Assembly: GCA_001771135.1 (NCBI GenBank)
Contig: MESW01000008.1
Coordinates: 153,630 to 208,521, forward strand
DNA from: a candidate division CPR3 bacterium GWF2_35_18
GTDB taxonomy: Bacteria; Patescibacteriota; CPR3; GWF2-35-18
Reading direction: 5' to 3'
DNA length: 54,892 nt
Shown here one piece after another: positions 1 through 54,892 of this stretch. The notes beneath the pieces were generated by a model, which did no database searches, was not told the DNA's origin, and saw nothing but the letters and a program-made list of their open reading frames with translations. Numbering within the stretch: the first letter of the stretch is position 1; each line of letters opens with the position of its first letter. Both the position numbers and the translations under genes were made by a program.

Positions 1-99
1 ATTTATAGATACAAAAAATTAGTCCCAACACGAGTATGAAAGGGTTTTGAAACAACAATTATGATGGAATAAATTAATAGTATTCATAGTTTTTATTTA

Positions 100-183
100 T
101 GGGCGAGAGAGGACTCGAACCTCCAAGGATTTAACTCCATATGGTCCTAAGCCATACGCGTATACCAATTCCGCCACTCGCCC
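100..183 (-). tRNA. tRNA-Leu (anticodon UAG), class II with long variable arm
   Basis: The reverse complement folds as a cloverleaf. Acceptor GGGCGAG/CTCGCCC; anticodon arm TATGG-CTTAGGA-CCATA; 15-nt variable arm; T-arm GGAGG-TTCGAGT-CCTCT. Total 84 nt, no encoded CCA. Confidence 0.85.
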
Positions 184-223
184 GAAACATCTGCGTGAAG
201 ATTATACAAGAAAAAACTGTAGA

Positions 224-1084
224 TTAAAAGTTTTTACTCTTATTTAGTACCAAATCTTTGACTTTTTCGTGTGTTTGCCATTCCAAACTATCATCAAGCG
301 GTTGTATCTTTGTTTCACCATATTTAATTTCCAGAGCTTTAGAGATTAAAAAGTCAGCAACGTGTGGGTTTTTAATTAAAAACCCGTGGAGGTAAGTTCC
401 AAGGAAGTTATTACTAACTATTCCTTCGGTTTCATCTTCACCGTTATTCCCCCACCCCTTTATTACCTTTCCAAGGTTCTTATCTTTTCCACTCAAAAAA
501 TAGGTGCGGCCGCCGTGGTTTTCAAAACCAACTAAAGTAGTTACAGGTTTGGAAATTTTATTTATCTCGGTTTGAAATTCATTATTTATTTCCGTAACAA
601 TATTACCGATACAGCGAGGTTTTTTATTTCCGTAGTGAATTGTGTACTGAGGGAAGATTTTTAAGCCCGGAATATCCGCGCCTTTTCCGGGTGTGAATTT
701 AAAGCTAGACATCTTTTTTTCAAAGTTTGCGGGGTTAAATTCATTAAACTCATCATCACAAAGAGGGTGATAAAAATGCCCCAGGAGTTGGTAACCGCCG
801 CAAGCAAAAAGACCCGGAATTCCTTTTTGGTGTGCTTCCTGTAAGATTTTTCTTTTGTTATTAAGCATATCCTGAACAACGATAGCTTGTTGTCGATCTT
901 GGCCACCACCCATTAATATAATATCGACTTTTTGTAATTTGATCGTGTTGTCAAAATTAATCTCCAGAATTTCCGTTTTTATTCCCCGCCATTCGATTCT
1001 TTTTTTGAGGGTTAAAACATTTCCGTAATCTCCGTAAATGCTCATTAAATTTGGATAAAGCCAAGCGATTGTAATCTTTTTCAT
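224..1084 (-). CDS. gatD: Lipid II isoglutaminyl synthase glutaminase subunit GatD (CobB/CobQ-like GATase)
   Basis: The N-terminus YPNLMSIYGDYGNV...ILMGGGQDRQQ...GIPGLFACGGYQLLG closely resembles the staphylococcal GatD pattern, including the catalytic Cys in CGGYQ. The gene shares an operon with murT. Confidence 0.8.
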   Translation of the reverse strand: MKKITIAWLYPNLMSIYGDYGNVLTLKKRIEWRGIKTEILEINFDNTIKLQKVDIILMGGGQDRQQAIVVQDMLNNKRKILQEAHQKGIPGLFACGGYQLLGHFYHPLCDDEFNEFNPANFEKKMSSFKFTPGKGADIPGLKIFPQYTIHYGNKKPRCIGNIVTEINNEFQTEINKISKPVTTLVGFENHGGRTYFLSGKDKNLGKVIKGWGNNGEDETEGIVSNNFLGTYLHGFLIKNPHVADFLISKALEIKYGETKIQPLDDSLEWQTHEKVKDLVLNKSKNF

Positions 1085-1765
1085 TTAATTAACATCCTTT
1101 TTCATTTTGTGAAAAGCATACAGTGGGTACAAAATACTAGCAGCGTAATCAACTATTGTAATAGATGTTACCACTACCGTCATTAAAGTATATCTTTCAA
1201 AGGTTAGAAAATAGATAAAGTAGTAAGTTAAAATTGTGTTCGGAATAAATCCAAATAAAGAAATTATTACATATTGGGGAATTGTAATTTTCGTAAGTCC
1301 GGCAGCTAAAGAAAGTGGATCTGTAGGAGGTCCACCCAAAAATCTAATTATGGTAAAATTCTTAAGATTGAGTATTTTCAAAAGCGCTTTTGTCTTTTTA
1401 ATCGTTTTATCTCCCCCAATTTTCCTGATAATCGGTTCTCCCCATCTTCTCACTAAAAGAAAATTTATAATATGTCCAAGATAATTTCCGATGTAGACAT
1501 AAATTAAACCCCATTTTTCTCCAAAGATCCACATTCCAGCGACCCAAAACGTAGGGGCTGCTACAAAAGCAACCACTGTTGTCAAAGCCGTGAGTGAGAT
1601 AAAAGCAATCGGAGTAAAAATTCCAAAAGACAAGATAATCGGTTTGATAAATTCGACCGTAATGTGTCTTTCTAAAAGATAAAAGAATAAAACTAAAAGT
1701 AATAATCCTATCAAAAGAAGAATATTTTTTTTGGTCAAAAGATCTTTTATCGAAGATTTTTGCAT
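1085..1765 (-). CDS. TVP38/TMEM64 (DedA-related, SNARE-associated) family membrane protein
   Basis: Multi-TM protein carrying the family motif FGEKWGLIYVYIGNYLGHIINFLLVRRWG. It abuts gatD with no gap and sits 8 nt from murT. Confidence 0.65.
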   Translation of the reverse strand: MQKSSIKDLLTKKNILLLIGLLLLVLFFYLLERHITVEFIKPIILSFGIFTPIAFISLTALTTVVAFVAAPTFWVAGMWIFGEKWGLIYVYIGNYLGHIINFLLVRRWGEPIIRKIGGDKTIKKTKALLKILNLKNFTIIRFLGGPPTDPLSLAAGLTKITIPQYVIISLFGFIPNTILTYYFIYFLTFERYTLMTVVVTSITIVDYAASILYPLYAFHKMKKDVN

Positions 1766-1773
1766 AATTTTAA

Positions 1774-3129
1774 TTACTTAAATGAACTTCCGGTTAAAAT
1801 TTTCCGCACCTCCAACATGGCAGTGTATGTGGAGAGAATATATAAAGTTTCTGTCGTTGGAGTTTTTGTTAATGCCTTAAAAATGGCAGTTTTAATATCA
1901 GTTTCAATGTTACTCATCTTCATTGTTTGATTACACATCTCATATTTTAGTCTTAAAGCCATATCATATGCACGAGTACCGGAGATCGTCAGATTCATAT
2001 GAGGAAAGTGAAGTGGAGAGAAATCAATATCAGCAATCCAAGAAACATCTTCTCCGTCAGCAATTTTATCATTCAGGATCATGAGCACATTTTGAGGGTT
2101 TTTCAAGGCGATTGTTTCAATTGACTGCGAGAATCCAGTAGGATTTTTTGAGAGCAAGAGGAATACATTTTTATCGTTGACCTTAATTATTTCTTGTCTG
2201 CCAAAACTTGGTTGAAACGCAGAAATGGTTGCAGATACTTTTTCCGGATCCAAATTCAATTTTCTCACGGTTAAATAGGCCGCGAGGATATTGTAAACGT
2301 TGTAAGTTCCGATTAAATTTGTTTTCAAAGAAACTTCTTTTTTACCTATAACTTTGATTTCAGTTTTATCTTTGTCCATAGAGACTTTGGTTGCGGCAAG
2401 ATCTAGAAGCGGATTATGGCTTTTACAGTTTGGGCAGGAGAATAGTCCTAGATGGGAATAAAAGTATTGTTTGTAATTAAGTTGAGTCAGACATATCGGA
2501 CAGTAAGTAGAATCAGCGTAGTGTTTTCCTTCTGTTTTTACGCTCGGGTCGGTGATACCGTAAAAAGCAGTTTGTAGATCTAAGTTTTTGTTTAGACAGG
2601 CAATCACTGGGTCATCAGCATTCAAAATAAGCTGCGTTTTTGGGTCAAGTTTTTGTAGTGACTCACACCACTTTTTGGTTAAATTATCGAGCTCTCCATA
2701 ACGGTCTAGCTGATCTCGGAAAAGATTATTAAGAACGATAATCTTAGGTTGCAACTCATTCATAACAAAAGGAAGAGCTGCTTCATCGACTTCAAAAACT
2801 CCGTAATCAGCTCGTATTTTCATCTCGAGATTACTGTTTTTGATGATAACCGAAGCAATTCCTCGTAGTAAATTAGAGCCTTCGATGTTATTGATAACAG
2901 AAAATCCTTGATCTCCGATAATCTTGGCGATCAGACTAGTGGTGGTGGTTTTTCCATTTGTCCCTGAAACTAAGATAACTCCTTTGGAGAAGCTACTTTT
3001 AAAATCATGGCAGAAATGAGGATTAAATTTTAAAGCAATTAATCCAGGAAGAGCAGTTGCTGAGCCTTTCCCAAGCATCTTTAAAATGAATGTCGTGAAT
3101 TTACCAACAACAATTAATACAAAATTCAT
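1774..3129 (-). CDS. murT: Lipid II isoglutaminyl synthase ligase subunit MurT (Mur ligase family)
   Basis: P-loop SGTNGKTTTTSLI, Mur-ligase motif NLFRDQLDRYGE, the MurT-typical Cys4 ribbon CPIC...CPNC, and a C-terminal DUF1727-like region. Confidence 0.8.
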   Translation of the reverse strand: MNFVLIVVGKFTTFILKMLGKGSATALPGLIALKFNPHFCHDFKSSFSKGVILVSGTNGKTTTTSLIAKIIGDQGFSVINNIEGSNLLRGIASVIIKNSNLEMKIRADYGVFEVDEAALPFVMNELQPKIIVLNNLFRDQLDRYGELDNLTKKWCESLQKLDPKTQLILNADDPVIACLNKNLDLQTAFYGITDPSVKTEGKHYADSTYCPICLTQLNYKQYFYSHLGLFSCPNCKSHNPLLDLAATKVSMDKDKTEIKVIGKKEVSLKTNLIGTYNVYNILAAYLTVRKLNLDPEKVSATISAFQPSFGRQEIIKVNDKNVFLLLSKNPTGFSQSIETIALKNPQNVLMILNDKIADGEDVSWIADIDFSPLHFPHMNLTISGTRAYDMALRLKYEMCNQTMKMSNIETDIKTAIFKALTKTPTTETLYILSTYTAMLEVRKILTGSSFK

Positions 3130-3178
3130 AATTATAGTCTATCAATTTAAAGGGAAAAATGAAAATATAGATAAGAAA

Positions 3179-3907
3179 TTAGAGTTTTGAAAATTGTGAG
3201 ATCTCCCATTGGAAAAATTCCACTCCGTCACGCCAGGCATGACGTTTGTTGGGATCTGGATTATAAGCACTCGGAGGAGTGTAGCTATATTCAATTTCCG
3301 CCACAGTATCAAGTCCCTTATCAAAGTAGTTTTCTCGGATGCCCTTTCCGACTTTATCAATTCCTTCATCCCAATTTTCGAATCTTAAGACCTGAGACCC
3401 GTAGATTCCCCATCCCCAACAGTTATGCGAATTACTCGGAATATTTTTTCCAAAGGTAGATTCTTTGCCGCAAATAGCTGGTAGCAGTGTCCAAGGGAGG
3501 TTGTATTTCTCCGCAACATCGATAAAGGTTTGAGCATGTGGAGCAAGTGGAGATTTTTGCCATTCTAGATATTGACGTAGCAGTGCGGTTTTTCCGTCAA
3601 GAGCCGTGATACTTTCTCCCAAAACCTGTCCTTCTGGAGGAGCCTGGCGATAGAGAGAATATTCAATGTAATGAGGAATACTTTGAGGAGAGTTCTCAGC
3701 CAGTTGCAGGGCAAATTCAGAATTATTAACTGCAAATAACAACCCAAAACTCGAAACTAAAGCAGTTACAAGAAGTATGGGTGAAAGTATGAGGCTGATT
3801 GTCCGGAACGTTTTTCGAGAAGGCAGTTTGATCATGGTCAAAATGATTAAAACTGAGTAAATTTTTACAGCAAGTAAATTATACTCATAAATTTCGAAAA
3901 ATTGCAA
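3179..3907 (-). CDS. Membrane-anchored lysozyme-like / glucosaminidase-like cell-wall hydrolase (putative)
   Basis: One TM anchor followed by CGKESTFG...CWGWGIY, which resembles lysozyme-like catalytic regions. The real start is probably the internal ATG at 3835 (MIKLPSRK...), because the ORF-track start is TTG. Confidence 0.4.
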   Translation of the reverse strand: MQFFEIYEYNLLAVKIYSVLIILTMIKLPSRKTFRTISLILSPILLVTALVSSFGLLFAVNNSEFALQLAENSPQSIPHYIEYSLYRQAPPEGQVLGESITALDGKTALLRQYLEWQKSPLAPHAQTFIDVAEKYNLPWTLLPAICGKESTFGKNIPSNSHNCWGWGIYGSQVLRFENWDEGIDKVGKGIRENYFDKGLDTVAEIEYSYTPPSAYNPDPNKRHAWRDGVEFFQWEISQFSKL

Positions 3908-4182
3908 ATTTGTACTTTTATTTATGAGTAAGAGAAAAATACCTTGATTAATTATAATTTAGATTTTCGATATATGCACAATGATCATTTACTTAAAAAG
4001 CAAATTTATGCCCATATAGCTCCATACTTCTAAATTTATTTAGAAATCTTGCTTTGTAACTTAATTTATTATTATATGGGTTAATACTCTCTTCGTTGTC
4101 GAAGCGGGCTCAACTACTTTTGTTATAATTAGAGTTAGTTATGTATATAAGTCATATTATGTAAAAAGATATAAACAATAAC

Positions 4183-5142
4183 TTAATGGTTTATAAATCC
4201 TATTGTAAGTTCTAAAATAAGAAAAGAAATATAAACTAAAATAAGAATTATTCCTTCCACAGTATCAAGCTTTCTTTCACTTCTTAAAAAGATATTAAAA
4301 AGAATTAAAATAACAACCATAAAAATTGCAGATGAATAAAAAATTGAAGGATTTTGGATTTGAATTGGATTTATTATCGCCGCAATTCCAAGGACTAAAT
4401 TGATATTTGTGATTACACTTCCCATAATATCGCCTAAAACCAATTCGGAGCGAGATTTTAGTACTGCTTGAGTTTCAAATATTAATTCCGGCATTGAAGT
4501 TCCCATCGCGACCAAGATTAAACCAACGAAAGTTAGAGAAAGATTTAAATTTAATGCAATTCTTTCAGATGAAACAAGTAACAGTTTGGAGCATCCCAAC
4601 AAAATCGCAATTCCAATACCAAATAGAATAAAATTTGTTATAACATTTTTTTTCGAGATACCGTTTTCTAAGGACTTGAATTCAGCTTTTTGTTTTAGTA
4701 GTCTGGAGATATACAAGATATAAAAGCAAACAAGAGCAAATCCTTCTAACCTTCCTAAGTAGCCATCTGCAAGAAGAACTAGCGGAAAACTTCCTAGTAC
4801 TAGCATATAAAGTGAGTCCCTTTTGGCGATAGTAGAGCGTACTCGAAGATTTCTAGCAATAATAATAGAAATTCCAATAACTAATGATAGATCAATAATG
4901 TTTGAACCAATAACGTTTCCCAGAACCAGTACAGATTCATTTGCAAGAGCTGCATTTATTCCAATCATAAGTTCTGGAAGAGAAGTTGCAGTAGCCATTA
5001 GCAGAAAACTAATTGCAAATTCGCTTAAGTGGAAAAATCGAGAAATAATTGTTAAAGATTTAATTAGAATTTGGGCTGATTTTGCCATAAGTATTCCGGA
5101 GATCAGAAGAACTAAAGCCCAAAAGACTGTGTTTAGAATCAT
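4183..5142 (-). CDS. Ca2+/Na+ antiporter, CaCA (YrbG-like) family
   Basis: About 10 TM segments and two alpha-repeat motifs: GNVIGSNIIDLSLVIG and GDIMGSVITNINLVLG. Confidence 0.8.
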   Translation of the reverse strand: MILNTVFWALVLLISGILMAKSAQILIKSLTIISRFFHLSEFAISFLLMATATSLPELMIGINAALANESVLVLGNVIGSNIIDLSLVIGISIIIARNLRVRSTIAKRDSLYMLVLGSFPLVLLADGYLGRLEGFALVCFYILYISRLLKQKAEFKSLENGISKKNVITNFILFGIGIAILLGCSKLLLVSSERIALNLNLSLTFVGLILVAMGTSMPELIFETQAVLKSRSELVLGDIMGSVITNINLVLGIAAIINPIQIQNPSIFYSSAIFMVVILILFNIFLRSERKLDTVEGIILILVYISFLILELTIGFINH

Positions 5143-5194
5143 ACCTAAAATTTTATAGGGATAAACTGTAATTGTAAAGAATTATCGGATTAAC

Positions 5195-5230
5195 AATAAA
5201 AAAAGGGGGTTCGTTTTACGAACCCCCTTT
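5195..5230 (-). terminator. Rho-independent terminator downstream of trxA
   Basis: Minus-strand hairpin AAAGGGGGTTCG-TAAAA-CGAACCCCC followed by TTTTTTTATT. Confidence 0.75.
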
Positions 5231-5256
5231 AAATTCTTAATGTTTTATTTAAGATC

Positions 5257-5577
5257 TTAATTTGTGTAATATTCTAGTTTGGATTTAAGCGTATCTTTTT
5301 GTTGAATACCAACCAATCTTTCAGATTCTTGACCATCTTTAAAGATTATCATGGTAGGAATGCTCATTACTCCATACTTTTCGGATTGTACGGGATTTTC
5401 ATCGACATTAAGTTTCGCGACTTTTGCTTTTCCATCCATATCTTTTCCAAGCTCTTCAATAATTGGACCCATGGTTTGACAAGGACCACACCAAGGTGCC
5501 CAAAAGTCAACTAAAGCAACTCCTTTATAGTTAGAGATTTCTTGTTCAAAATTTTGGTCTGTGACGTGTGTTTCCAT
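5257..5577 (-). CDS. trxA: Thioredoxin
   Basis: 106 aa with the WCGPC active site and typical thioredoxin length and context (VDFWAPWCGPC). Confidence 0.9.
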   Translation of the reverse strand: METHVTDQNFEQEISNYKGVALVDFWAPWCGPCQTMGPIIEELGKDMDGKAKVAKLNVDENPVQSEKYGVMSIPTMIIFKDGQESERLVGIQQKDTLKSKLEYYTN

Positions 5578-5587
5578 AAAACTCCTT

Positions 5588-5824
5588 TTAATTTCTTTTT
5601 AAAATTTCTTTCATAAATTTTAGCAATTTTGTTTGATCGTTATTCACTATACAAGTTTCTGATTCTTTTTCAAGCAAATTTAGATTTACTTCAGAAAGGG
5701 CATTACGTATAGCCGCAATTTGTTGTGTAATTTCAAGGCAATCACGTTTTTCTTCGACCATTTTTAGAATTCCGTTTATCTGTCCTTGAATTTTTTTGAG
5801 GCGAATTTCAGTATCATTATTCAT
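5588..5824 (-). CDS. CsoR/RcnR/FrmR-family repressor, CstR-like (Cys-x-Cys, lacks the Cu-ligand His)
   Basis: 78-aa DUF156-type helical protein. Cys29 and Cys58 have the family X-Z spacing of 29, but the Y position (residue 54) is Glu rather than His. It lies 10 nt upstream of trxA. Confidence 0.7.
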   Translation of the reverse strand: MNNDTEIRLKKIQGQINGILKMVEEKRDCLEITQQIAAIRNALSEVNLNLLEKESETCIVNNDQTKLLKFMKEILKRN

Positions 5825-5835
5825 AAGGAATATAC

Positions 5836-5854
5836 TATACCAGAGTATGGTATA
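5836..5854. promoter_or_regulatory. Palindromic operator candidate TATACCA-N5-TGGTATA upstream of the CstR-like/trxA operon
   Basis: Perfect 7-bp inverted repeat 12 nt upstream of the repressor start codon. The half-site ATACC/GGTAT matches the general CsoR-family operator style. Confidence 0.45.
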
Positions 5855-5955
5855 TTGTCAAGAGTTATTTTAAATATACTAAAGTATTTTTTCATTTTCA
5901 AGGGTAGACAAAAAGTTTATTTGCCGGTACAATAAACCTTCCGACTTTACTTTAA

Positions 5956-5998
5956 TATACCCAACTTCATTGAAATTACGAAATTATTGTTGGGTATA
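5956..5998. promoter_or_regulatory. Long-spacer inverted repeat, site A: TATACCCAAC-N23-GTTGGGTATA
   Basis: Perfect 10-bp arms. The right arm runs into TATAAC, which is -10-like. It ends 60 nt upstream of the ABC ATPase start. Related copies lie at 29482-29524 and 54708-54764. Confidence 0.45.
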
Positions 5999-6057
5999 AC
6001 CTGAATTATTAACATTGTTTTTTGTAAATTGGAGTAATTCAGATATAGAAATAACTT

Positions 6058-7011
6058 ATGGATAATATTTTAGAAGTTCAAAAATTAAAAAAAACTTTTT
6101 ACGAAACTAAATTGAAAAATTGGAAGTTTAAAAAAGTAAAAACAGAAGCAGTTAAAAATATCTCTTTTTCTTTGAAAAAAGGTGAAATTTTAGGACTGCT
6201 TGGTCCTAATGGAGCGGGAAAAACAACGACGATTCAGATGCTTTTGGGTGCTTTGACTCCAACTCAAGGAAAAATTAGCTATTTCGGGAAAGTATTTAAT
6301 GGTGAAGATCCAGAGATTTTGAAAAGAATTAATTTTTCTTCTGCTTATATTGAGCTTCCTTGGCGGATGAGTGTCTGGGAAAATTTGGATGTTTATGGAC
6401 GTATCTATGAAGTTCCCGATCGACAGAAACGGATTTTGAAACTTTTAAATCGGTTTGGAATTTTACAATTCAAAGACAGCATGATGCGTAAGTTATCAGC
6501 GGGGCAAACGACCAGGGTTGTTTTGGCCAAAGCTTTTTTGAATTATCCTGAAGTTATTTTGCTTGATGAGCCGACGGCTTCGCTGGACCCTGATATTGCT
6601 AAACAGATCCGGGAATTTTTACTGGAGCAACAGAAAGAATATGGAGTTTCGATGCTTTTTACTTCGCATAATATGAAAGAGGTTCAGGAGGTTTGTGATC
6701 GCGTTATTTTTATTAACCATGGTGAAATTGTCGCTGAGGATACACCGTTAGGATTATTAAAAAAATTCAGGGAAACTAGAGTAAGAATGTTGGTAAAAGA
6801 TTCTCGTGAAAAGCTAGAAAAGTATCTACATGAGAAGGGATACCATTCGATATGGAAGAAAGGTAAAGTCATAATTACCCTTGCCGAAGACAAAATTCCA
6901 GTTCTTCTTTATCGGATATCAGAGCTGGGAGTGAAATATCAAGATTTAGAAGTGATTCGTCCTGATTTGGAAGATTTCTTTTTATCGATTGCGGAAGGAG
7001 AAAAGAAATGA
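6058..7011 (+). CDS. ABC transporter ATP-binding protein (ABC-2 / drug-exporter type)
   Basis: Walker A GPNGAGKTT, signature LSAGQTTR, Walker B ILLDEPTASLD. Confidence 0.9.
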   Translation: MDNILEVQKLKKTFYETKLKNWKFKKVKTEAVKNISFSLKKGEILGLLGPNGAGKTTTIQMLLGALTPTQGKISYFGKVFNGEDPEILKRINFSSAYIELPWRMSVWENLDVYGRIYEVPDRQKRILKLLNRFGILQFKDSMMRKLSAGQTTRVVLAKAFLNYPEVILLDEPTASLDPDIAKQIREFLLEQQKEYGVSMLFTSHNMKEVQEVCDRVIFINHGEIVAEDTPLGLLKKFRETRVRMLVKDSREKLEKYLHEKGYHSIWKKGKVIITLAEDKIPVLLYRISELGVKYQDLEVIRPDLEDFFLSIAEGEKK

Positions 7012-7793
7012 ATTACCACCGAGTTTGGGGACTTGTTGTTCGACATCTATATAATTTTCGTCATAATTTAGATCGACTTTTTGACGGATTTTATTGGCCA
7101 GCGATCGATATTATTATTTGGGGTTTAACCTTCCGTTATGTGGAAAACGCTAATGTTGAGATTTCTAACGTACTTCTATTGATGTTATCGGGTCTCATCT
7201 TTTGGCAGGTAGTTTGGCGTGGTCAGTACGAGATGACCGTGAATTTTCTTGAAGAGATTTGGAACAAAAATTTAGTAAACTTATTTTCTTCACCTTTAAC
7301 TGTTAACGAATGGATGTCCGGATTAGTGATTTTAAGTATTCTGAAAATGATTGTCACGATAGCCTTTTCGATATTTTTAGCTTGGCTCTTATATGCAATT
7401 AATGTCTTTTCTTTTGGATTTTTAATTATTCCCTTTGTTTTCTTACTTCTAATGATGGGTTGGTGGGTTGGACTTTTTGTGGCTGGAATGCTGTCATACT
7501 TAGGCCAAAACTTACAGATTTTTGCCTGGGCAGGAGTTTTTATTCTTTTCCCTTTTTCTGCTATCTACTATCCAGTTTCAACTCTACCCTATTGGGCGCA
7601 AATTATTGCGAAATTAACCCCTTCTAGTTATATCTTTGAAGGAATGAGAGAAGTTGTTCTCCAAGGAAATATTAATTACCACAATTTAATAATTAGTTTT
7701 TGTTTGAATATTCTCTATTTAATCCTCTCAATTTTATTTTTTAAATTCATTTTTAAAAAGAGTAAAGAAAAAGGTTTGGCAAGATTAGAATAA
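7008..7793 (+). CDS. ABC-2 type transporter permease
   Basis: Six-TM protein whose start overlaps the ATPase stop by 4 nt (ATGA), indicating coupling. Typical ABC-2 architecture. Confidence 0.8.
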   Translation: MNYHRVWGLVVRHLYNFRHNLDRLFDGFYWPAIDIIIWGLTFRYVENANVEISNVLLLMLSGLIFWQVVWRGQYEMTVNFLEEIWNKNLVNLFSSPLTVNEWMSGLVILSILKMIVTIAFSIFLAWLLYAINVFSFGFLIIPFVFLLLMMGWWVGLFVAGMLSYLGQNLQIFAWAGVFILFPFSAIYYPVSTLPYWAQIIAKLTPSSYIFEGMREVVLQGNINYHNLIISFCLNILYLILSILFFKFIFKKSKEKGLARLE

Positions 7794-7804
7794 TATTTTT
7801 AACT

Positions 7805-8641
7805 ATGTCTAAATTATTGATTCCGATTATCTTTGTAACTTTAGTTCTAGGAGTTTTGTGGTTTTTTGTTTTTCCCGGTAAAGATCAAGAGATTTTTGAC
7901 TGGTTAAAAGACAAAGAATCCTCAATTTTTTCCGATGGGATTCTTCAAAATATTAAACAGAATGGATATGAATTAAAAGAATATGAATTTGTGAGTAGTC
8001 AGACTGATAAAAAATGGCGTTTAACCTTAATTAAATTTAACCCTCAAAATTTTAACTTCAAACTACTTCTTAATTTCGATCAATCTTTTGCGATATCCGA
8101 TATTTCAGAAGAAAACAGCTGTACAATTGCAGTTAACGGAATTTTTTATGATAAAAATTTTCAACCTTTAGGTCTCATTGTTTCTAATGGAGAGATTATT
8201 AATTCTCCTCATACTGGAGAACTTGGTAGTGGGGTCTTTTACGTTTCTTCCCAAAACAAAGCCGGAATTGTTTCCTTTTCAGATTATATCGTCGAAGATG
8301 ATAAAATTGCTTTTCAGTCCGGTCCGATAATTTTGAAACCTGACGGAGCTTCCGAAATCTTGAGTACCAGTAAAGGTATTGACGCTCGATCAATAATTGC
8401 GATAGATGAATTAAATAATGTTTATTTAGGGGTCGTTTATCCAAAAACAGATAAAAATTTAGTTGGGGCTAGTTTATATGAGTTAGCACAAGTTTTTCAA
8501 AATTCAGAAGAAAAATTGGGAGTGAAAATGAAATCGGTGCTCAATCTCGACGGTGGATCATCAACGGGATTATTTACTGAAGATTTTTATTTAGCAGAAA
8601 AAAACCTTCCAGAAAATGTGATTTGTCTCATAAAGAAATAA
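7805..8641 (+). CDS. Phosphodiester glycosidase family protein (DUF2233/NAGPA-like), membrane anchored
   Basis: N-terminal TM anchor. Motifs AVNGIFYD, FQSGPIIL and the C-terminal LNLDGGSSTGL are typical of this family. Confidence 0.6.
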   Translation: MSKLLIPIIFVTLVLGVLWFFVFPGKDQEIFDWLKDKESSIFSDGILQNIKQNGYELKEYEFVSSQTDKKWRLTLIKFNPQNFNFKLLLNFDQSFAISDISEENSCTIAVNGIFYDKNFQPLGLIVSNGEIINSPHTGELGSGVFYVSSQNKAGIVSFSDYIVEDDKIAFQSGPIILKPDGASEILSTSKGIDARSIIAIDELNNVYLGVVYPKTDKNLVGASLYELAQVFQNSEEKLGVKMKSVLNLDGGSSTGLFTEDFYLAEKNLPENVICLIKK

Positions 8642-8648
8642 AACCGTT

Positions 8649-9176
8649 TTAGATATCAAGTTTTTGAAAGTGAAATTTTTTGTTCAAGTATAGAGCTAAT
8701 TCGTAAACTCCAAAAAATATTCCGGTATAAAAGAGATCTCCTAATAAAGTGTTGCGGAAAAAAGGTATAGCAAGGGTATAACATTTAATTAGCCCGATCA
8801 AATTCAGCTCATACCATTTTCCTACCATCCAGACTCCAAAATTGGTAACAATAAAAAACAGAATGGAAGAGACTAAAGCTCCTCCGATAATTGGAAGTAT
8901 TCCTTTTCTGTTTCGAATATAAATTCCGATTAAAGAAATGATCAAAAAAGATCCCCAAGTGAAAAAAATGACATCATGTAATCCGATAAAAAAATCAGAG
9001 ATCACAATCATGATTAAAGAAACAAAAGGCGCGATCTTCGAGTTTAGTTTTACTCCCACAAAAAGAGCGATTGCCGCAATGGGAGTAAAATTCGCTGGAT
9101 GATCTAAAAATCGAGATAGAATTCCGAGACTGACTAAAACCAGAATTAAGATGTAGTTAAATTTTTGGTTGTGCAT
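8649..9176 (-). CDS. Integral membrane protein, ECF-S-component-like (DUF6580-like); candidate cobalamin transporter
   Basis: Five or six TM segments, motif FTPIAAIALFVG. The preferred start is the ATG at 9176, preceded by AAGGAG; the ORF-track start at 9218 lies in an intercistronic hairpin. It is the second gene of the riboswitch-controlled operon. Confidence 0.5.
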   Translation of the reverse strand: MHNQKFNYILILVLVSLGILSRFLDHPANFTPIAAIALFVGVKLNSKIAPFVSLIMIVISDFFIGLHDVIFFTWGSFLIISLIGIYIRNRKGILPIIGGALVSSILFFIVTNFGVWMVGKWYELNLIGLIKCYTLAIPFFRNTLLGDLFYTGIFFGVYELALYLNKKFHFQKLDI

Positions 9177-9234
9177 AAACTCCTTTTTTATGAATGCTTG
9201 TCGCCGGCAGACAAGCATTTCATGATAATTTTAA

Positions 9235-9642
9235 TTACTCAAACTTCCATTCAATCGTGTCTAAAGATTTTGTAACATAATCATCCGCCCCAACTTCAGA
9301 CATTTTGCCATTCACATAAAAGATCCAATATTTATTATCAGTACCACCTTTAATTCCGTTAATTTCATTGACATACTCGCCAAAAGAAGATTGCTTGGTA
9401 ACAACGTTTTCTTTGCTTTTGAGTAGCTCTAAAGCATTTTTAGTATCTTCGCCTTGATAGATAACTGAATACGGATTAGCTTTTACTGTTTCTTCCTGCT
9501 TTTGTTCAGTTACTCCTTTGATTTCAGGATTATTCTGTTTATTCTGATAGGTTAATATTAAGAAACCAATGATCGTGATTGATGCAAAAACAGCAAGATA
9601 TTTGAGGATATTCGTAAAACTTGTTTTTTTGTTTTCTTCCAT
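9235..9642 (-). CDS. DUF4430 (transcobalamin-like) domain protein, membrane anchored
   Basis: N-terminal TM anchor. The C-terminal region GEYVNEINGIKGGTDNKYWIFYVNGKMSEVGADDY...IEWKF matches the DUF4430 pattern. SD AGGGGGTG upstream. Confidence 0.6.
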   Translation of the reverse strand: MEENKKTSFTNILKYLAVFASITIIGFLILTYQNKQNNPEIKGVTEQKQEETVKANPYSVIYQGEDTKNALELLKSKENVVTKQSSFGEYVNEINGIKGGTDNKYWIFYVNGKMSEVGADDYVTKSLDTIEWKFE

Positions 9643-9732
9643 AATTTTGATTCACCCCCTTTCAATTTATTAAAAGAACATTAGAAAGGAGGCTGTTTGA
9701 ATTTATCCCAGAAGATAATGCTTTTAAAACAG

Positions 9733-9905
9733 CAAAACCTCCATGAGTAGGAGGTTTTTGGGTCTCCCTTATGCTCGTAAGGATTTTGAAATTTGTAATT
9801 AGAAAGTTGGTTTTCTGACTTATCTCGCCGAAGCTTTTTTAGCGAAGGCGGACTCTACAGTTGCGGCACAGTGAAGGATTTTCACCCTACTTACCCAAAC
9901 TTTCT
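9733..9905 (-). promoter_or_regulatory. Cobalamin (B12) riboswitch with intrinsic terminator
   Basis: The minus strand reads AGTAGGGTGAAAATCCTTCACTGTGCCGCAACTGTAGAG...AAGTCAGAAAACC, matching conserved cobalamin-riboswitch core elements (GGTGAAAATCC, GCCGCAACTGTA, AAGTCAG-A-AC). Next comes the hairpin AAACCTCC-TACTCAT-GGAGGTTT plus a T-tract. A possible promoter, TTGACA-N17-TATACC, lies at 9958-9930. Confidence 0.65.
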
Positions 9906-10058
9906 TTGAGATTTTTAACTTGCAACTTAGGTATATGAGAATTTTCTAAAATTGTCAATGGGATATTGAAAAAGGTTGCAGGAAAAAGATTAAAGATAAA
10001 AATAATATTTCTACTTTAAATTTCATTCGAGTATAATTATTCGAAGGAGGATTTAATT

Positions 10059-10478
10059 ATGAAAAAATTGTGGAAGTGTCCAAGATGCAAACGTGAATTT
10101 GCTAAAGAAAATCAAACTCATTCCTGTAGAGTGTATCCATTGGAAGAACATTTCAAAAATAAAGATTACGCTAAATCGGTTTTTGAATATTTAAAAGGAA
10201 AAATTGAAAAAGAGGTTGGAAAATTAAAAATTGAATCACTCCCCTGCTGTATTCATCTGGTGAGTAATTATACCTTTGGAGCAGTATGGGCTATGAAAGA
10301 TGGAATCAGGATTGATTTTCGAGTAGACCATGAAATTAAGACCAAGAAGATTTACAAGATGGTAAGAATGTCTGCCAATCGTTTTCTCTATTATTTTGAT
10401 ATCAAAGATAAAAGTGAAATAGATACGGAGATTATGAACGGAATTAGGGAAGCATATTCATTGAATCTTAAAAATTGA
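10059..10478 (+). CDS. Hypothetical Zn-ribbon protein (possibly DUF5655-like)
   Basis: Good SD (GAAGGAGG). N-terminal CPRC...NQTHSC motif. No catalytic motif recognised. Confidence 0.35.
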   Translation: MKKLWKCPRCKREFAKENQTHSCRVYPLEEHFKNKDYAKSVFEYLKGKIEKEVGKLKIESLPCCIHLVSNYTFGAVWAMKDGIRIDFRVDHEIKTKKIYKMVRMSANRFLYYFDIKDKSEIDTEIMNGIREAYSLNLKN

Positions 10479-10482
10479 AAGA

Positions 10483-11193
10483 TTAACCTTTAGATAACTT
10501 TTCGACAATTTTTTCGGCTTCAAAGGCTTTGCCTGTTGGAATTGGTATTCTGACCGTATATTCATTATTCCCGTCTATCGCAGTAATCACAATATACTTT
10601 CCCTTTTTGCTTTCATATAGATTTGCCGAGGTTAATTTATTTCCCAAAAAGTTCCAGGCATACAACTTTCCTCCCAGAATAATGCCATTTTTTCCCAACC
10701 ACACCTCTTTCTTATTTTGATGTAACTCCCTTTTTGTAAATATAATCGATAACCAGGCAATACTTCCAATCAAAATAATTAGTCCTCCCATAATACAGGT
10801 AACGATTATGCCGTTTTTTACATCAAAAAGCGGAGCCAGTATACCAACGCAAGTTGCAAATCCGGCGGTAATAAGTAAGAGCATTTTCTTCTCAATTGTA
10901 GATTTTTCGATCTCTTCTTCCACAAAAATATGCCACTCGGAATTAGAATATTTCCAATGTGCCAGAAGTTTGTCGCCGTTTTTAATTTTGTCTTGGATTT
11001 TTCCAAGTTCATAGAATATAAAAGTCGAGACCATAGTAAAGAGACAGAAAAACAGACTTAAGACAGAGAACGCAAAACCTCCATCAAAACCATCGATACC
11101 AAAAATAGGGGGAATGAAAATTCCGATTCCGAATATGGAAGTAAGAATCAGAAAAATAGCAGCGATTTTACGATTGGTATTAACCTTTTGCAT
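10483..11193 (-). CDS. Hypothetical membrane protein (4 TM plus soluble C-terminal domain)
   Basis: Long ORF with clear hydrophobic segments. No recognisable family. Confidence 0.45.
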   Translation of the reverse strand: MQKVNTNRKIAAIFLILTSIFGIGIFIPPIFGIDGFDGGFAFSVLSLFFCLFTMVSTFIFYELGKIQDKIKNGDKLLAHWKYSNSEWHIFVEEEIEKSTIEKKMLLLITAGFATCVGILAPLFDVKNGIIVTCIMGGLIILIGSIAWLSIIFTKRELHQNKKEVWLGKNGIILGGKLYAWNFLGNKLTSANLYESKKGKYIVITAIDGNNEYTVRIPIPTGKAFEAEKIVEKLSKG

Positions 11194-11264
11194 GAGTGAG
11201 ACAGCTTTTTAATCTTTTATTAATATACCCCAGTTTTTAGATTTTGGCTATATATTTGAAAATT

Positions 11265-12428
11265 TTAGAGATGCTGTTTTAGATTTGTGATTTGATACAT
11301 AAGTAGTGTATTCGAAAAAAGAATTAGGACAAAAATGATAATAAGGGCATCACTTCCCAAGAATATACCACCTAAAATGGCTATAAATGAAGCTCCCATA
11401 GTCGTAACAATATTATCAATAGCAACTCCGGTAATTGCGTCCGCAATTCTTCCCTGTGGGTGGACGGTAAGATGGTGAATGACAATCATTTCTCCCAAGC
11501 ATCCAATAAATGCCGTGGCAATACCGGTTAAGACATAAGGAAAATGAGTCAACTCTGAAAATACTCTCATGGTTTCAACCAGGCTTTCTGCGGCAAGTAG
11601 AATGATTATTCCGGCCCCAATCAATTCAAGCCAAATGAGTAGTGTATGAGAATGAAGATATGGATTTCCTTCCTCTGAAACAGGTTCACTTTGATGATTT
11701 TTTCGAAACATATATAAAATTAAAAGGCTTAAGAGTAGAATGACGATCCCGATCGGTCTGGAAAGTTGATATAAAGTTCCGGAAAAAAAGTTTTCAATAT
11801 CGGAAACTTTGCCAAAAAGTACCATGCTCAAAGCAACCATGGTTGTGAGTAAAGATAAAAAAGTAAGAATTGTTAGCGAAGATTCAATCGCTGTAAGTGG
11901 AGGTTTGACTTTGTGTTGAGAAAAAGGTTTAACATTTGCCCCGTTTTTAAGGAATGGAAACATGGGGATTATTTTATTTTTTCGATTAGCTATATTCTGA
12001 CGTAGTAGACAGTAGGCTGCATGTAAGATGTTATAAATATTTGAACCAAAAGTGGTGCTGGCAGCGATAATTGCCAGATTTATCGCCAATGTTTTATCGG
12101 TTGCCGCTGCTTTTAAACTGAGTAAAGCCGAAACAACTCCGATTACCATGTCCGGAAAAGCAGTTCCCAATGCTTGTAAAAGTCCACCTGCTAGACCGGT
12201 TCGATCTTTTAGAATTCCTGTTGATTGTGAAATGATTTCCGCCGTTCCTCGGATTAAATAGATTCCAGCGATGAATATAATAATAATCGTGAATATCTGC
12301 AGAATCAGGTTTTCATGATGTAATAAAGGAAGCAAGAGAAAACGAACAGTTAAACCGATTGAAAGATATAGATAGATTTTATTGATTTTCATATTAAGTA
12401 TTATGTGCTTTCTTGGTTCTATCTTCAA
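11265..12428 (-). CDS. Sodium/calcium exchanger-like (CaCA superfamily) membrane protein
   Basis: Multi-TM protein with alpha-repeat-like motifs GTAFPDMVIGVVSAL/GSNIYNIL and GEMIVIH...GVAIDNIVTTMG. The ORF-track start is TTG; an alternative ATG lies at 12392. Confidence 0.55.
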   Translation of the reverse strand: MKIEPRKHIILNMKINKIYLYLSIGLTVRFLLLPLLHHENLILQIFTIIIIFIAGIYLIRGTAEIISQSTGILKDRTGLAGGLLQALGTAFPDMVIGVVSALLSLKAAATDKTLAINLAIIAASTTFGSNIYNILHAAYCLLRQNIANRKNKIIPMFPFLKNGANVKPFSQHKVKPPLTAIESSLTILTFLSLLTTMVALSMVLFGKVSDIENFFSGTLYQLSRPIGIVILLLSLLILYMFRKNHQSEPVSEEGNPYLHSHTLLIWLELIGAGIIILLAAESLVETMRVFSELTHFPYVLTGIATAFIGCLGEMIVIHHLTVHPQGRIADAITGVAIDNIVTTMGASFIAILGGIFLGSDALIIIFVLILFSNTLLMYQITNLKQHL

Positions 12429-12560
12429 GTAAATTTAAGACAGAATGAAGAAAGGAAAGAAAGCAGCAGCATGTAGGGTACATAGTGGTGCGTTCTTTCC
12501 GCAGTCTCTCTTTCCTCTCTTCGATTTTCTTACGGGTCGTAATTTAAATGTTTACTCCTT

Positions 12561-15500
12561 CTAGTGTTCTTTTAGGATAATTGGCAAGAAAATCTGGTCG
12601 TAATCTGGAGTTGGTTTTTCCAGTACGTGCAAGACCGCTTCAGCAGAAACAGGGTCAGCATTGGTAGCCGTGACGGTCACCGTGTTGGTGAGCGTATCGG
12701 TTGTAATTGCCGTCGTTGCGAAGCTGAAGGTGATCGATTGCTCGACAGACAAGAACCCTGTCCAGTTGATGGTGCCAGAAATCTCTTCGGCGCCGTTCTG
12801 GACGAGCCAGGAGTCGAATTGCAATCCGGCCGGCAGGGCGTCGGTCAAGACCACGCCCGTGGCGATGGTACCGATTGCCAGGTTGGTGACGGTGATGGTG
12901 TAGACGGCGCTGTCGCCGACGAATACTTCGGTAGGCGTCACATCCATCGTGACGGTCAGATTTGTGGAAGGCTCAACTGGCGGCGGGACCGTGCCAATCA
13001 AATCAACAGACCACACATGAGTGTAGCCATTTTTGGTCAGGCCAGCAAAGTAGCCAGTTTCACCATCCTTCCAGAAGATCGGACTGCTCGCTGAGCCGCC
13101 TGGATCAAGTTCACCTGAGTCGAAGTTGATTTGTCCATCTGTTGAATTGAAAAGATGGAAATGACTGAAGTAACTGAGGTCTGAGCATGTGTGCCCTGTG
13201 CAAATAGGTGCGTTGGCGCCGCCGTACACATCGGTATACATAATCCAGACTTCATTTCCATTCAAGTCCAATGCCACCTGTCGTGGGTCATCGTTATAAT
13301 GGTCAACTGGAACTAAAATGTATCCTTCTGGAGTAATGGCCATATTGTCAGAGATTGTATCGTTAGCGTCATACGTCCAGATCACCTGGCCATTAAGAGC
13401 GTCTAGGCGGTAGACTCGCCCTAATCCATCTGCCGTGAAAACAGAGTTACCGTATAGCAGTGGCATATCTCCCATGACCGAGTAAAAGTCGCCATCGTCC
13501 TCCCATATCAATTCGCCAGTTTGAGAATTGAGGGCAAGAACTGCTCCGTTACAGCCACTACAATCTGTAGTGACATAAAGAATTCCATCTTTTACAGACG
13601 GAGCAAAATCGAAGATATGACGACCATCGTTATAGTGCCAGACAGTTTCGCCAGTCAATGGATCTAGGGCATAAAGGCCACTGTTACGAACAGGCACGTA
13701 TAACAGATTGTCTGCCATAGTCATAGTCATGGCCGCGTCATATTCTTCTAAGTCGCGACGCTGCCAGATGATAGGATTGGGGAACTTATCAGGATGAGCC
13801 GCCATGACATAATCAATGGTGTAAGCCCACCCATAGTTATCGCCAAAATAGGCTAGCGTTCCATTGATTACCGGCGTACGGTCGGCGAAGATGCCGATAT
13901 CGTGGCCAGTAGTACAACTGACTGTCCAAACAGGTGTGCCTGTCAAAGCATCCACAGCATAAGTTGTCCCTCCACCAAATGGACCTTGTTTACAACTTGG
14001 TCCACTGCTGACAGTTCTAGTAGCATCCCCAATGATCAAGATAGCACGACCATCTGGCATGTATGCCAGTGCCGGCGTGGCGTCCACGTTGGCGCCGCCG
14101 GTTCGTTCAGACCAGAGGAGCTGAATGCTGGATGGATCGATTTCACTTTCACTGTAACCGGTATGGGCAGCATCTCGCTGGGCCTGTGGCCATTGGGATT
14201 CTGTCACATTCGTGGATACCACGATCTGTGGACCCCAGGACTCAACTTCCTGCCCGGCGTCATCTACTGCCGTGATGGTAGTGGTATACAACGCTGTGTT
14301 GGTGAAGACATTCATCGGTAGCTGAATCGTAGTGCTCATCCAGTCAGTTCCGGACAAAGGATAGGTTTCGCTCAAAACGCGGTTAAGCCAGACTTCGAGT
14401 GTTGCGGTAACGATTTGATGGTCGTCGCGAATGTAGGCGCCGATTTCAATAGTTCCGCCGGCAGGCGTCAACCATTGATCAGGAGTTGCACCACTGACCC
14501 ATGGAGCCGTATCACACCCAGCTCCGAGCACAGCCCGGCAGGGGTCGATCTGACCGTAACCGGTCGCAGGATCGAAACCAGGTTCGCCCAAGTCTTTGAC
14601 GGTAGAAGTGATGACCATCGTGACATCAGCAATCGTCCGGCTGGGATCTTGCTCGATCAGCATTGCGGCGAGCGCGGCGACCTGAGGAGTGGCTGGGCTT
14701 GTACCAGTGACACCAGCGTATTCGTTGCCGGGCACAGGACCGACGATGAGACGATCCCAATTCGGATCACCTGACTGATGATCGCCGCCAGGCGCCATGA
14801 CAAAGTTACCGTCATAACCCCACGTTGAATAGTAAGCCCTGTCAATGCTGTACTTGTTCGCCGTAGCTCCGACTACCACGCCACGAGAATCGCAGGCCGC
14901 CGGATAGTGAAGCTCGTCGAGACCGCTGTTACCGGCGCTAAAATACATAGCAACACCGGCGTCCAGCGTGGCCGAGACTTGGTTACAGAGCGGTTGAGAA
15001 AACCAGGTGCTACCAAGGCTGATAGAAGCGACAGAAACACCTTGATCAACCAGCCATTGCATGCCCTGGATGACATCAGAGTCAGAACATCCAACATTGT
15101 CGCAGGCCTTGGCCATGAACAGGTTGGTTGACCAGTTGAAACCAGTCACGCCTAAACCATTGTTACCAACGGCGCCAGAGATACCGCTCATTAGCGTGCC
15201 ATGCCCATTGTCGTCGTACGGATCGCCGTACGATAAAGTGGTGGTATAAGCAACCACGTTGGCTGCCAGGTCTTCGTGGTCCCAGGCAATGCCGGTATCC
15301 ACGAAGCCGATCGTGACATCAACCGTACCGGTGATTGTTTCCCAAATCCTCGGAAGCTGCAATTGCTGCAGATTCCACTGTTCTTGGTAAATGGGGTCAT
15401 TCGGCGTGACGACAGTCATAATATCCACTGGGCGGATGTAGTCCAGCGCGGCTGAATAACCTTTACGTTTTAGTTCGGCCACGAGGGTTTCTTCTTGACC

Positions 15501-15908
15501 TTCTTGAACCTGCAGCAGTGTTACGTTAGACGTCAATATCTTGGCCGATTGGATTTGAGGCAAGTCTTCGACACGCAGAACAGTATTGCTGGCCTGAACA
15601 ATCACATGGCCGAGTACGTATTCTGTCGAAGTTGGTTCTGCCGCCGGCGTATCGCCGCGTATTAGCGCCAGACATTGATCCCATTGGTCATCATCAATAG
15701 CTGGGTTACGGCCGAACGTAGTGAAGGTTTCGCCATTGATATTTTCTTGGTTGAGTTTCTCTTCGCAAACGGTGCCATCGGCCAGAATTTGAGGTTGGTA
15801 GGAGTTAGGTTGATATTGTTGAGGCGCAGAGGCCTGGGCTGAACTGCTCAGATTACCGAGCAATACCGCCAAAATTAACAGGATATTGATAAACTTGGTG
15901 GGATTCAT
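12561..15908 (-). CDS. Secreted subtilisin-like (S8) serine protease fused to a PQQ/BamB-like beta-propeller and a C-terminal DUF11 repeat domain; GC-rich foreign gene
   Basis: Signal peptide MNPTKFINILLILAVLLGNLSSSAQA. Catalytic triad motifs DTGIAWDHEDL, HGTLMSG and GTSPATPQVAA. Repeated G..VW beta-propeller blades. DUF11-like TVTNLAIG...LTDALPAGL. SD AGAGGA lies upstream. Confidence 0.85.
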   Translation of the reverse strand: MNPTKFINILLILAVLLGNLSSSAQASAPQQYQPNSYQPQILADGTVCEEKLNQENINGETFTTFGRNPAIDDDQWDQCLALIRGDTPAAEPTSTEYVLGHVIVQASNTVLRVEDLPQIQSAKILTSNVTLLQVQEGQEETLVAELKRKGYSAALDYIRPVDIMTVVTPNDPIYQEQWNLQQLQLPRIWETITGTVDVTIGFVDTGIAWDHEDLAANVVAYTTTLSYGDPYDDNGHGTLMSGISGAVGNNGLGVTGFNWSTNLFMAKACDNVGCSDSDVIQGMQWLVDQGVSVASISLGSTWFSQPLCNQVSATLDAGVAMYFSAGNSGLDELHYPAACDSRGVVVGATANKYSIDRAYYSTWGYDGNFVMAPGGDHQSGDPNWDRLIVGPVPGNEYAGVTGTSPATPQVAALAAMLIEQDPSRTIADVTMVITSTVKDLGEPGFDPATGYGQIDPCRAVLGAGCDTAPWVSGATPDQWLTPAGGTIEIGAYIRDDHQIVTATLEVWLNRVLSETYPLSGTDWMSTTIQLPMNVFTNTALYTTTITAVDDAGQEVESWGPQIVVSTNVTESQWPQAQRDAAHTGYSESEIDPSSIQLLWSERTGGANVDATPALAYMPDGRAILIIGDATRTVSSGPSCKQGPFGGGTTYAVDALTGTPVWTVSCTTGHDIGIFADRTPVINGTLAYFGDNYGWAYTIDYVMAAHPDKFPNPIIWQRRDLEEYDAAMTMTMADNLLYVPVRNSGLYALDPLTGETVWHYNDGRHIFDFAPSVKDGILYVTTDCSGCNGAVLALNSQTGELIWEDDGDFYSVMGDMPLLYGNSVFTADGLGRVYRLDALNGQVIWTYDANDTISDNMAITPEGYILVPVDHYNDDPRQVALDLNGNEVWIMYTDVYGGANAPICTGHTCSDLSYFSHFHLFNSTDGQINFDSGELDPGGSASSPIFWKDGETGYFAGLTKNGYTHVWSVDLIGTVPPPVEPSTNLTVTMDVTPTEVFVGDSAVYTITVTNLAIGTIATGVVLTDALPAGLQFDSWLVQNGAEEISGTINWTGFLSVEQSITFSFATTAITTDTLTNTVTVTATNADPVSAEAVLHVLEKPTPDYDQIFLPIILKEH

Positions 15909-15941
15909 CTCTAATTCCTCTTTAGATTGACTAGAATATGT

Positions 15942-16090
15942 TTTGTCTGGTTATTTTCGGCTTTATGTTGGTTAGCAGTTTGTATTTTTCGATATTTGTC
16001 TCCTTTTGAGATATAATTTTTTGTCTCTGAATAGAAAAATCTCCAGGACAAAGATCTCTATCTAAATACAAATTTTTATATTCAGACAAA
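15942..16090. promoter_or_regulatory. Cluster of TTTGTCT heptamers in the protease upstream region
   Basis: TTTGTCT at 15942, 15995 and 16020 on the plus strand. Reverse-oriented copies lie at 16084-16090 (perfect) and about 16046-16054 (one mismatch). Two copies form an imperfect long inverted repeat: TTTGTCTCTGAATA ... TATTCAGACAAA. Confidence 0.35.
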
Positions 16091-16278
16091 GGTCTTTATC
16101 GAGGAGTATAAAGATATAAAGTGCAAATATTGCCTCAAAAGTGAGGTCAACGTATTATAACAGTTTGCGCTTTATAGTCAAATATTATAGGATTAAAAAT
16201 AGAAATTAATTAAAGAATTTCTCGATCATGTGAAACATTTTAAAAAGGGTATTTTAGAGCTGATGATATAATAGCAGT

Positions 16279-16842
16279 ATGACAAGCAACAAAAAAGCAT
16301 CATTAAAGCTAGTTATTAAAAAAGGAATAAATTTAACAGAACAAGAATTATCCCAAATAAAAAAGGACATACTGAGAGAATTTAAAATTGCTTTTAATAT
16401 GGATGATCAAGCAAAAGAAAAATTATTTTTCCTTCTTAAACAAGAAAATGCAATTTTGGCAATGGGTTCATTATGGGAAGTCAAACCAGTAATTTTTAAT
16501 GGAGAAAACTTTTCGATATATGGAGTACTTAATGTTATCGCCAATATAAAAGGAAAAGGATACGGAAAACGCATTGTAACCTCTATGATAAAATATCTTG
16601 TTTTCCACAATAAGACCGCGTTTGGGTTTTGTATGCCTCAAAATTCGGGATTTTATGAAAAATGTGGATTTACTATTGATACTGTTTCAACTAAACGGTT
16701 TGTGTATACAAAAGGCAAGGAAAGAATTACGAATCAAGACGGTCAAGTTATATTTTATCAAGACGCATCAGATCATTTCATGGAAAAAGTTTTAGCCTTC
16801 CCCGATCGAAAAGTATCAATTCCAACAGCAAGTCTTTGGTAG
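16279..16842 (+). CDS. GNAT family N-acetyltransferase
   Basis: 187 aa with an acetyl-CoA-binding motif IKGKGYGKRIV (R/Q-x-x-G-x-G/A) and a C-terminal FYEKCGF. Confidence 0.65.
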   Translation: MTSNKKASLKLVIKKGINLTEQELSQIKKDILREFKIAFNMDDQAKEKLFFLLKQENAILAMGSLWEVKPVIFNGENFSIYGVLNVIANIKGKGYGKRIVTSMIKYLVFHNKTAFGFCMPQNSGFYEKCGFTIDTVSTKRFVYTKGKERITNQDGQVIFYQDASDHFMEKVLAFPDRKVSIPTASLW

Positions 16843-17036
16843 ACAATTTATTCTGTTCTATCAAATTGATGTGGATATAAAAATGAAGCAAATAGTACCA
16901 GTTTGGAACCAATTATACAATACATTGGTCCAATGGTCTAAAATCATTCAATCATGGGATGATACTTCTCTACAGCCTAGCTTAGGCATTGCTTACTCTA
17001 ACAATCTCTAACTACTACTATACAATAGCATTATGG

Positions 17037-17114
17037 AATACAAGAATACTAGGTTCAAATTATTGACGGTTATGTAATACAAGAATACTAGGTTCAAATT
17101 ATTGACGGTTATGT
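17037..17114. repeat. Perfect tandem duplication, 2 x 39 bp (AATACAAGAATACTAGGTTCAAATTATTGACGGTTATGT)
   Basis: Read directly: 17037-17075 is identical to 17076-17114. It lies in a 518-bp non-coding region at the left end of the element. Confidence 0.95.
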
Positions 17115-17360
17115 TAAAATGTTTTTATAAATCGCAGAAGCGATATTCCTGAAAGGAGGTCTATTTTGACCAAACTTTTGAATATCGTATGTCCATACAC
17201 TATTAGGTAATGGTAATCTTTGGTTAGAGACTTGGCTTATTAATCGAAGCCCTCCAACTAGGTGTTATGGAGTAAAATAGTGAAAAAACTATTATAGGGG
17301 GGAGAAATCTATAACTGTCCAAGTAATAGCGAAATAGAGAAATCACTCCCCCGTGCGATT

Positions 17361-18023
17361 TTAAATCTTTACTGTCTCAATCTCTCCACACTCCAAGCAT
17401 TCTTTGATAAAGTAGATCGTTCCGTCATGGGCTTTGGTTTTCTTTTCGTCAACCTTAAATGAATTACACTTTGAGCATTTAAATGGTTTAACAGATTTAC
17501 TATCTTTATAGAATTCTCCGTTATCAAAATAGAAAGCTCTATAGCATTTGTTGATGCATTCATAGAAAAAGATAACCCTATCAGGCTTTTTGAGATCTAG
17601 ATGTAGATGCTTGAATTTAGGAATTGATCTCTCACCACAGGTAGAACAGTTTACTTTAGGAGGTCTTGCTTTCTGAATAAGCATATCTCTCTTTTTATCT
17701 CGTTCCATCCATTCTTTAATTCGGATTTCCTTATTTTCTTTCTGTTCTTTTTGGGTACATTGCTTCCAAACAAGACCAGTTAGAAAATTGGTAAATTGAC
17801 AAAGATTAAGTACTTCTGAATAAGTAATATCAGTGTCCTTCTTTCCTTGCTCTGTATAAATTTTAGATAAGGATTTTCGAGCTACTTTCAGTTCTTCGTC
17901 ACTGATACTTAATTGATCTGTTACTTGTTTTATACGTTCCAATTCTTTTTGACAGATATCATTATAAAGATTTTCGTAATAGGATCTGTTTCGAAGTTCA
18001 GGACCACCGATGATTTCAATCAT
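17361..18023 (-). CDS. Hypothetical protein with two C-terminal CxxC...CxxC zinc ribbons
   Basis: 220 aa with a helical N-terminal half, then CSTC...CINKC and CSKC...CLEC. Divergent from the Rep-like gene across only a 34-bp gap. Confidence 0.45.
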   Translation of the reverse strand: MIEIIGGPELRNRSYYENLYNDICQKELERIKQVTDQLSISDEELKVARKSLSKIYTEQGKKDTDITYSEVLNLCQFTNFLTGLVWKQCTQKEQKENKEIRIKEWMERDKKRDMLIQKARPPKVNCSTCGERSIPKFKHLHLDLKKPDRVIFFYECINKCYRAFYFDNGEFYKDSKSVKPFKCSKCNSFKVDEKKTKAHDGTIYFIKECLECGEIETVKI

Positions 18024-18057
18024 AATTTTATGTTACTAAATATAAGGGTAAAAATAA

Positions 18058-19191
18058 ATGTTAGACACAATAAAAATAAACACAACAAAAGCAAAAGTAA
18101 TTGCACCTGTTACGGTCCAAGATATCTATGGTCAATACTATAGAGTAAGACCAAATGAATGGCCGTATATGCAAGCAAAAGAAAAACGATTTATACAATC
18201 AGGACCGTATATAGAAAACTATGGAATTTATTTTCCATCTTTGACTTTTCGTAAGTACAACGAGTTATTTCTTGAGTTTTCTGCTCCAAAGATTGTTTTT
18301 GATAATAACGTCGATGAGTTATCAAATGGAGATAAAACCCTGTTTCTTAATAATTTACATGAACGATTATTAACAATAGGTCTTGAAATTTCTATCGAAG
18401 ATCTCTGGAATAGTAATGTTTCTTTTGCTACCGTATCTAAAAACGTTGTTATCGATACTATTGGAGCATATGAGTTTATCGAGTTTACAAGGCGTCTTTG
18501 GTGGCGATGGCGTCATAGTTTGAAACTTGAAAATTACGAACATGACGGGGTTTGTATAAGAGAATTTAGTTCAACAACTGGTATAGGTATTTATGCTAAA
18601 GTTCCCTCTTTATCGGAAATTGTTAATCCTACAAAGATAGAATTAGAATTTATTGGTAGGCTACAAGATAACAATATTTTACGGTTTGAATATCGTATGC
18701 AGACGTATCAAAGGACACTAGCAAAGTATTCATGGGCAATAGGTTATCATCTAAATGAACTTAGATTAAAAGATATTTTCAGTAGTGAATTATCACAAAA
18801 GATTTTACTTTATGATCTTAATAAATCAATGTTTAGTAACGAGTTTAAGTATATTTCTATGAAATTGCCTACTATAAAAAGAATGTATGAATATCTATGG
18901 GACAAAAATCTTAAACCACAAGAAGAGTTTGCTGTAATAACGGCTTTTCGATTATGCAGTGATTTAGGTATAGAGAAAACTAGAGAGATTTTTGATAAAC
19001 GGTATAGTCAGAGTACTACTAAACGAGTATGGAAATTACTTGATAAAGCATTTACGGATTTTGCGTATCATGATTATGCTAAAATTAGAGATCAGATAAG
19101 TAGATCACTGAATAAATTCGAACCCATAAAAATATCTAATTCAATTTTCAATAACTATTCTAGAATAGATCAGTTAGGTTTACTTGTCTAA
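18058..19191 (+). CDS. Hypothetical protein, possibly a phage/plasmid replication initiator (gene II/X-like)
   Basis: The N-terminus MLDTIKI... and the FSAPKIVFDNNVDEL segment recall gene-II/X type Rep proteins. A candidate catalytic Tyr lies in GIGIYAK. This is motif recall only. Confidence 0.3.
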   Translation: MLDTIKINTTKAKVIAPVTVQDIYGQYYRVRPNEWPYMQAKEKRFIQSGPYIENYGIYFPSLTFRKYNELFLEFSAPKIVFDNNVDELSNGDKTLFLNNLHERLLTIGLEISIEDLWNSNVSFATVSKNVVIDTIGAYEFIEFTRRLWWRWRHSLKLENYEHDGVCIREFSSTTGIGIYAKVPSLSEIVNPTKIELEFIGRLQDNNILRFEYRMQTYQRTLAKYSWAIGYHLNELRLKDIFSSELSQKILLYDLNKSMFSNEFKYISMKLPTIKRMYEYLWDKNLKPQEEFAVITAFRLCSDLGIEKTREIFDKRYSQSTTKRVWKLLDKAFTDFAYHDYAKIRDQISRSLNKFEPIKISNSIFNNYSRIDQLGLLV

Positions 19192-19239
19192 AAATATATG
19201 GTGAAGTATGATGATTAATATACATAAATAATTATATAT

Positions 19240-21264
19240 ATGAAAACAAAACTATCACAAATTTTAAAAGACTCAGAATATAGTTTGAGTCTTTTTTCAG
19301 ATGACTTAATTCATGAGTTAGATTCGAAGATATTCTATAAGGATGAAAAACCATATATTAACTGCATTATTAGAGATAAAGAAATTCTATTAAAACCTGA
19401 AGAAATAGTAAGACAATTATTTACATCAAAATTAATTCATGATTATGGTTATCCTAAAGAACGTATTAAGTTTGAGCATTCTGTTAAATTTGGACGTGAA
19501 GTAAAATCGGCAGATATTGTAATATTCGATAAAGACCGTAGAACAGTAGAATATCTTATTGCTGAAATCAAAAAGCCAAAATTAATTGACGGAAAAGCTC
19601 AATTACGATCCTATTGCAATGCTACAGGAGCTCCTATTGCTGTATGGACTAATGGTGAGGATATTGCCTATTATAATCGTAAAGATCCTAATTACTTTGA
19701 AGATTTAACTGATATTCCAAGTGTAGATCAAAAACTAGAAGATTTGCTAACAGAATCATTTACCTATAGAGATCTTATTATTAACGATAAAATTCCCAAT
19801 AAAGGACTCTCACTAAAAGAAGTGGTCCAAGATATGGAAGATGAGGTCTTGGCTGGTGCAGGAGTTGATTCTTTTGAAGAAGTGTTCAAGCTTATTTTTA
19901 TCAAGCTATTTGATGAAAAAAAGAGAGAACATGACAAGAAAAGGTTATACAAGATTATTGAGAAAAAGCTTGGTGAAGTCACAATGTCTAATTATAAGGA
20001 TGTAAAAGAAGTTTTAAAGCAAGAAGATAATAGTCTTTATGAAGAATTGGAGTTTAGAAATAAAGGGCAGTCTGAAGGTGAATTGAAAAAGAAACTTCAA
20101 AGGCTATTTGATGAAGCAAAACAAGTATGGAAAGGAATATTTTCAGAAGATTCAACTATTCAATTAACACCCTCGCATCTTTCAATTTGCGTCTCAGCCT
20201 TACAAGATGTCAAATTAACTAATTCTAACCTAGATGTAATTGATGAAGCATTTGAATATCTAGTAAGTAAAACAGCAAAAGGTGAAAAGGGACAATATTT
20301 CACACCACGATATGTAATTGATATGTGTGTAAAAATGCTTAATCCTAAACCAGGTGAATACATGATTGATCCTGCCTCTGGTTCTTGTGGGTTTCCTGTT
20401 CATGTGATCTTCTGGTTACGTGAAAGAACAAAAAAACCGATAGAAGAGCTAAAAGATGACATTGCAAAGATATTTGGAATTGATTTTGATGAAAAAGCAG
20501 TCAGAATCGGTAGGACACTTAACATCATTGCAGGTGATGGTCATACCAATGTATTACACCTTAATACTTTAGATTATGAACGTTGGAATGAAACGGTTGA
20601 AAATATAGACTGGATGCTTACCTATGGAGAAGGCTTTAAAAGACTAGAAAAACTAAAAACAGAGAAAGATTCATATAAACAATTCCAGTTTGATATTCTA
20701 ATGGCAAATCCTCCTTTTGCTGGTGATATCAAGGAACCTCGTGTTCTACATAAATACAATGTAAGTTTTAACTCTCAAAACAAAGCAAAATCGGCTGTAG
20801 GACGCGATCTACTTTTCATTGAGAGGAATTTAGATTTTCTAAAACCTGGTGGTAGGATGGCAATAGTTTTGCCTCAAGGGCGTTTTAATAATACCAGCGA
20901 TAAGGAAATAAGAGCGTATATATCAGAAAAAGCTCGTATTTTAGCTGTTGTAGGACTTCATGGAAACACTTTTAAACCTCACACTGGGACCAAAACCAGC
21001 GTGTTATTTGTCCAAAAATGGGATGAGAAACTGTGTCCAAAAAAGAAAGATTATCCGATATTCTTTGCAGTATCAGAAAAAGGTGGAAAGGACAATTCAG
21101 GTGATTATGTTTACCTGAAAGATGAAGAAGGAAATAGAAAAATTGATAAGAAAGGTCATTTAATTGTAGAGCAAGATCTATTTAATCATAATGGCGAACT
21201 TCCTGATGGTGTAGCCGAGGCTTTTTGTGAATTTGCCAAAAAGGAAGGTTTAAGTTTTTCATAA
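19240..21264 (+). CDS. N6-adenine DNA methyltransferase (gamma class, HsdM/BcgIA-like) with an N-terminal HsdR_N-type PD-(D/E)XK domain
   Basis: AdoMet motif I DPASGSCGFPV precedes catalytic motif IV NPPFAG, giving the gamma order. The N-terminus PEEIVRQ...ADIVIFD...YLIAEIKKPK...QLRSY...WTNG matches the HSDR_N_2 nuclease-fold pattern (D...ExK). Confidence 0.85.
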   Translation: MKTKLSQILKDSEYSLSLFSDDLIHELDSKIFYKDEKPYINCIIRDKEILLKPEEIVRQLFTSKLIHDYGYPKERIKFEHSVKFGREVKSADIVIFDKDRRTVEYLIAEIKKPKLIDGKAQLRSYCNATGAPIAVWTNGEDIAYYNRKDPNYFEDLTDIPSVDQKLEDLLTESFTYRDLIINDKIPNKGLSLKEVVQDMEDEVLAGAGVDSFEEVFKLIFIKLFDEKKREHDKKRLYKIIEKKLGEVTMSNYKDVKEVLKQEDNSLYEELEFRNKGQSEGELKKKLQRLFDEAKQVWKGIFSEDSTIQLTPSHLSICVSALQDVKLTNSNLDVIDEAFEYLVSKTAKGEKGQYFTPRYVIDMCVKMLNPKPGEYMIDPASGSCGFPVHVIFWLRERTKKPIEELKDDIAKIFGIDFDEKAVRIGRTLNIIAGDGHTNVLHLNTLDYERWNETVENIDWMLTYGEGFKRLEKLKTEKDSYKQFQFDILMANPPFAGDIKEPRVLHKYNVSFNSQNKAKSAVGRDLLFIERNLDFLKPGGRMAIVLPQGRFNNTSDKEIRAYISEKARILAVVGLHGNTFKPHTGTKTSVLFVQKWDEKLCPKKKDYPIFFAVSEKGGKDNSGDYVYLKDEEGNRKIDKKGHLIVEQDLFNHNGELPDGVAEAFCEFAKKEGLSFS

Positions 21265-21273
21265 TAAAACAAT

Positions 21274-22653
21274 ATGCAATATTCAATAGTAAATTATAGC
21301 GAAATACTAAATCAGTCTGAAAATTTTAGGCTTGATGCTGAGTATTTTAAACCAGAATATTTGAAAGTTCATAACATTATTCAATCTGATTGGTCTATAC
21401 TGAACAATATTGCAAAAATTTCAGATGGAGACCATGCAAAATTTCCTGAAAATCAGAAAGAAAACGTACGATATCTGAGAGCAAAAGATTTGAAAGGAAA
21501 TACTATTTTAAATGATGACCCTGTTTATGTAAGTAACGACTACTTTTTAAAACAAAAAAGATCGTGGATTGAATCGGAAAATATTTTGTTATCCATAATG
21601 GGAAGCGTAGGAGAAATTGCAATAACTCCAGTTGATTTTCAAGTATGTATGGCAAACAGAGCAATTAGTATCATTAAGAAAATAAAAGAAAATCCTTACT
21701 ATATTTTCGTTTTTCTAATTACTATTTATGGTATTAACCAAATTGAAAGGTTACAAGCGGGAGGAGTGCAAGAAAGAATTAATTTGGATGACTTAAGAAA
21801 AATAAGAATACCAAAATTGAGTGACTCATTCGTATTAAAAATTCAAGAGTTAGCTTTAAAAAGGTTTAAGTTAATTGAAAAATCAAAATCTCTCTATACT
21901 GAGGCTGAAAACTTGCTTCTTTCCGAGCTTGGACTTGAAGATTGGAAGCCACAACACAAACTTTCATTTGTAAAAAACTTTTCCGATACAGTCGAAGCCG
22001 AACGGATTGACTCAGAGTATTTTCAACCGAAGTATGAGGAATTACTTAGAAAAATTAAAGAATATAAAAATGGTTTTAATACTCTTAAAAAAATAGTAAT
22101 GTTAAAAGATAAAAACTTTAATCCTGAAAATAAGGAAATTTATAAATATATAGAATTAACAAATATTTCTGATAATGGTGAGATAATAGGTTATACCGAA
22201 TCATTAGGACAAGATCTTCCTACAAGAGCAAGAAGAAAAGTTCAAAGTGATGATGTGATAGTATCTTCAATAGAAGGTTCTCTTGAAAGTGTGGCTTTGA
22301 TAAATGATAAACTGGATAATGCTTTGTGCTCCACTGGTTTTTATATTAATAGATCAAAAGAGATAAATTCGGAAACATTGCTTTGTTTTGTTAGAACTAT
22401 TGCAGGGCAATTACAACTTAAAAAGGGTTGTTCAGGAACTATCCTAACAGCGATAAATAAGCCCGAATATGAAGATATTTTAATTCCAAAGATAAGACCA
22501 AAAATTCAAGAACAAATCAAAGAAAAAATAAATGAAATGTACAAATCAAAACAAGAATCAAAAAACTTTCTTGAAAAAGCTAAAAGAGCGGTAGAAATTG
22601 CGATTGAGGAAAACGAAGATACTGCTATGAAATATCTAAGTACTAACGATTAA
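21274..22653 (+). CDS. Restriction-modification specificity subunit (HsdS-like, two target-recognition domains)
   Basis: Duplicated architecture: each half starts with a RLDAEYFKPEY / RIDSEYFQPKY motif, and conserved helical spacers follow each TRD. It lies 9 nt downstream of the methylase. Confidence 0.85.
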   Translation: MQYSIVNYSEILNQSENFRLDAEYFKPEYLKVHNIIQSDWSILNNIAKISDGDHAKFPENQKENVRYLRAKDLKGNTILNDDPVYVSNDYFLKQKRSWIESENILLSIMGSVGEIAITPVDFQVCMANRAISIIKKIKENPYYIFVFLITIYGINQIERLQAGGVQERINLDDLRKIRIPKLSDSFVLKIQELALKRFKLIEKSKSLYTEAENLLLSELGLEDWKPQHKLSFVKNFSDTVEAERIDSEYFQPKYEELLRKIKEYKNGFNTLKKIVMLKDKNFNPENKEIYKYIELTNISDNGEIIGYTESLGQDLPTRARRKVQSDDVIVSSIEGSLESVALINDKLDNALCSTGFYINRSKEINSETLLCFVRTIAGQLQLKKGCSGTILTAINKPEYEDILIPKIRPKIQEQIKEKINEMYKSKQESKNFLEKAKRAVEIAIEENEDTAMKYLSTND

Positions 22654-22663
22654 TTTAAATACT

Positions 22664-23707
22664 ATGAACCAAAATAAATTACAAAAAGCAATTGAACATT
22701 TCAAAAACTTATCTCAACAATCTACATTTTTAGAGGATGAAAAAGAACGGAAAGAACGGATTCTGTTTTATCAGGATAAACTGAATAAAGATATTTCAAA
22801 TATAGACTTTGAAGAGATGATTGCAAAGTTATGGGCAATGCGGATATGGGGCAACAAAGACTATATAATCCAAAAGATGATAAACGAAAATGGATTGAGA
22901 AAAATGGTCACTGTGTTCAAAAAGGCAAAAGATAGTAATGTAATTGTTTCTGATTTATATGAAGAGATGATTGGAAGTATTAAATACATGGGACCAAGTA
23001 TAGCTACCGAATTATTATGCTATTTTGTCCCTTACAAGGCTGGTATTTGGAATACTAGAGCTCGAGAAGCATTACTATGGTTAGAAATAAAAGATATTCC
23101 ATTAAAATATCGAATTAGTGGCGAAGAATACAAGCATTTTAATACTATCTTGGTATCAATATCACAGAAATTAAAAGAAAACGGTTTTGATGATGTTGAT
23201 TTATTGTTAGTTGATTACTTCTTATGGGAAATTACTGAAAAATTCGAAATAAGCGAAGAGATAAAATCATTACCTAAACAAGATATAAAAAATAAAAGTA
23301 GACATGACGAGCTCAGAGACAAAATTGCGATGATTGGTTCATGGTTAGGTTTTGAAATAGACACTGAAAGACAAATCGCTCATGGAGCAGTAATTGATAC
23401 CGTTTGGGAAGCAAAGATTGCTAATTTAGGTAAGGTTACTTACGTTTTTGAAGTACAAGATAAAGGTTCTATAGATAGTTTGATTCTAAACTTACAAAGA
23501 GCTCAATCTAACTCAACGGTCCAAAAGCTTATAGTGGTTTCAGATGAAGATCAGATTGAAAAAGTTAAAAAGGAAATTGGGACAATGCCAGAAACGTTTA
23601 GAAAAGCAACTAAATTTTGGACAGCAATCGATGTTGATAAAACTTATAATAATCTTGAGCAAGTCACAAACTCAATTTCTCAATTAAATCTAGTAGATGA
23701 AGCATAA
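22664..23707 (+). CDS. Hypothetical protein: N-terminal HhH-like region plus C-terminal nuclease-like (restriction-endonuclease-fold) motif
   Basis: It lies 10 nt downstream of hsdS. The C-terminus HDELRDKIAMIGSWLGFEI...VIDTVWEA...VTYVFEVQDKGSIDSLILNLQRA resembles endonuclease-fold modules (D ... E-x-Q/K). No Walker A motif and no helicase motifs. Confidence 0.45.
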   Translation: MNQNKLQKAIEHFKNLSQQSTFLEDEKERKERILFYQDKLNKDISNIDFEEMIAKLWAMRIWGNKDYIIQKMINENGLRKMVTVFKKAKDSNVIVSDLYEEMIGSIKYMGPSIATELLCYFVPYKAGIWNTRAREALLWLEIKDIPLKYRISGEEYKHFNTILVSISQKLKENGFDDVDLLLVDYFLWEITEKFEISEEIKSLPKQDIKNKSRHDELRDKIAMIGSWLGFEIDTERQIAHGAVIDTVWEAKIANLGKVTYVFEVQDKGSIDSLILNLQRAQSNSTVQKLIVVSDEDQIEKVKKEIGTMPETFRKATKFWTAIDVDKTYNNLEQVTNSISQLNLVDEA

Positions 23708-23884
23708 TAAACGTTCAAAAGTAATTCTGTAGACAAGTATTTTAAATTGTGATATACCATAATAATTAGTTAAATATGAAATACTATGGGTAATAATAAA
23801 ATATTACATATAGTTTATAAATATAAGCCAGTTCATTGGAAGGACTGGCGTTTTTAGTATAAATAGCTCATAAGGAGGTTTCGC

Positions 23885-24832
23885 ATGAAGAAAAAAGATG
23901 CTATCTTCTTCACCAGTTTTATTACTGTTTTAACTTTCGTTTTACTCTCTTTTTTAGAAACACCTGTTAATAAAGTTTTGGCTGAAGCAACTTCCTGGTT
24001 AAATACTGGAAATCATATGTATTCTAATGTATCGGGTTATGTCGGAATTGGAACGACAGCTCCAGGAGTAAAACTTCATGTGTATTCAGGTACTCCAGCC
24101 ACATTGTCTAGTGGTGGATATCTGATGATAGGTAATCAGGCTTCCTCAAATTTAATTATTGATAACAATGAGATTTCCGCCAGAAACAATGGAGTCCATT
24201 CTGATCTTTATCTTCAAGCATTAGGTTCAACCACTTCTGATACTATTATTAATCCTAACGGTGGATTAGTAGGTATTAGAACAAATGATCCTTTAACTAC
24301 GCTACATTTAGGAACAGGTGGACCTACTTTAAGATTAGGAGATGCTTCGGTAGCCGATGGTGGACAGATTGAATGGAGAACTACCTCTGCTAGACATTGG
24401 AATATTGATCAAAATAATGATACTTTAAGGTTCTTTACAGAGAATACTAGTGATGGCGTGGGAGTAGTCAGAATGGCTATAAGTGAGAATGGGAAGTTGG
24501 GATTAGGAATAGATACTCCAGGAACAACTCTTCATGTCTACAATGGTTCCCCAGCTACTCTGACAGGTGGAGGATACATTATGGTTGGAGATCAGGGAGC
24601 GGCTAACATTATTATTGATAACAATGAAATCTCAGCTCGAAATAATGGAAGTTATTCCGATTTGTATCTACAAGCATTAGGAACGAATAGAAATACAATT
24701 ATTAACCCTGGGAATGGAAAAATAGGATTGGGAACCACAGATCCCGACGAAAAATTAGAAGTAAATGGAAATATAAAATTAAATGGAAATATTGTTTCTG
24801 ATGGGAATATCTGTATAGGTAACTGTAATTAA
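23885..24832 (+). CDS. Secreted repeat protein (tail-fibre-like internal duplication)
   Basis: SD AAGGAGG and a signal or anchor sequence. It carries two ~90-aa repeats (about nt 24029-24300 and 24491-24760) sharing GIGTTAPGxKLHVY.G.PATL.GGGY.M.G.Q...N.IIDNNEISARNNG..SDLYLQALG. C-terminal Cys pair ICIGNC. Confidence 0.6.
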   Translation: MKKKDAIFFTSFITVLTFVLLSFLETPVNKVLAEATSWLNTGNHMYSNVSGYVGIGTTAPGVKLHVYSGTPATLSSGGYLMIGNQASSNLIIDNNEISARNNGVHSDLYLQALGSTTSDTIINPNGGLVGIRTNDPLTTLHLGTGGPTLRLGDASVADGGQIEWRTTSARHWNIDQNNDTLRFFTENTSDGVGVVRMAISENGKLGLGIDTPGTTLHVYNGSPATLTGGGYIMVGDQGAANIIIDNNEISARNNGSYSDLYLQALGTNRNTIINPGNGKIGLGTTDPDEKLEVNGNIKLNGNIVSDGNICIGNCN

Positions 24833-24846
24833 AGAAAGGAGGAAAT

Positions 24847-26034
24847 GTGAAAAAAATAAAAATATCCTTGTTTTTAATTATATTTGTTTCGATTTTATTC
24901 TCTAAGAATGCACTACAAGCTGAAACTATAGAAAATATATCAGAAAACGATTTTAAATTTGAAGTTATCTATAGAATAGAAAATATATTACCAGAAGAAT
25001 TAACAAAAGAAGTTGAAAATAAATTACAACATTGGAGTTTAAAGGCTCCTCAGAACAATAAATTTTTTATTACTAGTATTGACATTAAAAAAAATAACTG
25101 GGGTGTTTTATCAGCGACTACATTAGATTTAGATCAAATAAAAAACGCACAAGATTATCTAGATTCTACAAATACTTTTCTTGTTTTAGTTGTTCTAATT
25201 AATAATGAATGGAAAGTATCATATCCATCAGATAACGAATTACAAGAAATTTTAAATAATATACCAGATTCTGAACTTGATCCAAGTTTGAAAGATATAT
25301 TATTTATTAATAACCCTATTATACCTTCTAGCAAAATATTGTTAATGACTGACCAACTCTATTCAAACTATAAATTCCCTTGGAGTTATATAAATGATTG
25401 GAAATGGACAGGAAGTTATCCTACTGCTGGTTGGCATGATCCTAGTAATAACTCATTAGATTTTCAGACTTATGATGCAGAAGTTCCTACTGCTGGACAA
25501 AGTGCTTTGGCAGCTTCTAATGGTGTCATTGCATATAAATGCTCTGATTTCATTAGAGTTACAGTAACAGTAGGTGGTCAAAATGAGGAATGGCAATTGG
25601 CCCATTTTAATGCTACAGGATTAAGTTCACTTCAGAATATTACTCAGGGTCAAACTTTAGGTTCAGTCCTTACTGATCCAAGTAACCCACCTCCTGGTGG
25701 TTGTGGGTATGGTTCAGGTGCGCATCTTCATATGAACTTTCCAACAAAACCATTTATAATAGATAATATTGAATATACTCAGGATGATATACATTCTGGT
25801 GAAGCTTTACATTCCACTAATGGTTGTGTCCCTCCGTCTTCAGAAAATTGGATTATAACTACCGATTGTACATTAACAGGATCACATACTGCTCCCGCTA
25901 ATGTTACTGTTCAAAATAATTCATTATTAACAATTGAAAGTAATGCAAACTTGAATATTGACTTCATTAATTATAAACTCGAAGTAATTCATAATAGTGG
26001 CGTTTTAATAAAAAATGGAGGGAAAATAGAATAA
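24847..26034 (+). CDS. Secreted M23 (LytM)-like metallopeptidase domain protein
   Basis: GTG start preceded by AAGGAGG, and a signal peptide. The M23-like core is LAHFNATG...GQTLGSV...GSGAHLHMNF (HxH motif). The N-terminal HxxxD motif is not clearly conserved. Confidence 0.5.
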   Translation: MKKIKISLFLIIFVSILFSKNALQAETIENISENDFKFEVIYRIENILPEELTKEVENKLQHWSLKAPQNNKFFITSIDIKKNNWGVLSATTLDLDQIKNAQDYLDSTNTFLVLVVLINNEWKVSYPSDNELQEILNNIPDSELDPSLKDILFINNPIIPSSKILLMTDQLYSNYKFPWSYINDWKWTGSYPTAGWHDPSNNSLDFQTYDAEVPTAGQSALAASNGVIAYKCSDFIRVTVTVGGQNEEWQLAHFNATGLSSLQNITQGQTLGSVLTDPSNPPPGGCGYGSGAHLHMNFPTKPFIIDNIEYTQDDIHSGEALHSTNGCVPPSSENWIITTDCTLTGSHTAPANVTVQNNSLLTIESNANLNIDFINYKLEVIHNSGVLIKNGGKIE

Positions 26035-26054
26035 AATAATATTTTTAAATTAAA

Positions 26055-26732
26055 ATGGATAAAATTATAATAAAAAATAACTCTTTTGGAAATTCTAACG
26101 AAGAAATGAGTAAACCGCATAAGAAAAATAATTTTTTTATCTTAGCAATGGTATTAGTGCTTTCAATTGTAGCCATAATTTTAATATATCTCTGCTATAA
26201 GAATTATCAAAATATTATAAACAATAATCAACCCATGATAAATAGCAATCAATCTTCTAGCTCAAGCACCATAGATTCTTATAAAATGTATAATACTACT
26301 TTATCCGAATTTAAAAATGATGGATATAAACCTACCAAAAACATTGAAGCTAGCATACCTTTACATAGTGAGGCAACGAAAAGTGCTGATAATACTCAAG
26401 TTACAATACATAATAACGATTTTTCTTTAACTATTAAAACTATCTATGATAGAACAGGAGTATTCCTTGAAGAGAAATTAAACAAAGTTAAGTTATATAA
26501 TAACAATTTTGAAGGAACTCTATATAGAGTTTATTATAATAATGAGTATGTTTACTCAAATAAATATGGGGAATCTGATGAAAGTGGTTGTATAGGATAT
26601 GATCCAACTCCCGTAGCTTGTCTTCTTGATATGGTTGGTCCATTTATTATTACTTGTAATGAAAAGTCTAATCTGTCCTTAGAAGAATGTGATAAGATAG
26701 TTGAATCTTTAAAATATGAATTAATAAAATAA
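26055..26732 (+). CDS. Hypothetical membrane-anchored protein
   Basis: Single TM segment (FFILAMVLVLSIVAIILIYLCY), a Ser/Asn-rich linker and a Cys-containing ectodomain. No family recognised. Confidence 0.45.
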   Translation: MDKIIIKNNSFGNSNEEMSKPHKKNNFFILAMVLVLSIVAIILIYLCYKNYQNIINNNQPMINSNQSSSSSTIDSYKMYNTTLSEFKNDGYKPTKNIEASIPLHSEATKSADNTQVTIHNNDFSLTIKTIYDRTGVFLEEKLNKVKLYNNNFEGTLYRVYYNNEYVYSNKYGESDESGCIGYDPTPVACLLDMVGPFIITCNEKSNLSLEECDKIVESLKYELIK

Positions 26733-27228
26733 ATATATTTTACGATTAATATGTTGATATAACAACCATAACAAATTTGACCTTGACATAAAAAAGTAAA
26801 ACAATAAAATACAATTAATACTGATATTCCTACTCGACAACGAGCGGAAATCAAAAAACTGTAATATACTGCCCAATCAATTAGAGATTCCTAATTAGGC
26901 CGTATACCAGTTCTTTGGTTTCCGCTTTTTTGTTAGGTTAAGAATTTGACAAAATCTGAATACAATAAAAATAGAAGTAAAATATATATATAACAAACTA
27001 TTTATATGCAAGTAAAATGAAAATAGAACAATAAAAAAGTGACGGAGCTCCTTGCAAGAATAACTCCGTCACTAAGATCGAAGAAAGTCCACCTAAGTGG
27101 GCATCCTCTATATATAAAATATAGGAAGTCGGACAAAAAGTAAAGAAAAATATAGCTATTAGAAAATACAGCTATGAGGATAACACTTAGGATCTTCTAG
27201 CTGTATTTTTTATTAGGTAATAATAGAG

Positions 27229-27438
27229 ATGATAGATACTGCTCAGGCACGGATGATCCTTGGTAAAGAAGCTATTGGATTAAAGAATAAAGATATTCAA
27301 CAAATGTTAGATTGTTTTTATCAAATAGCCGAAATTGGATATAAAATGCTTGAAGAAAACACAACTAAAGTTTATGATGAGATTGGTCACAATCTTAATA
27401 CTACACGTGAAGGAATCAAAAACAGGCAACCTGTCTAG
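27229..27438 (+). CDS. Small hypothetical protein upstream of the recombinase (possible accessory or directionality factor)
   Basis: 69-aa ORF followed by the hairpin AGGCAACCTG...CAGGTTGCCT plus CTTTTTG (27424-27479). No homology recognised. Confidence 0.25.
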   Translation: MIDTAQARMILGKEAIGLKNKDIQQMLDCFYQIAEIGYKMLEENTTKVYDEIGHNLNTTREGIKNRQPV

Positions 27439-27499
27439 CTTTCCGTGTAGGATTGTGACCAGCAGGTTGCCTCTTTTTGTAATTAGAAGGCTATAGAGA

Positions 27500-29101
27500 G
27501 TGTTAAATATGCAACAAACAGCGGTTATATATACAAGAGTATCAACTGAAGAACAAGCCAAAGAAGGAGCTAGTTTAGAGGCTCAAGAAAGACTATGTAA
27601 AGAATATTGTATTAGACAAAACTGGATTATTCTAAAAGTTTTTAGAGAAGATGGTGTGAGTGGTGGTAAGATTGATAGACCAGCTTTACAGAAATTGTTA
27701 GATTACGTATCAAAAAATAAAGGAAAGGTCAATTTTTGCCTTGTTCATAAAATAGATCGATTTGCTAGAGATTTAAGTATTCATGCTCAAATTAAAGGAA
27801 GGTTAATTAAATATGGTGTTGAATTAAAATCTGTAACTGAAGATATCAACAATACTCCAACAGGTAAGGCGATGGAGGGAATGTTAGCCGTATTTTCTGA
27901 ATATTATAGAAATAATTTGAGTTGTGAAGTAAGTAAAGGACAAAGAGAACGTGTTCTACAGGGATATTGGCCTTTTCCAGCTCCAATAGGCTATCTAAAT
28001 GGCTTTAGAGATTCTTTTAATGGTCCAATAAAGAAGTTAAAGAAACCAGATTGTGAATATATTAAGAAAGCATTAGAAGACTTTGCTATTGGAATATTGC
28101 AAACGCCAGCAGATTTTAGAAGGTATTTAAATGAAACTATTAAAAAGTATAAATGGCGAAAAACTCCAATTGCCAAACAACAATCGTTTAACATTTTATA
28201 TAACATTTTTTACGCTGGATATGCCTGTCTACCATCTTTAGGAATACTTCAAAAAGGAAAAAGCGAAAGTATGATTTCTTTAGAAACGTTTCAAAAAGTA
28301 CAGGATCGTTTAAAAGAAAATTCTCGGAAAAAGTATAAACGAATGCCAGTAAATGAAACATTTCCTCTTAAAGAAAAATGTTATTGCTTAGATTGCGGAT
28401 ATAAGATTACAGGAGCATATGCAACTGGAAGATCAGCAAAATATCCTTTTTATCGTTGCGATAGGGGTTGTAAATTAGGAAAAAGGACAAAGAGTATTAG
28501 TAAGGACGATTTTGAAGAAATGTTTGTTATTTATGTTGAAAAAGTCAAACCTCAGAAAAGATATATTAAATTATTTAATGCAGTAATTTTAGATTATTAT
28601 AATAAAAAAATTAATGAAAAGAAGAATAATGTTAAGGAAGCCGAATTTAAAGTAAATACTTTGAAAGAAAGACAAGAACAGTTAATAGATTTGATAACTG
28701 AGGCGAAACAAAAAGGAAATAGCCAAAGAAAAGTACTTTATGAGAATAAGTTAGACCAAATAGAAAATGATTTACTAAGTATGCAAACAGTCAAAAAAGA
28801 TGATGAAATATCGGTTTCTGAATTTGGAACCGTACTTGAAACTTGTAAACAACTATTAGAAAATCCTATTGCACTTTGGAAAAACGGTGATATATACCGT
28901 AAAATAGCGATTCAAAATATGCTGTTCCCTATAGGCTTACAGTATAACGCAAAAATTGGATTTGGAACCACAGAAATAAACGTTGCGTATAGTAGTATCA
29001 AGGCTTTAGAGGATCACCAAACTGAAAAGTCAAACTTGGTGAGCCGCCCGGGACTCGAACCCGGAACAATTTGCTTAAGAGGCAAACGCTCTACCGATTG
29101 A
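27500..29101 (+). CDS. Large serine recombinase (resolvase/invertase N-terminal domain plus recombinase and zinc-ribbon domains)
   Basis: AVIYTRVSTEEQ carries the catalytic Ser. Also present: KIDRPALQKLL, HKIDRFARD, the Cys-rich segment CLDCGYK...YRCDRGC, and a coiled-coil tail. The likely true start is the ATG at 27509. The last 65 nt are antisense to tRNA-Lys. Confidence 0.9.
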   Translation: MLNMQQTAVIYTRVSTEEQAKEGASLEAQERLCKEYCIRQNWIILKVFREDGVSGGKIDRPALQKLLDYVSKNKGKVNFCLVHKIDRFARDLSIHAQIKGRLIKYGVELKSVTEDINNTPTGKAMEGMLAVFSEYYRNNLSCEVSKGQRERVLQGYWPFPAPIGYLNGFRDSFNGPIKKLKKPDCEYIKKALEDFAIGILQTPADFRRYLNETIKKYKWRKTPIAKQQSFNILYNIFYAGYACLPSLGILQKGKSESMISLETFQKVQDRLKENSRKKYKRMPVNETFPLKEKCYCLDCGYKITGAYATGRSAKYPFYRCDRGCKLGKRTKSISKDDFEEMFVIYVEKVKPQKRYIKLFNAVILDYYNKKINEKKNNVKEAEFKVNTLKERQEQLIDLITEAKQKGNSQRKVLYENKLDQIENDLLSMQTVKKDDEISVSEFGTVLETCKQLLENPIALWKNGDIYRKIAIQNMLFPIGLQYNAKIGFGTTEINVAYSSIKALEDHQTEKSNLVSRPGLEPGTICLRGKRSTD

Positions 29102-29112
29102 GCTAGCGGCCC
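29037..29112 (-). tRNA. tRNA-Lys (anticodon CUU), CCA encoded
   Basis: The reverse complement reads GGGCCGC-TA-GCTCAATCGGTAGAGC-G-TTTGC-CTCTTAA-GCAAA-TTGTT-CCGGG-TTCGAGT-CCCGG-GCGGCTC-ACCA. Total 76 nt. Confidence 0.85.
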
Positions 29113-29212
29113 ATATAATATTCATTATTTAATCTTTGTTAAATTACTTTTAAAACTTTTTGCTTCTTTTTCAAAGAAGGCTCTACTCCTCGTTCGTTGT
29201 ATTCACAAGGAT

Positions 29213-29233
29213 AAACGATTGAGCTAGCGGTCC
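29213..29233 (-). pseudogene. tRNA relic: degenerate copy of the 5-prime part of tRNA-Lys
   Basis: AAACGATTGAGCTAGCGGTCC compared with the intact AAACGCTCTACCGATTGAGCTAGCGGCCC: CGATTGAGCTAGCGG is identical, and the T-arm and acceptor 3-prime strand are absent. Confidence 0.5.
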
Positions 29234-29252
29234 GTAATAAATTCAATTGTTG

Positions 29253-29293
29253 CTAGTCCCACAGACTAACGTTCTGAATGAGCTATCAGTCCC
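29253..29293 (-). pseudogene. tRNA-like 5-prime half relic (second, different tRNA)
   Basis: The reverse complement GGGACTGATAGCTCATTCAGAACGTTAGTCTGTGGGACTAG has an acceptor/D-arm-like start and a weak anticodon-like hairpin, but no T-arm. Confidence 0.35.
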
Positions 29294-29481
29294 TAATTTT
29301 TCATTCCGTATTGTAAGGGAAAAATAGCTAGAGGTCAATTAAATACATGATACAAATTATATTTTATTTGTATACTATTTCAGCTTTATATCTTCAATAA
29401 TCCTGTTTACTTGCATTTATTTGTTAATATTTTATATCCTAATTAATTCAATATATTAATAAAAATATTATTAATTCGGAG

Positions 29482-29524
29482 AATACCCAAAAACAATTTT
29501 GCTATTTAATAGAAGTTGGGTATA
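29482..29524. promoter_or_regulatory. Long-spacer inverted repeat, site B: (A)ATACCCAA-N25-TTGGGTATA
   Basis: 8-bp perfect core arms. The right arm continues as TATATAC (-10-like) and ends 42 nt upstream of the CxxC-protein start. Confidence 0.4.
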
Positions 29525-29565
29525 TACTTTAATCACCTAAATTCATAATAATTATAAAGGAAACT

Positions 29566-30240
29566 ATGAGAAATTTTAATCACGACAATAGATCATACGA
29601 TAAAAGAGGCAGTGGGAAGCGATTTGGTGACCGAAATAACGATCGACGAGATTACGGAAGCAGAGATTCTGGTAAGCCTGCTATGTATCAAGCTGTTTGC
29701 GCTGAATGTGGAAATAGCTGCGAAGTTCCTTTTAAACCAACTGGTGATCGACCTATATATTGTAGTAAGTGCTTTGAAATAAAAGAAAGAAAAGGCGGGA
29801 AAAGATTTGGTGGTAGAGATTCTGAAGGATCAGGATTTGCAGATAGAGATTCTAGACATACAGAGATGTTCCGAGCAACCTGTGCGGAATGCGGTAAAAG
29901 CTGTGAAATTCCTTTTGAGCCAAGAGATGACAGACCAGTTTATTGTGATGATTGTTTTGAAAATAGAAGAAATGGCGATCGCAATTTCAAAAGACCAGAA
30001 AGGTCGGATAATAGAAGACCTAATTTTGAAGTAAAAAGTAATAATGAACAGTATAAAGGCCAATTTGACAACATCAATGCCAAACTTGATAAGATTCTCA
30101 AATTGTTAGCAGTTGTACCAGCGGAAACGGCTCCAAAAGAAGAAGTTAAAGTCTTTAAGGATGTGGTTCCCGAAAAAGTCAAAGCTGAAAAACCCAAAAA
30201 AGCAGCCAAGAAAGCCGTGACCAAGAAAAAGAAAGAATAA
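29566..30240 (+). CDS. CxxC-x17-CxxC domain protein (two copies) with Arg/Asp-rich linkers and a Lys-rich tail
   Basis: CAEC-17 residues-CSKC and CAEC-17 residues-CDDC, counted directly. Repeated R/D/G low-complexity segments. C-terminal KKAAKKAVTKKKKE. Confidence 0.75.
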   Translation: MRNFNHDNRSYDKRGSGKRFGDRNNDRRDYGSRDSGKPAMYQAVCAECGNSCEVPFKPTGDRPIYCSKCFEIKERKGGKRFGGRDSEGSGFADRDSRHTEMFRATCAECGKSCEIPFEPRDDRPVYCDDCFENRRNGDRNFKRPERSDNRRPNFEVKSNNEQYKGQFDNINAKLDKILKLLAVVPAETAPKEEVKVFKDVVPEKVKAEKPKKAAKKAVTKKKKE

Positions 30241-30263
30241 AGTTTTTTAGACAGTAGAATCGG

Positions 30264-30455
30264 TTATTTAATTCCGAACTTTCCTTTTACTTTTTTTAAT
30301 CCCCTCTCGAATTTTTTCTTTAGGAATTCTTTTTGTTTTTTATTTGGGATTGTCCACCAGAAAATCAATCCGATTCCGTAAAAGAATATCGGCCAGACAA
30401 TAATATGAAAACAGATAGTGATGATTATCTTTACCCAATTTGGAAATAAGAACAT
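30264..30455 (-). CDS. Small membrane protein (2 TM), hypothetical
   Basis: 63 aa, two hydrophobic helices and a basic tail. It lies 4 nt downstream of the HD gene. Confidence 0.35.
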   Translation of the reverse strand: MFLFPNWVKIIITICFHIIVWPIFFYGIGLIFWWTIPNKKQKEFLKKKFERGLKKVKGKFGIK

Positions 30456-30459
30456 AAGA

Positions 30460-31020
30460 TTATAGACCTATTTCTGGGGCAATCGAAACCATAGCTTGAA
30501 GTGCAATTTCTACAAATCGATCCAATTTAATCCCGGCTTTTTCAATATCATAAATTGACTGTCTATCCACATTTCTGGCAAAAGCTAGTTGTTTCAATCT
30601 TTTGGTTATCGATTTTACTTTCACTGAAGTGACTTTTCTATCAGGATAGATCATAGAAACGGCGTAAATAAAACCACCCATATTTTCGCTAGCCGAAAGC
30701 GCGTAGTCAAAGGCTGTTTCTTTCGCGATTCCATTATTATCGCCGTTGTGTGAAGCAATGGCGTGCCAGGTTTCGGAATCCAAATTCTCTTTTCCGACAA
30801 GATCTTGAATGAGGATAGCATGTTTTTTAAAATCGCTTAAGACTTCGGGTTTCTCAAAATCGAGGTCGTGAATAAGAGCGGCTATCCCCCATTTTTCTTC
30901 ATCCTGTTTTAATTCTTTAGCTACAGCACGCATTATAATTTCGGCTTCACGGCAATGGAAGCGGAGTTTTTCACTGCAGTGAGTTTCTAATAATTTTTGA
31001 GCTTCAATACGTGTGAGCAT
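30460..31020 (-). CDS. HD-domain phosphohydrolase
   Basis: His (HCREAE) and the HD doublet (ALIHDLDFE), plus a downstream H...D (ASHNGD), in a 186-aa protein. Confidence 0.7.
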   Translation of the reverse strand: MLTRIEAQKLLETHCSEKLRFHCREAEIIMRAVAKELKQDEEKWGIAALIHDLDFEKPEVLSDFKKHAILIQDLVGKENLDSETWHAIASHNGDNNGIAKETAFDYALSASENMGGFIYAVSMIYPDRKVTSVKVKSITKRLKQLAFARNVDRQSIYDIEKAGIKLDRFVEIALQAMVSIAPEIGL

Positions 31021-31109
31021 ATAACTCCTTTAGCATTAATCTATGAGACTGTTTTGATTTTGATATTAGAAAGGAGTATATACTTTTTTTATTCATCTTG
31101 GCAATATAA

Positions 31110-31153
31110 AAAGTATATTTAAAAATGGCGGGTTGATTAAAAACCAACCCGCC
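31110..31153 (-). terminator. Rho-independent terminator after the 727-aa gene
   Basis: Minus-strand hairpin GGCGGGTTG-GTTTTTAAT-CAACCCGCC followed by ATTTTTAAA. Confidence 0.7.
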
Positions 31154-31172
31154 CTAGTTTCATAATTTATTA

Positions 31173-33356
31173 CTACGGATTGATTTCTATGGTTTCGAGA
31201 TTCGAATCAGGTTCCACAACATATGTTTCAGTACCACTTCCATTGCTTGAAGGAATATCTTGTGGTTCAATTTTTCCGTAGAAATCTTCATGTAGGCTAA
31301 ACGAACCTTTTACTTTAGCTTCTATCTCATTCCAATCATTATCCGGATGGTAACCTTTTAGATCAGAGAAGATACTGTTGATACTGGCGTTTGTATCGTA
31401 AGTGAAGATATTGATTACGTATTTATAAGATTCATAATCAAAAATAATAAGATTGTTATAGCTATCTTGAGCATAATCCGGAGAAATTTCCTTTCCTTCA
31501 AAATCTTCAACTCCCGCTTGATAATTATAGGTGTATTTGGTTGCAGACACTGTTTCATTGTTGATTTTCAAAGAGATACTATCTTTGAAGGTATATTGGT
31601 TCGTTCCAAAGAAATATTCCGAAAAATCTGAGACATCCAGATTTTTATCATAAGCTGAGATCTGATAGAAACCAGGATCTTGAGATCTTTCAGTTTCATC
31701 TTTTAGTATATATGTTGTTGTAAATTTTTGATTATAGGATAAACTTTCATAAAGAGCGAGATAATCTTCATATTGTTTTTGTCCAAAATCGTTATTCGGA
31801 TAAAAATTACGATTGGTGTAATATGGTTTAGTTGGATCATAATAATCCGAGATTGAAGTTTCGAACAAAACATACGTTTCATTACTGGGTGTGAAGATCT
31901 CGATATCTTTTTGCTGCAAAAAGTTTTTCAGATATGTAAGGTATGAACTCTGCTTTATCACATCCTTTTCATAGGGATAGTAACTGTTTTCGTTGTAAGC
32001 GGTTGTAGGAACATTTTTGACATTAACATTTAGATCGAAAGTAAAGAGACTTGATACTTCCGATATTGTTTTTTCTGCTTTCTCGACAACGTATTCGCTT
32101 GAAGATATAAGATTATTATCGCTAATCGAAGCTAAATAAACCTCTTGTTTAACGAGAGAATAAGTATCAGTTTCATAAAGGTCTTTAAAGAATAATGTTT
32201 TAGTATTTTCCGCTTCAAGCGATGTTGTTTCGCTTGAGATTGTCGGGTTTTTTGATCTTTCTTCATTATAACTACAGGGAGTATCATAGGAATAAATCAC
32301 TAAATAATACTTTTTTCCTTCGATAGTCACTTCTTCCACCTCAGAATCTTCTCCAAAATAATAAGGAATAACATCTTTTGCTTCGGGAATAAGTTCTATA
32401 GTTTCGGTTTCCACATTGATTCCAGTATTTTCACTGGTAGTTCCAGCTTCATCCACCAATACTTCGGTATCTGAAAGTGTTTTTGTCGATGAAGGGGAAG
32501 TTTCTAAGATCTCTGTATTTACACTTGTACTATCCGGTGTAACAGCAAGATAATCGTAGTTTTCTTCAAATCTTAAGGCGAAGGTCCCGCCTTTGTATTC
32601 ATAACGGTATTTATCTGAGGATAAAGAGTAATCAACTAATTCATCATTATTATTGTAGGCAAGATATTTGTATTTTGGGTAATAGCTATTTTCAGAGTAA
32701 TTTTGGAAGTCATAGGTTTCAATTCGAGAATAAGAATTTTCCGAATCTCCATAAGCCGGACAGCTTGCAGCAGCAGGTCCAAGAGTATAGGTACTTGTGT
32801 AATGGAAAAAATTATAGTTATCGTTGTAATAAATTGGAGCAATTGTGCTTGAGGCGTCAGTTGCGGTTTCATCTCGAGTTTCCCCATTCGATAGTTCAGC
32901 GGCAACGGCCTGGCTGACACTAAAAAGTTCGCTGGGATTTTTGGATGATTTTAATACACTCCCGGAATTATTCTGTAGGATTTTACTTAAAACTTCGTTT
33001 TTATCATTTTGGGATAAATTGTTGTGATAATTATTAAGCACGAAATAAGTGATTAAACCGTAAAAAGAAATAAGAATAAGAGAGATTGTGGAAGCGCTAA
33101 TGACTGGAAGTTTATTGAACTTTAAACTAGGCATGGAGAGACTCCTTTTGACAAAATTAATTAGATACATAAAAACATTTTCATGCTCATACTGAGATAA
33201 AATATCGCTTTTAAGCTTTTTTGAAAACTCTTTATCCATGTATATATTTTTGTTATCAAGATTTTCCAAAAGCTTACAAGCTTCATCTTTTTGGTCACTC
33301 CTTTTTTTAAACATATTATTAGGCTTTCTATCTTTTAAGTGTTTTAAGGGGTACAT
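31173..33356 (-). CDS. Single-pass membrane protein with a ~620-aa extracytoplasmic domain; putative anti-sigma factor
   Basis: The start overlaps the sigma-factor stop by 13 nt. It has a ~85-aa cytoplasmic N-terminus, one TM segment (LPVISASTISLILISFYGLITYFVL) and a large Tyr/Asn/Ser-rich ectodomain with no recognised family. Confidence 0.45.
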   Translation of the reverse strand: MYPLKHLKDRKPNNMFKKRSDQKDEACKLLENLDNKNIYMDKEFSKKLKSDILSQYEHENVFMYLINFVKRSLSMPSLKFNKLPVISASTISLILISFYGLITYFVLNNYHNNLSQNDKNEVLSKILQNNSGSVLKSSKNPSELFSVSQAVAAELSNGETRDETATDASSTIAPIYYNDNYNFFHYTSTYTLGPAAASCPAYGDSENSYSRIETYDFQNYSENSYYPKYKYLAYNNNDELVDYSLSSDKYRYEYKGGTFALRFEENYDYLAVTPDSTSVNTEILETSPSSTKTLSDTEVLVDEAGTTSENTGINVETETIELIPEAKDVIPYYFGEDSEVEEVTIEGKKYYLVIYSYDTPCSYNEERSKNPTISSETTSLEAENTKTLFFKDLYETDTYSLVKQEVYLASISDNNLISSSEYVVEKAEKTISEVSSLFTFDLNVNVKNVPTTAYNENSYYPYEKDVIKQSSYLTYLKNFLQQKDIEIFTPSNETYVLFETSISDYYDPTKPYYTNRNFYPNNDFGQKQYEDYLALYESLSYNQKFTTTYILKDETERSQDPGFYQISAYDKNLDVSDFSEYFFGTNQYTFKDSISLKINNETVSATKYTYNYQAGVEDFEGKEISPDYAQDSYNNLIIFDYESYKYVINIFTYDTNASINSIFSDLKGYHPDNDWNEIEAKVKGSFSLHEDFYGKIEPQDIPSSNGSGTETYVVEPDSNLETIEINP

Positions 33357-33847
33357 GTGATAATTCTCCTTAAGTTTTTGACCGCTCTTTTTTGCGTTGT
33401 CCGAACATAATTTAAGTCTTTATTAATTTTTTCTCCAATTTCTGTAGGAGTCAACTTTTGAATCAATCGAAGTTCAATGATCTCTTTTTGTTTTTCTGGT
33501 AACTGTGGGAGATATTTTAACAGGAGTTCTTCTGAGGTTTGAGAGTTTTCTTTTTCTAAGTATTCTTCAGTATATTTTTGGAAATCGTGGAATTCTTCAA
33601 GAAAAGGACAAGTTTTGATTTGGTATTTTTCTCGCAGATATACTTTAAATAGGTTTTTAGCAATGCCATAGAGAAAATTTATCGGATTTTCTATTTCAAC
33701 CTGTTTGAGTTTTTTAATAAGTAGATGAAAAGTATCTGAAGTTAGATCCTCTGCTTCTTGTTGATCACGGATTTTAAAGTAAAAAAAACGGTAAAGCTTC
33801 TCAGAGTGATTATTATAAATGGCTTCAATTTCAGAAGGAGGCAGCAT
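33344..33847 (-). CDS. ECF-type sigma-70 family RNA polymerase sigma factor
   Basis: 167 aa. Region 2-like LYRFFYFKIRDQQEAEDLTSDTF and region 4 HTH LPEKQKEIIELRLIQKLTPTEIGEKINKDLNYVRTTQKRAVKNLR. Confidence 0.8.
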   Translation of the reverse strand: MLPPSEIEAIYNNHSEKLYRFFYFKIRDQQEAEDLTSDTFHLLIKKLKQVEIENPINFLYGIAKNLFKVYLREKYQIKTCPFLEEFHDFQKYTEEYLEKENSQTSEELLLKYLPQLPEKQKEIIELRLIQKLTPTEIGEKINKDLNYVRTTQKRAVKNLRRIITCTP

Positions 33848-33855
33848 ATTTATTT

Positions 33856-35217
33856 TTATCCAAACCTTTTTAATCTCACTTGGAGTACTATCATAATCAA
33901 GGCTACAAGTCCGATAATCACCATTAACATGGAATATTCAGGTATAGTTACAACGAGTGGAAAAAATCCTAAAAATAGAACTAAAGAGGGAAGACCTAAT
34001 TTCGTTGCAAATTTAAAATCTGAAGTTTTGCCTAAGAGATAATAAATAAGACCTCCAATTATTAAAAATGAAATAGTAAAAGCAAGATAGAGTGGCATCG
34101 AGTAATAAATTGCTCTGTTCATTTTCGAGAAAATTTCAATCGTTGGATCAATTGTAAAACTGGATACATAATGAATAAGCGGAAAATATACTATATAAAG
34201 AACGGTGATTAAAAACATATCAAATAAGGAAGTTTTTTTCCCGAAAACAAAAGTAAGATAGAGAATGATGGTTATAAAAACAAGATATATAGGAGCCATC
34301 GTAAAGTAAATACGTGAAACTTGAGTGGATGGATTCAATTTTTCCCCGATTTGGACACTTACAAGTGGTTTGGAATAAAGATCATTTTTATCCCAGATTA
34401 GAGTGACCGTATCTGGTCCGAAATTTCTGCGGTCTACAGATAAGCCTTGGTTAACATCATATAATCTTGTTCCACTAATTTTGACTTCGAAGTTAAAATC
34501 CTGAGAACCCTTTGGATTTTCAAGTCCCTCATAAGTAAATAAAGACAATCCCACCGTTTGATAACTGACTTCCACGGTAGTTTCGCTATTTGCAGCGATG
34601 TCTCCTTCCCATTTAAAACCATCGAGTTGATTATTCGTGAGATTGTATTCATTGTAATTAGAGAATTTATCGGTATAGGTTAGCTTTGTTTTCGCATTTT
34701 TTATTTCTTGTCCATTCACAATCAATTTTGCGTTACTAATTTCATTAGTATCTGAACTAATGGGAAAAGGAAATTCAAAAGAGATAAAACTTTTTTCATT
34801 GAGATTGTTTTTTAAAATATATTTAGATTGAAAATCGGTTTTAAAAGTAGGTTGATAAGAAAGTCCTTTTTTCACAAAATCAGCAGTAATGACTACGTTT
34901 CCATTTGTAGAGGTGAGATAGGTATTTTCTAGGTATTTTTTAATTTGAGTGTCATTCAGTCTATTTTCAATATAAACTTTGCTTTCTGAATCTATTTCAT
35001 CAAGTAGTGGAGCGTTTTGATTTAAATTTCCTCCATAAATACGTGAGGTATTTGAATAATTTTTAGAACTAATGTTATTTCGATAGCTCGCGACTCCTGC
35101 CATAATCAAACTAAAAATAAATATTCCAAAAGTAAAAATAATTCCGGCAACCACATAATTTCTGATTAGCGATTTGTCTTCATTACTTAAAGAAACATTG
35201 AAAAGAGAGTTATTCAT
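33856..35217 (-). CDS. Membrane protein with CreD-like architecture (N-terminal TM, ~270-aa external domain, C-terminal 5-TM bundle)
   Basis: Topology and size (453 aa) resemble cell-envelope-integrity protein CreD. It is the first gene of the sigma operon. The call rests on architecture only. Confidence 0.4.
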   Translation of the reverse strand: MNNSLFNVSLSNEDKSLIRNYVVAGIIFTFGIFIFSLIMAGVASYRNNISSKNYSNTSRIYGGNLNQNAPLLDEIDSESKVYIENRLNDTQIKKYLENTYLTSTNGNVVITADFVKKGLSYQPTFKTDFQSKYILKNNLNEKSFISFEFPFPISSDTNEISNAKLIVNGQEIKNAKTKLTYTDKFSNYNEYNLTNNQLDGFKWEGDIAANSETTVEVSYQTVGLSLFTYEGLENPKGSQDFNFEVKISGTRLYDVNQGLSVDRRNFGPDTVTLIWDKNDLYSKPLVSVQIGEKLNPSTQVSRIYFTMAPIYLVFITIILYLTFVFGKKTSLFDMFLITVLYIVYFPLIHYVSSFTIDPTIEIFSKMNRAIYYSMPLYLAFTISFLIIGGLIYYLLGKTSDFKFATKLGLPSLVLFLGFFPLVVTIPEYSMLMVIIGLVALIMIVLQVRLKRFG

Positions 35218-35246
35218 AAGACCTACTTTCTAGAAATATTAACTCT

Positions 35247-35323
35247 TGGTGCTCCCGACAGGATTTGAACCTGTAACCTTCTGTTCCGAAGACAGACGCT
35301 CTATCCAGTTGAGCTACGAGAGC
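35247..35323 (-). tRNA. tRNA-Arg (anticodon UCG), CCA encoded
   Basis: The reverse complement reads GCTCTCG-TA-GCTCAACTGGATAGAGC-G-TCTGT-CTTCGGA-ACAGA-AGGTT-ACAGG-TTCAAAT-CCTGT-CGGGAGC-ACCA. Total 77 nt. Confidence 0.9.
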
Positions 35324-35444
35324 AAAATAAGTAAAGTTGATTGTAAGTAGATCCGTGAACTTACGTTCTAAATAAACTATGATAGTATAGGGCAAACTGT
35401 TAACAGTATTTTACGCGAAGGTGTGTTTTTGGTCAATTAGGATT

Positions 35445-37121
35445 TTATTGTCGATACTTGAGAGCGGCTTCTATAAATTCTAGAAAAACTGGATGTGGAT
35501 TTAAAGGTGAAGATTTATATTCTGGATGTGCTTGTGTGGCGTAGAAAAATGGATGAGTATCAGAAGGAAGTTCTATCATTTCAACAAAAAAGTTATCTAA
35601 GGAAGTTCCAGAAATAATCATTCCAGCTTCTTCTAACTGTTGTCGATATTCATTGTTGAATTCAAAACGATGTCGGTGACGTTCTGACACAATATGCTTA
35701 TGTTTATCTTTGAAAGCATTATGTTTGCTATAAATTTGCTCGGTTAACGTTCCCTTTTTTATTAAACAATCCCACGCTCCGAGTCTCATTGTGACCCCTT
35801 TTGATTTGATCCGTACGTATCGTTCTTCTTCTGGAATCAGATGAATAATTGGAAAAGGAGTGTCCGGGTTAACTTCTGTAGAGTTAGCATCTTTCATGTG
35901 CAGCACATTTCGAGCAAATTCTACCGTTGCAAGCTGCATTCCATAGCAGAGTCCAAGGTAAGGAATTTTGTTCTCTCGAGCATATTTGATCGCTTTTATT
36001 TTCCCTTCGACCCCTCGATTTCCCCACCCAATTGGAACAATTATACCGTCAGAGTCAGCAACTAAAGCTTCAATATCTTTTTCCTGAAGTTCAGAATTTA
36101 TAAAATTAAGTTCGAGTCCAACTTCTTTATTCCAACAGGCGTGTTTAATCGCTTCAATAAGAGCGGCATAAGAGTCTGCCAGGTTGTATTGGCCAGTTGC
36201 AAAATATTTTCCGACAATTGAGATCTTAATGTTTTTTTCTTTTGGAGCTTTAATTTTAGCAATTAACTTTTCCCAATCTTTAAGGTCTAATCGACGTGTT
36301 TTCAAATGAAGTGATTCTAAGACTTTTCCTTCAAAATTTTGTTGTGCTAAGATTAAAGGTAGTTCATAAATCGTAGTCTCGACATCAGGAGCAGAGATAA
36401 TATTTTCTTTTTTCACATTGCAAAAAAGAGCAAAACGGTCGAGGCGTCTCGTGTCTACCCATTTCTCACTGCGAGCTACAATAAAATCGGGTTGGATACC
36501 CATGGAATTTAGAGTTTTTACTGATAGTTGTGTCGGTTTTGATTTTGGTTCGCCAATGTGTGCCGGAATTGGCATGTAAGAGACGTGAATATGAAGGACA
36601 CTATCCCCTTCACGATATTTCATTTGTCTTGACGCTTCATAATAGAGAATATTTTGATATTCTCCGGCTGTTCCGCCAAGCTCAATAAGTACAATTTCCG
36701 CTTCTTCTTTTTCGGCTGCTTTTTTGATGCGGCTAATTATTTCATCACATACATGTGGAATTGCTTCAACATCTTCCCCTTTATAATAAAAAGAACGTTC
36801 ACGATCAATCACGGTTTTATAAATCTGTCCCATGGTGATGAAGTTATCCATTCCTACATTTTTTCCCAAAAAACGCTCATAAGTTCCCAGATCCATATCA
36901 GCTTCAGTTCCGTCTTCGCAAAGGAAGGGATCACCGTGTTCAATGGGATTAATTGTCCCAGAATCTACATTCAAGTAGTTTTCACATTTGATGCTAGTTA
37001 CTTTGTATCCGTGTCTTTGGAGTAAAAAAGAGAGAGAGGCGGAGACAGTGCCTTTTCCGATTCCGGAAAGGACACCACCTGAAATAAAAATATACTTAGG
37101 GTCAGATTTTTTATTCATCAT
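35445..37121 (-). CDS. pyrG: CTP synthase
   Basis: YIFISGGVLSGIGKG N-terminus. GATase domain with GLCYGMQ (catalytic Cys) and HRHRFEFN. 558 aa. Confidence 0.95.
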   Translation of the reverse strand: MMNKKSDPKYIFISGGVLSGIGKGTVSASLSFLLQRHGYKVTSIKCENYLNVDSGTINPIEHGDPFLCEDGTEADMDLGTYERFLGKNVGMDNFITMGQIYKTVIDRERSFYYKGEDVEAIPHVCDEIISRIKKAAEKEEAEIVLIELGGTAGEYQNILYYEASRQMKYREGDSVLHIHVSYMPIPAHIGEPKSKPTQLSVKTLNSMGIQPDFIVARSEKWVDTRRLDRFALFCNVKKENIISAPDVETTIYELPLILAQQNFEGKVLESLHLKTRRLDLKDWEKLIAKIKAPKEKNIKISIVGKYFATGQYNLADSYAALIEAIKHACWNKEVGLELNFINSELQEKDIEALVADSDGIIVPIGWGNRGVEGKIKAIKYARENKIPYLGLCYGMQLATVEFARNVLHMKDANSTEVNPDTPFPIIHLIPEEERYVRIKSKGVTMRLGAWDCLIKKGTLTEQIYSKHNAFKDKHKHIVSERHRHRFEFNNEYRQQLEEAGMIISGTSLDNFFVEMIELPSDTHPFFYATQAHPEYKSSPLNPHPVFLEFIEAALKYRQ

Positions 37122-37268
37122 AAATTAAACTCAGCTAAACGATATTAAAATACAGTTTTGAGTTTTATTATACCGATAATTTCTATTCTATTTTCAATAT
37201 TAAATATCGATACAATCCGATCCGTAGGTTATCATATTATGTAATAGTTGGCAATGGGAAAAGGATTC

Positions 37269-38321
37269 TTATTTCTTCAAAATGTAATACGTCGATGGAC
37301 CTTTGCCATTCATTTGCAATAGTTTCATATCTGAAAGCTCTTTGAGTTTTGCTTGAGCAGTTCGTTTGGGGATTTGTAAAATATCTACAACGTCTGAACT
37401 TGTTATCTTTCCTACTGTCGAGACAAAATCCATCATTTTCACCTGATCTTTATCAAGAAATATTTGTTCATTCATATTTAGTTCTTTGGCAAAACCCATG
37501 GCCTGAAGATTTTCCTTAACTGTTCGAGCTTCTTCGACAAATCCATCTGTAAAATATTCCAACCAATTAGTTAGATCAGCATGTTTACGAGAATAAAAAG
37601 TCGGTCCAGTATCTAGAGCTTGATAATATTCTTTGCGATTCCGATAATAATATTCGTCCAAAACGAGAATTTTTTTGAAATCATACTTTCTTTGATAAAG
37701 ATGAAGTTGGGTCAAAAGTCTAGTGAGACGACCGTTTCCATCAGTAAAAGGATGAATTGTTACAAACTGGTAATGAAGTAATCCGGCTGTAACAATCGGA
37801 TGCGTTGTTTGAGTGTTATTAGTAGTCCAATCAACAAGTTCGTTTAGATAAAATTCAACCTCTTTGGTTTTACACGGAGTATAGACAACATTTTCTTTTC
37901 CATTATCAATATTGGCAACGTAAACCATATTTGGTCGTAGGTGACCATTCTTTTCTGGAATCACAAGATCCTTCGTTAAAATTTTATGTAAAGTAAGGAT
38001 GTCATTCAAACTGATATTGTTTTTAGTTTGGCTAATCTCTTCCATTTTGGTGATCGATTTTTGGTAGTTTTCAACTTCAAGTACTTCCTTTTGTTCCGCT
38101 GGAATTTTCTCGCCTTCAAATACTTTCTGGACTTGAAATTCTGCCAACTTATTTCCTTCAATAGAGGTTGAAAAATGAGCCATTTTAATTAGTGCTCGAC
38201 GTCTTAAGTGAGCTTCTTGTTTGGGAAGAACTGGAGAACGGTCGACAATAGATTTTATTTCGGCAATTTCCGTTAAATTATTTAAGATTTTATTGGAGAT
38301 TTTGAAATTGGGATTAAACAT
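37269..38321 (-). CDS. Fic family protein (AMPylase type) with an N-terminal inhibitory motif and a C-terminal winged-helix domain
   Basis: Fic motif HPFTDGNGRLTR. N-terminal STSIEGN fits the (S/T)xxxE(G/N) auto-inhibition motif of class II Fic proteins. Confidence 0.9.
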   Translation of the reverse strand: MFNPNFKISNKILNNLTEIAEIKSIVDRSPVLPKQEAHLRRRALIKMAHFSTSIEGNKLAEFQVQKVFEGEKIPAEQKEVLEVENYQKSITKMEEISQTKNNISLNDILTLHKILTKDLVIPEKNGHLRPNMVYVANIDNGKENVVYTPCKTKEVEFYLNELVDWTTNNTQTTHPIVTAGLLHYQFVTIHPFTDGNGRLTRLLTQLHLYQRKYDFKKILVLDEYYYRNRKEYYQALDTGPTFYSRKHADLTNWLEYFTDGFVEEARTVKENLQAMGFAKELNMNEQIFLDKDQVKMMDFVSTVGKITSSDVVDILQIPKRTAQAKLKELSDMKLLQMNGKGPSTYYILKK

Positions 38322-38415
38322 AATATTTTTAAATAATAATCTAATATTTAGTATATCACAACTTCGAAGTAATCATGCCATAATAACGCAGAATATTGTG
38401 CAGTTTATTTTTGTC

Positions 38416-39180
38416 TTAATGATATTTACCCTGTATTTTGTTGATGAGTAGCCAAAAAATGTCGTGGAATAAATACCGTAATTCATTAATAGGATTAACT
38501 TTGCTGATATTCGAGTACGTCCAGGTAACTGGAATTTCTTTTATTCTATAACCATATTTTTTGGATAGCAAAAGTATCTCAACATCAAAAGCTCCGGTAT
38601 AAGCTGTTTTAGCAGGCTTACCTCTTGCTTTAAATACTAGAAGATTGTTAAAAATTTTCTTGGCGACTTTTCCTTCAAACATTTTGAAACCACATTGAGT
38701 ATCTTGAATTTTAGGTAAGAAAAAAAGTTTAATAGCAAAGTTGAATATTCGTCCCAAGATATGACGGGAGTAAGGTTCATTTATCCGTATGGCATTTTTT
38801 GCTTCTCTAGAAGCGATTACTACTTCGAAATTTTGATGTATTAAATCTTCTAGCATTGGGTTAATTGTTTCAATCGGAGTGGAAAGGTCAGCATCAGAAA
38901 ATAATATGTATTTTCCGGTCGTTTCTTCCACTCCCCTTTTTACTGTAAGGGCTTTTCCTAAATGAGAATTTTTCACAAACTTAAAGTCTGAATGTTTCAG
39001 ACAAAAGTTTTTTACCAAATTTTCAGTTTGATCGCTACTACCGTCATCAACGATAATAACTTCGATTTGATACTTTTGGGTTTTGATAAAGCTTTGGATT
39101 ACTGTTAGTGATTGAGCGATTCTGCACTCTTCATTAAAAGTGGGAATAATGATGGATAAAAATGGTTTTGTCTGTGACAT
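38416..39180 (-). CDS. Family 2 glycosyltransferase (polyprenyl-phosphate sugar synthase-like)
   Basis: LSIIIPTFNEE, VIIVDDGSSD and SDADLS (DxD) motifs. 254 aa. It lies 3 nt downstream of the GT39 gene. Confidence 0.85.
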   Translation of the reverse strand: MSQTKPFLSIIIPTFNEECRIAQSLTVIQSFIKTQKYQIEVIIVDDGSSDQTENLVKNFCLKHSDFKFVKNSHLGKALTVKRGVEETTGKYILFSDADLSTPIETINPMLEDLIHQNFEVVIASREAKNAIRINEPYSRHILGRIFNFAIKLFFLPKIQDTQCGFKMFEGKVAKKIFNNLLVFKARGKPAKTAYTGAFDVEILLLSKKYGYRIKEIPVTWTYSNISKVNPINELRYLFHDIFWLLINKIQGKYH

Positions 39181-39183
39181 AAG

Positions 39184-40824
39184 TTAATCCGTTTGCCAAA
39201 CTTCATAGTATTCATTTTCTAGCTTCAATTTGGCATCAGGAAAGACAGCAAGCAGTTTTTCTTTAAAATCAGGATGCCACATTTTTGAAAAAATGTATAT
39301 CCCGCTTTCTTCTTTTGTAAGCTGTCGATAATCTCGTACTTCATAATCTTGTCTACTACTATAAACTAAATATTTGATAGTGTTACCCTCCCAAAAATAA
39401 GCTCTTTCTCCAATCAGACTTTCATAATCAATTTTTGGTTCAAGAGTATGTTTGGGATCCCAAGTATCTATTCCCCAGGAAACAAGATTATATGGTAAAA
39501 AGTTGAGTTTATCATGAAGAGCTTTTTGAGTATCTTTTTTTTGATTCCACATACTACCTAAGATAAAGTATAAAGGTTGATTCTCTTGATACTCTAGCGC
39601 ATACTCACTCATTCTGACCAAATCAACATAGAGTTCTTTATTCAAACCCGATTGGTTTATCCATTTTTGAAAATAGAGGACATAACCATTTATGCTGGTA
39701 TAAATCAGTACTGCAATTATGAGTAACACTGCAAAGATTGGGTGAATTTTTTTCTTTATAATTTGAGCTACTTTTTCGAGACCCAGAGCGATAGTTAAAT
39801 ATAAAAAGGGAATCATTCCAAAGCCTCTTAAAATATGAGGAGTACTGTCAGAAAAAACAACTGGTAGTGTCAGTGCTACTGAAATTGTTAAAACTAAGGC
39901 GTTTGAAACTTTACCGATATTTTTGATTAACAGGAAGAATCCAACCAGAAAAAATCCAGCTTCAACAATAGATAGAAGAGGTATCGAAGTAAAATTGTAT
40001 TGGATCATGGGATCGCCTGTTATAAAAAACATCTTGATCGTAGCGATGATCCTTTCTCCTAGTGTACTTGGGAAATCGCTTTGGGCCTTATAAGTTGATA
40101 AGACACTGGCTCCAAATATACGACCGAAAAAGTCAGCCGGATATCGCAGGCTATAAACTATCATTGGAGCTAAGGTAATAAAAAAACTAATAATCAAATT
40201 TCTAATTTCTTGAGGTTTAATTTGGATTATTTTTTTCCGAAAAACAAAAAACAAAAATAGTAAAACAAAAGGAACGATTCGATAGCTGATATAGGTATAA
40301 AATCCTAAAGCCAGGAAAAATCCAGCGAGGATCCAGGACTGCGAAGTTCTTTTTATATAAGCCCATTTCAAAGTAATGAGTGCCAATAATAAGATAAGAG
40401 GTAAGATGATTACTCTATATCCAAGGCGGGAAAAGTTCAAATGATAGAAAGAAGAAGCGAGTAAAAACGTGCTTATAAGAGCGATTCGGTTGTTATAAAA
40501 AATTTTACCAAAAACATACATTACAGGTAAGGTCAGAACTCCGATAAAAGAAGAGGTTAAATATAAAGCAATTGGCTTATTCCCATAAATTACGACAAAT
40601 AGAGCATTAAAAAATAAAAACAACCCTTCTCGACCGCCATTACGATAGTAAAACGGGAGAATCTTTCCCTGTAAGATATCCAAAGCATCTAGACCATTTA
40701 CTGCAACATCAGGATAAAGTCCGAAGGGAATTTTATCAATTTTATACAGTCTTAAAAAGATTCCCCAAAGAATTATTAAACCGAGGAGAATCAGGTGAAT
40801 ATGTTTCGTCAAAAATTTTCGCAT
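39184..40824 (-). CDS. GT39/ArnT/PMT-like polyprenyl-phosphate-dependent glycosyltransferase
   Basis: About 11-13 TM segments. The first loop has an acidic motif (YPDVAVNGLDALD), and there is a C-terminal soluble domain. Architecture is typical of GT-C enzymes. Confidence 0.65.
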   Translation of the reverse strand: MRKFLTKHIHLILLGLIILWGIFLRLYKIDKIPFGLYPDVAVNGLDALDILQGKILPFYYRNGGREGLFLFFNALFVVIYGNKPIALYLTSSFIGVLTLPVMYVFGKIFYNNRIALISTFLLASSFYHLNFSRLGYRVIILPLILLLALITLKWAYIKRTSQSWILAGFFLALGFYTYISYRIVPFVLLFLFFVFRKKIIQIKPQEIRNLIISFFITLAPMIVYSLRYPADFFGRIFGASVLSTYKAQSDFPSTLGERIIATIKMFFITGDPMIQYNFTSIPLLSIVEAGFFLVGFFLLIKNIGKVSNALVLTISVALTLPVVFSDSTPHILRGFGMIPFLYLTIALGLEKVAQIIKKKIHPIFAVLLIIAVLIYTSINGYVLYFQKWINQSGLNKELYVDLVRMSEYALEYQENQPLYFILGSMWNQKKDTQKALHDKLNFLPYNLVSWGIDTWDPKHTLEPKIDYESLIGERAYFWEGNTIKYLVYSSRQDYEVRDYRQLTKEESGIYIFSKMWHPDFKEKLLAVFPDAKLKLENEYYEVWQTD

Positions 40825-40957
40825 ATGTTTTTCATGTAACTTTTTATTTACCTCTACGTTACTAGAAACAGAGTAATTATACTCGAACCCCCAAAATATG
40901 TATAATATTATTAACAGCTTAATTTCAAAAGTTTAATCTTCATGAAAGAAGGTTTAT

Positions 40958-42919
40958 ATGACAAATTTACATCTTAAAAAGTTGACCGTAATTGGTTTAA
41001 TTCTATTGATTTTAGCTGTAGACCTTGGTTTGGGAATAGGAATTTATTATCTTGTCAATCGTGATCAAGTAAAGATTCCCGAAGCCAAAGGAGACAAACT
41101 TCCAACTTTTTTTTCTTGTTCTGAACTTGCGAAAGTTTTTAAAGAATACGAAAACAGCAATTCTAGAAATGATGTTCTTTATGACCTTATTTCTCCTGGT
41201 ATGAAAATGACCACTGCAACTCAAGAGTCAGGAGCTAATTCAACAACTCCTTCACATTCTGAGACTAACGTGCAAGTTGCGGGTGTTGATGAGGCGGATA
41301 TCGTAAAAAATGACGGGAACTATATTTATACTTTGAGAGGTTCCACCAAAGAAATTGTAATTGTTAAAGCCTATCCAGCTGATGAGACTAAAGTGCTTTC
41401 CAGAATTACTTTTGAATCCAATGAAACTCCAACGGAGATATTTATCGATGGTAACAACTTAATGGTTGTCGGTTCCAGCTATGAAAATGGAGACGGAAAT
41501 GAAATCCAACCAATGATGGAAAAGATGATTTATCCTTACTACTCTACAAATCTTACCTTTGTGAAAATTTACAGCGTTTATAATCATGAAAAACCACAGA
41601 TTAGACGTGATCTGAAATTTCAAGGAACATACCAGACTTCTAGGAAAATCGATGATGAGGTTTATTTTGTTCTTAACGATTATAAATATTGGGATGAAGA
41701 TTATGTAGATCAACCAGAGTTACTTCTTCCTCAATATCAAGAAAATGGTGATACAAAGCCTTTGTGTAACTGTACTGATGTTGAAGCGGTTTTGCCTTTT
41801 AGATATCCTAATTATTTAAACATAATTTCGGTTTCGATCTCTGATTATTCTAAAGATTTTGATAAAGAAGTGATTTTGGGTGGGAGCGACAACGTTTATG
41901 CTTCATTGAATAATCTATATGTTGCAAATACAACGTATATGCAGAATCAACCGATTCTAAAAGAGATGTTTAATTATATTTTCCCCACTCAGGAGATAAC
42001 TACAGTATATAAATTTGCTTTGGAAAACGGAAATATTACCTATAAATCAAAGGGAGATGTTGAAGGAACCGTTTTGAACCAATTTTCGATGGATGAATAT
42101 AATGATTATTTTCGTGTGGCGACAACTGAAGGACATGTGTCTCGCGGTGGCGGAAATTCAAGCAACAATGTTTATGTTTTGGATAAGGAACTAAGTGTCA
42201 CCGGAAGTGTGAATAATATTGCTCCGGGAGAACAGATATATTCGGCACGTTTTATGGGAGATAAAGGGTATGTGGTTACCTTCCAAAAGGTGGATCCGTT
42301 TTTTACCCTCGACTTAAAAGATCCCAAGAATCCTAAAATATTAGGCCAGTTGAAGATTCCAGGTTATTCTGATTATCTACATCCTCTGGATGAAAATCAC
42401 ATTTTAGGATTAGGTAAAAATACAATTCAAGCTGAAGAAGGTGGTTTTGCTTGGTATCAAGGAATTAAGATAGCGATTTTTGATGTAACTGATTTTGCTC
42501 ATCCCAAAGAAGTCTTCAAAACCGAAATTGGTGATCGCGGGACTGATTCTTATGCACTTCACGATCATAAGGCTTTTCTTTATGATGCTCAGAAAGAACT
42601 TCTAGTTATTCCGGTAATGGTCGCTGAGTTGACCGAGGAACAAAAAGTTCAAAGCGAAGCCCCAAATACTTATGGAAACTATACCTTTCAAGGAGCTTAT
42701 GTATATCAGGTAGATGTAGAGACCGGATTCAAACTAAAAGGTCGTGTTACTCATTACGATAATGGTTTTAGTAAAGATCGATATTACTATTATTATAGTG
42801 ATGATAAATCAATTCAAAGATCACTTTATATTGGAGACAACTTATACACTATTTCCGGAACGATGATAAAGGTGAATTCTTTGAGTGATTTGAAAGAAAT
42901 TAAGAAGGTGGAATTGTAA
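40958..42919 (+). CDS. Secreted/anchored beta-propeller domain protein (PF09826 / COG4880-like)
   Basis: N-terminal TM anchor. Motifs NVQVAGVDEADIVKNDGNYIY and GYVVTFQKVDPFFTLDLKDPKNPKILGQLKIPGYSDYLHP are characteristic of this family. Confidence 0.75.
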   Translation: MTNLHLKKLTVIGLILLILAVDLGLGIGIYYLVNRDQVKIPEAKGDKLPTFFSCSELAKVFKEYENSNSRNDVLYDLISPGMKMTTATQESGANSTTPSHSETNVQVAGVDEADIVKNDGNYIYTLRGSTKEIVIVKAYPADETKVLSRITFESNETPTEIFIDGNNLMVVGSSYENGDGNEIQPMMEKMIYPYYSTNLTFVKIYSVYNHEKPQIRRDLKFQGTYQTSRKIDDEVYFVLNDYKYWDEDYVDQPELLLPQYQENGDTKPLCNCTDVEAVLPFRYPNYLNIISVSISDYSKDFDKEVILGGSDNVYASLNNLYVANTTYMQNQPILKEMFNYIFPTQEITTVYKFALENGNITYKSKGDVEGTVLNQFSMDEYNDYFRVATTEGHVSRGGGNSSNNVYVLDKELSVTGSVNNIAPGEQIYSARFMGDKGYVVTFQKVDPFFTLDLKDPKNPKILGQLKIPGYSDYLHPLDENHILGLGKNTIQAEEGGFAWYQGIKIAIFDVTDFAHPKEVFKTEIGDRGTDSYALHDHKAFLYDAQKELLVIPVMVAELTEEQKVQSEAPNTYGNYTFQGAYVYQVDVETGFKLKGRVTHYDNGFSKDRYYYYYSDDKSIQRSLYIGDNLYTISGTMIKVNSLSDLKEIKKVEL

Positions 42920-42926
42920 TAAATGA

Positions 42927-42960
42927 AGGGGGAGCCTCTAATAGAGGCCCCCCCTTTTAG
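42927..42960. terminator. Bidirectional terminator hairpin between the convergent beta-propeller and cobO genes
   Basis: GGGGGAGCCTCT-AAT-AGAGGCCCCCCC followed by TTTT on the plus strand. It is also T-flanked on the minus strand. Confidence 0.7.
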
Positions 42961-42961
42961 T

Positions 42962-43501
42962 TTAAAAGTCTATTCCAGCTTTGGCTTTGATGCCTTTTTG
43001 AAATGGATGTTTGATTTCCTTCATTTCAGTAACCAAATCGGCAAGTTCAATAATTTCATCTGGAGCATTTCTTCCGGTTATTACAAGATCGACATTTTTA
43101 GGTTTTTTAATAATAATATTTATAATTTCAGAAAGTGGAATTAATTTTTCGCGGATTGCCACATTGATTTCATCTAGAATCACAACGTTATATTTACCGG
43201 AAGAGATTTTCTCCTGCGCAAAATTCAGCGCGTTTTTAGCGCTATCTTTGTGTTCCTTGAAAGGTTTTTTATCACCTAAGATTTTTACAAACCCTTCACC
43301 CATTTGGTAAAAATCAATATCCGGTAACTTTTCTAAACTTTTCTTTTCACCAGTAAACCAGGATTTAATGAATTGAACAATTAGAACTTTCTTTTGGTAT
43401 CCAGAAGCGCGCAATGCAAGTCCAAGAGCGGCAGTAGTTTTACCTTTGCCGTTTCCGGTATAGACGATGATTAAACCGTTGTCTGTATTTTTCACCCGCA
43501 T
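42962..43501 (-). CDS. cobO: Cob(I)yrinic acid a,c-diamide / corrinoid adenosyltransferase (CobO/BtuR type)
   Basis: GLIIVYTGNGKGKTTAALGLALRASG...VLIVQFIK...ILDE match the CobA/CobO family. The preferred start is the ATG at 43501, which overlaps the nrdJ stop (ATGCGGGTGA). The ORF track extends to 43534. Confidence 0.85.
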   Translation of the reverse strand: MRVKNTDNGLIIVYTGNGKGKTTAALGLALRASGYQKKVLIVQFIKSWFTGEKKSLEKLPDIDFYQMGEGFVKILGDKKPFKEHKDSAKNALNFAQEKISSGKYNVVILDEINVAIREKLIPLSEIINIIIKKPKNVDLVITGRNAPDEIIELADLVTEMKEIKHPFQKGIKAKAGIDF

Positions 43502-46065
43502 TTTGATTGTCCGCAGTTTTTGCAAACCAAGCAACCTTCTTGGTAAATTAGGCTGTCTTTGGCTTTACAGTAAAAACACACTTCACCATTTACTGCTTTT
43601 GTTCCATCAGGAATAAATTTTTTAAAAGCTCTCTGCACACCATTTTTCCAAGTATTAATTGAAGTAGAATTTAGATTTAAATCCGAAACTAAGCTAAGAA
43701 CGTGTGGCAGAGGCATTCCATGGCGGAGAACTCCAGAAATCAATTTAGCATAGTTCCAAAATTCTTTATTAAATGATCGAGACAGACCTTCAGTAATTGT
43801 TTTGTATCCATCTTTATCAACAAATTCAAAGTCATAACGTGATTTTCCATCACCGTTTATATTTCTAATAACCCATCCCTTCTCAATCGAGGGTGGAATG
43901 AAGAACTCATCTGCTTTTCCGGTGAAGATCTCATAAGGTTTACCTTTTAAAGTTCCGACAACAGCAATCCATTTATCATAATCGTTTTGAAATCGAACCA
44001 CTTCTGCCTCAAGAGCTTTTGGTCGTGAAGGAGCCTCATTCTCAACGATTTCTTCACCATTACTTTTTTGTTTTTGAGTTGTTTCTTTAGAAATGAGAAC
44101 TCCGGCACGAGAGCCTTCACGATAGATTGTGACTCCTTTACAGCCACTTTTCCAAGCAGTTTGATAGATTTTGTCTACAAGATCTTCTGTAGTTTCTTTT
44201 GGAATATTCACGGTAACGCTAATAGAATGATCTACCCATTTTTGTATTTTTCCTTGCATATCAACTTTGGCTACCCAGTCAACATCGTTTGCGGTCGCTT
44301 TATAATAAGGAGATTTTTTGATTATTTCATTTAATTCTTTTTCAGGAAGTAGCGAGATTTTTTTGGGATCATAATTATTTAGTTTTAACCATATTACAAA
44401 CTTTGGATGAAAGACATTGTATTCTTCCCAGGAATCCCCTACTTCATCAACAAAAGCGATCTTCACGTTTTTATCGTTTGGATTTATTTTTCGACGGCGT
44501 TTATAGGAAACCATAAAAACCGGTTCGATGCCAGATGTTGTCTGAGTGCAGATGCTGACACTTCCTGTTGGAGCAATAGTCAGAAGCGCGATGTTTCTTC
44601 TTCCATATTTTTTCATCTGTTTAATTATTGAGGGATCTATTTTTTCTAGTCTTTTAATAAAAGGATTATCCTTTTCACGTTTAAAATCAAAAATTGGAAA
44701 GGGTTTTCGTTCACGAGCAAGTAATATTGAAGAGCGGTATGTTTCGATTGCAAGAGTCTGATGTATCTTTACTGAAAACTTTGTCGCCTCCTCAGTTCCA
44801 TAACGATATCCTAATGCGGCAAGCATATCACCTTCGGCTGTAACACCGATACCGGTTCGACGTCCGGCAATACTTTTATTTTTGATATTAGTCCAGAGGT
44901 TTCTCTCTACGGATTTGATTTCTTCAGGTTCAGGATCGGAGTTTACTTTATCCAAAATAACATCTATCTTTTCAAGCTCAAGGTCAATAATGTCATCCAT
45001 CATCCTTTGTGTATAACTTACATGTTTTTTAAAAAGGTCAAAATCAAATGAAGCATTTTTGGTGAAAGGATTTTTAACGTAACTATATAGATTTAAAGCG
45101 ATAAGTCGGCAGCTGTCATATGGACATAGAGGAATCTCTCCACAAGGATTTGTTGACGTGGTTTTAAATCCTAAATCAGCATATGAATCTGGAACAGATT
45201 CTTTGATAATGGTGTCCCAAAAAAGAATTCCTGGTTCGGCCGATTGCCAAGCGTTGTGAATTATTTTCTTCCACAACTTCCCGGCGTCAATTACATTTTT
45301 ATAGGTTGGATTTTTGGAACCAATAGGAAATGTTTGTACAAAAGGTTTATTTTTGATTACCGCATCCATAAATTCATCAGTAATACGAACAGAAACGTTT
45401 GCTCCTGTTACTTTTCCGGGAGTCATTTTGGCGTCGATAAAGTTTTCCACATCAGGATGTTCAATAGAAACTGATAACATTAAAGCCCCTCGTCTACCAT
45501 CTTGAGCAACCTCACGAGTGGAATTGGAATATCTTTCCATAAACGGAACGATTCCAGTTGCGGTCAAAGCACAGTTTTTTACGGGACTACCTTTGGGTCG
45601 AATGTGAGAAAGATCATGTCCGACTCCACCACGTCTTTTCATAAGCTGAACTTGTTCCTCGTCGACTTTCATGATTCCACCATAAGAGTCTGCTTTTTGT
45701 TGTAAACCTAAAACAAAACAGTTTGAGAGTGAAGCAACTTGAAAATTATTTCCAATACCAGCCATAGGACTACCTTGAGGAATGATATATTGGAAATTTT
45801 TTATTAAATCATAAATCTTATTTTCAGAAAGAGGTTTTGGATATTTCTTTTCGATTCGGGCCAGTTCTTTGGCAAGCCGATGATGCATGTCATCCGGAGT
45901 AAGCTCAAAAAGCTCTCCCTGACTATTTTTGAGGCTGTATTTATTTATCCAAACATTTGCAGCAAGAGCATCTCCTTGAAAATATTCCGTAGTCTTTTTT
46001 AAAGCTTCCTGGTGAGCGTAAGATTGATTTGAAACATTTTTGGCTTTAGAGAGAGTTTGCGACAT
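43492..46065 (-). CDS. nrdJ: Adenosylcobalamin-dependent (class II) ribonucleotide reductase
   Basis: 857 aa. Active-site region TNPCGEIPL and RRTGIGVTA. C-terminal Cys-rich tail CFYC...CLVCKNCGQSKCG. Overall layout typical of NrdJ. Confidence 0.9.
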   Translation of the reverse strand: MSQTLSKAKNVSNQSYAHQEALKKTTEYFQGDALAANVWINKYSLKNSQGELFELTPDDMHHRLAKELARIEKKYPKPLSENKIYDLIKNFQYIIPQGSPMAGIGNNFQVASLSNCFVLGLQQKADSYGGIMKVDEEQVQLMKRRGGVGHDLSHIRPKGSPVKNCALTATGIVPFMERYSNSTREVAQDGRRGALMLSVSIEHPDVENFIDAKMTPGKVTGANVSVRITDEFMDAVIKNKPFVQTFPIGSKNPTYKNVIDAGKLWKKIIHNAWQSAEPGILFWDTIIKESVPDSYADLGFKTTSTNPCGEIPLCPYDSCRLIALNLYSYVKNPFTKNASFDFDLFKKHVSYTQRMMDDIIDLELEKIDVILDKVNSDPEPEEIKSVERNLWTNIKNKSIAGRRTGIGVTAEGDMLAALGYRYGTEEATKFSVKIHQTLAIETYRSSILLARERKPFPIFDFKREKDNPFIKRLEKIDPSIIKQMKKYGRRNIALLTIAPTGSVSICTQTTSGIEPVFMVSYKRRRKINPNDKNVKIAFVDEVGDSWEEYNVFHPKFVIWLKLNNYDPKKISLLPEKELNEIIKKSPYYKATANDVDWVAKVDMQGKIQKWVDHSISVTVNIPKETTEDLVDKIYQTAWKSGCKGVTIYREGSRAGVLISKETTQKQKSNGEEIVENEAPSRPKALEAEVVRFQNDYDKWIAVVGTLKGKPYEIFTGKADEFFIPPSIEKGWVIRNINGDGKSRYDFEFVDKDGYKTITEGLSRSFNKEFWNYAKLISGVLRHGMPLPHVLSLVSDLNLNSTSINTWKNGVQRAFKKFIPDGTKAVNGEVCFYCKAKDSLIYQEGCLVCKNCGQSKCG

Positions 46066-46219
46066 ATGGATTTATGAATTTAAACTAATACAATAAATAG
46101 TATGTATGACTATACAAACATACCAGTAGTTGTATGTCAATAGTATTTTTATTTTTGTTGATCCAGTCATTTATTCTACTCTGAAATTAGTCTTGACAAT
46201 TTACCTAAAACATAATATA

Positions 46220-46238
46220 CCTATACCTAAGGTATAGG
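46220..46238. promoter_or_regulatory. CsoR operator candidate CCTATACC-TAA-GGTATAGG
   Basis: Perfect 8-bp inverted repeat directly abutting the annotated csoR ATG. The real start may therefore be the Met9 codon at 46263. Confidence 0.55.
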
Positions 46239-46547
46239 ATGACTAATATTAAGTATTTTTATATGCTAAAAGAATTTCCAGAAGAGAAAAAACAGATTTT
46301 AATTACACTAAAAAAAGCAAGTTCTCACATTTCTAAAATTGAAGAGATGGTTAATGAGGACAAATATTGTATTGAGATTATTCAGCAGATGAAAGCAGTG
46401 CATGGGTTGATACACTCGGCGATGGATAAGACTTTAGAACTCCACTTGACCTCTTGTTTTAAAGAAGGGATGAAGTCTGGAACTGAAATAAGAAGAAAAA
46501 GGCTGATTGGTGAAGTGATTCAGGTGACTAAAATTAATAATCAGTAA
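46239..46547 (+). CDS. csoR: Copper-sensing repressor CsoR
   Basis: DUF156 helical protein with the full Cu(I) ligand set at family spacing: Cys44, His69 and Cys73. Confidence 0.85.
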   Translation: MTNIKYFYMLKEFPEEKKQILITLKKASSHISKIEEMVNEDKYCIEIIQQMKAVHGLIHSAMDKTLELHLTSCFKEGMKSGTEIRRKRLIGEVIQVTKINNQ

Positions 46548-46664
46548 GGGATAAATTAACATGGTGGTGATTCAGGTTATATCTACTACATTTTTGCAAT
46601 TTCATTGAAGTTAGATATATAATAAGGGGTCATTAATTTATTTTTTATAGTATAAGGAGAAAAA

Positions 46665-47423
46665 ATGTCAGACAAATTCGTTAAATTCGAGATCCAATCA
46701 ATCTTTACCCCTCTAGCTATAATTATTGCTGGAGCAATTATTGCGGGTGGAGTCTATTTTGGTTTGAAATCAGGAGACCTAAAGGTCGGAAACAACGACA
46801 ATTCAGAGGTTGCTGGAACACAGAATGCCAATACCAACACCAACACCAACACCAACACAACTACTGTAACTACAACTATCGGTGATGATCCTTTAATAGG
46901 AGATAAAAGTAAGGCAAAGGTTGCGATTGTCGAATTCTCAGACTTTGATTGTCCTTATTGTAAGAAATTTTATACTGATACTTTTGAACAGATTAAAACC
47001 AACTTTATCGATACTGGAAAAGCCGTTTTTGTTTATCGCGATTTACCACTTCCTTCCTTACACCCTCATGCCGAGAAAAAAGCTGAAGCAGGTTCTTGTA
47101 TTTATAGTATCTCTGGAACAGAAGCCTTTTATAAATATTTTAAAGCCGTTGAAGAAGGTTCTATTACTGATGATGCCGGGCTTACTTCTTTGGCCTCGAC
47201 ATTAGGAGTTGATTCTGACAAGTTTGCAGACTGTTTTACCAACAGTAAAATGTCCAGTGAGGTTCAAACTGATGCTGCAGATGCCAAAAAAGCGGGTATT
47301 ACAGGAACGCCTGGTTTTGTAATTGGAACATTAGATTCAAACGGTAATGTTACCGGAACGAAGATTTCTGGAGCTTATCCATATACCACTTTTGAAACTA
47401 CGATTAATAGCTATTTGAAATAG
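46665..47423 (+). CDS. DsbA-family thiol:disulfide oxidoreductase, membrane anchored
   Basis: TM anchor, an NT-repeat linker, thioredoxin-fold active site FDCPYCKKF, and a C-terminal GTPGFVIG (cis-Pro loop). Confidence 0.8.
   Translation: MSDKFVKFEIQSIFTPLAIIIAGAIIAGGVYFGLKSGDLKVGNNDNSEVAGTQNANTNTNTNTNTTTVTTTIGDDPLIGDKSKAKVAIVEFSDFDCPYCKKFYTDTFEQIKTNFIDTGKAVFVYRDLPLPSLHPHAEKKAEAGSCIYSISGTEAFYKYFKAVEEGSITDDAGLTSLASTLGVDSDKFADCFTNSKMSSEVQTDAADAKKAGITGTPGFVIGTLDSNGNVTGTKISGAYPYTTFETTINSYLK
46833..46858 (+). repeat. Hexanucleotide microsatellite (ACCAAC)x4 encoding (Asn-Thr)n in the DsbA-like linker
   Basis: Read directly: ACCAACACCAACACCAACACCAAC AC, translated as NTNTNTNTNT. Confidence 0.9.
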
Positions 47424-47465
47424 TTATAGTTTCAAGTTTTTAAATAAATCATAATTAAAAAAAGC

Positions 47466-47505
47466 TGGCAGGGTTGTTGTAATTAACAATCCTGCCAATT
47501 TCATA
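47466..47505 (+). terminator. Terminator-like hairpin after the DsbA-like gene
   Basis: TGGCAGGGTTGTT-GTAATT-AACAATCCTGCCA followed by ATTTCAT, a weak T-tract. Confidence 0.45.
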
Positions 47506-47530
47506 ATGTTTATTTTTTATCACAAAGGAG

Positions 47531-49090
47531 ATGAAAATGAATTTTGAAAAAAAAGATATTAGCGAAACAACATATTATGTTCAAGGGATGCATTGTGCTT
47601 CTTGTGAGGTTCTCATCGAAAAGAAAATGTTAAAACAAAAAGGGGTAAAAACTGTAGAAGCCTCTACCAAAAAAGGAGAACTTCGAGTTGAATTTGCCGG
47701 TAAAAAGTTGAGAACTAATGAGCTTAATCAGATTTTCAAAGGTGATCACTATTCATTTTCTACAGAACCAATTATCGGTGAAGAATCCAAGCTTTTTAAA
47801 TATGATTCGGATGGAAAACTCCTTATTAACCAAGATAAATTGTCGAATCTACTTTATATTTTAGGAATTTCACTTCTTTTAATTATTGGATATATCTTAC
47901 TTAGTAATTCTGGCTTATCATCTCTTATTACCGTAAATTCAACTTCTTCTTTACCAGCTTTTTTTATTTTTGGACTTTTAGCTGGAGTTTCAAGTTGTGC
48001 CGCTTTGGTGGGAGGAATTGTGCTTTCAATGAGTAAACAATGGTCGGAGATTTATGGAAGTAATGATTCCTTTGGTAATCGGATTCAACCTAACATTTTG
48101 TTTAATATCGGAAGATTGTTATCCTTTTTAATTCTAGGAGGAGTTTTAGGAAGTATTGGAAAACTATTCAATCTTTCTTTAGCTTTTACTTCAATTCTTA
48201 CAATTGCTGTTTCGGTCATGATGTTAGCGTTGGCTTTACAAATGTTGGGAGTCAAAGCTTTTCAAAAGTTTCAGGTTACTACGCCAAAGTTTATCTCTAG
48301 ATATGTTGCAAATGAAGATAATTTTAAAGGTAGATACATGCCTTTTATGATGGGAGCATTAACCTTCTTCCTTCCCTGTGGATTTACAATTACGGCTCAG
48401 GGATTAGCACTGACTTCTGGGAACATTATGACTGGAGCTTTGATTATGTTTTTCTTCGCTTTAGGAACATTACCCATGCTTGCTTTAATTGGAATCTCCG
48501 CCACAGAATTTACGAAAAGACCTCATCTTTCAGCAAAATTTCTGAAAATTGCCGGAGTTCTTGTTTTCTTTTTTGCGCTATACAACATCAACGCACAGCT
48601 TAATGTTTTAGGTCTGTCGAGCTTTAGCGATTTAAGCACAAATGTTTCCAAAAAACAGGATACCCAAATCTCTGATAATTCTGATTTACCGGAAATAGTT
48701 GATGGTAAACAGGTTCTCAAAATTGTAGCCACATCTTCGGGTTACACTCCAAACTATCTAAAAGTTCGAGCTGGTATTCCGGTGCGTTGGGAGATTGAAG
48801 ATAAAGGGACCAGTGGTTGTACCAATGCGATTATTTCAAATTCTTTGTTTGAAGGACAGATTGCGTTGACTCCAGGTGAAACAAGTGTGAAAGAATTTAC
48901 ACCGGAAAAACCGGGTAAATATAAATTCAGCTGTTGGATGGGAATGGTGAGTGGGGTTATTGAAGTAATTAGCAGTGAAGGATCATCGAATGCCATCACA
49001 ATAAATAGTGATTCAAACGAAGTCGTTCCTTCCGGGGCAAAGGGTTGTGGATGTGGTGGAGGTGGTAGCTGTGGTGGAACTCAAAATTAA
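47531..49090 (+). CDS. Tri-domain membrane protein: HMA metal-binding domain, DsbD_2/TauE-UreH-like TM domain and a cupredoxin-like domain with a Cys/Gly tail
   Basis: N-terminal MHCASCEVLIEKK (MxCxxC). Six-TM core with Cys in TM1 (VSSCAAL) and a FFLPCGF motif. C-terminal TSGCTNAI...KFSCWMGM (cupredoxin-like). It ends in CGCGGGGSCGG. Confidence 0.7.
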   Translation: MKMNFEKKDISETTYYVQGMHCASCEVLIEKKMLKQKGVKTVEASTKKGELRVEFAGKKLRTNELNQIFKGDHYSFSTEPIIGEESKLFKYDSDGKLLINQDKLSNLLYILGISLLLIIGYILLSNSGLSSLITVNSTSSLPAFFIFGLLAGVSSCAALVGGIVLSMSKQWSEIYGSNDSFGNRIQPNILFNIGRLLSFLILGGVLGSIGKLFNLSLAFTSILTIAVSVMMLALALQMLGVKAFQKFQVTTPKFISRYVANEDNFKGRYMPFMMGALTFFLPCGFTITAQGLALTSGNIMTGALIMFFFALGTLPMLALIGISATEFTKRPHLSAKFLKIAGVLVFFFALYNINAQLNVLGLSSFSDLSTNVSKKQDTQISDNSDLPEIVDGKQVLKIVATSSGYTPNYLKVRAGIPVRWEIEDKGTSGCTNAIISNSLFEGQIALTPGETSVKEFTPEKPGKYKFSCWMGMVSGVIEVISSEGSSNAITINSDSNEVVPSGAKGCGCGGGGSCGGTQN

Positions 49091-49102
49091 AAGGAGTTAG
49101 TT

Positions 49103-49324
49103 ATGAAAGAATTAAAAGTAAAAAATATGCATTGTGAATCTTGTGCGAAAATAATTCAGATGGAATTAGAGGAGAGCGGTTATATCAATAAAATAATTTC
49201 TGTAGAGTTAACCAATCCTCAAAATAATATAGGAGTAGTAAAGTTTAAAGACTTAGATCAAAATGAAATTGAAAAAGCAAAGGCAGTTATTCAAAAGGCT
49301 GGAGAATATGTCGTTCTTAACTAA
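49103..49324 (+). CDS. copZ: Copper chaperone CopZ (HMA domain)
   Basis: 73 aa with the MHCESCAKII metal-binding loop. SD AAGGAG upstream. Confidence 0.8.
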   Translation: MKELKVKNMHCESCAKIIQMELEESGYINKIISVELTNPQNNIGVVKFKDLDQNEIEKAKAVIQKAGEYVVLN

Positions 49325-49793
49325 CTTTTTCAAAAACAGAAAAAATCGTAATTGGTTAATTTTTGCCTTCGCTACATTCGCAGCGTTGGGTTCTGGATAT
49401 CTCTGGTATGGTTTTAATACTAACTCCAGTTTAGTTTGCTCTTTAGATGGATGTAACAATGTTTTAAGCAGTCCCTATTCAAAATTCTTGGGTTTTCCTG
49501 TTGCTGGTTTAGGATTTTTTTATTATTTCATTCTTGTTTTAATCATTGAACTACGTTTTTTTACTATCCACAAATCTATGGAAATTCTATTTACAATGAC
49601 TATATTCACCGGAATTATGGTAGTTCTATATTTACGGTATTTAGAGTTTTTTGTGATCGGAAGCATTTGTGAACAGTGTTGGCTTTTTTCCTTTGTTCCG
49701 ACGGTTCTTATCACTTTTATATCATTATTGGAGTTGAAGATACCTAAATTATCATTACTGCAAAGTTTTATTGAGAAGGGAAAAGTTTTATGA
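49308..49793 (+). CDS. Vitamin K epoxide reductase (VKOR) family protein, a DsbB analogue
   Basis: Loop cysteines CSLDGC followed by [16 protein letters not shown], and a TM4 CxxC (ICEQC). The start is placed at Met16 of the ORF-track entry, overlapping copZ by 17 nt. The stop overlaps the copA start (ATGA). Confidence 0.75.
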
Positions 49794-52198
49794 AAAAGGA
49801 AATTTATCCGATTATCGGAATGCATTGTGCCTCATGTAAAGCGCTAATCGAAAAAATGGTAAAAAAATTACCAGGAATTCATGAAGTCAATGTAAACTTC
49901 GGGACAGAAAAAATGACGATCGAATATGATGAAAATAAAGTTAATCTAAATGAGATTGTTAGGGCTGTAGCTTCAGCAGGAACGTATCAACTCATTACAA
50001 ATAGTATGAGTCAAACAGTATTAGTTTCTCCTGGAAAGGTACAAGAAATGCAGGACAATCCAGAAATGGAGATGTCTGATCATGGTGGTCATCATGATCA
50101 CGCAGCGATGTTGAAAGCAGCCGAATATAAAAAGCTGAAAAATACAGTTACCTGGGTGGGTTTTGGAGCAGTTATATTTTTCGTTATGATGTTGTGGATG
50201 ATTTTATCCCAAAACCTTACCATTCTACCTATGCCGAAAGAGATTTTTGGAGAGCTGATTTTAAATACCAGTCGTGGAGAAATTATTTCAATATCTTTTT
50301 GGTTTCTAATTCAGTTCTTACTAGCAACCCCGATTTTATTTATTGGGGGTAAACAAATATTTTTGTCAGCATGGCAAGCATCGAAGGTTAGAGCAGCAAA
50401 TATGGATACTCTGATTGCTATGGGTACCTTTACGGCTTGGGGTTTTTCAACAGTCGTTACCTTTTATCCTCAGATATTTTCTTCAGTGACGGGTGAAGCA
50501 GAGGTTTTTTATGAGGCCGCGGTTTTTATCATCTTTTTCATCATTTTGGGTAGACTTTTAGAAGCAAAAGCTAAGGGTCAAGCTAATGACGCTATTAACA
50601 AATTACTTCATTTACAGGTTAAAGAAGCGATTGTGATTCGAAATGGTGAAGAAATAAAATTACCGATTGATCAGGTTGTGGTCGGAGATATTTTGGTGGT
50701 TAAACCGGGACAGAAGATTCCTGTTGACGGTATCATTACTGAGGGAGATTCTACTCTTGATGAATCAATGGTTACCGGAGAATCTTTACCGGTAGAAAAA
50801 AATCCAGGAGATTTTGTTATCGGATCAACTATTAATAAATTTGGGAGTATTAAATTCCAAGCTCAAAAAGTAGGAGCTGAAACAATGCTTTCACAGATTA
50901 TAAAGATGGTGGAAGAAGCTCAGGGGTCGCAAGCGCCGATCCAAAAACTCGCCGATAAAATTTCTGGAGTATTTGTTCCAGTCGTTGTTACCATAGCTGT
51001 TTTTACTTTTAGTTTCTGGATTATTTTGGGACAATCTTTGGGTTTAATTCCTACTGAAGTTAATAATATTCAATTTTCAACATTTGTAGCAACTACTGTA
51101 TTAATCATCGCTTGTCCTTGCGCTTTAGGTCTAGCTACTCCTACAGCAGTTATGGTTGGAACAGGAAGAGCCGCTTTGCGTGGAATTTTGATAAAAAATG
51201 CTGAGAGCTTAGAGATTGCACATAAAATTAATACAATTGTTTTTGATAAAACGGGAACGTTGACAGCTGGAAAACCGCAGGTGGTTGATTTTATTACAGA
51301 CAAGGAGATAAAAGATCAAAAACAGATTTTGAGTTTGGCTGTTTCTTTGGAGGCAAAATCGGAACATCCTCTTTCGGAAGCGATTGTAGTTTATGGTCAA
51401 ACTTTAGAAGCCCAAAAAAAGGAAGTTCAAAAATTCAAAGCACTAGAAGGAAAAGGTGTTGAAGGAGTGATTGATCATAAAAAAATCTATATTGGAAATA
51501 CAAAATTGATGGAGGAACAAAAGATTACTTCTAATATTGCACTAAGGGAAAAAGCCGATGAACTCATAAATAGCGGAAGTACGGTAGTATATATGGCTAT
51601 AGATAGAAAAGAAATTGCAATTTTTTCCATCGCGGATACGATAAAGGAAGATGCAAAGAAAACAATTGCTGTCTTACATGAATTAGGGATTCAAGTGGTT
51701 ATGCTTACCGGTGATCATCAGAAAACTGCCGCAACAATCGCAAAAAGTTTAAACATTGATCACGTTATTGCTGAAGTCTTACCAACCGAAAAAGCCTCTC
51801 AAATAAAAAACTTACAAACAAAACTTCCTAAAGGAAGTAAAATTGCGATGATTGGAGATGGTATTAACGATGCTCCGGCATTAGCGCAAGCAGATATTGG
51901 TATTGCTATGGGAACAGGTACTGATGTAGCGATTGAATCAGGTGATATTGTACTTGTAAAAGGTACGCTTGATAAAGTAATTGAAACCATTAAGCTCTCA
52001 AAAGCGACCATGGTAATTATTAAACAAAACCTAATTTGGGCCTTTGCCTACAATGTTTTGGGAATTCCTCTTGCAGCGGGTCTTTTGTATCCATTGTTAA
52101 ACATTTTACTCTCCCCTATTATAGCTAGTGTAGCAATGGCTTTTTCCAGCGTCAGTGTTGTTAGCAATAGTTTGCGTTTAAAAAAAGTTAAGATATAA
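49790..52198 (+). CDS. copA: Copper-translocating P1B-type ATPase
   Basis: N-terminal HMA ([12 protein letters not shown]), a His-rich insert, TGES, CPC in TM6, DKTGTLT, HP (SEHPL) and GDGINDAP. Confidence 0.95.
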
Positions 52199-52291
52199 TT
52201 CCTTTATCACTTATATTAAAACTATTTGTGTAAACAAGTGGTTGAAGATCAGTGAGCTTCATAAACTTACTAGTAATGTAGGGAGGTTATC

Positions 52292-53032
52292 TTGACATTA
52301 ATTTATATCTTAATCGCAAACTTTATTATAAGTGCGGGTTCTTTAGTCGGACTGATTTTTTTAGTTTGGAGAGAAGAAACAATTTCAAAATGGTTACTTT
52401 CACTGGTAGCTCTTTCCGCCGGGACTATGATTGGAGGAGCCTTCCTCCACTTACTTCCAGAAGCTGCGAGTTTCTTCCCTAATCTCGAATCAGTGTTTTA
52501 TATCCTAATTATTTCCTTTGGTGTATTTTTTCTGATTGAAAAATTTCTGCATTGGCGACATTGTCATCGAGGTAATTGTGATATTCACACTTTTGGGACT
52601 ATGAATCTGATTGGAGACGGAATTCATAATTTTATTGATGGACTGATTATTGCTGCGACTTTTTTAGTAAGTGTCAAATTAGGTTTTATTACCAGTATTG
52701 CAATTGCTTTGCATGAAATTCCTCAAGAAATTGGAGATTTTGGAGTACTTCTTCATTCGGGGTACAATAAAAAGAAAGCCTTATGGGCAAACTTTTTTAC
52801 GGCTTTAACTGCTGTTTTGGGTGGAATAATTGGGTATTTCATTTCTTCTTATGCAACAAATTTCATTTCCTATCTACTCCCTTTTGCGGCAGGAGGATTC
52901 ATCTATATCGCGATGTCTGATTTGATGCCAGAGATACGTAAAGAGACAAGCTTAAAAAAATCGTTATTATCATTTAGCTTCTTTGTCCTGGGTGTTGTTA
53001 TTATGTATGTGGCGAAATTTTTGGGAGAGTAA
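52292..53032 (+). CDS. ZIP family metal transporter (ZupT-like)
   Basis: TTG start preceded by GGGAGG. Motifs HNFIDG and HEIPQEIGDF. Confidence 0.85.
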   Translation: MTLIYILIANFIISAGSLVGLIFLVWREETISKWLLSLVALSAGTMIGGAFLHLLPEAASFFPNLESVFYILIISFGVFFLIEKFLHWRHCHRGNCDIHTFGTMNLIGDGIHNFIDGLIIAATFLVSVKLGFITSIAIALHEIPQEIGDFGVLLHSGYNKKKALWANFFTALTAVLGGIIGYFISSYATNFISYLLPFAAGGFIYIAMSDLMPEIRKETSLKKSLLSFSFFVLGVVIMYVAKFLGE

Positions 53033-53516
53033 TTTTATAGTTATTCACAATATGGTTAACTATAATTCCGCAGGTAGTAGCGACATTTAGAGAAGGATGG
53101 ATACCTTTTTTGGGAATTTCAACTATCGTATTTGCTTTTTCTAATAAACTTTTATCAACTCCATTTCTCTCATGTCCAAAAACAATAATACTTTTGCTTT
53201 GAGGTTTCCATGTTTGTAAAGGAATACTTTCTTTATCCTGTTCAATACAAACAATCTCTAATTTATTATTTTTAGCGAATTTAATTAATGCATTTGTGTT
53301 TGGAATCATTGTTATTTCCAGGTCGTTTTCAGAGCCTAGGGCAGTTTTGTGTAATTTTTGATTAAGAATAAGTTTTTTATCGTAATAGCTTGTGGTTGTA
53401 CCGGAAATACCGATTAAAATTACATTTTTTATACAATAAAAACTACAGGTACGAAGAATCGCACCGACATTATACAAACTACGGATATTCTCTAATGCAA
53501 TATATAGATTTTTCAT
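53001..53516 (-). CDS. SpoU/TrmH-family RNA 2-prime-O-methyltransferase
   Basis: Motifs NVGAILRT, IVFGHERNGV and IPKKG...SLNVATTCGI (SPOUT knot). 171 aa. Confidence 0.8.
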   Translation of the reverse strand: MKNLYIALENIRSLYNVGAILRTCSFYCIKNVILIGISGTTTSYYDKKLILNQKLHKTALGSENDLEITMIPNTNALIKFAKNNKLEIVCIEQDKESIPLQTWKPQSKSIIVFGHERNGVDKSLLEKANTIVEIPKKGIHPSLNVATTCGIIVNHIVNNYKITLPKISPHT

Positions 53517-54196
53517 TCCTGATTATTTTTAGTGAATCGAGGGAGGTAGATAGCAAAGACTAATAGTCCAGCTCCTAGTGTTGTCACAGTATCAATAAGG
53601 ATTAAAGAAATTTGAGTAGTTGCAATGTTGTGCGCTAGTCCTCCTGTCATATAGAAGAGAAAGGCGATGCTAATAAGAATAGATCTAATTTTTAGTATTT
53701 TTTTTGTGACTTTTAAAGATTGGTAGATAAATAACCCCAAATTTAAAATAGTCATTCCAATGCCGATTGTAATCACGCAAAATGCTTGGAATGAATTTAT
53801 TAACCAAAGAGTGACTCCAGAATCTGAAATCTTTACATCGGGAAGTTTAAAAAGAAGAAAAGTGGCAAAACCGATATTTCCACAGATTAAAAGCCAAAAG
53901 ATAATTTTCTCAAATTTTGGTAGGGTAAAATTGAAACCTACTCGGGTAAAAAATGTTAGACCAATTCCTCCACAGAGAACTCCGAAAGGGTAAGTAAAAC
54001 TGGCAATCTGAGGATCACTTGAGGCTAAAAGACTTCCTGTCCCCCAACTTCCTGATGCAAAGGCTATACCAAATAAAAATCCGGAAAAATATTTCAAAAT
54101 AACACTTTTATTTTCTCGATAAGAATTGAAAACCATCAAAGCGCTGACAAGGAGAAAAAGGGTGGTTATTATAAATGTAATTGTTGATAGAGGCAT
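53513..54196 (-). CDS. Hypothetical 7-TM membrane protein
   Basis: Long ORF with seven hydrophobic segments. Its stop overlaps the SpoU start by 4 nt. Confidence 0.45.
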   Translation of the reverse strand: MPLSTITFIITTLFLLVSALMVFNSYRENKSVILKYFSGFLFGIAFASGSWGTGSLLASSDPQIASFTYPFGVLCGGIGLTFFTRVGFNFTLPKFEKIIFWLLICGNIGFATFLLFKLPDVKISDSGVTLWLINSFQAFCVITIGIGMTILNLGLFIYQSLKVTKKILKIRSILISIAFLFYMTGGLAHNIATTQISLILIDTVTTLGAGLLVFAIYLPRFTKNNQE

Positions 54197-54207
54197 AAAT
54201 ATCCTTT

Positions 54208-54558
54208 CTAAAAACTTTCTAAAAACTGTTCCATGGTTGGAACAGTTGCTTTTTGAATCTGAAGAATGTTGGGTAGTTTAATGTCTGGGTATTTTGTAAC
54301 AATTGAGATAATTGCGTCTTTACAAAAATTAACGGCGGTATTTCCAGACATTTTTGAATATTGAGAAACTAATAATTCCAAAGAATTTATAGGTTTACCA
54401 TAAACAGCCATGACGTTTCCTTCATCATCAAGGATAAATTCGGGAAGGTCTTTCGCTTTTTTGACAGCCATATCAAGACCAATGATCTCAGCTTGTCTCT
54501 TTACAATAGCTGTAGCTAGTTCACAGTAAATTTGTTTATCACTGTTTTCGTTAGACAT
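54208..54558 (-). CDS. Hypothetical protein
   Basis: 116-aa ORF, 11 nt upstream of the membrane-protein gene. No motif recognised. Confidence 0.4.
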   Translation of the reverse strand: MSNENSDKQIYCELATAIVKRQAEIIGLDMAVKKAKDLPEFILDDEGNVMAVYGKPINSLELLVSQYSKMSGNTAVNFCKDAIISIVTKYPDIKLPNILQIQKATVPTMEQFLESF

Positions 54559-54707
54559 TATTGATACTAAGATATCATATTTACTAGCAAGATATCAAAA
54601 TAATCGTATTTTATATTGATTCAATCTCAAATATGTATTTTCCTTGAGATGAAGTTGACTATATATAAATATTAATTTACACTGAAATTAAGTAACTTTG
54701 TTAGAGT

Positions 54708-54764
54708 AGTTATACCCAAATAACTCTAATTTGTAACTCAAAATGTTGTTATTTGGGTATAACT
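54708..54764. promoter_or_regulatory. Long-spacer inverted repeat, site C: AGTTATACCCAAATAAC-N23-GTTATTTGGGTATAACT
   Basis: Perfect 17-bp arms, checked base by base. The right arm ends in TATAAC and lies 38 nt upstream of the pilin ATG. Confidence 0.5.
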
Positions 54765-54801
54765 CAATTACATTTATTGTAAACTCAAAGAAGTTCAGCA
54801 T

Positions 54802-54892
54802 ATGAAAAATAAATCTTTCCATTTCCAGAATTCTTTGGGATTTACTTTAATTGAACTTCTTATCGTAATTGCCATTATTGGAGTTTTATCAT
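54802..54892 (+). CDS. Type IV pilin / pseudopilin, 5-prime partial (runs off the window)
   Basis: MKNKSFHFQNSLG|FTLIELLIVIAIIGVLS is the canonical prepilin peptidase site and N-methylation motif. Confidence 0.75.
   Translation, partial: MKNKSFHFQNSLGFTLIELLIVIAIIGVLS

Follow-up and report, generated by a model that had tools for sequence, protein, structure and literature searches.

Can a DNA adenine methyltransferase and a specificity (S) subunit that are encoded side by side, with no HsdR motor nearby, constitute a complete restriction enzyme? This question is raised by two adjacent genes in the 54,892-nt stretch of DNA analyzed here (referred to as the window). The first gene (19240 to 21264) is an open reading frame with Pfam HSDR_N_2 and N6_Mtase matches that encodes a protein of 674 aa, which we refer to as the RM subunit, and the second (21274 to 22653) encodes an S subunit of 459 aa with the layout TRD1-CR1-TRD2-CR2. 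They are followed by a third gene (22664 to 23707), whose 347-aa product combines an Ogg/EndoIII-like helix-hairpin-helix domain with a C-terminal PD-(D/E)XK nuclease. All three genes lie on the forward strand, with gaps of 9 nt between RM and S and 10 nt between S and the third gene. A consensus scan placed a promoter-like site on the same strand (19184 to 19212; TTGTCT, a 17-nt spacer, and TATGAT), 28 nt before the start codon of RM. The region has no more such sites than expected from shuffling. The sole strong terminator-like hairpin (23827 to 23849, forward strand; a consensus match with 8 pairs, of which 5 are G-C, and then a run of T) sits 3' of the third gene, which suggests that RM, S, and the third gene share a single transcript.

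The RM subunit is laid out as an N-terminal PD-(D/E)XK nuclease, a helical connector, a gamma-class N6-adenine methyltransferase, and a short C-terminal helix. Pfam matched HSDR_N_2 (PF13588) at residues 53 to 160 (E = 1.6e-27), the core of the nuclease domain (19396 to 19719, forward strand), and N6_Mtase (PF02384) at residues 332 to 636 (E = 8e-35; 20233 to 21147, forward strand). A preliminary description of this DNA had proposed such a nuclease-methylase fusion, and all of the motifs that it quoted are present: ADIVIFD, which includes D92; YLIAEIKKPK, which includes E109 and K111; WTNG (residues 136 to 139); DPASGSCGF, or motif I (residues 377 to 385; 20368 to 20394, forward strand); and NPPFAG (residues 490 to 495), which contains motif IV, NPPF (20707 to 20718, forward strand). 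The putative catalytic residues of the nuclease are E79 (19474 to 19476), D92 (19513 to 19515), E109 (19564 to 19566), and K111 (19570 to 19572), all on the forward strand. Because motif I precedes motif IV, the methyltransferase has the gamma-class order, and both motifs are invariant across the family of the RM subunit. The HsdM_N domain (PF12161), which a Pfam scan detected in classical HsdM proteins from other loci, was not matched in the RM subunit, where HSDR_N_2 occupies the N-terminus instead. AlphaFold2, given an alignment of 44 sequences that were all ~70% identical, modeled this subunit poorly (pLDDT, 54).

Whether the fused domain is a nuclease or an inactive fold should be reflected in its conservation, and the preliminary description had named a conserved D...ExK motif in family alignments as a test. 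E79, D92, E109, and K111 are invariant, together with E55, Q59, Q121, Y125, and G139, in 26 diverse representatives, which include single-chain R-M-S fusions and are 38 to 64% identical to the window protein over the nuclease domain. The same columns are also invariant in a second alignment of 22 sequences (28% mean column identity), where 13 of the 18 invariant columns fall in the nuclease domain, and the nuclease motif shows no less conservation than the methyltransferase motifs. When the family profile was searched against the PDB, the top match was the Type IIB enzyme RM.BsaXI (E = 8.1e-47; 163 bits); unlike BsaXI, Type I HsdM structures scored much lower, at no more than 92 bits. The N-terminal domain alone also matched BsaXI (E = 8e-5) and matched no HsdR among PDB structures, and the methyltransferase region of the window protein aligns with that of BsaXI. 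In the profile alignment, E79, D92, E109, and K111 correspond to BsaXI E73, D90, E105, and K107, each of which abolishes cleavage when mutated to alanine (PMC11997821).

In the S subunit, residues 45 to 180 match Pfam Methylase_S and residues 279 to 444 match S subunits in the PDB; in PADLOC, the protein is hit by many models for Type I specificity subunits. Its two halves align with each other at 25% identity (E = 3e-11), which confirms two TRD-CR repeats, in agreement with the HsdS-like protein with duplicated TRDs that had been noted 9 nt downstream of RM.

No helicase or translocase was found among the large window open reading frames scanned with Pfam. Nine large RM-neighbor proteins, one of them a Pfam-confirmed HsdR and two drawn from an SNF2/PLD-helicase cluster, likewise gave no match as phmmer queries against all window open reading frames of at least 90 aa, and these searches returned nothing HsdR-like in any locus. 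The window thus lacks an HsdR, as first described. The same holds in relatives: at none of 80 related M-S loci did Pfam or phmmer detect an HsdR-like gene in the surrounding 10 kb. Nine large neighbors in these loci were scanned with Pfam and rejected as HsdR, being histidine kinases, a tRNA synthetase, TPR/TIR proteins, peptidases, an oxidoreductase, or proteins without a match; the other large neighbors were compared by phmmer only.

The family of the RM subunit has thousands of members in many phyla. Its clade is unusually conserved, with M proteins 61 to 70% identical across many phyla, and S comes after M in 71 of the 73 evaluable loci (from 80 genomes in many phyla). An IncF conjugative plasmid of Klebsiella, for example, carries M (674 aa) and S (463 aa) but lacks an R gene. 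Longer relatives join the same domains in one chain: proteins of 1105 to 1210 aa carry HSDR_N_2 and N6_Mtase, with Methylase_S as well in two of the four that were scanned, a 906-aa relative carries all three, and plasmid pAQ6 of Synechococcus PCC 7002 encodes a family member of 1179 aa. The three-domain relatives match the single-chain R-M-S layout that is known among Type IIB enzymes (PMC11997821).

These data can be weighed against the possibility that the pair is an orphan or remnant Type I-style M2S methyltransferase, with an N-terminal domain that is inactive or otherwise used, or with an HsdR encoded elsewhere. Databases file the family as Type I M (PADLOC model PDLC03034, "Type I methyltransferase," matches the RM subunit over its full length at 919 bits, and JGI names agree), the S subunit is of the usual Type I form, and the search for hsdR spanned the 55-kb window and 10 kb around related loci. 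We nevertheless consider this possibility, in any of its forms, unlikely. It does not account for a nuclease motif that is under at least as much constraint as the methyltransferase motifs, and the N-terminal domain is nearer to the proven nuclease of BsaXI than to any HsdR structure. The lack of HsdR within 10 kb at all 80 loci, the lack of HsdM_N, and the existence of single-chain R-M-S fusions also argue against it, as does an analogous pair in Zymomonas mobilis, HsdMSc, whose plasmid restriction stays in place when the only hsdR of that host is deleted (PMC8432527).

Because BsaXI is by far the best solved relative, its four cleavage residues align, and HsdR is absent from the window and from the 10 kb around 80 related loci, we favor a Type IIB reading. 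Collectively, the sequence comparisons make it likely that RM and S form a self-contained, ATP-independent Type IIB restriction-modification enzyme with the BcgI/BsaXI layout, and by analogy with BsaXI this enzyme is probably an (RM)2S heterotrimer. The proposal of a BcgI-like Type IIB pair that operates without HsdR is therefore supported at the level of sequence, and the Pfam and PADLOC searches that had been suggested alongside it found HSDR_N_2, N6_Mtase, Methylase_S, and PDLC03034.

NCBIfam offered a different label. The methylation-associated defense system (MADS) combines an M-S pair of similar type with further effector genes, and the best NCBIfam matches of the window pair are MAD2 (E = 8e-88; residues 39 to 637, including the N-terminal domain) and MAD5 (E = 2.5e-37), with PADLOC mad2 and mad5 models matching as well. 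The pair could accordingly be viewed as what provides methylation in a MADS that is incomplete or divergent. Neither score comes near its curated equivalog cutoff (295 versus 720 for MAD2 and 129 versus 400 for MAD5), however, and in PADLOC generic RM models score far above the mad models. NCBIfam and PADLOC matched no mad component in the third gene or in the upstream open reading frames at 18058 to 19191 and 17361 to 18023. We rejected MADS identity on the basis of these scores and the lack of partner genes among the neighbors scanned, and we regard it as extremely improbable.

The third gene raises a separate issue, since the preliminary description had allowed that the pair might rely on it. 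In a three-component system, M and S would recognize and mark DNA and the 347-aa protein would perform the restriction cut. The short gaps of this operon and its hairpin placed only after the third gene fit such a system, and so does the protein itself, whose nuclease domain is confidently modeled and whose family often adjoins methyltransferases. Its AlphaFold2 model had a pLDDT of 91.5, and E216, D245, E263, and K288 are invariant in its family. Sequence searches against the PDB with the single sequence and with a profile gave chance matches only. Foldseek matched the N-terminal half of the model to Ogg glycosylases (3knt, 3n0u, and 3fhg; probability, 0.94 to 1.0) and the C-terminal half to restriction endonucleases or NucS, and homologues of the protein exceed the Pfam OGG threshold.

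Genomic distribution and fold both weigh against a role of the 347-aa protein in the RM enzyme. The gene is missing from 80 of 80 related M-S loci, which have other cargo or nothing in its place. Its own homologues are found alone or in varied RM, BREX, or DISARM-like contexts, beside Type I systems with HsdR, beta-class methyltransferases, MmeI-like methyltransferases, or SNF2-PLD proteins, and only 3 of 50 such loci carry an M of the window type. In addition, its architecture fits the END nucleases, in which an EndoIII/Ogg-like sensor is fused to a nuclease and which target hypermodified DNA without partner proteins (10.1101/2025.03.31.646159). In architecture and fold the 347-aa protein is like END-Mag, an Ogg/EndoIII-like domain fused to a NucS-like PD-(D/E)XK nuclease, and Ogg proteins from archaea and Thermotoga, which were also the templates reported for END-Mag, are its best structural matches (10.1101/2025.03.31.646159). 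Ten homologues of the third gene sourced from NCBI did not include END-Mag (MDV2503288). In a by-eye, ungapped comparison of GPSIATELL...GIWNTRA with the EndoIII helix-hairpin-helix motif, Ser or Ala takes the place of the catalytic Lys and a near-invariant Asn130 that of the catalytic Asp; from this we infer that the sensor domain may have lost its glycosylase catalytic residues. Thus, we consider a three-component enzyme very unlikely, and the suggested reliance on the downstream gene is not supported. The third gene is predicted to encode a separate END-type defense nuclease that lies outside the RM enzyme and probably works independently.

In related M-S loci, S often comes after unrelated cargo genes, and some loci have no cargo. 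The cargo includes RhuM, DUF4145, PIN, MazF, YhcG, DUF6119, and, in the window, the END-type nuclease. One could picture the M-S operon as a motor-less RM "platform" that recruits interchangeable cargo effectors to cooperate with the RM complex. Under this scheme, inhibition or bypass of the RM enzyme would set off the cargo, which would then be more than a passenger of the operon. We find such cooperation distinctly doubtful.

The surroundings of the operon are consistent with a mobile element, as had been proposed. A large serine recombinase with Resolvase and Zn_ribbon_recom domains (27500 to 29101, forward strand) overlaps, through its 3' end, a tRNA-Lys gene on the reverse strand (29037 to 29112). 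Directly upstream of RM, a 377-aa protein (18058 to 19191, forward strand) without a Pfam, NCBIfam, PADLOC, or PHROG match is 24% identical (E = 9e-16) to the product of the gene at the same position in locus L088, the closest relative with genomic context (M, 82% identical). L088 shares the layout of the window: this protein, of 376 aa there, is accompanied by an HTH protein, M, S, a single cargo gene, and a serine recombinase, which holds the same relative position as in the window. A second copy of the 3' half of the tRNA-Lys gene, sought across the window as the left end of the element, was not found; serine recombinases require no long repeat. The recombinase is likely the integrase of an element carrying the RM genes, and the RM and S pair probably sits on an integrative element with a serine recombinase.

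How might a Type IIB enzyme of this kind work? Type IIB enzymes make double-strand cuts on either side of a bipartite site, at fixed distances from it, and need Mg2+ and SAM. By extension from characterized members of the type, the two dissimilar TRDs of S would read an asymmetric bipartite site, and the two methyltransferase domains would methylate one adenine per half-site in the DNA of the host. Where this methylation is missing, the two nuclease domains at the N-termini, linked through the helical connector, would cut near the site, probably on both sides, using Mg2+ and SAM and no ATP. The END-type nuclease from the presumed common transcript would probably attack hypermodified phage DNA that escapes the RM enzyme, so that the element appears to pair restriction-modification against unmodified DNA with a nuclease against hypermodified DNA; nothing in this is conceptually new.

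The Type IIB reading matters beyond this window. Thousands of M-S pairs in the family are labeled "N-6 DNA methylase" or "Type I M" and look orphan or incomplete without an R gene. Because of the BsaXI alignment, such pairs may be regarded as probably complete, motor-less restriction enzymes. If so, they would be barriers to transformation in the hosts that carry them, including those with Klebsiella plasmids and cyanobacteria, and they might yield new Type IIB specificities.

Among known systems, the classical Type I enzymes EcoKI and EcoR124I share with the window pair the TRD-CR-TRD-CR arrangement of S, a gamma-class N6-adenine methyltransferase, and the expected M2S core. In a Type I system, the M-S pair requires an HsdR with an SF2 motor and HsdM has an HsdM_N domain; the window pair differs in having no HsdR motor in the window and in carrying a nuclease domain in place of HsdM_N. 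With the Type IIB enzymes BsaXI (PDB code 8w0p), BcgI, and BaeI, it has in common a single chain of nuclease, helical connector, and gamma-class N6-adenine methyltransferase, a separate S subunit with two TRDs, and the lack of a translocase. The likeness to BcgI rests on its described layout, whereas the sequence comparison was with BsaXI. The similarity to BsaXI is only at the profile level, and the RM subunit is shorter (674 versus 916 aa), with no counterpart of the long BsaXI insertions that follow the methyltransferase core, which we take to include the knob and paddle of that enzyme. Two paddle residues are also required for cleavage by BsaXI, and therefore the cutting geometry of the window enzyme may differ. 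The same architecture, judged by description, is found in HsdMSc of Z. mobilis ZM4 (ZMO1934 and ZMO1933), an HsdR_N-HsdM fusion with an HsdS and no cognate HsdR, which methylates CAGN4CTG and restricts plasmids, although this restriction was reported as weak (PMC8432527). An evolutionary rationale for a "motor-less Type I" enzyme has also been published (PMC6158711). The label "atypical" in the preliminary description was thus too strong for a family that is large, modeled in PADLOC, and preceded in print; the window pair is a routine member of it, and its architecture has a functional precedent in HsdMSc.

The locus consists of three closely spaced, co-directional genes on the forward strand, which in the ORF list encode a 674-aa protein (M; 19240 to 21264), a 459-aa protein (S; 21274 to 22653), and a 347-aa protein (22664 to 23707); the gaps between them are 9 nt and 10 nt, respectively. 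The preliminary description had read M as a fusion of a nuclease fold to a gamma-class methylase, and Pfam searches bore this out, placing HSDR_N_2 at residues 53 to 160 (E 1.6e-27) and N6_Mtase at residues 332 to 636 (E 8e-35). Every motif quoted there is present in the translated ORF, and motif I (DPASGSCGF, 377 to 385) precedes motif IV (NPPF, 490 to 493), as in gamma-class enzymes. Pfam and PADLOC models recognized the 459-aa product as a specificity (S) subunit, and its two halves are 25% identical (E 3e-11), indicating two TRD-CR repeats, in keeping with the two-TRD subunit proposed directly downstream of M. The reported lack of HsdR also held: no helicase or translocase was found among the large window ORFs scanned with Pfam, and a phmmer search with nine large RM-neighbor queries, one of them a Pfam-confirmed HsdR, found nothing HsdR-like among all window ORFs of at least 90 aa.

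When the PDB was searched with a profile of 22 diverse M-family members, the Type IIB enzyme BsaXI (PDB code 8w0p) matched with an E value of 8.1e-47 (163 bits), and Type I HsdM structures reached at most 92 bits with the same profile. RM.BsaXI was the first solved-structure match even when the single M sequence served as the query. The N-terminal part of the profile independently hit the nuclease domain of BsaXI (E 8e-5), and none of the HsdR structures in the PDB was matched. In the cryo-EM study of BsaXI, alanine at E73, D90, E105, or K107 abolished cleavage, and these residues were reported to be conserved across Type IIB enzymes (PMC11997821). By profile alignment, they correspond exactly to E79, D92, E109, and K111 of M. 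A search of 1.8 billion cluster representatives with residues 1 to 190 of M yielded a nuclease-domain alignment of 26 full-length matches, 38 to 64% identical to the query in that domain, and every one of the 26 retains E55, Q59, E79, D92, E109, K111, Q121, Y125, and G139. The D...ExK motif, whose conservation the preliminary description had left to family alignments to decide, is thus kept, with D92, E109, and K111 all among the invariant positions. In the full-length family alignment, the nuclease domain holds 13 of the 18 invariant columns, against a mean column identity of 28%.

The family to which M belongs is very large, with more than 8,000 proteins below an E value of 1e-10; the best 120 of these are 68 to 86% identical to M and all carry the same three Pfam domains. 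The PADLOC model PDLC03034, "Type I methyltransferase," is a full-length model of the family (919 bits), and the closest NCBIfam models, MADS MAD2 and MAD5, both score far below their cutoffs. The family is thus already catalogued, though probably under the wrong label, and the pair is not the atypical system that the preliminary description had considered. When one genome per species was scanned, 80 loci (L008 to L087) emerged with proteins 61 to 70% identical to M, in Patescibacteria, Elusimicrobia, Chloroflexota, Planctomycetota, Nitrospirota, Poribacteria, Proteobacteria, Bacteroidota, Melainabacteria, and others.

Gene order in these loci identifies the conserved functional unit as M plus S. 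In 71 of the 73 loci that could be evaluated, M is followed on its own strand by an S gene, which adjoins M in 42 and is separated from it by one gene in 22, by two in 5, and by three in 2. In these last 29 loci, the intervening genes are unrelated cargo (RhuM, DUF4145, PIN, MazF/PemK, YhcG/DUF1016, and DUF6119), so that an M-cargo-S order recurs. HsdR was not among nine large neighbors scanned with Pfam in related loci, and phmmer with the nine RM-neighbor queries detected nothing resembling HsdR among the ORFs of the 80 loci. An IncF conjugative plasmid of Klebsiella pneumoniae likewise encodes an M of 674 aa and an S of 463 aa but no R. Some relatives join these parts in one chain. Pfam detected HSDR_N_2 and N6_Mtase in four relatives of 1,105 to 1,210 aa, with Methylase_S as well in two of the four, and all three domains in a relative of 906 aa. 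Such three-domain relatives have the single-chain R-M-S layout that also occurs among Type IIB enzymes (PMC11997821), AloI and CjeI being examples.

Separately, plasmid pAQ6 of Synechococcus PCC 7002 carries a 1,179-aa gene of the M family (6998 to 10537), which is 57% identical over the M part and annotated merely as "N-6 DNA methylase." Its length could accommodate an R-M-S fusion with a putative S part. Since the PCC 7002 methylome contains a bipartite motif, GGA(N5)CTTC, without an assigned enzyme (PMC12362590), this gene is a candidate for its methylation.

As an alternative to a self-sufficient M-S pair, the preliminary description had suggested that the module depends on the downstream 347-aa gene. 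This protein gave no Pfam match above threshold, and some of its homologs pass PF21790 ("OGG-like glycosylase"). An AlphaFold2 model built from a 62-sequence alignment (pLDDT 91.5; pTM 0.86) was compared with the PDB using Foldseek. The N-terminal half resembles archaeal and Thermotoga 8-oxoguanine glycosylases (3knt, 3n0u, and 3fhg; probability 0.94 to 1.0, target TM-score 0.5 to 0.59), and the C-terminal half resembles the PD-(D/E)XK enzymes EcoT38I, BsaWI, BamHI, and NucS/EndoMS. By model and fold search, the protein thus combines an Ogg/EndoIII-like helix-hairpin-helix domain with a PD-(D/E)XK nuclease, and E216, D245, E263, and K288 are invariant. The glycosylase Lys and Asp appear, on a comparison that was not rigorous, to be replaced by Ser/Ala and Asn130. 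This architecture matches that of the END nucleases, known as modification-dependent enzymes against hypermodified phage DNA, in which an inactivated EndoIII/Ogg domain that senses hypermodified bases is fused to a nuclease; END-Mag, in which a NucS-like PD-DExK nuclease is joined to a sensor similar to the archaeal Ogg structures matched here, restricts phages with modified guanine (10.1101/2025.03.31.646159).

The tight spacing of the three genes and a terminator-like hairpin at 23827 to 23849 (forward strand, consensus match) suggest that the 347-aa gene is cotranscribed with M and S. The gene is, however, absent from all 80 M-S loci. Members of its family (1,703 matches) occur alone or adjoining DISARM- or BREX-like genes, and of 50 metagenome loci flanked by 3 kb or more, 27 have an RM-type neighbor within three genes. 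These neighbors vary: a beta-class methyltransferase (9 of the 50 loci), an MmeI/Eco57I-like methyltransferase (7), classical HsdM (5), HsdS (4), an SNF2-PLD protein (4), the window type of M (3), and HsdR (1). Together, these distributions count against a dedicated partnership and against the proposed dependence. We read the 347-aa gene as one more interchangeable cargo gene, whose product would complement the RM enzyme rather than replace a missing R subunit.

Further downstream, a 315-aa gene (23885 to 24832) has an internal 166-nt direct repeat (24060 to 24225 and 24516 to 24681; 71% identical), so the encoded protein is internally duplicated; it probably also carries a signal peptide. The products of the next two genes appear to be secreted or membrane proteins and match no family.

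The RM pair probably travels with small integrative elements that form a family. A large serine recombinase gene (27500 to 29101, forward strand; domain match) ends inside tRNA-Lys (29037 to 29112, minus strand), and the closest relative with gene context (L088), whose M is 82% identical, has a matching order: genes for a 376-aa protein and then an HTH_17 protein precede M and S, and genes for a 278-aa protein and then a serine recombinase follow them. The 376-aa gene (1258 to 2388 in L088) is homologous to the window's 377-aa gene, which occupies the corresponding place upstream of M (18058 to 19191; 24% identity, E 9e-16), has no match in any of the family libraries, and is probably a core gene of these elements. 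No second copy of the tRNA-Lys 3' half that would mark the left end of the element was found in the window. Just past tRNA-Lys, two minus-strand sequences that resemble orphan tRNA 5' parts, near 29214 to 29236 (83% identity to the 5' part of tRNA-Lys) and 29270 to 29294, may have been left by previous integration events at a tRNA cluster. Two tandem 39-nt units (17031 to 17108; 97% identical), lying between an acetyltransferase gene (16279 to 16842) and a 220-aa Cys-rich gene (17361 to 18023, minus strand), may serve the element in regulation or in replication/recombination. A 1,115-aa secreted-looking protein with subtilase S8, PQQ/BamB-like beta-propeller, and DUF11 domains (12561 to 15908) is encoded within a segment of some 52% G+C, versus 30 to 37% in the rest of the window; it may have been acquired horizontally not long ago or may reflect a chimeric assembly.

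With BsaXI as the best solved match, its catalytic residues aligned and invariant, and no HsdR nearby, the Type IIB-like reading favored in the preliminary description is supported. Judging from sequence, M and S quite likely form a self-contained, HsdR-independent restriction and modification enzyme, which by analogy would cut on both sides of its site at a fixed distance. Two RM subunits per S would be expected in the complex, and its m6A motif should be bipartite and asymmetric. The main practical point concerns annotation: M-S pairs of this family should be taken neither for orphan methylases nor for incomplete Type I systems. In the chromosomal HsdMSc pair of Zymomonas mobilis ZM4, HsdR_N is reported to be fused to HsdM and accompanied by HsdS; the pair methylates CAGN4CTG and reduces conjugal transfer of plasmids that contain this sequence, and deletion of the cell's only hsdR leaves this restriction unrelieved (PMC8432527). 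Within the Type IIB enzymes, the BsaXI study describes an RM + S group, with BcgI, BveI, Hso63250II, and HpyUM as named examples; in this group, the nuclease domain is followed by a helical connector and an EcoKI-like methyltransferase domain, and one helix at the C terminus binds the S subunit (PMC11997821). From its Pfam coordinates and the secondary structure of a poor model, M has the same order of parts.

Follow-up and report, generated by a model that had tools for sequence, protein, structure and literature searches.

The operon and its upstream methylase and specificity genes

The window, i.e. the whole 54,892-nt stretch of DNA analysed here (contig MESW01000008.1 of the candidate division CPR3 bacterium GWF2_35_18), contains a gene for a two-domain protein, hereafter X347, directly downstream of a restriction-modification (RM) pair made up of a methylase (M) and a specificity subunit (S). 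The features of this part of the window are as follows.

19240..22653, + strand: M and S genes, upstream and putatively co-transcribed neighbours that form a separate system (Pfam, PADLOC, NCBIfam, PDB match)
22654..22663, + strand: 10-nt spacer from the S-gene stop to the X347 start, TTTAAATACT (direct sequence reading)
22664..23707, + strand: X347 gene, encoding the 347-aa two-domain protein, ATG start, stop codon included (ORF list, homologues, AlphaFold2 model)
23827..23859, + strand: terminator-like hairpin and T-run 3' of X347 (pattern scan)

On direct reading of the sequence, the S gene ends with TAA at 22651-22653, and the X347 ORF is present as originally predicted, its ATG lying 10 nt past that stop. 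No obvious Shine-Dalgarno sequence was seen by such reading in the 10-nt spacer TTTAAATACT ahead of this ATG, and a spacer with no clear ribosome-binding site suggests that X347 may be translated by coupling or re-initiation. The hairpin 3' of the gene, detected by a pattern scan at 23827-23849, has an 8-bp stem with 5 GC pairs, followed by GTTTTTAGTA, and likely represents the end of an M-S-X transcript, so that the three genes would make up a single transcription unit. The locus lies inside an island with a serine recombinase beside tRNA-Lys, for which no direct repeats were found to mark the left end.

The M protein (674 aa) is an N6-adenine methylase fused to a nuclease domain (Pfam HSDR_N_2 + N6_Mtase), with a PD-ExK domain at its N-terminus that looks intact (HSDR_N_2, 96 bits); the S protein (459 aa) is a specificity subunit with two TRDs (Pfam Methylase_S). 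PADLOC gives an MTase_I match for M (919 bits), NCBIfam MAD2/MAD5 matches at the pair fall below cut-off, and the best solved relative of M in the PDB is the Type IIB enzyme RM.BsaXI. Judged by these similarities, the pair appears to be Type IIB-like, or MAD2-MAD5-like. The idea of an RM locus that has no nuclease is thereby corrected, since M carries a PD-ExK domain of its own and resembles RM.BsaXI.

The two domains of X347

The AlphaFold2 model of X347 (pLDDT 90.2, pTM 0.84), together with an alignment of 106 family members, gives the following features within the gene.

22664..23263, + strand: Ogg-like HhH-GPD domain, all-helical, residues 1-200, proposed modified-base reader (Foldseek; PF21790 in relatives; McrB-like fusions)
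22946..23080, + strand: HhH hairpin, Gly/Pro-rich loop and next helix, residues 95-139 (Nth register; model secondary structure)
22997-22999, + strand: S112, at the catalytic-Lys position of EndoIII/Ogg (gapless register against E. coli Nth K120)
23051-23053, + strand: N130, at the catalytic-Asp position of EndoIII/Ogg (gapless register against E. coli Nth D138)
23264..23299, + strand: variable-length linker of low confidence, residues 201-212 (pLDDT 52-70; indel-rich alignment columns)
23300..23704, + strand: PD-(D/E)xK nuclease domain, residues 213-347 (domain model, Foldseek, invariance over 106 members)
23396-23398, + strand: D245, candidate active site (conservation)
23450-23452, + strand: E263, candidate active site (conservation)
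23456-23458, + strand: Q265, candidate active site (conservation)

The N-terminal half had been described from the sequence as HhH-like, which is borne out: in the model it has an archaeal-Ogg-like HhH-GPD fold, which Foldseek matches to the Ogg structures of M. jannaschii (MjaOgg, 3KNT), T. maritima (TM1821, 3N0U) and S. solfataricus (SsoOgg, 3FHG), with probabilities of 0.9-1.0 and TM of 0.5-0.6 on the target. Against the Pfam OGG-like family PF21790 (cut-off 27), two relatives score 30.6 bits (P0013) and 26 bits (P0089), and X347 itself scores 14.4 bits, below the cut-off; PF27126 is the precomputed Pfam assignment for some homologues. Residues ~40-200 share the fold of the Ogg2/AGOG glycosylases, including an HhH hairpin followed by a Gly/Pro-rich loop, but X347 differs from these enzymes in its N-terminal helical extension, its fused nuclease, and the Ser/Ala and Asn that stand in place of Lys and Asp.

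Over the 106 members, position 112 (Nth K120) is A in 63 and S in 40, and never K, while position 130 (Nth D138), which corresponds to the N-cap after the Gly/Pro loop where HhH-GPD glycosylases have their catalytic Asp, is N in 105 and T in one, and never D or E. Both assignments were made by aligning the sequences without gaps and from the helices of the model, rather than by 3-D superposition; a comparison of the family profile with E. coli Nth in hhalign was uninformative, at a probability of 0.2. With Ala or Ser where the Lys would be and Asn in place of the catalytic Asp, the Ogg-like domain probably serves as a reader and has no enzymatic role. At position 46, X347 has N, as against E in 98 of the 106 members.

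We regard it as distinctly unlikely that X347 is an active base-excision restriction enzyme, i.e. a fusion-protein counterpart of the defence glycosylases Dag and Brig1, in which the Ogg-like domain would excise a base (E116, D184, Asn-assisted) and the nuclease would cut at or near the abasic site. It is true that the catalytic Lys is missing in monofunctional HhH-GPD glycosylases too, and that E116 (invariant) or D184 (94/106) could in principle supply an alternative chemistry. Stand-alone HhH glycosylases, moreover, defend against 7-deazaguanine phages (bioRxiv 10.1101/2025.10.29.685425). The canonical Asp position, however, is never acidic in this family, and the same domain is the reader module of McrB-type enzymes. 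A change from Asp to Asn at the catalytic site is the classical inactivating, substrate-trapping mutation in the HhH-GPD superfamily. The END preprint (PMC12191111), in its text, also reads the domain as inactive.

Reuse of the reader was seen in five McrB-like fusion proteins (P0151, P0163, P0219, P0234 and P0267), in which the X347 N-domain (E 1e-32 to 1e-49) lies at the N-terminus of an AAA_5 GTPase, in some cases together with EVE or McrB-N (MrcB_N), and which keep the same A/S and IWN motifs as the X347 family; another protein, P0224, has an Mrr_cat domain after the reader. In McrB enzymes, the N-terminal position is that of the modified-DNA reader.

The restriction-endonuclease fold proposed for the C-terminal part is confirmed by modelling that domain alone (pLDDT 92.1). 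The PDB structures that match it best are all PD-(D/E)xK enzymes, with MspJI first and AF1548, BamHI, NucS, EcoT38I and Cap4 among them (Foldseek probability 0.95-1.0, E 3e-3 to 4e-2); neither X347 nor its C-domain has a Foldseek match to the PDB at E<=1e-3. NucS is matched through 2vld (probability 0.99) and 5gke, MUS81 is likewise among the structural neighbours of X347, and the matches in a viral structure library are generic PD-(D/E)xK only (Mrr-type and restriction nucleases). The candidate active site comprises H214, E235, D245, E263, Q265, N276, R279 and K288. Conservation is complete or almost so at H214, D245, E263 and N276, and 104/106 members keep E235. The motif reads D...ExQ/H, not the canonical ExK, with Q/H265 as a BglII/BamHI-like variant of the third residue. 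The peptide strings on which the original prediction drew are all present, and lie at the family's most conserved positions; its statement that X347 has no NTPase motifs agrees with scans of Pfam, NCBIfam and PADLOC.

X347 was not assigned to NucS/EndoMS: those enzymes have an N-terminal dimerisation/DNA-binding domain and retain the PD-ExK Lys, whereas the N-terminus of X347 is Ogg-like and its ExQ/H motif has no Lys, leaving the C-domain fold alone in common. EFHC2 and Hsp82, returned by sequence-only PDB searches with the whole protein and the family profile, were spurious, coiled-coil-like matches.

Family spread and genomic neighbourhoods

X347 had been called an orphan, which is not the case, as 1,703 homologues are found at E<=1e-3, the best of them 55% identical over the full length. 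These proteins, all unnamed, come from archaea as well as bacteria; their genes are chromosomal or lie on four plasmids, and the closest homologue of named origin is from a Patescibacteria genome. Archaea and bacteria are intermixed in the protein tree, and the distribution is very patchy: when 185,579 species genomes were scanned for the pattern, 108 hits were confirmed. A search of 50,697 phage records returned no homologue. PADLOC and NCBIfam give no match for X347, PHROGs gives a single marginal one, and public annotation still labels the family "hypothetical", as do PADLOC 2.0, NCBIfam and, for the most part, Pfam.

That X347 is a housekeeping DNA-repair endonuclease in the style of NucS/EndoMS, which would locate a lesion such as oxidised guanine through its Ogg-like domain and nick the DNA beside it, seems to us very unlikely. 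Its structural neighbours (Ogg, NucS/EndoMS, MUS81) are repair enzymes, and at some loci the adjacent genes have housekeeping functions, e.g. RNase HII, which is downstream in five; yet so patchy a distribution, a tree that mixes both domains of life, carriage on plasmids and on a serine-recombinase island, the strong RM and defence neighbourhood, and the fusion of the reader to McrB GTPases all argue against such a role.

The genes around the relatives are varied. Among 71 genes lying immediately upstream, no fewer than 14 encode RM components, which fall into at least five kinds; AbiEii, OLD and EVE genes are also represented. A tightly coupled upstream gene is present in about 30 of the 71 loci, and roughly half of these genes are RM components; HsdR, HsdS, D12 methylases, MmeI/Eco57I-type enzymes and AlwI endonuclease are represented, and HsdR itself is immediately upstream in three loci. 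Partner systems span Type I with HsdR, AlwI R+M, HaeII with m5C and Vsr, and MmeI-like, and since the partners include HsdR, MmeI/Eco57I-type and AlwI enzymes, several of these systems already own a nuclease. Close relatives that have no methylase lie beside Shedu or NERD genes, or alone, and two near-identical copies (loci L044 and L046) sit behind different cassettes. Because family members co-reside with m5C and several m6A methylases, the family must ignore simple methylation. Across the surveyed loci no gene, and in particular no cognate methylase, is a conserved partner. The M674-type methylase, and with it this type of M/S pair, adjoins a family member in one of 80 loci; a distant Clostridia locus (L043) has an S and a 59%-identical M, and there the X347 homologue follows S two genes downstream. 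The association of the relatives with RM and defence loci is strong; consistent pairing with HsdM/HsdS genes that lack HsdR was not seen.

These neighbourhoods count against the proposal that X347 occupies a PrrC-like slot and serves the M/S module as an alternative effector, given that this M/S type is adjacent in 1/80 loci and that partners elsewhere are varied or absent. As a dedicated effector, X347 would either dock onto the M/S complex and cut at or near its unmethylated target sites, or act as a PrrC-like latent effector released upon RM inhibition, and we hold this to be highly improbable, despite the 10-nt spacing that has no separate ribosome-binding site, the one terminator after X347, the recurrence of a related M and S near a homologue in the Clostridia locus, and the frequent position of relatives as the last gene of methylase-containing operons. 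Besides the rarity of this M/S type, the diversity of the partners (some with their own nuclease), the loci that have no methylase, the change of upstream cassette between near-identical copies, the PD-ExK domain already present in the RM.BsaXI-like M protein, and the DNA-reading domain borne by X347 itself all speak against it.

PrrC of the EcoprrI hsd locus resembles X347 in being an extra defence gene co-oriented in an RM operon. It is an ABC-ATPase/anticodon nuclease that is nearly confined to Type I hsd loci, which also regulate it. A PrrC-type effector was rejected for X347, which has no NTPase or HEPN matches in Pfam, NCBIfam or PADLOC, and variable or absent partners, and a substitute for HsdR was rejected on the 1/80 count for the M674-type methylase and the three loci with HsdR immediately upstream. 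In view of the loci with a tightly coupled upstream RM gene, some functional coupling of the family to RM operons may nevertheless exist. That the family has been selected as the translationally coupled last gene of any RM operon at hand, a generic two-layer module in which the RM enzyme would destroy unmodified DNA and the reader-nuclease hypermodified DNA that escapes it, with expression, and perhaps activity, tied to the upstream system, we consider unlikely; if true, there would be real cross-talk of X347 with the Type IIB-like M/S pair.

Comparison with END nucleases and other modification-dependent systems

The earlier statement that X347 belongs to no named family is now outdated, as its architecture has been described in a 2025 preprint (PMC12191111; Yee et al. 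2025), the text of which reports a sensor of EndoIII/Ogg type (PF21790), read as inactive, that is joined to PLD, NucS-like PD-DExK or McrB modules. We consider it likely that X347 is an END nuclease of this kind and thus a modification-dependent (Type IV-like) restriction endonuclease made of one polypeptide, a membership that rests on architecture and common structural matches. In common with END nucleases, as the preprint text presents them, X347 has a sensor homologous to EndoIII/Ogg (Foldseek; PF21790 in relatives) in which, by sequence register over 106 members, the glycosylase catalytic residues are absent, a fused NucS-like nuclease with conserved active-site residues (E235, D245, E263; NucS 2vld), defence-rich neighbourhoods with no conserved co-associated gene or dedicated methylase, and the same sensor on McrB-like GTPases (five fusion proteins).

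According to the same text, the PD-DExK subtype member END-Mag (MDV2503288.1) restricted phages with modified G, so the principle itself is not new, and HHpred matched END-Mag to the same three Ogg structures that Foldseek returned for X347. The two proteins are likened by domain content, the preprint text giving no domain order for END-Mag; for the founding END-PaCF1 proteins, it describes an N-terminal PLD nuclease followed by a C-terminal sensor. X347 differs from END-Mag, as described there, in its apparent translational coupling to an RM operon. A cluster look-up of ten NCBI-sourced X347 homologues did not return the END-Mag accession.

Under this END-type mechanism, the N-domain would retain the Ogg/EndoIII helix-hairpin-helix fold, in which a base is flipped into a pocket and inspected, but would have lost glycosylase chemistry through the replacement of the Schiff-base Lys by Ser/Ala and of the catalytic Asp by Asn, so that a non-canonical base would be bound and not excised. 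Binding would position or license the PD-(D/E)xK domain (E235, D245, E263-V-Q265) to cut the backbone, and host DNA that lacks the target base would be spared, for which reason no cognate methylase would be needed. Likely targets are bulky phage hypermodifications, our best guess being 7-deazaguanine derivatives because of the END-Mag analogy and the 8-oxoG/N7-reading ancestry of the fold. Encoded by the last gene of an RM operon within a mobile island, X347 may serve as an independent second layer, with the RM enzyme attacking unmodified DNA and X347 attacking hypermodified DNA that escapes it. Of the original prediction, the two-domain anatomy and the idea of a nuclease or sensor with a role in defence are supported, together with co-transcription with M/S and the association of relatives with RM and defence loci; a role as an M/S effector is not.

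Some 1,700 proteins in both prokaryotic domains are in this way linked to the END-nuclease principle, with a testable mechanism for the family, for which N130, D245 and E263 are mutant targets. If confirmed, modification-sensing by dead repair glycosylases would extend to archaea and small-genome lineages.

Among other systems, Type IV enzymes of the MspJI family likewise combine an N-terminal modified-base reader and a C-terminal PD-(D/E)xK domain in one polypeptide, although the MspJI reader has an SRA-like beta fold, as opposed to the all-helical HhH-GPD fold of X347, and there is no sequence similarity. The MspJI reader flips bases and reads 5mC/5hmC. A literature search on the "Ceres" system, which has a reported OGG-like domain, gave no lead, and the guilt-by-embedding preprint makes no mention of it. 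McrBC and BrxU/GmrSD in RM/BREX loci form a modification-dependent second layer, so that unmodified and modified DNA are targeted in a complementary way (Payne et al. 2024, bioRxiv 10.1101/2024.01.29.577857). X347 is comparable to them as a putative modified-DNA layer beside a modification-based system, and through the occurrence of its reader on McrB-like GTPases; unlike them, it has no NTPase and no DUF262/HNH modules, and is compact, at 347 aa.

Domain architecture and candidate active-site residues

The 347-aa protein encoded directly downstream of the methylase (M) and specificity (S) genes, hereafter X347, was originally predicted to join an HhH-like N-terminal half to a C-terminal restriction-endonuclease fold, and structural modeling bears out both halves. 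The AlphaFold2 model (pLDDT 90.2, pTM 0.84; 38-sequence alignment) comprises an all-helical N-terminal domain that ends near residue 200, then a short linker of low confidence, and a C-terminal domain arranged alpha-beta-beta-beta-alpha-beta; all peptide strings quoted with the prediction were found, and map to those columns of the family alignment that are most conserved. The N-terminal domain matches the Ogg structures of M. jannaschii (3knt), T. maritima (3n0u) and S. solfataricus (3fhg), with Foldseek probabilities of 0.9–1.0 and target TM of 0.5–0.6. The Pfam family PF21790 (‘OGG-like’) scores weakly on X347 itself (14.4 bits), and above or near the Pfam cut-off on two relatives (P0013, 30.6 bits; P0089, 26 bits).

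Modeled by itself, the C-terminal domain reached a pLDDT of 92.1, and its top PDB matches were almost all PD-(D/E)xK proteins (the MspJI nuclease domain, AF1548, BamHI, NucS, EcoT38I, Cap4, OkrAI, the R2 endonuclease domain), at probabilities of 0.95–1.0 with modest E-values (3e-3 to 4e-2). A viral structure library returned Mrr-type and restriction nucleases, and nothing else. Across 106 family members H214, E263 and N276 are invariant (106/106 each), D245 and E235 are conserved in 105 and 104, Lys or Arg occupies position 279 in 104 and position 288 in 94, and position 265 is Gln in 77 and His in 29. D245, E263 and Gln/His 265 thus form a nuclease motif, D...ExQ/H, the PD-(D/E)xK variant of BglII- and BamHI-type enzymes, near which the next helix and strand offer basic residues. 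The structure-based check proposed for this domain accordingly returned a nuclease fold with conserved candidate catalytic residues, among them D245 and E263. The sole departure of X347 from a near-invariant family position is residue 46 (window 22799-22801), which is Asn in X347 versus Glu in 98 of the 106 members.

In E. coli endonuclease III (Nth), G118 is the hairpin glycine, K120 the Schiff-base Lys and D138 the catalytic Asp, a residue that in the EndoIII/Ogg superfamily sits at a helix N-cap after a Gly/Pro-rich loop. Profile comparison with Nth gave no informative alignment, and the register used for the Lys and Asp sites is sequence-based: the HhH hairpin of Nth, taken from the E. coli K-12 genome, was aligned to X347 gaplessly from the second glycine of the hairpin, which places G118 at G110, K120 at S112 and D138 at N130. 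In the model, N130 caps helix 131-139 right behind a Gly/Pro-rich loop (P123, G127). Among the 106 members position 112 is Ala in 63, Ser in 40 and never Lys, while position 130 is Asn in 105, Thr in one and never Asp or Glu. Our reading is that X347 is a glycosylase fold, predicted to be catalytically dead, fused to a nuclease predicted to be live. The main mechanistic rival, in which the Ogg-like domain is an active defence glycosylase, draws on Getz et al. (bioRxiv 10.1101/2025.10.29.685425), who show that HhH glycosylases with intact activity protect against 7-deazaguanine phages as well, and has to be weighed against the Asn at the catalytic Asp site.

A proposed reader domain shared with other proteins

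Run against 1.84 billion representatives, a profile of the N-terminal domain alone retrieved 1,332 clusters at E<=1e-3, of which 153 reach E<=1e-30. Most of them share the 350-aa architecture, and several longer proteins differ. In P0151, P0163, P0219, P0234 and P0267 the domain precedes a McrB-type AAA_5 GTPase, and in P0224 it is followed by an Mrr_cat nuclease domain; the signature ‘G-x-A/S ... IWN’ is retained in these fusions. Two of the AAA_5 fusions carry a second reader, EVE in P0163 and McrB-N in P0219, and so by domain content would be dual-reader Type IV enzymes. McrB-family enzymes have their modified-DNA reader at the N-terminus; with the Ogg-like domain in that place, the fusions lend independent comparative support to a predicted reader role.

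Yee et al. (bioRxiv 2025; PMC12191111) describe END nucleases as defence enzymes that recognise hypermodified bases through an inactive EndoIII/Ogg domain (PF21790) and cut with a nuclease fused to it. As described there, the founding proteins carry a PLD nuclease, and a reciprocal search turned up the sensor joined to a ‘NucS-like PD-DExK’ nuclease as well as to McrB-like GTPases. The PD-DExK example tested there, END-Mag, has HHpred matches to the S. solfataricus, M. jannaschii and T. maritima Ogg proteins, and restricted modified-guanine phages, not unmodified or T/C-modified ones. X347 fits all these descriptors, a likeness of architecture and of shared Ogg matches. Reader inactivity, nuclease activity, target base and defence phenotype are what we infer for X347.

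Relation to the methylase/specificity pair and to other neighbours

The genes and signals at the locus are as follows.

19240-21264, + strand, M gene, 674-aa product, upstream of S
21274-22653, + strand, S gene, stop codon TAA at 22651-22653
22664-23707, + strand, X347 gene, 347 aa (ORF list)
23827-23849, terminator-like hairpin followed by a T-run, 3' of X347

Only 10 bases, TTTAAATACT, separate the S stop from the X347 ATG, with no ribosome-binding site evident in them, and this spacer together with the hairpin makes M, S and X347 look like one transcript. Farther downstream, the gene of a secreted 315-aa protein holds a 166-nt internal direct repeat (24060-24681; 71% identity, 456 nt apart).

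The M/S pair had been taken to lack a nuclease, which proved incorrect: M has a PD-ExK domain of the HSDR_N_2 family at its N-terminus (residues 53-160, 96 bits) with D...E-I-K intact. M reaches 919 bits against an equally long PADLOC Type I methylase model, and among solved structures the Type IIB enzyme RM.BsaXI is its closest relative. M is also MAD2-like (295 bits versus an NCBIfam cut-off of 720), S is MAD5-like under its NCBIfam cut-off, and in the proteins scanned no further MADS gene was detected. The explanation we consider likely is that X347 acts on its own as a modification-dependent endonuclease of the END kind, transcribed together with a Type IIB-like RM enzyme and mechanistically independent of it.

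The original idea that X347 partners this pair, for which homologues were to be checked for consistently following HsdR-less M/S pairs, found little echo in other genomes. By tblastn, a relative of M occurs anywhere in 6 of 80 loci and of S in one; the single locus repeating M (59% identical) and S near the homologue, L043 from a Clostridia genome, has a 348-aa gene between. The immediate upstream genes examined (71 loci) are heterogeneous and abundant in RM and defence functions, in keeping with the proposed association, and include HsdR itself.

Kinds of upstream gene (71 loci)
Eco57I/MmeI/N6 methylases: 5
D12 methylases: 3
HsdR: 3
HsdS: 3
AbiEii: 2
OLD-like: 2
EVE: 2

Thirty upstream genes are co-oriented within 50 nt, about half being RM parts of five kinds, HsdR and AlwI endonuclease among them; downstream genes are for the most part unrelated. 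The six closest homologues are preceded, in turn, by an N6-methylase fragment; a cassette of m5C methylase, HaeII and Vsr, in a locus that has two genes for serine recombinases lying a few kb upstream; a pair made of a PLD-helicase and an MmeI-like methylase; a methylase/S fusion; and, without a methylase, a NERD gene and a Shedu SduA gene. On a Monoglobus plasmid the homologue is monocistronic with no methylase nearby. One Clostridia clade keeps the homologue while the upstream cassette varies (AlwI R+M, M674-like M+S, or another methylase pair), and the near-identical homologues of L044 and L046 have different upstream cassettes, which suggests a defence hotspot swapping cassettes and anchored by the X347-type gene. 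In five Clostridia loci (L042, L047, L048, L049, L051) the homologue directly follows a complete Type IIS system of the AlwI type, made up of AlwI endonuclease and a D12-class methylase of 620-665 aa.

Variable neighbours and cassette swapping make the X347-type gene a self-sufficient unit, often the 3'-terminal gene of an RM operon, and not the partner of any single one. Since these genes co-reside with m5C and several m6A methylases, simple methylation must be ignored by their products. Type IV enzymes, BrxU/GmrSD for example, have been documented as a complementary layer within RM and BREX loci (Payne et al., bioRxiv 10.1101/2024.01.29.577857). Simple co-location in defence islands leaves one feature not fully explained, the recurrent, often translationally coupled, trailing position in RM operons.

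Family distribution and the surrounding island

First called an orphan, X347 has 1,703 relatives at E<=1e-3 among about 5.8 billion proteins; the best 120, almost every one 340-370 aa long, cover 90-100% of X347 and are 40-55% identical to it. A pattern scan across 185,579 species genomes gave 108 confirmed loci, 80 of them fetched; among the hosts are bacteria (Chloroflexota, Bacillota, Planctomycetota, Bacteroidota, Acidobacteriota, Saccharibacteria) and archaea (Methanobacteriaceae, Archaeoglobaceae, Brockarchaeota, Aenigmatarchaeota, Nitrososphaeria). In the maximum-likelihood tree archaeal and bacterial sequences interleave, Chloroflexota homologues need at least five separate origins, and X347 clusters with sequences from Planctomycetales and Gammaproteobacteria. 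Homologues occur on four plasmids, in each case under the annotation ‘hypothetical protein’, and none was found in 50,697 phage records. This spread is as expected for a horizontally moving accessory gene. Some homologues (P0035, P0065, P0066, P0095) bear the precomputed Pfam label PF27126, which may be a family for the C-terminal part or the entire protein.

X347 and the RM enzyme both lie inside what looks like a mobile island, with these features at one side.

27500-29101, serine recombinase gene beside tRNA-Lys
29037-29112, tRNA-Lys(CTT), strand opposite to the recombinase ORF, overlapped by it by 65 nt
29216-29245, 30-nt copy of the tRNA-Lys 5' part, 83% identical, 121 nt farther along

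A matching repeat was looked for at the presumed left end and not found. Elsewhere in the window, a non-coding tandem repeat (17031-17108; 2 x 39 bp, 97% identical) lies upstream of a divergent gene pair: one gene encodes a double zinc-ribbon protein of 220 aa, the other a protein of 377 aa that matches no family in Pfam, NCBIfam, PADLOC or PHROGs. The G+C content of the subtilase / beta-propeller / DUF11 gene at 12561-15908 (1,115 aa) is 48-56%, versus about 30% in its flanks.
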